A stretch of DNA of 32,000 nt from a bacterium (GTDB lineage Bacteria > UBP7 > UBA6624 > JBBIMK01). The notes below the pieces were generated by a model that was not told the DNA's origin, made no database searches, and worked only from the letters and a program-made list of their open reading frames with translations. The stretch is from positions 1-32,000 of the forward strand of contig JBBIMK010000022.1 of NCBI GenBank assembly GCA_037444445.1, read 5' to 3'. The translations under genes were made by a program, and so were the position numbers. This document shows positions 1-32,000 of the stretch, piece by piece; position 1 is the first letter of the stretch; each line of letters begins with the position of its first letter.

Positions 1-95
1 GTAGATTACCCGACATCCCCACTGGCTTTGACTGGTCATTCCTGAATGCTGGCGGGATAGGTGGCGTTCCCGGTGCTGGTGGCGGGTTTGAATCC

Positions 96-1316
96 ATGTC
101 CGGCGGCTCTTCTTCCGCTTGCAGCGACTATTTTTCACTGGAAGAGTGGATAGACACTACTCAAAGCGATGGGCAGCCGCCAGTAATATCCAATGTAACC
201 CCTACGGATGGAAGCACTCTTACAGGTCCTTTTATTTTCTCTGCAACAGTAGTAGACCAGAGCGAACTCTGCTTTGTGGTCATTACTGACACCTGGGCGG
301 GAATTTTTTACTATGGTCAGGAGGTATACGACCCGATTACCCATACATTCGCTATTCCATTCACCCGCCAATGGATGTTAGCTAATGGCTCTCGTCCAGT
401 AATTTTATTGGCGTTTGATAAAGGAGGGAACTCTGCCCAGGCAGATGTGACTTACACCATTTCTGCACCTGAACCTGCTCAACTTTATAATACACTCACT
501 CAGTTGCGTTCCTATTTGCTGGGCCAGGATTCCACGCAAGAGGAGATAAACCTGGATAATGCTCTTATGGATTATTTGGATACTCTAAACAACTTTGGAC
601 AACATCGGCCTCAAGATTTACTAGGTGCGGTCCAGAATCTGAAATCCAAACTATCTCCAAGGCAACCCTTATATTCTGAGTTATCCAGTTTAGAATCTTC
701 ACTTTCATTCACCACTGATGGAGCACAGATTGGATGCTGCGACGAGGAAATCTGGCCCTATATTGACCTGGATGGGGCCCTGGCAATCAACTCAGCCTAC
801 ACACCGGAAATAGGAAACGCAACCACAGAAAGGATTCTGGATTTAGCTCGCGCCCAAACAGAAACAGGCTGGACGAGAGCCATCCTCGGTCTAATGGAAC
901 AGTGGGCTTTTGGCAGCGCCCAAGACGGCACTACGCATCCTATTTTTCGCATAACGACACAGCAAACAGCTAAATATATAAAAGCAGCGATAGACTGCCC
1001 ATTTTACGGAAATCCACAGGAGTGTGATTGGTACGACATTGTTTGTGGTTGTATTTCTACATGGGGAATGGCCGGCGGGGTGGGAACCGCGGCTGGGACT
1101 ATCGGTAAGGCAATCATAACAGGTGGAAAATTTGCAGCAAGAGCATTTTGGCCGGCGGCCGCAGTAGGAGGAGGACTTGCGCTGATCTGCATGCTGCTCA
1201 ATTATTTGGCGCTCTGTGACTACGAATCGCCCCCTACCGAGTATAGTCCTGGTATCCCTGTTCCCTGCCCTGACTGCGATCGTGAATACAGCATTCCTTA
1301 CTTATCGATACCATAG
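96..1316 (+). CDS. Hypothetical membrane-anchored protein with an N-terminal Ig-like region, a helical middle, a Cys-rich segment and a C-terminal glycine-zipper transmembrane hairpin. Possibly 5'-truncated by the window edge.
   Basis: 406-aa ORF from ATG 96. My codon-by-codon reading shows the same frame has no stop back to position 3, so the true start may lie upstream. The N-terminus (ISNVTPTDGSTLTG...FDKGGNSAQADVTYTI) resembles bacterial Ig-like modules. The C-terminus (WGMAGGVGTAAGTIGKAIITGG...AAAVGGGLALICMLLNYLALC) forms two Gly/Ala-rich hydrophobic helices. I recognise no family. Confidence 0.6.
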   Translation: MSGGSSSACSDYFSLEEWIDTTQSDGQPPVISNVTPTDGSTLTGPFIFSATVVDQSELCFVVITDTWAGIFYYGQEVYDPITHTFAIPFTRQWMLANGSRPVILLAFDKGGNSAQADVTYTISAPEPAQLYNTLTQLRSYLLGQDSTQEEINLDNALMDYLDTLNNFGQHRPQDLLGAVQNLKSKLSPRQPLYSELSSLESSLSFTTDGAQIGCCDEEIWPYIDLDGALAINSAYTPEIGNATTERILDLARAQTETGWTRAILGLMEQWAFGSAQDGTTHPIFRITTQQTAKYIKAAIDCPFYGNPQECDWYDIVCGCISTWGMAGGVGTAAGTIGKAIITGGKFAARAFWPAAAVGGGLALICMLLNYLALCDYESPPTEYSPGIPVPCPDCDREYSIPYLSIP

Positions 1317-1374
1317 TGGACGAAAACTTGTGTTATGTAAGTGAAATAGTATCGGTGTATAAGGGGCCTCGCTC

Positions 1375-2199
1375 ATGATAATCGAGGAGTTTTTCATCCA
1401 GACACCCACTCCAATTCATATACGGGAAAATAGCATGTTCTGGTCAATCATAGCAGTTCTTTTCTTGCTTGGTCTGGCGCTATGGGCGGTGGGTTGCAAC
1501 TATTTTTCTCAGCCCTTTACCCCGCGTTCTTCCAAATGGCTACCTGCCTCATTCCATCCTGAAAACTGGACGCTTGTTGAAAAATTGTTCTTCTTGTCCT
1601 TCAATTCTCCACTCTACTCAGCCGGATATTTGTGGATAGTGTTCATAGTGACTGGGGTGTTATTCCCCGAGCAACTTGATGGTCAGAACGTTGAAAAGGT
1701 TATGGAATATGTAGGCGTCGTTTTCGTAATTACCAATTTGGCAATGCCCTGGTTAGTTGGTTTTTCCCTTGAAAATCTGAAAAGGCCTTTGCACTCTGCC
1801 ATCCCCTCTCCTTTTCCTTTCGCGACTCTTTTGAGCCTGTGCGTATTCACCTGGAGCGTTTACTTCGTAGGTAAGCATACGGATATTACACTGCAGAGGT
1901 CGCTCCTCATTGGAGCCATTCTATGCTTTTTATGGGCTTTTGTTCTGGCCATGATCGTAAAGAATTTTCTCGTTGAGATAGCAAGAGACCTTCCCAAATT
2001 GCCTAATTCTATCGCTGGCATGTTATTCATCATTCTTTTATTCGGAGCCTTCTTCTTGGTTACAGTAAGTTTCAAAATAGTCAGTTTTATTCCATTTTGG
2101 TCCCTCACAGTGGTCAATTTTGGGTTCACATTTCCTGTGCTCTTAAACAGTCTATATCAATCCTATCTGCAAGCATCTGCAAAGCGAGAAAAAATGTGA
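1375..2199 (+). CDS. Hypothetical polytopic inner-membrane protein with about 6-7 predicted TM helices
   Basis: 274-aa ORF lying 58 nt downstream of the previous gene on the same strand. Hydrophobic segments recur throughout (IIAVLFLLGLALWAVG, YLWIVFIVTGVLF, VGVVFVITNLAMPWLVGF, LLIGAILCFLWAFVLAMIV, MLFIILLFGAFFLVTV and others). An alternative start is ATG 1435. No recognisable motif. Confidence 0.6.
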   Translation: MIIEEFFIQTPTPIHIRENSMFWSIIAVLFLLGLALWAVGCNYFSQPFTPRSSKWLPASFHPENWTLVEKLFFLSFNSPLYSAGYLWIVFIVTGVLFPEQLDGQNVEKVMEYVGVVFVITNLAMPWLVGFSLENLKRPLHSAIPSPFPFATLLSLCVFTWSVYFVGKHTDITLQRSLLIGAILCFLWAFVLAMIVKNFLVEIARDLPKLPNSIAGMLFIILLFGAFFLVTVSFKIVSFIPFWSLTVVNFGFTFPVLLNSLYQSYLQASAKREKM

Positions 2200-2303
2200 T
2201 GGGGAAACTCCGGGGCCAGCATTTCTTTTAAGCCCTTTTTCTGTTCTTGAGCGAGGCTCGGGGTTCCGAGCCGGGTTCGGGACTTCTCTACCTCATCTCA
2301 CAC

Positions 2304-2330
2304 CTGAAGTTTTTGGGGGCTGACCCCGGA
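2304..2330. repeat. Degenerate REP-like element (relic copy)
   Basis: CTGAAGTTTTTGGGGGCTGACCCCGGA is related to the CTGAGATTTTGGGGTCTGACCCCA consensus. One core substitution (T to G) breaks the palindrome and the arms are not conserved. It lies in the convergent intergenic region. Confidence 0.4.
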
Positions 2331-2358
2331 AATGCTCCTTCCACTGACTTCATAAAAT

Positions 2359-3462
2359 CTAAAGGGCGGTAAAGAGAGTGTCTATATCCGATGGCTCAAT
2401 GACGAAATGGGGGGAAAAGCGAATCCATCCATCCCGAAGGGAGCAGAAGATGCCCTTCTCTTGCAGGCTTTGATAAACCGCTTCTGCGGATGGGTGAGAG
2501 GGGCGAGCGGAAAGGATTCCCGATGTAGTTTTCCCCGCCCCACCCGTTAGAATCTCCCATCCTCTTTGCATCAAGCCATTCTGAAGATGCTGGGTGAGGG
2601 ATAAAATCAGTCTCTCCCGCTCTTCCGGGGCTGTCTGGAGCAAGAAGGAAAGGCTTTCGTGCATGCCATAGAAGCCGGGGAGGTTACGGGTTCCCGCCTC
2701 AAAGCGGGCGGCACTGGGTTTCCAGGCGCGTAAGCCACCGAGGTTGGAAAAACTTGCCCACGGGACGCTGAGCCAGCCGAGGAGGGCTGGCTTCAGATGA
2801 GGTAAAATCTCCCGCCGAATATATAAAAAACCCGTTCCCTTTGGCGAAAGGAGCCACTTTCCCCCGCCGGAGGCAAAGAAGTCAACTCCAGCAGAGCGGA
2901 TGTCCAGATTTAGAGCCCCCACACCCTGCATCGCGTCCACCACAAAGAAAATCCCCCTTTCCCTGCATACCTTTCCAATGACTTCCAGGTCCACACGATA
3001 GCCGGTTAAAAAATGAACCCAATCCACCGTGATGGCTCGGGTTTTGGAGTCCACTTTTTCTAAGATTGCCTCCTCCAGCCCGGGTGCATAAAGATGGTCC
3101 ACAAACCTCAGTTCCACCTGCCCCTGAAGCACCAGCCAGGGATACAGGTTAGATGGAAAGGAGGAGCGAGGAAGGATGAGGTTGTCACCCTCCTCCCAGG
3201 GGATGGAAGTCAGGGCGATATGGAGGCCGGTGGTAGTATTGGGAGTGAGGGCAATTTCATCTTCATCAGCGGAAATGAGGGTTGCCAGCATTTTCCTCAC
3301 GGAGCCTAATTGGGCTTCCCACTCTTCCTTGGGCACCTCTCCGATTTCAGAAGTGCGTAGCAGGTGCTGATGAACGGCTTGAAGCGTCCTGCGGGAGAGA
3401 AGCCCCGTGGATGCGAAATTCAAGTATACCTGCCCCGGGGGAAATAAAAAATCCCCCTTCAT
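2359..3462 (-). CDS. Class V PLP-dependent aminotransferase, cysteine desulfurase-like fold
   Basis: 367-aa ORF. The N-terminal VYLNFASTG, the VVDAMQGVG segment and the SGGGKWLLSPKGTGFLYIRRE segment (candidate PLP lysine) fit the aminotransferase class V layout. AAGGAG RBS about 13 nt upstream of the ATG. Confidence 0.8.
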   Translation of the reverse strand: MKGDFLFPPGQVYLNFASTGLLSRRTLQAVHQHLLRTSEIGEVPKEEWEAQLGSVRKMLATLISADEDEIALTPNTTTGLHIALTSIPWEEGDNLILPRSSFPSNLYPWLVLQGQVELRFVDHLYAPGLEEAILEKVDSKTRAITVDWVHFLTGYRVDLEVIGKVCRERGIFFVVDAMQGVGALNLDIRSAGVDFFASGGGKWLLSPKGTGFLYIRREILPHLKPALLGWLSVPWASFSNLGGLRAWKPSAARFEAGTRNLPGFYGMHESLSFLLQTAPEERERLILSLTQHLQNGLMQRGWEILTGGAGKTTSGILSARPSHPSAEAVYQSLQEKGIFCSLRDGWIRFSPHFVIEPSDIDTLFTAL

Positions 3463-3596
3463 AAAAAGGACATCTCCTTACAGTACAAACCCATCACACA
3501 ATAAGAAGCGAGGAGTAAGAGAATGGGAAGGAGTGGAGACGGTAAAATCTCCTGCCATAAACCACCCTCCATTTACCGCTACTTATGAGCATTTCA

Positions 3597-4109
3597 CTAC
3601 CCATAATAGAGGTGGCATTGAGCCTTATGCTTTTTACACCTGGCGTTAAAGCGGTAGTAGTGCCCTCGCCAGCGGAAGGTGAGAGTTCCATCTCCGTTGT
3701 GGGCGAGATGGGACTCTTCCCCATTATTATCCCCTATACCGACGATGAAAAGAAGGGGAGAATGGGAGTCGTTGCGGAACCATTCCAGGTCAGCCTCTGA
3801 AGGGCCCCAGGACTTTTGCCCGTTGACTTCCGGGTGGGAATGGTAGAAGCCGAGGAAGCGGAGGTGAAGGGTTTCAGCAAGCGTCCTCGTCCGGCGATAT
3901 GCCCGCTTCTCCTCGGTGAAGGTGAACCAGGTTCGCTTTCGCTGCCCTCCTTTATACGCCCTTGCGGCAATAACCCGATACCCAGCGCCTTTCACCCACC
4001 GTCCAAACAGCATTCCTACACGCTCTTCCTTATATTTCGCACAATACCCCCGTCGGGAATGAAGGGCAATTTTATCCAGAATCCCCGGGGCGAAAAAAAT
4101 TCGGCACAT
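3597..4109 (-). CDS. JAMM/MPN+ (Mov34/PAD-1 family) zinc metalloprotease
   Basis: 170-aa ORF. A JAMM-type motif is visible: the Glu in EERVGMLFG, then HSHPEVNGQKSWGPSEAD (H-x-H ... S-x-x-D, with a spacer slightly longer than canonical). GGAGG RBS upstream of the ATG at 4109. Confidence 0.75.
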   Translation of the reverse strand: MCRIFFAPGILDKIALHSRRGYCAKYKEERVGMLFGRWVKGAGYRVIAARAYKGGQRKRTWFTFTEEKRAYRRTRTLAETLHLRFLGFYHSHPEVNGQKSWGPSEADLEWFRNDSHSPLLFIVGIGDNNGEESHLAHNGDGTLTFRWRGHYYRFNARCKKHKAQCHLYYG

Positions 4110-4244
4110 CTCTCTCCCTCCTCACTACCCCTTATTTTACCACTGGAAGTCAAAGCAGGGTAGAAGGATGCTTTCAAGATACAGGCAGAGACTCGGAGGC
4201 ATCAGGTTCTCCCCTGCACGGCTTTCCTGTATAATGGAGTCAGG

Positions 4245-4910
4245 ATGGCAGAAGCGGGTATCGCCACTGAGATTCAGGGTTTGACGAAGCGATATGGTGT
4301 TCTCTACGCCCTTCAAAATCTCACAGAGTCGGTGAAGAAGGGGGAATTTATCTGTATTCTGGGTCCCAATGGGGCAGGGAAAACGACTTTATTGAAAATC
4401 CTTTCTACGCTGGCGAAGCCTACCTCTGGAAGAGCCATTATTTTCGGGAATGATGTGGTGGAAGAGCCGGAGAAAGTTCGGGCATCCCTGCGTTACCTCT
4501 CTCACCAGCCGGGGCTGTATGAGGAGTTCACCCCACTGGAAAATCTCTGGTTTTACGGGGGGTTGTACGGGGTGAAGGCTGGCAAAAAGGAGTATAAGCA
4601 AGCCCTGGAAAATTTCGGTCTATCCGCGAGAAGCCAGGACCGGGTCAGGGGCTTCTCCAGAGGGATGAAGCAGAGGCTGGCTCTGGCACGGGTGTTCCTG
4701 GATCCACCGCCTCTCCTCCTCCTGGATGAGCCCTACACAGGGTTGGACTCAGAGGGGGCTCAAATCCTTCAAAAAATGCTGGAGACATATCATCAGAGTG
4801 AAGGGACGGTGCTGATGAGCACTCACCACCCGGAGGGTGAAATCCCACCTTTCTCTCGCGTCTGGCGTCTGGAAAAGGGATGCCTCACCGGCGCCCCCAA
4901 CTCATTATGA
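4245..4910 (+). CDS. ccmA: Heme exporter ATP-binding protein CcmA (ABC ATPase)
   Basis: Walker A GPNGAGKTT, ABC signature FSRGMKQRLALAR and Walker B LLLLDEP. At 221 aa it has the typical CcmA size, and ccmB and ccmC follow immediately. Confidence 0.85.
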   Translation: MAEAGIATEIQGLTKRYGVLYALQNLTESVKKGEFICILGPNGAGKTTLLKILSTLAKPTSGRAIIFGNDVVEEPEKVRASLRYLSHQPGLYEEFTPLENLWFYGGLYGVKAGKKEYKQALENFGLSARSQDRVRGFSRGMKQRLALARVFLDPPPLLLLDEPYTGLDSEGAQILQKMLETYHQSEGTVLMSTHHPEGEIPPFSRVWRLEKGCLTGAPNSL

Positions 4911-4943
4911 GAAAAATACCTGCCACTAACCAGTTGAACCAGT

Positions 4944-5615
4944 ATGTTCCGAATCCTGCGAATCCTGCTGATTAAGGACCTTCTCATGGAGGCACGGGGT
5001 AAGGAAATTCTCGTGGCATCCATCGTTTTTGCCCTTCTCTTCCTCTTTCTGCTTTATTTTGCCCTCCCCATCACTCAATCGCCGATAGAATCCACCAACG
5101 GTGCTTTCTGGGTGGTAGTTTTCTTCGCTTCTACCCTCGCCTTCTCCAGAAGTTTTGCGAAGGAAAGGGACACGGGGTCGCTGGAAACCCTTCTTCTGGC
5201 TCCGGTGGATAGGAGCCTGATTTTCATCTCCAAAGCCCTCTCCAATCTCATCTTTGTGGCGTTCGTCATTACCATCGCCCTGCCTGCATTCGCTATCTTC
5301 TACAACTTTTCTTTTCTTCCCGTGCTTCTTCCGTTCTTAGGTATTGTGACGGTCACCACGGTGGGGCTGGTGACAGCGGGAACCTTTATGGGCACTCTCA
5401 CCATGCAATCCAGAGCCAGGGAAATGCTACTTCTGTTGCTTCTTTTCCCCCTGCTTATCCCGCTGTTTATGGGTGCGGTGAATGCCTCCGCCACGCTCCT
5501 GAAAGCCGGCTCAACGGAGGAAGCCACTTCCACCTGGAGGTGGATTTTCTTCTTCTTTGACCTGTTCCTCCCCGCCCTCATGGTTGTTCTGTTTGACTTC
5601 CTCGTGGAAGAATGA
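4944..5615 (+). CDS. ccmB: Heme exporter permease CcmB
   Basis: 223-aa protein with six hydrophobic segments. The segment FAKERDTGSLETLLLAP matches the conserved CcmB E-x-D-G-[ST]-L-E motif. It sits between ccmA and ccmC. Confidence 0.85.
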   Translation: MFRILRILLIKDLLMEARGKEILVASIVFALLFLFLLYFALPITQSPIESTNGAFWVVVFFASTLAFSRSFAKERDTGSLETLLLAPVDRSLIFISKALSNLIFVAFVITIALPAFAIFYNFSFLPVLLPFLGIVTVTTVGLVTAGTFMGTLTMQSRAREMLLLLLLFPLLIPLFMGAVNASATLLKAGSTEEATSTWRWIFFFFDLFLPALMVVLFDFLVEE

Positions 5616-5679
5616 GAAAAGAGCGGGAAGAGAGGGGGGAGAAAAAGGGTAGAATAAAAGAAGGGAAGGTGAAAAACAG

Positions 5680-6357
5680 ATGAAATCACACGCCATCGGG
5701 TATGTGGTGGCAGGGATTTTCGCCCTGCTCAGTCTTTTACTTTTTCCTTTTGCTTTTTATCAGTCGCTGGTGAAAGCCCCGCCGGAAGCCACTATGGGTC
5801 ATGCCATGCGCATCTTTTACATCCACTTTCCCATGGCAATCCTCACCTTCACCGGCTACGGCGCCTGCGCTCTTTTTTCTTTTGTCTATCTATGGAAGCG
5901 AACCCCTGAACTGGATGTTCTGGCTGTGGCGGGTGCAGAAGTGGGCGTGCTGTTTAACACCCTCGTCCTCGCCACAGGTATGATATGGGCAAAATACGCC
6001 TGGGGAACCTGGTGGACCTGGGATCCGCGTCTGACTGCCACCTTCATCCTCTGGTTTTTATTCATCGGCTATCACCTGTTAAGGGCGAGCCTGGAAAACC
6101 CGGAGGTTCGGGCGCGATTCTCCGCCGTCCTCGCTATTCTCGCCACCCTGGACATTCCCATCATCTTCCTATCCGTCCGCATCTGGCGCGGAATCCACCC
6201 CAATGTCCTTCAGGGTCCCAATAAAATTCAGATGGAGCCTGCAATGATTCAAGCCTGGTTGACTTCTCTTCTTGCCTTCTGGATTTTTGGGCTGGCTATT
6301 CTCATCTTTCGCTCCCTGCTCGGACTTCAGGAATTGCAAAGAAAACCTGTTCCTTAA
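5680..6357 (+). CDS. ccmC: Heme exporter / heme-handling protein CcmC
   Basis: WWD signature WGTWWTWDPRLTATF, flanking conserved His residues (IFYIHFPMA and WRGIHPNV), 225 aa. GAAGGTGA RBS upstream. Confidence 0.9.
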   Translation: MKSHAIGYVVAGIFALLSLLLFPFAFYQSLVKAPPEATMGHAMRIFYIHFPMAILTFTGYGACALFSFVYLWKRTPELDVLAVAGAEVGVLFNTLVLATGMIWAKYAWGTWWTWDPRLTATFILWFLFIGYHLLRASLENPEVRARFSAVLAILATLDIPIIFLSVRIWRGIHPNVLQGPNKIQMEPAMIQAWLTSLLAFWIFGLAILIFRSLLGLQELQRKPVP

Positions 6358-6373
6358 AAGGAGGAGGAAAGAA

Positions 6374-6499
6374 ATGGACCCTGCCGTGGTCAAGCAACTC
6401 CGCTTTTTAACCTGGGCTTATAGTCTTGTCTGGAGTGTTCTGGCTGTTTATCTCCTCTACCTGACTTACCGGTTATTTCAGAAGAGAGGAGGTTCGTAG
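6374..6499 (+). CDS. ccmD: Small single-TM protein, probable heme exporter protein CcmD
   Basis: ATG 6374 follows AGGAGGAGGAAAG (RBS), 16 nt after the ccmC stop. The 41-aa product MDPAVVKQLRFLTWAYSLVWSVLAVYLLYLTYRLFQKRGGS has one TM helix with a basic tail. Position and size fit CcmD. The 75-aa version in the ORF track (from 6272) overlaps ccmC and is less likely. Confidence 0.55.
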   Translation: MDPAVVKQLRFLTWAYSLVWSVLAVYLLYLTYRLFQKRGGS

Positions 6500-6521
6500 C
6501 CACACCATTTTCCTGAGGGTA

Positions 6522-8414
6522 ATGCCTGACCTCAGAAGGTTATCCATCCTGCTTTTCTTCTTTCATCTTGTTTCCACCGCTTACTTTACCCAGAAGCCTT
6601 TAGATTATTTTTCCGGTGGTTGGAACCAGAAGAGCCGGTTCAATCTGGTTCGCGCCCTCGTAGAGCAGAAGACAGTTTCCATTGACGCTTACCATCTGAA
6701 CACGGGGGATAAATCTTACAGAGATGGGCATTACTATTCCGATAAAGCCCCCGGGCTTTCTGTTATAGCCTACCCCTTCTATCTTCCAATCTACTGGATA
6801 GAGCGGACATTTTTTCCGGGGGAATTGCAGAAGAACGACCCCCCCAGTGGCTTCAATCTCTGGTGGGTGACATTCTGGACGGTGATGCTTCCCTCCTCCC
6901 TTCTCGTGGTGGTTCTCTTCCGCCTCACATACCGGATCACTGGCAATCTCAGGGGGGCGTTCTGGACCGCCTTCGTCTACGGATTCGGAACACTGGCGTT
7001 TCCGTTCTCCTCCATTTTTGTGGGGCATCAGCCCGCCGGCGCCTTCGCTTTCTTCGCCTTCGCCTCCGCTTATTATGCCTTTACATCCGATTCTCGGTGG
7101 CGCCTCCTGCTATCGGGCTTCCTCGCCGGCCTCGCCATTGCGATAGAATTCCCCCTGACTCTTTTCTTCCTCCTCCTGCTGGGCTACATCGGTTTGAAAG
7201 CATTCAGGGAAAAATCTTCCCCCCTATCCACCACGCTACTTTATCTCGCCGGCAGTGTGCCCGTTGCCATCTTTCTATTGACTTATAACGCAGTGGCTTT
7301 TGGAAATCCCTTTCATATTTCCTATGAATATGTGGCAAGGCCGGAATTTGCGACGGGGCAGGCAGGAGGGTTCTTTGGCTTCCACCTCCCCCGGTGGAAG
7401 ACCTTCCTTCATCTTCTGATAGGACCCTATCGGGGTCTTTTCTTCTTCTCCCCCGTTCTCCTCTCCTCCTTTGCCGGCATATATAGGGGAATCAAAAAAC
7501 GAACAGCCATCGCCGAAATCCTGTTTTGCTTCTCCTATTTTTTCCTCACCCTTCTACTCAATTCCGGGTATTACGCATGGGAAGGTGGGAACTTAATCGG
7601 TCCCCGGCATCTCGTGGTTTCACTCCCTTTTCTGTCAGCCTGCATATCATTTTACTTTACAGAAAGAATCAGTCCCGCTTTTTTCTTTCTCTTTCTCCTT
7701 TCCTTCCTGAATATGACTGCCCTGCGCCTGGCAGAGATATTTCCCGAAGCCTATTACAATCCCTTATGGGATGTGGCGTATAAAGGGCTTTTCCAGGGGG
7801 AGGCGATGCCGATAATTATCCCGGCGCTGAAGGGCTTTACCGCTATTCTTCCTTTGCTTGCCCTCCTGCTGATGATGTTTCAATTTCTTCACCGAGAGCA
7901 TCTGCTCCAATTCTCTGATTTTGCAGGTGTGGCGGTGTCTACTGAAACCTTTTATGCCATCCTGTATGTTCTTTACGGAGTCTTCCTCCTGAACCAGTCT
8001 TCGCTGTATCCTGCCCAATACCGGATACACACAGGGATTCGTTGGGTCAACGAGAAAATGTTTGAGGCAGGGTTTTTTCAGTCCTACCTGGAGAAATTGG
8101 AGCGAAACCCTGAAGATGTAGAAGCCAATGCAGTGGCGGGTTTATACTATTTTCGGAGGCATGAGTTTCAACAGGCTCTACCGTATTTAGAAAAAGCCTA
8201 TCAGGGTGGAATTCACGACCCCTTCCTCTACCGGATGCTGGCAGGGGTTTATCTGATGCAAAATGAGACAGAAAAAGCCTTGAAAATCCTCCATCAATTT
8301 CTGAAGGATTTCCCCGAGAATCCCGATAGAGGGGAGGTGGAAGGGCTGATTCAACGCCTCACTTTTAGAACTCCAGCACCGGAGCCGGGTTCAGGAAATA
8401 AAAGCAAAGGATGA
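6522..8414 (+). CDS. Large polytopic membrane protein, possibly a GT-C-type (ArnT/PMT_2-like) glycosyltransferase, with C-terminal TPR repeats
   Basis: 630 aa with more than 10 hydrophobic segments. The first-loop motif HYYSDKAPGLS resembles the acidic D/E-K-P-P loop of GT-C enzymes. The C-terminal 120 aa are TPR-like (AGLYYFRRHEFQQALPYLEKAY...LAGVYLMQNETEKALKILHQFL). No WWD motif, so this is not CcmF. The coding call is strong; the functional call is tentative. Confidence 0.6.
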   Translation: MPDLRRLSILLFFFHLVSTAYFTQKPLDYFSGGWNQKSRFNLVRALVEQKTVSIDAYHLNTGDKSYRDGHYYSDKAPGLSVIAYPFYLPIYWIERTFFPGELQKNDPPSGFNLWWVTFWTVMLPSSLLVVVLFRLTYRITGNLRGAFWTAFVYGFGTLAFPFSSIFVGHQPAGAFAFFAFASAYYAFTSDSRWRLLLSGFLAGLAIAIEFPLTLFFLLLLGYIGLKAFREKSSPLSTTLLYLAGSVPVAIFLLTYNAVAFGNPFHISYEYVARPEFATGQAGGFFGFHLPRWKTFLHLLIGPYRGLFFFSPVLLSSFAGIYRGIKKRTAIAEILFCFSYFFLTLLLNSGYYAWEGGNLIGPRHLVVSLPFLSACISFYFTERISPAFFFLFLLSFLNMTALRLAEIFPEAYYNPLWDVAYKGLFQGEAMPIIIPALKGFTAILPLLALLLMMFQFLHREHLLQFSDFAGVAVSTETFYAILYVLYGVFLLNQSSLYPAQYRIHTGIRWVNEKMFEAGFFQSYLEKLERNPEDVEANAVAGLYYFRRHEFQQALPYLEKAYQGGIHDPFLYRMLAGVYLMQNETEKALKILHQFLKDFPENPDRGEVEGLIQRLTFRTPAPEPGSGNKSKG

Positions 8415-8430
8415 GTGGGGGAGCGCCATA

Positions 8431-9450
8431 ATGAAGCCTATCTACTGGGACAATGGCATAGTGAAATTACTGGACCAAAGGCTTTTGCCTGATAAAGAAG
8501 TTTATGTGGAAGTCAAATCGGTGAAGGAGATGGCGAACGCACTGCGAGAGATGAGAATACGGGGTGCGCCCAATGTGGGTATTGCCGGGGCGTATGGCAT
8601 CGTTCTGGGCATCTGGAACTACTTCGGCTCGGTGGGTGACCTGCCGGAGGTGTACCACTCGTGGTGCGAGTGGCTTCAGAAAGCCCGCCCCACCGCCTAC
8701 AACCTTGCGCGAGCCCTCTCGCTTTTCCGCCCGTTGTTCCAGCCTGAAAACCTGAGTTCTACCTCTTTATCCGAATTAAAAGAGCAATCGTTATACATCG
8801 CTCACGGGTTGGTTCAAGCAGAGGAATCCGCCTGCGAACGCATTGGGACCCACGGAGAGCGTTTGATTCCACCGCGGGGTCGCATTCTCACCCTGTGCAA
8901 CACGGGGAGCCTGGCCGCTTACGGTATCGGAACTGCCCTCGGCATCATCCGGAAAGCCCATCAAGCCCGGAAAAATATCTTCGTCTGGGTGATGGAAACC
9001 CGCCCCTGGCTCCAGGGCGCCCGCCTCACCGCCTGGGAACTCCAGCAGGATAAAATCCCCTTCCGTCTGATTGTAGACTCCGTCGCCGGCCAACTGTTCA
9101 GGGAAAAGCAAGTGGATTTAGTGTTGGTGGGCGCCGACCGAATCGCCCATAACGGCGATACCGCTAACAAAATCGGCACTTACCCCCTGGCCATCCTCGC
9201 CCACTACCACGACATCCCCTTCTATGTGGCTGCGCCCAGAAGTACCTTTGAGACCACCCGCCACGACGGCTCCCACATCCCCATAGAAGAACGCCCGGAA
9301 GAGGAAGTCCTCACCTTCCACGGCATCGCCGTGGCACCCCCACAAACCAGAGCCTACAACCCCGTCTTTGACATCACCCCCGCCTACCTCATCACCGCCT
9401 TCATCACCGACACCGGCGTCTATTCTCCCTCCCAGATTCCCGCCCTCTAA
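8431..9450 (+). CDS. mtnA: S-methyl-5-thioribose-1-phosphate isomerase (eIF-2B alpha/beta/delta family)
   Basis: 339 aa. The N-terminal IYWDNGIVKLLDQRLLP, IRGAPNVGIAGAYG, CNTGSLA and VGADRIAHNGDTANKIGTY are all typical MtnA/IF-2B motifs. GGGGGAG RBS upstream. Confidence 0.85.
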   Translation: MKPIYWDNGIVKLLDQRLLPDKEVYVEVKSVKEMANALREMRIRGAPNVGIAGAYGIVLGIWNYFGSVGDLPEVYHSWCEWLQKARPTAYNLARALSLFRPLFQPENLSSTSLSELKEQSLYIAHGLVQAEESACERIGTHGERLIPPRGRILTLCNTGSLAAYGIGTALGIIRKAHQARKNIFVWVMETRPWLQGARLTAWELQQDKIPFRLIVDSVAGQLFREKQVDLVLVGADRIAHNGDTANKIGTYPLAILAHYHDIPFYVAAPRSTFETTRHDGSHIPIEERPEEEVLTFHGIAVAPPQTRAYNPVFDITPAYLITAFITDTGVYSPSQIPAL

Positions 9451-9493
9451 AATAACTGAGATTTTGGGGTCTGACCCCATTTCCTCAATTATT
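9451..9493. repeat. REP-like nested palindrome, arm type A/A
   Basis: AATAACTGAG-ATTTTGGGGTCTGACCCCATTTC-CTCAATTATT, starting directly after the mtnA stop codon. Confidence 0.85.
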
Positions 9494-9518
9494 TTATAAT
9501 TGAAGTAGTGAGATAGAG

Positions 9519-10463
9519 ATGCCTCGCCCACCTCGCCTGGAATTTGAGGGTGCCTTCTACCATATCTTTTCCAGAGGGAATAACCGCCAGCCCATCTTTT
9601 ACTCCGATGATGACCGCAACTTCTTCCTGAAGGTTCTGGAGGAATGCCGGGAGAAATTTCAGGTGAAAATGTTCGCCTTCTGCCTGTTAACCACTCATTT
9701 CCACCTGCTCCTGGAAACGGAAAAGCCGAACCTCTCCAAACTCATGCATGACTTCCTCACCCGGTATGCCGTCTACATCAAGAGGAAGTATGCTGCGGAA
9801 GGGCATATATTTCAGGGGCGATATCACGCTATTTTGTGCGACAAGGACGCATATTTTCTGGCATTGACCCGGTATATCCACTTGAATCCTTATCGTGCAG
9901 GGTTGTGCGATAGGGCATCTGACTACCCCTGGAGCAGTTTTTCCGCTTATTTTAACTTACCCTGCAAATATCCACTGAAAATTGACACCTCTCCTCTCCT
10001 TCAGGTAGCGGGAGGGAGAGAAGCCTATTTCCGTTTCCTCCAAGATGAAATCGAAGGGCTCACACCGATGTGGGAACCCAGGGTTCATCGTGGTTTTCTG
10101 GGCTCTGCTGAATTTATAAAAAAAGTGCTGGAAAGGGTGAAACGCAAGGGATGGGAAAAGATGAAACAGCGGGCTCTTCACGGGAGGTTCTGGCATCTGG
10201 AGAAAACCGCTCTGGAGCAACTGGTGAACGCAGTCAGCCAGTTTTACCAGATAAGTCCGGAAATGATTCGGGGGGCCTCTCGGGTCAGGAAAATAGCCAG
10301 AGCTCGGGGAGTTTTAGCCTATCTGGCGAGGCAAAAACTGGGGCTCAGTTTATCTTCTCTGGCGGAATATCTGGGTGGAGGGGAAGGGAAACTGTATTAC
10401 TGGATGAGCAAGGTTCAGAGAAATGAAAAATGGAAACAAGAGGTGGAGAGAATTCTAAAATAA
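9519..10463 (+). CDS. IS200-like HUH/Y1 transposase-family protein (RayT-like) with a C-terminal DnaA_C-like helix-turn-helix extension
   Basis: 314 aa. Visible motifs are YHIFSRGNNRQPIF, the HUH motif THFHLLLE, GHIFQGRY and the catalytic-Tyr region RYIHLNPYRAGL. The C-terminal segment RKIARARGVLAYLARQKLGLSLSSLAEYLG resembles the DnaA C-terminal DNA-binding domain. REP-like palindromes flank the gene on both sides. Confidence 0.85.
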   Translation: MPRPPRLEFEGAFYHIFSRGNNRQPIFYSDDDRNFFLKVLEECREKFQVKMFAFCLLTTHFHLLLETEKPNLSKLMHDFLTRYAVYIKRKYAAEGHIFQGRYHAILCDKDAYFLALTRYIHLNPYRAGLCDRASDYPWSSFSAYFNLPCKYPLKIDTSPLLQVAGGREAYFRFLQDEIEGLTPMWEPRVHRGFLGSAEFIKKVLERVKRKGWEKMKQRALHGRFWHLEKTALEQLVNAVSQFYQISPEMIRGASRVRKIARARGVLAYLARQKLGLSLSSLAEYLGGGEGKLYYWMSKVQRNEKWKQEVERILK

Positions 10464-10502
10464 CTGAAATTTTGGGGTCTGACCCCAAACTATGACATTA
10501 TT
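10459..10502. repeat. REP-like nested palindrome, arm type A/B (chimeric)
   Basis: AATAACTGAA-ATTTTGGGGTCTGACCCCAAAC-TATGACATTATT. It contains the TAA stop (10461-10463) of the first RayT-like gene. Confidence 0.85.
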
Positions 10503-10554
10503 TTGTAACTTTTTCCCCCGAGAGGAGTTGATATAGTATTGGAGGTGAAATAAA

Positions 10555-11430
10555 ATGACGGAGAAAATCCGCCGAATTTTTTTCTTGATGGTGGCTACGG
10601 TCTTCCTGGGGTTATGGGTGTTTTCCCTCCCACTACTGGCTGGAGAAGCGGGGAAAGGGGAACGGGAGAAGATGATCTGGTTTGGCTCCTATCTTCAGCC
10701 CGCCAACCCTGACATCGCTAAAGGATTGTTGGAGGAGATTCAGCCCACGCCAGAACAGGTGCAGAAAATTCAAGCCCTGTATGAGGAGATGGGAAAAAAT
10801 TTCCCACCCCTGGTGAAATCTTATCTGGACGGAATGAAGCAAATCGGAAAAACCATTTCCAAAAAGCCCCTCCAGGAAAAAGAACTGGACAATTCTTTGA
10901 AAGCATTCTTTGAGAACGAGCGAAAAATCTTAAAATCTGAAATTTCCTTCTGGGAATCCTTCCTGAAGATTTTAGGGGATGAGAAAGGAACTCATTTTAT
11001 GGGGGGCTACTTTCAGCAAGCGAAGGAGAAAGGGCTAAGCCCGGTGCCGTTCATCGGCGCCATTCTGGCGCCCTTGCCCGAGGACACAGGGTCTGCTCTT
11101 GCCTTCTTCATTGAACTCCAGCCGGAGCAGTTGAACCAACTTACCCCTCTTCTCCCCAAATATGTAGACTCCTTCACTGCTCTGATTCCCGAATATGTGA
11201 ACGGGCTGTCCTCGCTTATGCAAGAGTTCCAGAAGGGCTTCCCTTTCGCCTGGGATAAAATCCAGAAGAAAGCGGATGGACTTGTGGACACAGAAGCGAA
11301 ATTGGTTCATCATGAAGTGAGCCTCTGGAAGGATTTGAACGGAATCCTCACGGAGGACCAGGTAGCCATGTACTGGCCTGTATTCTTCTGGGAGAAGGTG
11401 AAGATGTTTCTTCCGGCGCCTCAAAAATAA
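10555..11430 (+). CDS. Secreted periplasmic protein with two Spy/CpxP-like (LTXXQ-type) helical repeats
   Basis: 291 aa with a signal peptide (FFLMVATVFLGLWVFSLPLLAGEA). LTXXQ-like motifs are present (PTPEQVQKI, LQPEQLNQL, LTEDQVAMY), and the two halves have similar helical layout. GGAGGTG RBS. The family assignment is tentative. Confidence 0.6.
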   Translation: MTEKIRRIFFLMVATVFLGLWVFSLPLLAGEAGKGEREKMIWFGSYLQPANPDIAKGLLEEIQPTPEQVQKIQALYEEMGKNFPPLVKSYLDGMKQIGKTISKKPLQEKELDNSLKAFFENERKILKSEISFWESFLKILGDEKGTHFMGGYFQQAKEKGLSPVPFIGAILAPLPEDTGSALAFFIELQPEQLNQLTPLLPKYVDSFTALIPEYVNGLSSLMQEFQKGFPFAWDKIQKKADGLVDTEAKLVHHEVSLWKDLNGILTEDQVAMYWPVFFWEKVKMFLPAPQK

Positions 11431-11468
11431 CTGAGATTTTGGGGTCTGACCCCATTTCCTCAGTTATT
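11426..11468. repeat. REP-like nested palindrome, arm type A/A with perfect arms
   Basis: AATAACTGAG-ATTTTGGGGTCTGACCCCATTTC-CTCAGTTATT. It fills the whole gap between two convergent genes and overlaps both stop codons. Confidence 0.9.
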
Positions 11469-12075
11469 ATAAGATGACGGTGGAACCGGAGAAAAGAGAG
11501 GCAAAGCGTTCCGCATCCTTCCGGTTTCCCACAATGTCACCCCAGTGCATAGGGACTACGGTAGCGGGATGAAAAGTATTGGCTGCCTTCGCCGCCTCCT
11601 CAGCGGTCATCACATAAACGCCGGAGACGGGCAAGAGGGCGATATCAATATTCTTCAGCCCATTCATTTCCGGGATGGCATCCGTATCGCCGGCGTGATA
11701 GATTCTCTTGCCACCCACCGTGACCACATAACCCACCCATTGATTTTTTTTCGGGTGAAAGTCCTTATTCAGGTTATAGGCGGGCACCGCTTCTACGGTG
11801 ACATCGCCCACGGTGAGAATGTCGCCGGGCTTCACAAACTTCAAACTTCCCGGCAACCCTTTGCAATCCGGAGTGGCAATGATGGCGGTCTGCTCCGTCG
11901 CCACCTTCTTCACATCCTCCACCGAGAAGTGGTCAAAATGAGAATGAGTAATGAGAATCAGGTCAGCCTTCTCCCCACTGGCGATTTTCCACGGGTCAAA
12001 ATAAATCACCTTCCCGCCCATCTTCAGGTGAAAGGAGGCATGCCCCAGCCATTTCAATCCTTCTATACCTGCCAT
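11467..12075 (-). CDS. MBL-fold metallo-hydrolase (UPF0173-like)
   Basis: 202 aa. Metallo-beta-lactamase motif ILITHSHFDHF (HxHxDH), with downstream HAGD and PMHW metal-ligand regions. Confidence 0.85.
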   Translation of the reverse strand: MAGIEGLKWLGHASFHLKMGGKVIYFDPWKIASGEKADLILITHSHFDHFSVEDVKKVATEQTAIIATPDCKGLPGSLKFVKPGDILTVGDVTVEAVPAYNLNKDFHPKKNQWVGYVVTVGGKRIYHAGDTDAIPEMNGLKNIDIALLPVSGVYVMTAEEAAKAANTFHPATVVPMHWGDIVGNRKDAERFASLFSGSTVIL

Positions 12076-12212
12076 TTTTCATCACCCTAATAAAGTATAC
12101 AGGTCGCCTGTGGAGGTGACAAGGGGAGCGACAGGTTCGCGCCGACTTCATCGGGACGAGGCTTACTCATCCCCTGCACCTCAGTTGTGAAACCGGATGC
12201 TGAACCCTGGAC

Positions 12213-12239
12213 TTGACTTGTTTTAAACTATGATATAAT
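12213..12239 (+). promoter_or_regulatory. Candidate sigma70-type promoter for the 1385-aa surface protein gene
   Basis: TTGACT (12213-12218), a 15-nt spacer, then TGATATAAT (an extended -10 form; TATAAT at 12234-12239), about 43 nt upstream of the GTG at 12282. Pattern match only. Confidence 0.35.
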
Positions 12240-12281
12240 ACTATTTTGATGCTCGTCATTCACCATACGGAGGTGGAAATT

Positions 12282-15200
12282 GTGAAAAAGGGGAGCAGAG
12301 TTTTTTTCATCGGTGGGCTGGTGATTCTGTCGGTTTTCACGGGGTGCTGGGGGAATAACGCGCCGTTTCCACAACCCCCTGCCCCTGTGGCGTTTCTATC
12401 GGCTCTACCCGGTAATGGGCAGGCTATCCTGGACTGGAATGATTCCCCCGACCCCCATTTTGCGGGATATAATCTCTATCGCGCTCTGATTTCGGGAGGT
12501 CCCTATACGAAACTCAACGCCACCCTGTTGTTAGGCTCTACTTACACCGATACTGGTTTGACCAACGGCACCACCTATTATTATGTGGTTCGTGTGATGA
12601 ATAAGCAGGGTATGGAGGGTCCGCCATCCGACCCAATCTCCGTGACGCCGAGGACGGATTTCACCCCTCCAGCCGCCCCTCAAGGGTTCACCGCCTTCGC
12701 CGGGGACAATTTCGTCCTCCTGAACTGGGCTCCCAACAACGAGCCCGACCTCTCCCATTACTTCCTTTACCGGAATACTTTCCCGGGCATTCCACAAACA
12801 GAAGCCTTCAGGATTGCTCGCATCAACCCCGCGAACTCTTACAACGACGCCTCCGTCACCAACGGCACCACCTACTGGTATTGCGTCAGCGCTGTGGACA
12901 CTTCTAATAACGAGAGCCCCTGCTCTATTGTTTTAATGGTAACCCCCGTATTAGACATCGTGGACCCGGTGGTGACGGTTCTTTCACCTAACGGCGGAGA
13001 GGTCATAGATAACGGCTCGCCCACCCTACTCCAGTGGACTTCTTCGGATAATATCGGTGTTTTGGCCCAGGAGATTCGTTTATCCACCGATGGCGGTAAT
13101 ACTTATCCCACCGTGATTGCCACGGGTTTGCCCGGCGCCCAGCAATCCTACACCTGGAATGTGCCGAGCAATTTAGCCAGCACCACCGCCCGGATAAAAG
13201 TCATCGCCACGGATGCTTCTGGAAATTCCGGTGAGGATGCTTCCGACGCCAACTTCACCATTCGGGACGGCGTTCCACCCTCTATACAGGTGAATTCCCC
13301 CAACGGGGATGAAACATTTAATGCAGGCTCCCCGATGACCATTCAATGGACTTCTTCCGATAATATCGGCGTAACCGAGCAGAATGTTTTCCGCTCCTCC
13401 GATGGCGGAGCAAACTGGCAGGCGGTGGAAGCCTGCCAGAACCTGCCCGGCAATGTTCAATCCTGCACTGTAACCCCGCCAGCAGATTTGAATAGCACCA
13501 CTATGCGGGTGAAAGTAGAAGCAAAAGACGCAGCCGGCAACTCCAGCGAGGACGCCTCGGATGGCAACTTCACCATCCAGGATGTCACGAACCCCCTTGT
13601 TCAGGTTACTTATCCCAACGGGGGTGAATCCTTCAATAACAATCAGCAGGTGGACATCACCTGGACCTCCAGCGACCCGAACCAGAGCAGTGGCTGGGGG
13701 CCCGCTGCGGTTGCAACCCAGACCGTGGCTTACTCCACGGATAATGGACAAACCTGGACTGACATAGGGGACTGTATCGGGCTTCCTGACACCGTTTTCA
13801 ACTGCCCCTGGACTGTTCCCAATGATGTGGCAACGACCCAGGCACTTGTGCGGGTCACCGTCACCGACACCGCCAATAATACCACTTCCGACTCTTCCGA
13901 TGGCACTTTCACCATCAATGACATCATTAACCCCACCGTCGCTGTGACTTCGCCCAACGGGGGTGAAACATTTAATGCAGGCTCCCCGATGACCATTCAA
14001 TGGACTTCTTCCGATAATATCGGCGTAACCGAGCAGAATGTTTTCCGCTCCTCCGATGGCGGAGCAAACTGGCAGGCGGTGGAAGCCTGCCAGAACCTGC
14101 CCGGCAATGTTCAATCCTGCACTGTAACCCCGCCAGCAGATTTGAATAGCACCACTATGCGGGTGAAAGTAGAAGCAAAAGACGCAGCCGGCAACTCCAG
14201 CGAGGACGCCTCGGATGGCAACTTCACCATCCAGGATGTCACGAACCCCCTTGTTCAGGTTACTTATCCCAACGGGGGTGAATCCTTCAATAACAATCAG
14301 CAGGTGGACATCACCTGGACCTCCAGCGACCCGAACCAGAGCAGTGGCTGGGGGCCCGCTGCGGTTGCAACCCAGACCGTGGCTTACTCCACGGATAATG
14401 GACAAACCTGGACTGACATAGGGGACTGTATCGGGCTTCCTGACACCGTTTTCAACTGCCCCTGGACTGTTCCCAATGATGTGGCAACGACCCAGGCACT
14501 TGTGCGGGTCACCGTCACCGACACCGCAGGCTTGTCATCCTCCGACACCTCTGACGCTACTTTCACCATCGTGGATTCCATCCCCCCCAGTGTGACGGTG
14601 AATGCCCCCAACGGCGGTGAAAATGTTCCCGGCGGCGCTACTTATAACATCCAGTGGACCTCCAGCGATAACATCAGCATCACCGACCAGGATGCCTATG
14701 TTTCCACCGATTCCGGCGCCAACTGGGTGGCTATTTCTGAATGCCAGAATGTGGTGGGTCAGCAGTGCGCCTGGAATACACCCGCCATCAACAACACCAC
14801 CTCCCGGGTTCGGGTTTGCGTCAATGATGGCGTCAACCCTGAAGTCTGCGACGATTCTGATGCGGATTTTTCTATCCTCACTGACACGACTCCACCGGAA
14901 ACCACGATTACCTCCGGACCTGCCGAAGGCTCCTTCTCCAATCAAAATACCGCCACCTTTGAATTTACCGGTAATGACCCACCACCCAATCCTTCTGGTA
15001 TCAACCGTCTTGAGTGCAACCTGGACAACGCTGGCTGGAATACCTGCACCTCACCTTTTACTACGCCGGCCCTCACGGATGGACTCCATAACTTCCAGGT
15101 CCGGGCTGTGGATAACCTGGGCAACATAGATGCAACCCCGGATTTCAGAAACTGGACCGTGGATACTACACCTCCCGACCTCACCATCACCGCTCCCACT

Positions 15201-16436
15201 GCGAACGGCCATGTTGCCGGTGGAACAGGCTATCAAATCCAATGGACCTCCTCCGATGCAGTCTCTGGCCTGGCAGGCCACTCCAGCCTCCAGTATTCCA
15301 CGGACAGCGGAACGAACTGGACCGACATCCCCGAGGCGGAGTGTTCGGGCTACACCGCTCCCACCGCCCAGGATTGCACCTGGAATGTGCCGGCGAATCT
15401 CTGGACGCCGACCGCCACCGCAAAACTTCGCCTCACTGCTACAGATAATGCAGGAAACACCCGAACCTCTGAATCTGAACTCTTCTTATTTGACGATGTG
15501 AGCCCACCCACACCACCCACTGTGATTGCTCCCAACGGTGGAGAAATGGTGGATGCCCCCTCCACCTATACCATTGAGTGGACCTCGCCCACGGATAATG
15601 TGGGAATCCAGAACTGCGACATCCTGCTATCCACCGATGGCGGAGCCACCTACCCCACCACCATCGCCGCCGGCATCCCCTGCTCCACCTACGCCTGGAG
15701 TGTGAACCCTGACCTCTTCACCGGCAAAGCCCGTATCCGCGTGGTCGCCCACGACCTCGCTGGTAATACCAGCGATGACGATTCTGACGCCAACTTCATT
15801 ATCGTTTTCTACGAACGCTGGGAAAGTGAAGCAGACCCCACTGCATTTGGAGAACAACACCCCACAACCTTCCTAATGCGTTGGTGGCAATTCCTTTTTG
15901 GCGGTGATGCTAACTGTCCAGGACCTCCAACCAATCCTTATAGATGGTATTTTGGAGATGACAATGGCGTCTTTGGTGCCCCACAGGGTAACCACTCTCC
16001 GAACTGGTTCCGCTGGGATGTGTGTAACAACGACCCGAATTACTATTATCCACCGGGTGATCAACTTGGCCTCGTTGCCGGGCCATTTGACTTCACCGAT
16101 GCCACAGCGGGAACTTTGAACCACAACTCCCAGTGGGCTTTTGACAACGAGGATATAGGCAGATTGCTCATCAGTGCTCCGCTGGCTTCCCCTACATCGG
16201 CGTGTAACACTGCTGCCACTTATTATTTGCTGGACCACATCACTGGCACAAGCCCGAACTTCGGAACGGCCTTTGAATCTATTTCTATTGACCTTTCCAC
16301 CATCACCACTCCGGAGGGACCCGTTCTCGGCACCACCCGATGTATCGGTTTTATCACCTTTGATATAGATGGTGATGGAGACGGAGGAATCGGGTTCGGC
16401 TGGTTTATTGACGACATCCGTGTAACCAAAAACTGA
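12282..16436 (+). CDS. Giant modular cell-surface lipoprotein: 2 FN3-like modules, 8 Asp-box-containing Ig-like modules, 1 FxF..C.LD..C.SP Ig-like module and an orphan C-terminal domain of about 200 aa
   Basis: The ORF is open from 12246 (TTG), but GGAGG at 12269-12273 followed by GTG 12282 gives the better start. Lipobox LSVFTG|C. FN3-like segments are present (GYNLYR...TNGTTYYYVV, HYFLYRN...TNGTTYWYCV). Modules of about 105 aa repeat with the pattern SPNGGE..W[TS]SSDNIG..S[ST]DGG..W..(Asp-box)..D..GN...D.SD..F.I. The C-terminal W/D/N-rich domain matches no family I know. Confidence 0.85.
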   Translation: MKKGSRVFFIGGLVILSVFTGCWGNNAPFPQPPAPVAFLSALPGNGQAILDWNDSPDPHFAGYNLYRALISGGPYTKLNATLLLGSTYTDTGLTNGTTYYYVVRVMNKQGMEGPPSDPISVTPRTDFTPPAAPQGFTAFAGDNFVLLNWAPNNEPDLSHYFLYRNTFPGIPQTEAFRIARINPANSYNDASVTNGTTYWYCVSAVDTSNNESPCSIVLMVTPVLDIVDPVVTVLSPNGGEVIDNGSPTLLQWTSSDNIGVLAQEIRLSTDGGNTYPTVIATGLPGAQQSYTWNVPSNLASTTARIKVIATDASGNSGEDASDANFTIRDGVPPSIQVNSPNGDETFNAGSPMTIQWTSSDNIGVTEQNVFRSSDGGANWQAVEACQNLPGNVQSCTVTPPADLNSTTMRVKVEAKDAAGNSSEDASDGNFTIQDVTNPLVQVTYPNGGESFNNNQQVDITWTSSDPNQSSGWGPAAVATQTVAYSTDNGQTWTDIGDCIGLPDTVFNCPWTVPNDVATTQALVRVTVTDTANNTTSDSSDGTFTINDIINPTVAVTSPNGGETFNAGSPMTIQWTSSDNIGVTEQNVFRSSDGGANWQAVEACQNLPGNVQSCTVTPPADLNSTTMRVKVEAKDAAGNSSEDASDGNFTIQDVTNPLVQVTYPNGGESFNNNQQVDITWTSSDPNQSSGWGPAAVATQTVAYSTDNGQTWTDIGDCIGLPDTVFNCPWTVPNDVATTQALVRVTVTDTAGLSSSDTSDATFTIVDSIPPSVTVNAPNGGENVPGGATYNIQWTSSDNISITDQDAYVSTDSGANWVAISECQNVVGQQCAWNTPAINNTTSRVRVCVNDGVNPEVCDDSDADFSILTDTTPPETTITSGPAEGSFSNQNTATFEFTGNDPPPNPSGINRLECNLDNAGWNTCTSPFTTPALTDGLHNFQVRAVDNLGNIDATPDFRNWTVDTTPPDLTITAPTANGHVAGGTGYQIQWTSSDAVSGLAGHSSLQYSTDSGTNWTDIPEAECSGYTAPTAQDCTWNVPANLWTPTATAKLRLTATDNAGNTRTSESELFLFDDVSPPTPPTVIAPNGGEMVDAPSTYTIEWTSPTDNVGIQNCDILLSTDGGATYPTTIAAGIPCSTYAWSVNPDLFTGKARIRVVAHDLAGNTSDDDSDANFIIVFYERWESEADPTAFGEQHPTTFLMRWWQFLFGGDANCPGPPTNPYRWYFGDDNGVFGAPQGNHSPNWFRWDVCNNDPNYYYPPGDQLGLVAGPFDFTDATAGTLNHNSQWAFDNEDIGRLLISAPLASPTSACNTAATYYLLDHITGTSPNFGTAFESISIDLSTITTPEGPVLGTTRCIGFITFDIDGDGDGGIGFGWFIDDIRVTKN
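13310..13873 (+). repeat. Intragenic direct repeat, copy 1 (564 bp, identical to copy 2)
   Basis: I compared 13310-13873 base by base with 13964-14527 and found no mismatch. The period is 654 bp (218 codons, two Ig-like modules). Confidence 0.9.
13964..14527 (+). repeat. Intragenic direct repeat, copy 2 (564 bp, identical to copy 1)
   Basis: See copy 1. Identity breaks at 13309/13963 on the left and 13874/14528 on the right. Confidence 0.9.
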
Positions 16437-16442
16437 ACATTC

Positions 16443-16463
16443 TCCCGCTGTTTTTTAGCGGGA
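16443..16463 (+). terminator. Small hairpin just after the stop of the 1385-aa gene
   Basis: TCCCGCT-GTTTTTT-AGCGGGA forms a 7-bp stem. The T-run lies in the loop rather than after the stem, so a terminator function is doubtful. The REP copy at 16473 follows 10 nt later. Confidence 0.2.
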
Positions 16464-16472
16464 CAGGTTGCC

Positions 16473-16510
16473 CTGAGATTTTGGGGTCAGACCCCAAAAT
16501 CTCAGTTATT
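16473..16510. repeat. REP-like element: perfect 33-nt palindrome with central A
   Basis: CTGAGATTTTGGGGTC-A-GACCCCAAAATCTCAG followed by TTATT. The left AATAA arm is missing. Located downstream of the 1385-aa surface protein gene. Confidence 0.85.
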
Positions 16511-16632
16511 TTTGCCTGTTGCCACTGAAAGCCTTTCGGGTGTAAACATTCTATCCTCCTTCTACCTCCTTTCCATTCTTTTTCTACTTCATTTTGCTCT
16601 ACGCTTTTGTAGTAGAAGGACGGGTGGTAGAA

Positions 16633-17976
16633 ATGGGAGATAAAGAGGGAAAAGGGAATGGAGAAAAGGGAAAGGGGAATGGAGGAGGAATACTCGCTTT
16701 ATGGATGTTTCCACTGTGGGCGCTGGTTTCTTGCAGCGGTCCTACTGGCATCTCGCCTGGTCCTTTTCCCAGTTATGTAGAGGGGTATGTGCTGAGGGGT
16801 GGGAGTATTTCACCCTCCGGTGAAGGCTCGCCCTCTTCGGCGAACTCCTGCGGTTCTCCTGCAGGCTATGAGCCTATAGCGGGAGCGAGCGTGAGCCTTC
16901 TGGCTTCCTCTTACTTCACCACTACGAATTCTTCTGGATATTTTCGGCTGTATGCTCCACAGGGCAGTGAGACCCTTTCCGTATCCGGGACGGGCTATAA
17001 AACCACCACTTATCCCGTAAATATACCGGAAACGGGGCCAGCAGGGTTCGGCACTCAGAATTGCATTTCTCTGCCGAGAGATGATACGACAGCGTTTGCA
17101 ACTTCAATTTCACAGGTGGATACGAGTGTGCCTTCCGCGATTGGAGTGTTTTCTGCTGTGGCGGATGCCACGGGAAAGCAGGTTCTGGGTATGCCTGCAA
17201 ACTCATTCTCCGTCCGCATAGGGGATGAGAACGGGCTCAATTTCCAGCCCATTCCTATCCTCTCCGTTCAGCAACTTACAGGCTCGGGAGAAGCGTATGA
17301 GCCATTTTCCGCCGTCCTCGTTCTGGATGCCAGCGATTCTATGAATAACCCTGCAGGGGGTGGCAAGAGAAAAATTGACCTGGCGCGGGAGGCGGCAGAG
17401 TATTTCGTCCAGCATAAAGCGAGTGGCGATGAGGTTGCCCTGATTATCTTTGACCACCGCATCACCTTCCATCAGGACTTCACCACGAATTCAGCGGTCC
17501 TTCTGCAGGCTTTGAAATCGTATGACCCCGACGACCCGGGATATAAATGGGGAGGGAGCACCGCTTATTACGATGCCGCCTACGAGGGAACCCAGCGCCT
17601 GAACCCTCGCTCAACACGGAGAAAATATAATATCACCCTGACAGATGGCCTGGACAATTCCAGTGTTCACACCTATATGGAAGTGATACTGACCGCTCAC
17701 AATGCGGGCATACCGGTTTATACCGTGGGCGTGGGACCGGATGCGGATAAGCAGATTTTGAAGAACATCGCCGACGGCACGGGCGGGCAGTTCACTGAAG
17801 TGAACGATGCCACGAAAATCCCCGATGCCTTCGCCGGCATCCTCACCCAGGCGCAGTATACCTACCGGCTTGTGCTGAATACTTCAGGACTGTCCACCGG
17901 TCAGCACACCATAGAACTGGCGGTGAACTTCGCCGGGATAACCGGCACCGCCTACCAGATTTTCACCCAGCCCTGA
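16633..17976 (+). CDS. von Willebrand factor A (vWA) domain lipoprotein with an N-terminal carboxypeptidase-regulatory-like beta-sandwich
   Basis: The ORF is open from 16594 (TTG). ATG 16633 gives a Gly/Lys-rich n-region, the hydrophobic ILALWMFPLWALVS and a lipobox Cys. The MIDAS motif VLVLDASDSMN plus downstream TAYYDA and LTDGLDNS support vWA. GASVSLL...TTNSSGYFRL resembles a CarboxypepD_reg domain. Confidence 0.8.
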   Translation: MGDKEGKGNGEKGKGNGGGILALWMFPLWALVSCSGPTGISPGPFPSYVEGYVLRGGSISPSGEGSPSSANSCGSPAGYEPIAGASVSLLASSYFTTTNSSGYFRLYAPQGSETLSVSGTGYKTTTYPVNIPETGPAGFGTQNCISLPRDDTTAFATSISQVDTSVPSAIGVFSAVADATGKQVLGMPANSFSVRIGDENGLNFQPIPILSVQQLTGSGEAYEPFSAVLVLDASDSMNNPAGGGKRKIDLAREAAEYFVQHKASGDEVALIIFDHRITFHQDFTTNSAVLLQALKSYDPDDPGYKWGGSTAYYDAAYEGTQRLNPRSTRRKYNITLTDGLDNSSVHTYMEVILTAHNAGIPVYTVGVGPDADKQILKNIADGTGGQFTEVNDATKIPDAFAGILTQAQYTYRLVLNTSGLSTGQHTIELAVNFAGITGTAYQIFTQP

Positions 17977-18020
17977 AATAACTGAACTTTTGGGGTCTGA
18001 CCCCAAAAGGTGACATTATT
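17977..18020. repeat. REP-like nested palindrome, arm type A/B (chimeric)
   Basis: AATAACTGAAC-TTTTGGGGTCTGACCCCAAAAG-GTGACATTATT, starting directly after the vWA gene's TGA. Confidence 0.85.
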
Positions 18021-18043
18021 TCGCGATATAATTTAGAATCAGG

Positions 18044-18985
18044 ATGCCGCGTTCACTTCGCATAGAATTTGAGGGGGCCTTTTATCACATTTACTCCCGA
18101 GGGAATAACCGTCAACCCATCTTTCGTGATGATAATGACTTCCTCTATTTCTTAAAAAATCTGGAAAAGCAGAGGGAAAAATTTCGGGTCCGGTTATATG
18201 CCTTTTCCCTTTTGAACACTCACTTCCATTTCCTACTGGAAACGGAGAAGGCGAATCTATCCCGAATGATGCACGATTTTTTGACAAAATATGCGGTCTA
18301 TTTCAAGAAAAAGTATGCGGCGGAAGGGCATATATTTCAGGGGCGTTATCAAGCCATTCTGTGCGACCGGGATTCCTATTTACTGGCGCTGAGCCGATAT
18401 ATTCACTTAAACCCCTATCACGCAGGTCTGTGCGATGACCCTCTCCAGTATCCCTGGAGCAGTCTACCCGTCTACCTGGGTATGCCCTGCAAGTATTCAT
18501 TAAAGGTGGAAACAGCGCTGATTTTGCAGTTGATGGGAGGGGAGGCTCATTATCTAAAATATATTCGGGATGAAATCCAGGGGGCGAGCAAGCCATGGTG
18601 TCCAGCGCCCCGTTATTCTTTTTTAGGGTCGGGTGAATTCGTGAAAGGAGTTCTGGAGAAGTTAAAGGAGCGGAGGTGGGAAGCCCGTCATCTGGATAGT
18701 CTTCAGAAAAAGTTTGTGCTGGAGACAGGAGAGACCCCATTTAGAAATCTGGCCCGCCAAGTTTGCGAATTTTATCATATACCTGAGGAAAGCCTTTTCA
18801 GTAAGAGCCGAAAGAGAAAGGTGGTAAAGGCTCGCGGGGTTCTGGCTCTTCTATCAAAGGAAAGACTGGGGTTAAAACTCTCGGGTTTGAGTGAGAAATT
18901 GGGAATGGGGAAAAGAACGCTGCTCCGGTGTATGGAGAGGATAAGCAAGGATGAAAGGATAAAGAAGGATATGGAGGTGATTTAA
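18044..18985 (+). CDS. IS200-like HUH/Y1 transposase-family protein (RayT-like) with a DnaA_C-like C-terminal extension; paralogue of 9519-10463
   Basis: 313 aa, colinear with the first copy over its whole length. Shared motifs are YHIYSRGNNRQPIF, HUH THFHFLLE, GHIFQGRY and RYIHLNPYHAGL, with the C-terminal RKVVKARGVLALLSKERLGLKLSGLSEKLG. REP-like palindromes flank the gene on both sides. Confidence 0.85.
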   Translation: MPRSLRIEFEGAFYHIYSRGNNRQPIFRDDNDFLYFLKNLEKQREKFRVRLYAFSLLNTHFHFLLETEKANLSRMMHDFLTKYAVYFKKKYAAEGHIFQGRYQAILCDRDSYLLALSRYIHLNPYHAGLCDDPLQYPWSSLPVYLGMPCKYSLKVETALILQLMGGEAHYLKYIRDEIQGASKPWCPAPRYSFLGSGEFVKGVLEKLKERRWEARHLDSLQKKFVLETGETPFRNLARQVCEFYHIPEESLFSKSRKRKVVKARGVLALLSKERLGLKLSGLSEKLGMGKRTLLRCMERISKDERIKKDMEVI

Positions 18986-18986
18986 G

Positions 18987-19031
18987 AATAATGTCCATGT
19001 TTGGGGTCTGACCCCAAAAGGTGACATTATT
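18987..19031. repeat. REP-like nested palindrome, arm type B/B
   Basis: AATAATGTCCATG-TTTGGGGTCTGACCCCAAAAG-GTGACATTATT, starting 1 nt after the second RayT-like gene's TAA and ending 10 nt before the next ATG. Confidence 0.85.
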
Positions 19032-19040
19032 TGTTTCAGG

Positions 19041-19904
19041 ATGAAAAAAATAGGTTTTATCGGGCTGGGGAAGATGGGGAAGCCGATGGCACTGAACCTT
19101 TATCAAGCAGGTTTTCCTCTGATGGTGTATAACCGCACGCGGGCGAAGACGAAAGAGTTTGAGGAGAAAGGGGTGCCGGTGGCAGGCTCCATAAGGGAGT
19201 TATCCTCCTCCTCTCAAGTTATCATCACGATGTTGACCGATGAGCCCACGGTGGAGGAGGTGATACGCGGGGAGGGGGGAGTTTTATCCGGTGCATTACC
19301 TGAAACGATTCTGATAGATATGACAACTGTCTCTCCATCTTTCTCACGAAAGATGCATGAATATCTGCGTCTGAAGGGCTTGAAATTTCTGGATGCGCCG
19401 GTTTTAGGGAGTGTTCGCCCGGCGGAGGAAGGAACCCTCATTATTATGGTGGGCGGGGAAAAGGAAGTGTATGAGGAATGCCGGCCCATTTTTGAGGCTC
19501 TGGGGAAGGATATTTTCTACCTGGGGGGAAGCGGAATGGGCACTTCTATGAAATTAGTTGCCAACCTTCTATTGGGCGTTTTTATGAGTGGGACCGCTGA
19601 GGCATTCCATCTGGCGAAAAAGGAGGGGCTATCGCCCGAGCAAGTGGCTCAGGTTCTTTCCGCCTCTGTAATTATCTCTCCATCGCTGAAAGCAAAGTTT
19701 CCTCTTTTCTTGAAAGACCGGTATGAGCCTCATTTCTCACTACGGCACATGAGGAAGGACCTTCGGCTGATGCTGGATACTGCTGACGAATTAAATATAG
19801 AACTGCCTCTGGTGAAGGAGGCTCATCATCTTTATTCCGAGGCGGTGGAGGAAGGGTACGGCGACCTGGATTATTCCGCGGTGGTCAAGTATCTGGCGAG
19901 GTAA
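19041..19904 (+). CDS. NAD(P)-dependent beta-hydroxyacid dehydrogenase (3-hydroxyisobutyrate / 2-hydroxy-3-oxopropionate reductase family)
   Basis: 287 aa. Rossmann motif IGFIGLGKMGKPMALNL, plus DAPVLGS, LIIMVGG and GSGMGTSMKLVANLLLG, which are typical of the HIBADH family. Confidence 0.85.
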   Translation: MKKIGFIGLGKMGKPMALNLYQAGFPLMVYNRTRAKTKEFEEKGVPVAGSIRELSSSSQVIITMLTDEPTVEEVIRGEGGVLSGALPETILIDMTTVSPSFSRKMHEYLRLKGLKFLDAPVLGSVRPAEEGTLIIMVGGEKEVYEECRPIFEALGKDIFYLGGSGMGTSMKLVANLLLGVFMSGTAEAFHLAKKEGLSPEQVAQVLSASVIISPSLKAKFPLFLKDRYEPHFSLRHMRKDLRLMLDTADELNIELPLVKEAHHLYSEAVEEGYGDLDYSAVVKYLAR

Positions 19905-19949
19905 ATAATGTCCATATTTGGGGTCAGGCACCAAAAGGTGGCACATATT
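19904..19949. repeat. Degenerate REP-like element (type B left arm), partly recruited as coding sequence
   Basis: AATAATGTCCATA-TTTGGGGTCAGGCACCAAAAG-GTGGCACATATT. The core differs by 2 substitutions from the central-A form. It overlaps the last base of the dehydrogenase stop and the last eight or so codons plus stop of the minus-strand hydrolase. Confidence 0.65.
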
Positions 19950-20727
19950 TCTCGAGGAACAGGCGCAGTCGTTCCCGGAACACCCCTTCGGACATAAAGA
20001 GAAAGGTCCCATAAGCAGGCGTCTTGCACTCAGGCACCACCCGCTCCACGGCACCGGAAGGGAAAGCAGAGATAAACTTTTCCACCTCCACAAATCCCGG
20101 GGCATCCTTGCACGCTCCCACCCACACGGGCACCCCTTTCCACCGGGAAACATTCTTCGCCATCAGTCCCTCCTCCCACCGAAACAGCATCGTCCTCGGC
20201 GTGGCAAACGCCAGCGCTCCTGGCTTCCACACCCCGGGTAAATACGCCACCACCTGCGCCGATGTCCAGCCAGACGCCACAATCCCCACCCGTCTCAAAT
20301 CCAGATAATCCAGTCCTTTCAGTCCCTGCCACATCGCCTCAAAATCTTTCCCGATTCCTTCCAGCACCTCCCGGGGAAGATTCGCCGCCCGCTGAAGTTT
20401 CACCTCCTGATGCACCGTCTCCCCATGCCCGCGAAGGTCAAAAACCACCACCGCATACCCCGCCTTCGTCAGCACCCCCGGTAAATGCTCCGTGCCAATG
20501 CTCCAGTCCACCTTACTCCCCCCATAATCGTGAACCAGAAAAATCACCGCAAACGGAGGCTTCACACGGTCCGTCTCATCCCCCTTCAATGTGGGAAGAT
20601 AAATCCGATAAGACAGGGTGAACCCATCCACCGTTTTGATGACCGGAAGTGCAGAGCCCTTTTTCTCCCCTTCTGCACCTGAAAAAGCCATTAGAAGAAC
20701 GAGTGCCATCACTGCCCGCTTCATCAT
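19924..20727 (-). CDS. Secreted alpha/beta-hydrolase-fold protein (dienelactone hydrolase/peptidase S9-like); nucleophile elbow not obvious
   Basis: The ORF track starts this gene at 20787, overlapping the upstream gene. ATG 20727 follows GGTGGTGAAGAGG and yields a signal peptide (MMKRAVMALVLLMAFSGAEG). VIFLVHDYGG and VVVFDLRGHGET fit an alpha/beta hydrolase. The expected GxSxG position reads IVASGWTSA. The last eight or so codons and the stop lie inside a degenerate REP copy. Confidence 0.7.
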   Translation of the reverse strand: MMKRAVMALVLLMAFSGAEGEKKGSALPVIKTVDGFTLSYRIYLPTLKGDETDRVKPPFAVIFLVHDYGGSKVDWSIGTEHLPGVLTKAGYAVVVFDLRGHGETVHQEVKLQRAANLPREVLEGIGKDFEAMWQGLKGLDYLDLRRVGIVASGWTSAQVVAYLPGVWKPGALAFATPRTMLFRWEEGLMAKNVSRWKGVPVWVGACKDAPGFVEVEKFISAFPSGAVERVVPECKTPAYGTFLFMSEGVFRERLRLFLEKYVPPFGA

Positions 20728-20743
20728 CCTCTTCACCACCCTT

Positions 20744-22771
20744 TTATGGCACAAACTCCGGGTCCACAAGTGACAACCCGATGTCATAATCCCCCGTCAT
20801 CGTTCTGCTCCTGTCCCGATAGGCTACCAGAATTTCATCCACCGCTGTCCCCGCTCTCGGCATATGCTGCTCCCCGCGCTCGCTGGTAATCACAAATTCG
20901 CCCAGCACCCCACCGGCGGGATTCCACATCGCACCAAAAATGTCAAACCCGGAATCTGCCACATTCCGCGTATCCATCCAGGCAACAAGGAATTTCTCCG
21001 TCTGCGGGTGATACGCCACCGAGGTGAGGATTTTTGTGGATGGATAGGTGCTGATGGGAAAAACTGGCTCCACCGGCGGGGAGCCATCCGGGGGAACCAG
21101 ACGGGCGTAAATGTCGTAATTCACCCCGGAAATCCGATGAAACGCCACAAGGAATCCGTAGGGAGATGGGGAGATGGAGGGTGCGCCAGCACTCTCCTCA
21201 AAATCCGCCACCAGAAATGAACCCCCAACTCCTCGTCCATCGCTGTCCAGCGCTAAGCCATATATGTCCGTCCCCGTAACCCCTGCCTGCTCATACACCA
21301 TCAGGGCAGTTCGCGTGAAAGAGTTTACGGAAACCACCGGCTGGGAGGACGTTCCAGGACCGGAAACCAGCTGCCACGGGGGGGAAGCGGATAGGGCGGG
21401 ACCGGTGAGCACGGAGGAGTATATCCTCCCCCCATCCACCCACACCGCAATCACCCGGTCCTCAGAACTCCCCATCCGAACCCGACTGCTGGCATTCAAA
21501 CCCACACTCACCTCAATCATTCCACCTTCCACATACGGTGGACCGTCCTTCTTCACCGCCACGGCATAAATCCCGCTATTCCCGGAACCATCCACAGACT
21601 CAAATGCCACCACAAATCGTCCCCAAACTCCCGGATACGCCACGGAAGGGCGGAGGAAATTCCTCCCCCCATCCTGTGCAATCGGAAACATCTCCCCCTG
21701 CGGGATTCCATCCCGGCTGACCCATTGTCCCCAGACTTCCCATCCTGTGCCCGCACTGCGTTGAAAAACCACAAGGAACCGGTCTTCACCAAACCGCACC
21801 GCAGGCTCCCGTTCATCCTCCGTTGAAATGACCCCGTATCTTCCGGGGCGCTCCGCCCGCTCTTCACTCCCACCACTCTCATTCCCCGCCACATCCACTG
21901 CGGTCACCACCACATAATACAATTTCCCATTCTCCAGGTTCCGAACCCGGACGGGAAAAGAAGGAGGAGCGGGAAGCAGGGATGCGTTCCATCGGCAATT
22001 GCAGGTCGCCGGGTCAATCCCTGCCTGCCCGGAGATATACACATTGTATCCCGCTACTCCATTTGCATCGGTTGACCCACTCCATTGAAGGAGAAGGCGC
22101 CGGTCTGCCGGGGTTAAACTCACCGTGGGCGCCCCTGGTGGCGTCTGGTCCACCACAAACACAAACTCCGCAGGCGTCGCATCCTCATTCCCCAATCCAT
22201 CCCGCGCCCACACCCGGAATGTGTGCTCCCCTTCTGTTAGATTGCCCATCGTCAACGGGCTTTCACAGGGCGTAACCTCCTGCCCATTGTGCTCACAGCG
22301 AAAGGTCGCTCCCTGCTCCGGAGAGCGAAACTGAAAAATCACCTGCGCCTGATGGATAAAACAAGGCTGAACAAGATTGCACGGTCCTGCCACGAGTTCC
22401 GTCTCCGGTCCTGTCCGGTCCACCACAAACACAAACTCCGCAGGCGTCGCATCCCTCTGTCCACCTCGCACCGCGCGAACACGAAAGGTATGCTGTCCCT
22501 CACCCAGACCGGATATGCTCAGGGAATACGGGCTGGTGCAGGGGGAAAACTCCCCACCATCCAGCGCGCACTCAAACTGTGCCCCGGAAGGCGTGGAGGT
22601 GAAAGAAATCACCACCTGCCCATCCCGGAAAACCGTCTGATTCGGCTCCCAACCGGTAATCTGTGTGTCCGGAACCACCGGCGGCGCGGAACCCCCACCT
22701 CCCCCACAACCCGTAAACACCACTCCCGCAAATACCACAACTCCAATAACCTTCCCTATCTTCATCCCCAT
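20744..22771 (-). CDS. Surface lipoprotein: two FxF..C.LDG..C.SP-type Ig-like modules, one FN3-like module and a seven-repeat beta-propeller-like C-terminal domain
   Basis: 675 aa with lipobox VVFTG|CGGGGG. Two modules carry F.C.LDG.EFSPC.SP...L.EG.HTFRV.A....G..DATPAEFVFVVD. An FN3-like segment follows (GYNVYISG...GKLYYVVVTAVDVAGNES). After that come seven repeats of about 50-55 aa with the pattern P.VA....FLV.[WF]....DI[YF]G.....DG...G..F.I. Confidence 0.8.
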   Translation of the reverse strand: MGMKIGKVIGVVVFAGVVFTGCGGGGGSAPPVVPDTQITGWEPNQTVFRDGQVVISFTSTPSGAQFECALDGGEFSPCTSPYSLSISGLGEGQHTFRVRAVRGGQRDATPAEFVFVVDRTGPETELVAGPCNLVQPCFIHQAQVIFQFRSPEQGATFRCEHNGQEVTPCESPLTMGNLTEGEHTFRVWARDGLGNEDATPAEFVFVVDQTPPGAPTVSLTPADRRLLLQWSGSTDANGVAGYNVYISGQAGIDPATCNCRWNASLLPAPPSFPVRVRNLENGKLYYVVVTAVDVAGNESGGSEERAERPGRYGVISTEDEREPAVRFGEDRFLVVFQRSAGTGWEVWGQWVSRDGIPQGEMFPIAQDGGRNFLRPSVAYPGVWGRFVVAFESVDGSGNSGIYAVAVKKDGPPYVEGGMIEVSVGLNASSRVRMGSSEDRVIAVWVDGGRIYSSVLTGPALSASPPWQLVSGPGTSSQPVVSVNSFTRTALMVYEQAGVTGTDIYGLALDSDGRGVGGSFLVADFEESAGAPSISPSPYGFLVAFHRISGVNYDIYARLVPPDGSPPVEPVFPISTYPSTKILTSVAYHPQTEKFLVAWMDTRNVADSGFDIFGAMWNPAGGVLGEFVITSERGEQHMPRAGTAVDEILVAYRDRSRTMTGDYDIGLSLVDPEFVP

Positions 22772-22824
22772 CTGAAATCGTAACCGGTCACACTCGGGAA
22801 AAAAGAGAAAGAAACTTCCCCACC

Positions 22825-22845
22825 TCCCCCTCAGGGTGAGGGGGG
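22825..22845 (-). terminator. Candidate intrinsic terminator or attenuator hairpin downstream of the giant PKD gene
   Basis: TCCCCCTCA-GGG-TGAGGGGGA forms a 9-bp GC-rich stem with a 3-nt loop. On the minus strand it is followed after about 9 nt by the U-rich GUUUCUUUCUCUUUUUU. That spacing is non-canonical, and the next gene starts only about 25 nt further on. Confidence 0.3.
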
Positions 22846-22878
22846 ACTTCCAGTGGGAAATCCCCCCTCATCAACCCC

Positions 22879-25800
22879 TTACGGGAACAATGGCCAGTCG
22901 GTGGCAGAGATGGTCACCGTTGCCTTCGACTTCGCAAAGGTATTTTCATCCTCCACGGTGAGCACGGTGTAGAACTGCCCGGGCGACTGGAAGAAGTGGG
23001 TGGGACCATTCGAGTCGTGGACTTCCACATACGGCAAAGCGGTGGTGGGTGGAACATCGTTGTCCACAAATCCGCCGTCGCCGAAGTGATAGTGCCAGCC
23101 GATATCCTGCCATGGAGAGCCTGCACACAGGGATGCGCCGATGAACTCCACCGGGAAGCCACCCGCTGACGGGTCAGGCCAGCCATAGGACGGGTCAACC
23201 TTGTGGAACGCTGCCGCACAGCGCCCTTCGGTGACATAGATGTCCAGGGAAGCATCCGAGTTGGCGTGGGTAGGCGGAAGAGCCAGCCAGGCGGTAAACA
23301 GATCGTTGCAGTTCGCAAACGGTCCGCCAGGGATGGCATTCGCATCCAGAACCTCATCATCGCACACCTTCAGATACACATTCTTCAGACCATTGGTATT
23401 GAAGGTGAACGAAGGATTCTGCGCGGTGGAGTCACAACCCGCTGGATTGAGATTATCCGAGGTCTCCCAGCACCAGGAGATTTCCGACGGGTCATTCAGC
23501 CCCAGAGTCCCATCGTCCGGGTCATCCGCAAATCCGTAGAAGTTGAAGGTCGCCGGTGTGGTGCCGTAGAGGCTCAACGCGCCGGTGATGCTGAATGGCG
23601 CTGAAATTCCCGTGTTCGCATTCGTGGCAAGCGCATCCGCATACGGCGGTGCAGGATGCCCGTCATCCGCAAAAGTGTAACCATCCGTCTCATTGACCTC
23701 CACCGTGATATACGCCCAGGACTCGCTGTCATTTCCATCTATTCCGAAGTCACACGGGGAGCCAAACTCCACATCCGACTCATCCTGGATGCATACCGGA
23801 ATGGTGTATTGCCCCTGAGGTGGCGTGAACACAGTCGGGTCAAACGGAACCAGAGCACCGGCTGAATACGGTCCTTCACCGGCATCGTTGAAGTCGCCGT
23901 CCAGGTTCAGGTCATACCAGATTTCCACCCCTGTGGCATCCAGGTCGTCGGAAGTGGATGGCTCAGCGTAGAGACAGATGTTTTCAAACGGAAGATTGGG
24001 GGCACCGAAGCCATTGAACCCGTTGACCAGATTGGACGGGAGCACTGAACCGATGAGATTGCAGTCCGAGCCGTTGGACTTGACCGAGAGGGTTGGCGGA
24101 ATGTTATATACCACCACCACATAGGCGGAGTAGGACTGCTGGCTTTCATCGTCGGTGACACGGAGCCAGGGACCATAAACGCCCGGTGCAGTGTAATTAC
24201 AGTTGATGGGGGAACCCGAGATATCCACACTGAAGGTGCCGGGATTCCCGCCGAGGTTGTCGCAATCCCAGTCATAGGTCACCGCTCCGCCATCCGGGTC
24301 CACGCCAATGGCATCCAGGGTGAATCCAGTGGGACCGGGGGCGATGAACACATCGTTCAGGTTCTGAGCCCTACTCAGCGTGTTAAAACCGGTATTTTCC
24401 CGAATGTCGGCAGTGGGTTGGAGGCTGGAGAGGACGACCACCTGGGTGGTGGACATTGCCTGCGAGCCTTCGTCATCCGTCACCCTCAGCGCTGCGATGT
24501 AAACACCGGGCGTTGCGTAGGAGCAGTCAAAGTCAACACCCGTGCCATCCGAAGTGAAGTTCCCGGTGACCGGAGGAGATACAGCGCAATCCCACTCGCG
24601 ATTTGTGATTGCCCCCGCATTGTCAATATCACTCGCCTGCGAGGTGAAGGAGGCGGTGAATGGAGCAGAACCCACCAGGTCTGACGGGTCATCGGGCGAA
24701 TCCGGTCCGCCGCCATCCGTATCCCGCTCCCGAATGTTGGCATCCGGGTCCCACTCAAAGATGGTGACCATAAGGGAAGCGGTGGAAGAGTCTCCATCCG
24801 GGTCCGTCTCGGTCAGGGTGACGGTTTGCTGACCCGTGGCGGGGTAGGAGCAGGTGGTGGTTGCGCCCGGGGAGGTGCAGGAGGCACCCGCTCCCGTGGT
24901 GGTCCAGGAGCAGGTCACCGCACCGCCTTCAGGGTCCACCCCACGGCATATCAGGTCCACATTGTAGGTCGGAACGCCGGTGAGGTCATCCAGAGATGGG
25001 GATGGGTCGCCCACATCCGCAGGGTTGTCGTTTTCGAGAATATATGCAGAGGGCGGAAGGTCCAGAATCATCACCTGCAGCGTTGCGGACCTGCTATTCC
25101 CCGTGCCGTCGGTGTTCGTCAGCGTGATGGTGAACTGTGCTGTACCGGATACATCCGCATCCGTGAAGGTGCAGGTGGTGGTGTCGCCCGGGGAGGTGCA
25201 GGTTCCTGAAGGAGCCACGGACCAGGTGGAGGTCACGCCCCGGTTGTTCTGCACCGGCGGATTGTCCAGATGCACATCATCATCCACCCCATAGGCTGTC
25301 AGATTCACCACATAATTCGGCGGAACGATGCCGGTGAGGTCATTCAGCGTGGGGGTCGGATTCCCACCCGTTGCCACCCCGTCGTCTTCCAGAATGTAAG
25401 CGGATGGCGGTCGGTCAAAAATCACCACCGTGGCAGAGGCATCCGACCTGCAATCATCCGTGAAGTCGTTATAGCCCGGATTGTTCGGATTCTCCGGGTC
25501 TGAGAGAGTGCAGTTCTCCCGAACATTCCGAATCAGAATCACATATTGTCCCACAGCGGTGTAGGTGCAGGAAAGCGGGTCGGAGACATTCGTGGTGTTA
25601 TTCACATCCGGGGTGGGGAAGGTGGACTGGTCCCAGGTGGCATCGCCTGCACCGGTGAAACGGCAATCCTTATACCGCTCCACCGCTGTTCCACCAGGCT
25701 CCACGCCGAAGGCATTATAGTCGGTGGTGTAAGAGCCGGCGCCCAGCCCTCCGGTGAAATCATCCAGAGTGAGCGATGGGTCGCCCACATCCGCAGGGTC

Positions 25801-28800
25801 GGTCGTCTCACTCACATAGGCGGATGGAGGATGCGCTCCGAGAACAACTACCCGGAAGCTGGCATTGGAGTTGTTGAACCCATCGTTGAGGGTGAACTGG
25901 ACGGAGTAGGAACCCGGTGCGTTATAAGTGTGCTGGCGGGCAAAGGAACCATTGGGAACACCCCCAACATTGAAGAACTCCGCCGAATCACCCCAGTTCC
26001 AGGTCACCGTGTAGGAAGTGTCCGGGTCAGAATCCTCCCACACACCTGTAGCGGTAATCGTGCAGGGCGCCGAGGCGCAGATGTGGATGTCTCCGCTAAA
26101 TGGATTGGTGTTTGCATTCAGGAACGCATAGACGCTGGCCGGGTTGTTCGTGAACGGGGATGGGGTCATCCAGTAGGTCATCGTCGCAGTGGATTGCTGC
26201 CCTTCATCGTCCCGAACGGTAAGCGTGACCACTCGCTGTTCCATAATCCCATCACCGTTCACATCCGTGTCGCACACCCCATTGTCCACTACCCCAGAAT
26301 CAAAACCCGATGTGAAGGATATGGAGGTGGTGGTGCCGATGTTCCCGGTGAAGGGCGCCTGCGCGCCACCAAAAAACGATGTGGCGCGCTCGTAGCCATC
26401 CGCATCTCCGCATTCAATCGCCCACTCCATAGAAACGCCGGTGCTATCCGGGTCGTTGCCGTTGATGAAGAAGGTGATGGACAACGGGTCCGCAGGACCG
26501 GTGAACTCAAAGGGCGGGTCGCTGGCATTGTTGTTGCAGGCACTGCTGTCACCCGGGTTGGAGTCGGAGCAGGCATCATCGCCGGAAACCTGAATTTCCG
26601 CCCACGGGACATCGGTGGGAACCGCAAGGGTGATATGCGCACTGGCGGTCTGACCATCATCATCCGTGTAAGTCGCCGTGCACTCTATCTTCCCGACAGC
26701 ATTGGGGGTGAGAGGCGGGGAAAGCGTCCAGGCATCCTCATCCGGCACCGGACCTTCCGCAAAATCCGCATTCCCTCCCACTGGGGCAGGCACATTGGCA
26801 GCCGGATCGCAGGACCAGGAGATGGAATCCGCAGCAGGATTCTGGATGCCGTCCGGGTCATCCGCACGGACATAGAAGGTGAAGGTGGTTCCCGTATTGC
26901 CCACCGCATCGTTCACTGGCGCCGTGTTGTCCTCCACCCGGATGGAGAGGGCGGGTGGCTGTAGGGCATAGACATAAATGGTCACGGTAGCGGTGGAAGT
27001 ATCCCCCTCATCATCGGTGAAGGTGATGGTGCAGGTCCCGGAACCGGTGCTCACCGGCTGAAGCAGGTCAATCCTCTGCACATTGCTCCAGCCGTCATTG
27101 GGATTGGTTGCAACATCCGGAGCGGTGAAAGAAAAGGTTGGAGTCAGAACGGTGACTGAAGCACCAAACAGACCACCGCAGGTGTCCACCGAAATTTGAG
27201 CAGGAGCAACCGCGGTATATCCATCCGGGTCATCGGCGCGGACATAGAGGGAGAAGAAATGGTCTCTCGGAGCCTGGGCATCCTCGCAATCCCCTCCGAG
27301 AACGGGTGAACCGTTCACAGAGCGCTCGCACGGGCGGTCCGAATCATTCGGCGGAGCAGAACCCGCATCGTTATCCGCATCGTCCCAGACGAGGGCATCA
27401 ATCGCAGGTGGGGTGGAGACAATGATGAAAGTAACCGATGAAGTTGCAGTATTGCCCTCATCGTCCGTGTAAGACACATTGCAGGTTTGCGAGCCGACGG
27501 TTCCCGGGGGAATGGTCAGCGTCCAGACATCCTGGTCGCCGGTAGCCTCCGGGTTGGACCCCGGGTCCAAATCCCCATCAAAGTCCGCATTGACTCCATC
27601 CGCAGAAGCGGCCGTGATTCCACCTGGGCAGGACACGGAGATAACATCCAGAGCAGGATTCTGGACGCCGTCCGGGTCATCTGCGCGGACATACAGCCAC
27701 CAGGAGGAGCCCACCACCGCCACCGCATCCGTGCGGGTGTTGTTCCCGAAACCGGAAGTCGTGTCGCTGTCCACCGGCTGAACATCCAGCGTCGGCGGGT
27801 CGGATACCACCACCACCTCAAGAGTGTGCGTGGCGGTGGAACCTTCATCATCCGTGTAAACGAGCGTGATGCAGTAATGCCCCGGGTTGGTATAGGTGAA
27901 GGTCTGGCTATTCGGCGTGGCAAAAGGTCCAGGAACGGTAACATCTGCACCCGGGCCGAAGACCGAATCATCTGCCGTGGCAAGGCAACGGGACTGCAGG
28001 TCTTCTCCGGGCTGGGTGTCAAAATTATACGCCAGTGAAGTCCCTGCACCTGCTGTTCCGCCGTCCGCATCAAAGACATCCACAGAGAGGATGAAGGAGT
28101 TATTGGTGAGTGGCTGGACGGAGGCAGAGGTGAGATTGGCGGTGATGGTGGGGTCGGAGTTGAAGGCGGAAAGCGTGGCGTAAATGTCGGAGAAGGAGTT
28201 TTCATCATCCGTCACCCGGATGTGAACCACATAGGTTCCACCCACAGTGTAAGAAACCGGTCCGAAAGTAAAGCACTGAGTAGCGGAGCCGGCAAAATCA
28301 AAGCCATCCGGGAATCCAGGGCCAGGGTCATTATCGCCGTAGTTAAATGGGGATGGCGCGGGGTCAGCAGGGTCAGCAGGGTAGGCATCCAGGTTGATTT
28401 GAAAGGTTTTGCTGGTGGCATCGGGGTCCGGGTCATCCGGGTCGTCGGCGCAAACTTCAAAAGTGAATTGCCCGGAAACCGGAGTGGCAACCAGGTCATT
28501 CGGCGCTCCCACATTGTCCGTTATGGTCGCTTCAATCGTTGGAGGCTCATTCCAGAGCGTCAAATCCAGACCTGCAAAAGCGGTATCGCCCTCCGCATCG
28601 GTATAGCGGACGCAGACGAAGTAGTGCCCGGGTGCGGTGTAAGTCCAGTTAGAAACCACAGGATTGGCAGGCGGATTGGCGACGGTGATTTCAGGGTTAA
28701 ATCCGGTGGCATCGCACACATCATCATGGTCCACATCAATCGCGATTTCCCCTCCGGTATCCGGCGGGGTGGAGCCCGGTCCATCCGGGTCGTTCCAGTA

Positions 28801-31800
28801 GACGCAGAACTGCGCATTGGGCGAGGCAGAAGATACCGTGCCCCAGGGAGCAAAAAGGGTGGTAGGGGATGAGCAGTTCGGCGCAGTCCCTACATCCCCG
28901 TTGACTTCCACCGCGGGGAAGAGTTCGGTAATCTGAATCGTCTTATCCGCCCGGGCGGAATTCCCATTCGGGTCGGTGATGGTCACCACAATGTGCTTCG
29001 GCCCGGAGGAGGCGTAGGTGTGCTGGGCGCCATTGGGGTTCCAGGTAATTAGATTGGCACCTATGCCGACGCAGGCAGGGGCACCCGAAGTCAGGAGGGT
29101 ATAGGTATTCAGAGCAACACTGGTGCACTGCCCGGTTTCCACCGGGGAGCCATCGCCCCAGTCAACGGAGACATCCAGGGTTTCCGGGGATGCCGTCCCA
29201 TCATCCTGAACGCCGATTTGCAGGGTGATGGTATCGGATACAGAGGGGATGAGGAGGAATTCATCCATATTCGGGTTGACCGCAGGTCCAGCGGTGGCGG
29301 GCTTGGTGAGCACATCAATATGTACGCCGGGTGCTCTTGTTTCTGCATTGACCACGAGGATGGAAACCGCGGCGCAGGCGTGGTTGTCCTGACCGGCATC
29401 GGTATCATTATCCGGGTCGTTTGCCCACGGCTGGTCGTCATTATCAGTCACCCGGAGGGCGACGATATGAATCCCCTCGGTGAGGAATTCAAATCCCACA
29501 TTGTTCACCTCAACGCCGGTTTTATCCACCGTGAACGGGGTGCCGGGGCGGTAGCAGAAATCGAGGTTGTTGATGGAATTCGGGTCATTGGGGTTGGCAG
29601 GCTCAGGATAGTCAAAGTCCCACTCAAACAGCGGGAGTGGACTGGTGCCGGAGTCGGGGTCTTTGGAGTTGTTGGCGCGGAAGGTGGAAACCACCGGAGC
29701 AAGCCCGCCGAGGGGGTCCACATCTATGGTGGCGGAAGGTCGCTGGTCGCGGGCGGTGATGGTCGCCACCGCAAAGTCCTCAAGCCCGTCATTGTCCACC
29801 ACGCGCAGATAGATGGTGTAAATTCCGGGTTCCAGATAGGTGTAGGTCGCGGTGGCTCCGGATTTTGCACCCTCCCAGTCATCGGCATTCGGCTCCTCAT
29901 TGAAGTCCCCGCCAGCGGATTCCAGAATCGTGCACTCGGTGGTGCCATCCCCATCTCCACCCAGCCCTTCGTGTGGAGCCGCAAGGGCATCGTTGTAGTC
30001 CGAACAGGTGAAATCCCACTGATAGGAAACAATCCCCGCACCCGGGGTGTTCCCATCATCCGGGTCGTAAGAGGCATTGGCGTCGCAGGTGACGGTGAAG
30101 GGCGTGATACCGGTGGTGATGTCGCAGGTGAATTTCGCCACCGGCGGTGGGTTGACATTGATGTATATCCCGATGGCGACCGTGTCAGACAATCCTTCAT
30201 CATCACAGACAAGCAGTCGCGCGGTATATACTCCGGAGGCGCTGGAGCCGAAGTTGGCAGTGAAGGTCGCCGGGTCGCTGGGGGCAGAGCAACCGTCATC
30301 AAAAGTTGAACCGGATGGTTCCACCTCCACACCCGCGGGAGCAGTGACCCCCGTATCCGGCGTAATCTGCCACTGATAGACCAAAATCACATTGGAATCA
30401 TCCGGGTCGGAAGAGCCGGTGCCATCCAGGCTCACATTGCAGGGCGCAGTGCAGTAAACCGGCGTGGCAGTGGCAACCGCATCAGGCGGAGGATTGCCAT
30501 TCACCACAATCAAAACCGTGGTGGAATCGGTTTGCCCTTCATCATCCGTCACCGTCAAGGTCACCTGAAGCGTTCCATCCGCATCGGTGGAGAAGGTGGC
30601 AGTATAGGTGGGAACGACCCCACTGCTCGGCGTCACCGCGCCGGAAGTCAAACCGCTGGTCGCCCAGGACCAGTTCGTAATGGTATTGGTGCTGTCCGGG
30701 TCATACGAATCCACACCCTGGCAGGTGAAGGAGAAGGGAGCGGTTCCGGATGTGGGGGCACAGGAGGCGACCGCCACGGGCGGAGGGTTGCTGGTTATCG
30801 TGAGGAACACCGTATCGGTGTCCGTGTTGGCGGGTGTGTCGTCATCGGTGACTCTCACGGTTGCCACATAGGTGCCCGGGAGGATATAGGTGACGGACTG
30901 GGTGCAGGTGGTGCCGGTGGAGCCTTCGGAGGCAGGGCTGGAGAACTCCACACCGGAGGCATCCGAGAAGTCTCCATCCGAGTTGAAGTCCCAGGAGAAG
31001 TCGGCGATGCCGTCGTTGGAGCCTGGATTATCCGGGTCATCGGAGGCGCAGGCGTTGAGGGAAATGGTGCAGGAAGGAGTGGGAGAACCCGTGAGCGTGC
31101 AGGAGGTGGGGGAAGCCTGAAGAACGGCGATGGGCGGCGGGTTCACGCCCACGGAAATCATCATCGTGGAAGTGTCGGTGAAGGTGCCCTCGTCATCGCT
31201 CACCCGGAGGGTGACCACATAAGTGCCCGCAGAAGTATAGGTGAAGGAGATGAGTTGCGTGGTATTCGGGCAGGTTCCACCATTCTCAACGGGGGGGTCG
31301 GAATAGTCCTGGTCCGAGTTGAAGTCCCACTCCCAGCAGGTGATACCGTCCTGCGGGTTAGCGTTGTCGGGGTCGTAAGAAGCGTTGCCGTCAAACTGAA
31401 CCGTCAGGGGCGCATTGCCCGAGACGGGTGAAGCGGTAAAGACAGAAACGGGTGGAATATCGGAACCGCCCACCACAATCTGGAGATGGTCGGTGCTGGT
31501 TAGCCCTTCGTTATCCGTTACGGTGAGGCACACCGTGTAGGTGCCTACATCCGAATAAGTGTAAGACACGGTAGAGGCGGTGGAGTTCACATCCGAGCAG
31601 TCGCCATCCATGGGGTCGTCAAAGTCCCAGGCGTAGGTAAGGGCGCCTTCTCCATCCTGGTCAAAGGAGGAAAGGCCGGTGAAGGTGACGGTGAGAGGTT
31701 CACCTCCGTGGGTGCGGTCGGACTCAATGACCGCCACGGGCGGTGGATTGGAAAGAACGGTGACGAAGGAGGAGGCGGTGTCGGTCTGTGCCGGTGTGTC

Positions 31801-32000
31801 ATCGTCAGTGACGGTGAGAATCAGGACATAGGTTCCGGCGGCGGTGTAGGTGCAGGTGGCGGTGGAAGCAGTGCCAGACTGCTCGGGTGTGCCGTCGGCG
31901 TTGCAGTCAAAGGCGTAGTTGGAGATGCCGCCGGTGGTGTTATCCGGGTCGTAGGAGTTGGAACCATCGGCGGTGACGGAGCAGGATGGAGATGAGCCTA
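22879..32000 (-). CDS. Giant PKD-repeat extracellular protein, 5'-partial; it continues beyond the right window edge
   Basis: The single minus-strand frame is open from 32000 down to TAA at 22879-22881. The track's start at 31737 is an internal GTG, since my translation of 31738-31998 in the same frame gives another complete PKD-like module (...SVTADGSNSYDPDNTTGGISNYAFDCNADG...CTYTAAGTYVLILTVTDDD...NPPPV). About 30 modules of 90-110 aa show PKD signatures (S.DPD...I..Y.WDF..DG......Y.Y...G.Y.V.L.V.DD.G), often joined by an N-P-P-P linker. Confidence 0.9.
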   Translation of the reverse strand, partial: GSSPSCSVTADGSNSYDPDNTTGGISNYAFDCNADGTPEQSGTASTATCTYTAAGTYVLILTVTDDDTPAQTDTASSFVTVLSNPPPVAVIESDRTHGGEPLTVTFTGLSSFDQDGEGALTYAWDFDDPMDGDCSDVNSTASTVSYTYSDVGTYTVCLTVTDNEGLTSTDHLQIVVGGSDIPPVSVFTASPVSGNAPLTVQFDGNASYDPDNANPQDGITCWEWDFNSDQDYSDPPVENGGTCPNTTQLISFTYTSAGTYVVTLRVSDDEGTFTDTSTMMISVGVNPPPIAVLQASPTSCTLTGSPTPSCTISLNACASDDPDNPGSNDGIADFSWDFNSDGDFSDASGVEFSSPASEGSTGTTCTQSVTYILPGTYVATVRVTDDDTPANTDTDTVFLTITSNPPPVAVASCAPTSGTAPFSFTCQGVDSYDPDSTNTITNWSWATSGLTSGAVTPSSGVVPTYTATFSTDADGTLQVTLTVTDDEGQTDSTTVLIVVNGNPPPDAVATATPVYCTAPCNVSLDGTGSSDPDDSNVILVYQWQITPDTGVTAPAGVEVEPSGSTFDDGCSAPSDPATFTANFGSSASGVYTARLLVCDDEGLSDTVAIGIYINVNPPPVAKFTCDITTGITPFTVTCDANASYDPDDGNTPGAGIVSYQWDFTCSDYNDALAAPHEGLGGDGDGTTECTILESAGGDFNEEPNADDWEGAKSGATATYTYLEPGIYTIYLRVVDNDGLEDFAVATITARDQRPSATIDVDPLGGLAPVVSTFRANNSKDPDSGTSPLPLFEWDFDYPEPANPNDPNSINNLDFCYRPGTPFTVDKTGVEVNNVGFEFLTEGIHIVALRVTDNDDQPWANDPDNDTDAGQDNHACAAVSILVVNAETRAPGVHIDVLTKPATAGPAVNPNMDEFLLIPSVSDTITLQIGVQDDGTASPETLDVSVDWGDGSPVETGQCTSVALNTYTLLTSGAPACVGIGANLITWNPNGAQHTYASSGPKHIVVTITDPNGNSARADKTIQITELFPAVEVNGDVGTAPNCSSPTTLFAPWGTVSSASPNAQFCVYWNDPDGPGSTPPDTGGEIAIDVDHDDVCDATGFNPEITVANPPANPVVSNWTYTAPGHYFVCVRYTDAEGDTAFAGLDLTLWNEPPTIEATITDNVGAPNDLVATPVSGQFTFEVCADDPDDPDPDATSKTFQINLDAYPADPADPAPSPFNYGDNDPGPGFPDGFDFAGSATQCFTFGPVSYTVGGTYVVHIRVTDDENSFSDIYATLSAFNSDPTITANLTSASVQPLTNNSFILSVDVFDADGGTAGAGTSLAYNFDTQPGEDLQSRCLATADDSVFGPGADVTVPGPFATPNSQTFTYTNPGHYCITLVYTDDEGSTATHTLEVVVVSDPPTLDVQPVDSDTTSGFGNNTRTDAVAVVGSSWWLYVRADDPDGVQNPALDVISVSCPGGITAASADGVNADFDGDLDPGSNPEATGDQDVWTLTIPPGTVGSQTCNVSYTDDEGNTATSSVTFIIVSTPPAIDALVWDDADNDAGSAPPNDSDRPCERSVNGSPVLGGDCEDAQAPRDHFFSLYVRADDPDGYTAVAPAQISVDTCGGLFGASVTVLTPTFSFTAPDVATNPNDGWSNVQRIDLLQPVSTGSGTCTITFTDDEGDTSTATVTIYVYALQPPALSIRVEDNTAPVNDAVGNTGTTFTFYVRADDPDGIQNPAADSISWSCDPAANVPAPVGGNADFAEGPVPDEDAWTLSPPLTPNAVGKIECTATYTDDDGQTASAHITLAVPTDVPWAEIQVSGDDACSDSNPGDSSACNNNASDPPFEFTGPADPLSITFFINGNDPDSTGVSMEWAIECGDADGYERATSFFGGAQAPFTGNIGTTTSISFTSGFDSGVVDNGVCDTDVNGDGIMEQRVVTLTVRDDEGQQSTATMTYWMTPSPFTNNPASVYAFLNANTNPFSGDIHICASAPCTITATGVWEDSDPDTSYTVTWNWGDSAEFFNVGGVPNGSFARQHTYNAPGSYSVQFTLNDGFNNSNASFRVVVLGAHPPSAYVSETTDPADVGDPSLTLDDFTGGLGAGSYTTDYNAFGVEPGGTAVERYKDCRFTGAGDATWDQSTFPTPDVNNTTNVSDPLSCTYTAVGQYVILIRNVRENCTLSDPENPNNPGYNDFTDDCRSDASATVVIFDRPPSAYILEDDGVATGGNPTPTLNDLTGIVPPNYVVNLTAYGVDDDVHLDNPPVQNNRGVTSTWSVAPSGTCTSPGDTTTCTFTDADVSGTAQFTITLTNTDGTGNSRSATLQVMILDLPPSAYILENDNPADVGDPSPSLDDLTGVPTYNVDLICRGVDPEGGAVTCSWTTTGAGASCTSPGATTTCSYPATGQQTVTLTETDPDGDSSTASLMVTIFEWDPDANIRERDTDGGGPDSPDDPSDLVGSAPFTASFTSQASDIDNAGAITNREWDCAVSPPVTGNFTSDGTGVDFDCSYATPGVYIAALRVTDDEGSQAMSTTQVVVLSSLQPTADIRENTGFNTLSRAQNLNDVFIAPGPTGFTLDAIGVDPDGGAVTYDWDCDNLGGNPGTFSVDISGSPINCNYTAPGVYGPWLRVTDDESQQSYSAYVVVVYNIPPTLSVKSNGSDCNLIGSVLPSNLVNGFNGFGAPNLPFENICLYAEPSTSDDLDATGVEIWYDLNLDGDFNDAGEGPYSAGALVPFDPTVFTPPQGQYTIPVCIQDESDVEFGSPCDFGIDGNDSESWAYITVEVNETDGYTFADDGHPAPPYADALATNANTGISAPFSITGALSLYGTTPATFNFYGFADDPDDGTLGLNDPSEISWCWETSDNLNPAGCDSTAQNPSFTFNTNGLKNVYLKVCDDEVLDANAIPGGPFANCNDLFTAWLALPPTHANSDASLDIYVTEGRCAAAFHKVDPSYGWPDPSAGGFPVEFIGASLCAGSPWQDIGWHYHFGDGGFVDNDVPPTTALPYVEVHDSNGPTHFFQSPGQFYTVLTVEDENTFAKSKATVTISATDWPLFP

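Follow-up and report, generated by a model that had tools for sequence, protein, structure and literature searches.

The 32-kb window, the whole stretch of bacterial DNA analyzed here, contains two genes for HUH/Y1 enzymes, designated RAYT-A and RAYT-B, and seven copies (P1 to P7) of a ~47-nt nested palindrome, all of them between 9.45 and 19.95 kb and thus within 10.5 kb (Table 1). The palindromes are built on the core GGGGTC-W-GACCCC, with GGGGTCAG found on one strand of each core, and extend into AATAA-containing arms. A search with TTTTGGGGTCWGACCCCAAAA, allowing up to three mismatches, returned eight matches against 0.00 expected from 100 shuffled sequences, and seven of the eight carry the arms (centers at 9472, 10480, 11447, 16489, 17998, 19009, and 19926). 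The cluster of seven described in the first-pass annotation is hence confirmed as real and non-random, and arm-specific searches yielded no further hidden copies. The eighth match, which had been taken for a relic at 2.3 kb, is unconvincing as a copy since it is armless and folds like shuffled sequence, and it is probably a small hairpin of other origin, located where two convergent genes meet.

Table 1. Palindromes, promoter-like sites and enzyme genes of the locus, with positions in the window.
Feature	Position	Strand	Description
Doubtful relic	2311..2331	.	Core with 3 mismatches, armless; z -0.55
P1	9449..9495	.	Half-arms A1/A2, 4x4 internal loop; -10.6 kcal/mol, z -4.65; overlaps stop of mtnA (8431-9450); center 47 nt upstream of RAYT-A ATG
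Promoter-like site, RAYT-A	9471..9500	+	CTGACC, 18 nt spacer, TATAAT; consensus match only
RAYT-A	9519..10463	+	314 aa; Y1 HUH domain aa 13-121, HUH = H60-F61-H62, catalytic Y119; DnaA-domain-IV-like HTH aa ~233-287
P2	10457..10503	.	Heterotypic A1/B2-like; over RAYT-A stop codon; z -5.0
P3	11424..11470	.	A1/A2; 94% identical to P1; overlaps both stops of convergent genes 10555-11430 (+) and 11467-12075 (-)
P4	16473..16512	.	A1/A1; perfect 15-bp stem then TTATTTTT; -16.1 kcal/mol, z -6.5; without left outer arm; 37 nt past stop of 1396-aa gene; scored terminator-like
P5	17975..18021	.	Heterotypic A1/B2; over VWA gene stop; center 46 nt upstream of RAYT-B ATG
Promoter-like site, RAYT-B	18010..18039	+	GTGACA, 18 nt spacer, TAGAAT; consensus match only
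RAYT-B	18044..18985	+	313 aa; two-domain architecture as in RAYT-A
P6	18986..19032	.	B1/B2, 4x4 internal loop; immediately 3' of RAYT-B stop
P7	19903..19949	.	Degenerate; left half B1, core GGGGTC; right-half core GGCACC; between convergent genes 19041-19904 (+) and 19924-20787 (-); z -2.6

All seven palindromes are intergenic and lie at gene 3' ends, as originally noted, and each touches or overlaps a stop codon except P4, which is placed 37 nt past one. Of the eight intergenic gaps from 9.45 to 19.95 kb they fill seven; the one left free (12076-12245) is the promoter region of two divergent genes and has no 3' end. P1 and P2 bracket RAYT-A, P5 and P6 bracket RAYT-B, and from 16.47 to 19.95 kb the VWA gene, RAYT-B and an NAD-binding dehydrogenase gene follow one another as single genes, an arrangement that had been read correctly from the start; mtnA and an unknown 291-aa protein are also among the neighbors. 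The locus shows no compositional island. In another sample, a 1-kb contig with 98% identity has its ends inside both flanking palindromes, an indirect hint that the repeat may occur in many dispersed copies.

Folded as single-stranded DNA, six copies reach -9.6 to -16.1 kcal/mol (z = -4.65 to -6.5) and the degenerate copy P7 falls short of them at z = -2.6. The copies are assembled from four half-arm types (A1, A2, B1, and B2), and most are not perfect palindromes, several having been described at first as nearly perfect. The six asymmetric copies are all oriented alike. T-runs flank the stems on both sides, and two copies scored as terminator-like. The inner halves that face the enzyme genes are cognate, A2...A1 around RAYT-A and B2...B1 around RAYT-B, and spacing is alike at the two genes, where the repeat begins 56-57 nt ahead of each ATG and the one downstream ends 26-35 nt past the stop.

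The two enzymes are colinear paralogues, as first proposed, with 55% protein identity and 72% DNA identity over the first 300 nt. H60 and H62 of the HUH motif and Y119, which lies in RYIHLNP, are present as annotated and are invariant in 51 homologues. Pfam Y1_Tnp, the family suggested for them at the outset, matches both proteins (5.7e-13 and 1.7e-10), and the NCBIfam model 'REP-associated tyrosine transposase' (NF047646; cutoff 80) gives 83.5 bits for RAYT-A, above the cutoff, and 65.5 for RAYT-B, below it. Neither is scored as an ordinary IS200 TnpA, the corresponding model (NF033573) reaching 13.6 bits with RAYT-A against a cutoff of 55 and giving no hit with RAYT-B. In an AlphaFold2 (AF2) model with a pLDDT of 92, the top Foldseek match is 4ER8, E. 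coli TnpA-REP with a REP hairpin (E 2.5e-7, TM 0.70), and the next matches are the transposases of IS608 and ISDra2. The Y1_Tnp match, the RAYT-A score and the 4ER8 fold together uphold the initial view of a REPtron-like RAYT with its own repeats.

Both proteins also carry a C-terminal DnaA-like helix-turn-helix (HTH), which the first-pass annotation lacked. Pfam Bac_DnaA_C scores 44.6 and 35.8 bits (cutoff 31.5), the modeled C-terminus superimposes on the DnaA DNA-binding domain (3PVP and 1J1V) with TM 0.74-0.75 in Foldseek, and a family profile matches DnaA domain IV at 1.9e-12 and TnpA-REP 4ER8 at 1.4e-5. In the clade of the window proteins, the family-conserved R-D-P residues are no longer present in the DnaA-like recognition helix. 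Sequence inspection of the arms found no resemblance to a DnaA box, an absence also pointed out by Quentin et al. (2018; PMC6006769). Among the scanned ORFs, a set that leaves out the 2952-aa ORF at 22879-31737, no integrase was found and nothing recombinase-like turned up apart from RAYT-A and RAYT-B; no TnpB is present among the neighboring genes.

The association between gene and repeat extends to relatives. Tabulated were 12 loci, two from the window and 10 from relatives that had been found with the protein only, and in all 12 a motif matching or closely related to GGGGTCAG lies 31-89 nt upstream of the ATG. In nine of the 12, the best inverted flank match has the motif at its outer end, near the downstream stop codon, and motif-based scans added four more RAYT genes that adjoin GGGGTCWGACCCC palindromes. 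One locus (L044) is similarly dense, with 9 copies in 13 kb. The family comprises 16,583 cluster representatives at E <= 1e-10 in an exhaustive search.

Across 14 copies from four lineages, changes have occurred on both sides in 15 of 22 stem pairs, and the covariation score of 0.392 compares with 0.188 for shuffles (0 of 500 reach it) and at most 0.163 for slid controls; self-complementarity is thus kept through double substitutions. G-T and A-C mismatches on the sense strand are equal in number (18 vs 18) and therefore give no pointer to a hairpin on one particular strand. Self-complementarity would be equally expected of a duplex site under a symmetric dimer. A third paralogue is probable, bracketed by GGTGCC-W-GGCACC copies that represent a compensatory core change. 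The GGCACC in the right half of P7 is the same as in the type-C repeats of locus L041.

In these comparisons only the arms are lineage-specific. The first-pass proposal of a lineage-specific enzyme-repeat pair fails for the core, which is the family-wide GGGGWSAS motif (PMC3733652) and occurs in many phyla. Since the core is family-wide, its sharing by two paralogues is not unusual, contrary to the first-pass view, and the possession of its own inner arm type by each gene is in line with the rule, known from published work, of one separate repeat family per tnpA-REP gene (PMC6006769).

The combination of a Y1 domain, a DnaA-like HTH and flanking GGGGWSAS inverted repeats points to the published TIRYT/TIRtron class, which corresponds to RAYT group 1 and to TnpA-Y1 subclass 2.1 (subgroup 2.1.2). 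The locus is probably a chromosomal TIRtron/REPtron of the TIRYT type, in which paralogues that join a Y1 nuclease-ligase to a DnaA-domain-IV-like HTH are paired with cognate hairpin repeats, and it is a further example of an already described system rather than a new kind; the placement was made from architecture and motif. TIRYTs likewise combine a RAYT-like Y1 core with C-terminal extensions related to Bac_DnaA_C, HTH_23 or HTH_28, the Bac_DnaA_C tail being that described for subclass 2.1 (Quentin et al., 2018; PMC6006769). Their GGGGWSAS inverted repeats (here GGGGTCAG) stand tens of nucleotides before the ATG and at the stop, several diverged gene copies occur per genome with their own repeats each, and some families of terminal inverted repeats show self-complementarity together with moderate repetition and clustering (Di Nocera et al., 2013; PMC3733652). 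The window locus differs in that a full nested palindrome of ~47 nt, with its 4x4 internal loop, stands in place of a simple terminal inverted repeat, and in that this palindrome fills nearly every gene end across 10 kb. It also contradicts the largest survey, in which no REP-like sequences were found near subclass 2.1 genes (Quentin et al., 2018; PMC6006769).

With the canonical REPtrons of E. coli, Pseudomonas and Stenotrophomonas, whose TnpA-REP/RAYT enzymes act with GTAG REPs and REPINs (PMC8266576), the locus shares the HUH/Y1 fold with 4ER8 as best structural match, palindromes that bracket the gene and are found again at the ends of other genes, hairpins that are imperfect through an internal irregularity, and a gene that has apparently been kept vertically. 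In contrast to those systems, none of the seven window copies has GTAG or GTGG at the hairpin foot, the repeats occur singly and not as REPIN doublets, and the enzyme is about twice as long owing to the added HTH domain. The canonical hallmark is high-copy, genome-wide dispersal, while the window copies are known from 10.5 kb only.

It is unlikely that each gene, with the gene-proximal halves of its palindromes, instead forms an autonomous, self-mobilizing unit like IS200/IS605, in which case the two genes would have arrived by separate insertions and the solo palindromes would represent joined ends, footprints or preferred targets. IS608 and ISDra2 do share with the locus the catalytic fold, a hairpin-bordered coding sequence and presumably single-strand chemistry. 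Such units would also fit the cognate inner-half pairs around the window genes, the plain terminal inverted repeats with outer tips of GGGGTCAG, rather than full palindromes, that flank distant homologues, and the behavior of group-1 RAYTs, which duplicate at a higher rate than any other RAYT group and are occasionally plasmid-borne (Bertels et al., 2017; PMC5581495). However, the IS200 model goes unmatched, tnpB and distinct left and right ends are absent, solo copies outnumber genes, and the divergence of the two paralogues is that of neither recent transposition copies nor near-identical IS copies. Synteny around the gene is, moreover, shared with the closest relatives (L040 and L042), where the gene lies in the same neighborhood, as expected of a vertically kept gene.

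That the palindromes are mainly host elements, either two-way intrinsic terminators or binding sites of a host protein, strikes us as quite improbable. They would then have been spread and homogenized by recombination or gene conversion, and the enzyme genes would have inserted into them, as some IS target REPs. The position of all copies at gene 3' ends, the T-runs with the two terminator-like calls, the wobble mismatches without strand bias, and the many genomes that have the same 21-mer as a single copy and lack an enzyme gene within 8 kb of it would be accommodated by such an origin. It is contradicted by the upstream motif at every tabulated locus, including those found through the protein, by compensatory core changes that follow the enzyme lineage and arm types that follow the paralogues, and by a 13-nt core conserved across phyla, for which terminators have no need. 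A cassette array, in which each palindrome would be two back-to-back end-repeats sharing the 13-nt core and the paralogous HUH-HTH enzymes would excise, shuffle or capture the ordinary host genes between them by single-strand HUH chemistry in an integron-like manner, could draw on the filled gaps, most of which bound single co-oriented genes, on cognate end pairs in four of six inter-palindrome units, on half-elements swapped at the center (A1/B2 twice and one B1/type-C hybrid) as scars of joining there, and on the equally dense L044, but is very improbable given that the enclosed genes encode ordinary metabolic or surface proteins at a locus without a compositional island, that known REPs also gather at gene ends with the genes unmoved, and that the scanned ORFs lack the tyrosine integrase that accompanies the attC-bounded promoterless cassettes of integrons.

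For the TIRtron/REPtron, the most likely mechanism is that the repeats form REP-like hairpins on which the cognate enzymes act in trans, and that they have further roles as terminators and enzyme-gene operators. When DNA becomes single-stranded, for example at a replication fork, a repeat would form a hairpin whose conserved GGGGTC-W-GACCCC tip region would be read by the Y1 domain, and cutting and rejoining at the tip would proceed through Y119 and an HUH-bound metal. The repeats bracketing each gene and the solo copies at neighboring gene ends could in this way be copied or exchanged in trans by the two diverged nuclease-ligases, with the enzyme genes themselves immobile. The variable outer arms would confer paralogue and lineage specificity, possibly because the HTH reads the duplex arms. 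In a secondary role, each copy at a gene end may bring about intrinsic termination in both directions, and overlap of the upstream copy with the enzyme promoter would make autoregulation possible. The promoter-like site of RAYT-A overlaps the right half of P1, and that of RAYT-B has its -35 element inside the B2 arm of P5; TGACATTATT, from the latter site, is also found upstream of a distant homologue in locus L069.

Among domesticated HUH transposases, group-1 RAYTs (TIRYTs, subclass 2.1) form one of the largest groups, and no biochemical study of any member was found in the literature. The locus offers an unusually clean natural experiment, since a single genome has two and probably three diverged paralogues that use a common hairpin architecture and differ in arms or in a compensatory core, with hybrid copies present; which domain reads the core and which the arms is thereby testable. 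GGGGTCWGACCCC palindromes with other arms are repeated in many phyla, which shows them to be a repeat family of wide distribution, separate from the REP superfamilies that carry GTAG and CGTC tags.

The locus between 9.45 and 19.95 kb is best read as a TIRtron, one belonging to the RAYT group with a DnaA-like HTH, in which the end-repeats have turned into complete REP-like palindromes. TIRtrons were described by Di Nocera et al. as RAYT-like genes (TIRYTs) with flanking terminal inverted repeats that share the motif GGGGWSAS; some of these repeats, self-complementary over their whole length, recur moderately often and in clusters, and several TIRYT genes with different repeats can reside in one genome (PMC3733652). 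The motif is fitted by GGGGTCAG, which is found on one strand of every core in the window. Quentin et al. assigned 20 of 26 TIRYT proteins to TnpA-Y1 subclass 2.1, equated this subclass with RAYT group 1 of Bertels et al. (PMC5581495), described a Bac_DnaA_C-like tail in subgroup 2.1.2 of TnpA-Y1, and found no REP-like sequences near subclass 2.1 genes by automatic or manual search (PMC6006769), a statement that the present locus contradicts. No paper was found on the biochemistry of subclass 2.1, nor any quoting the 13-mer core GGGGTCWGACCCC itself. Combining two or three paralogues with hybrid copies and with variation in both arms and cores, the locus provides a compact natural system for working out substrate recognition by these unstudied enzymes.

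RAYT-A and RAYT-B are colinear proteins, 55% identical, that the first-pass annotation had read as RayT-like paralogues with HUH and tyrosine motifs. This reading holds, as residues 13-121 of each are a Pfam Y1_Tnp match, and H60 and H62 of the HUH motif, together with Y119, H121 and N123 (within RYIHLNP), are invariant across 51 aligned homologues. A second match, to Bac_DnaA_C at residues ~233-290 of both proteins, reveals a C-terminal domain overlooked at that stage. Against the NCBIfam model for REP-associated tyrosine transposases (cutoff 80 bits), RAYT-A reaches 83.5 bits and RAYT-B 65.5 bits. Searched against the PDB, a profile of the 51-homologue alignment recovers DnaA domain IV (E = 1.9e-12) and also E. 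coli TnpA-REP (4ER8; E = 1.4e-5). A phmmer search with a single-sequence query missed TnpA-REP, which the predicted fold, like the profile, does find. The AlphaFold2 model (mean pLDDT 92) has 4ER8, TnpA-REP with a bound REP hairpin, as its top Foldseek match (E 2.5e-7, target TM 0.70), followed by the IS608, ISDra2 and IS200 transposases, and its C-terminal domain matches the DnaA DNA-binding domain on a DnaA box (3PVP, 1J1V; TM 0.74-0.75). The TnpA-REP-like fold and the paralogue-specific bracketing described below support the original proposal of a REPtron-like system. An exhaustive search returns 16,583 cluster representatives of the family at E <= 1e-10, the best 150 of which are mostly ~310-330 aa long and aligned over near-full length; the nearest homologues are only 49-55% identical. 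The DnaA box was rejected as the HTH target, the arms (AATAACTGAG, AATAATGTCAC) being unlike TTATNCACA. The recognition helix in the window's clade has lost the family's R-D-P residues, and a comparison of recognition helix with arm sequence in five protein/repeat pairs, all different, yielded no rule.

The 21-mer TTTTGGGGTCWGACCCCAAAA, allowing up to three mismatches, matches eight times in 32 kb vs 0.00 times in 100 dinucleotide-preserving shuffles. Seven of the eight matches extend into AATAA-containing arms to form nested palindromes of ~47 nt (P1-P7), bearing out the cluster as first perceived, and the arm sequences retrieved no hidden further copies from the window. Folded as single strands of DNA, six copies reach -9.6 to -16.1 kcal/mol (z = -4.65 to -6.5), and the degenerate copy P7 has z = -2.6. 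The eighth match (2311-2331), formerly taken for a relic copy at 2.3 kb, is not accepted as one: arms are absent, and its folding (z = -0.55) does not exceed that of shuffled sequence. Against the ORF map, all seven copies are intergenic and lie at gene 3' ends, as had been claimed: six touch or overlap a stop codon, usually TAA within the AATAA arm, and P4 is the exception, 37 nt beyond a stop. Between 9.45 and 19.95 kb a copy occupies seven of eight intergenic gaps, the only gap without one (12076-12245) being a region of divergent promoters, where no gene ends. T-rich sequence follows the stem in both directions in all copies, two of which receive a terminator-like call. No Rfam family matches anywhere in the window, and a genomic island was rejected, as neither GC nor skew shifts abruptly around 9.4-20 kb.

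Genes, palindromes and half-elements of the cluster, with related copies elsewhere; the four half-element types are written from the outside towards the centre
Feature	Position or locus	Description
mtnA	8431-9450	TIGR00512, 390 bits
P1	centre 9472	left/right halves A1/A2
RAYT-A	9519-10463	314 aa
P2	centre 10480	left/right halves A1/B2-like
P3	centre 11447	left/right halves A1/A2
1396-aa Ig/BNR repeat protein	12246-16436	Ig-like/BNR/fn3 repeats, 315/339-nt periodicity
P4	centre 16489	left/right halves A1/A1 (perfect)
P5	centre 17998	left/right halves A1/B2
RAYT-B	18044-18985	313 aa
P6	centre 19009	left/right halves B1/B2
P7	19903-19949, centre 19926	left/right halves B1/degenerate
Unknown 291-aa protein		cluster neighbour
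MBL-fold hydrolase		cluster neighbour
VWA protein		cluster neighbour
3-hydroxyisobutyrate-type dehydrogenase		cluster neighbour
Alpha/beta hydrolase		cluster neighbour
Half-element A1		AAAATAACTGAGATTTT-GGGGTC
Half-element A2		AAAATAAYTGAGGAAAT-GGGGTC
Half-element B1		AATAATGTCCATRTTT-GGGGTC
Half-element B2		AATAATGTCACCTTTT-GGGGTC
Type-C copies	L041: 2827, 3812, 4628	core GGTGCC-W-GGCACC
Clostridia MAG copies	L001, L007, L009, L015, L027, L030, L036-L039	identical 21-mer with AAATTTAAC arms

The gene-proximal halves read A2...A1 around RAYT-A and B2...B1 around RAYT-B, so each paralogue is bracketed by its own arm type, and the bracketing of both genes noticed at first sight is confirmed. The six copies that are asymmetric all point the same way on the + strand. 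A1/A2 and B1/B2 hairpins share a 4x4 internal loop at one place, which recalls the irregular hairpins required by IS608 TnpA and E. coli TnpA-REP; G-T and A-C mismatches number 18 vs 18 and are hence uninformative on the hairpin strand. Promoter-like sites (9471-9500 and 18010-18039) overlap the right half of the copy upstream of each gene. P7 joins a left half of B1 arm and core GGGGTC to a right half with the core GGCACC and AAAAGGTGG, the form seen in type-C repeats on contig L041, and thus looks like a B/C hybrid. Together with two further copies that combine A1 with B2 or B2-like halves, this chimera suggests that palindrome halves have been exchanged at or near the centre.

The type-C repeats (arms AATAATGAC...) bracket P0002, a 327-aa protein that is 55% identical to both RAYT-A and RAYT-B and is probably their third paralogue, with a solo copy nearby. 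They lie on L041 (2804-4651), a Logan contig from sequencing run SRR11582170. A 1,024-bp contig from the same run, L075, is 98% identical to window 9471-10487 and ends inside both flanking palindromes. Contig ends inside repeats are usual assembly behaviour. The tetranucleotide correlation between L041 and the window is r = 0.89, and that between the two window halves themselves only 0.81; we infer that L041 comes from the same genome as the window.

Beyond this genome, the core and the arms behave differently. The exact 21-mer occurs at 39 loci in species-representative genomes, all of other organisms. Scanning JGI metagenomes with a pattern that combined arm and core yielded 20 loci, of which blastn aligned none to the window, and an exact-sequence query with RAYT-A found no record. 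Many other lineages also have repeated GGGGTCWGACCCC palindromes, with arms very unlike those of the window. The Clostridia MAG RGIG7681 (JAFZEA01) holds 28 cores in 78 kb (ten 8-kb loci on seven contigs), often paired with a second core ~37 nt off, and a 254-aa RAYT with a short C-terminal HTH begins 60 nt from one copy. Nine cores in 13 kb surround a 250-aa RAYT in L044, seven lie in 3.5 kb on an Acidimicrobiales contig (L023), and locally dense palindromes with unrelated arms also occur in L018, L020 (Ferrovum MAG), L058 and L062, so that several distant phyla are represented. These palindromes appear to constitute a widespread repeat family, separate from the GTAG- and CGTC-tagged REPs. 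As the core recurs across phyla with differing arms, the sequences identify it as a family-wide feature, the arms alone being lineage-specific; the proposed lineage-specific REP/RAYT pair therefore stands for the arms and falls for the core. In L044:6355-7892, L060:122-679 and L062:8433-9080 the core GGGGTCTGA supplies an in-frame TGA, so that RAYTs and neighbouring ORFs there end in ...GV* inside the palindrome, unlike those of the window, with stops in the AATAA arm.

On each contig of the closest relatives, a palindrome built in the same way precedes the ATG by 27-39 nt, but its core has changed, to GGTGCC-W-GGCACC in L040 and L041 and to TGGGTC-A-GACCCA in L042, where two tandem palindromes precede the RAYT gene. 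GGGGTC/GACCCC and GGTGCC/GGCACC are two compensatory double substitutions apart, and both partners have changed in 15 of 22 stem pairs over the 14 copies compared, which represent four lineages. The covariation score of 0.392 compares with 0.188 +/- 0.025 for shuffles, none of 500 reaching it, and with at most 0.163 when the partner is slid by 1-3 columns. At the level of sequence, the repeats are shown to be under selection for self-complementarity; their symmetry would equally persist at a dimer-bound duplex site.

It is unlikely that each enzyme gene and its ends make up a self-mobilising, IS-like unit. Distant homologues retrieved purely by protein identity (34-39%; L063, L065, L067, L069, L072-L074) do have plain terminal inverted repeats as flanks, not palindromes, with outer tips (GGGGTCAG, AGGGTCAG, GGGGTCAA or GGTGTCAG) that lie 51-89 nt ahead of the ATG on one side and, on the other, at the stop or shortly past it. 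However, the window paralogues, at only 55% identity, are too diverged to be recent transposition copies, the IS200/IS605 model scores only 13.6 bits vs a cutoff of 55, and the order UbiA - small ORF - NusB - RAYT - giant fn3 protein is kept in L040:8352-15818 and L042:76-6942, which suggests stable inheritance of the RAYT gene at one site in that clade. That the palindromes are host terminators into which the enzyme genes merely inserted is more doubtful still, given that the motif stands 31-89 nt upstream of the ATG in 12 of 12 tabulated gene loci and that core and arms change in step with the enzyme lineages. For a cassette array with each gene between palindromes mobilisable, which is highly improbable, only geometry and the apparent half-exchange speak.

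For the preferred REP-like TIRtron, the parts, folds, catalytic residues, gene-repeat association across relatives and paralogue-specific arms are shown, and the steps of a mechanism can be proposed by analogy with IS200/IS605 and TnpA-REP. In single-stranded DNA the repeat would fold up, and the Y1 domain would recognise the conserved tip region, cutting and rejoining there via Y119 and an HUH-bound metal. Repeats would be copied or recombined in trans while the enzyme genes remain in place, and specificity would lie in the variable arms, which the HTH may read in duplex form. Copies at gene ends may serve as two-way terminators, and the upstream copy overlapping the promoter could allow the enzyme to regulate itself.

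The genes neighbouring the repeats are ordinary ones. Within the 1396-aa gene, an 87-nt repeat is 100% identical (13551-13637 = 14205-14291), suggesting that part of the gene was recently duplicated, and a small separate hairpin (16441-16459, CCCGCTGTTTTTTAGCGGG) between its stop and P4 may be its original terminator. A highly repetitive 2952-aa ORF (22879-31737, - strand) has ~290-350-nt periodic repeats that continue past the listed start codon to 31988, towards the window end, and its gene may therefore be longer than listed. Named matches of MtnA all stand at only ~50% identity (Bipolaricaulota, Omnitrophica and others), and a deep-branching uncultured lineage thus seems the likely source of the window. 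An 84%-identical MtnA homologue, P0272, lies on a 21-kb JGI contig, which is the best comparator for empty vs filled repeat sites.
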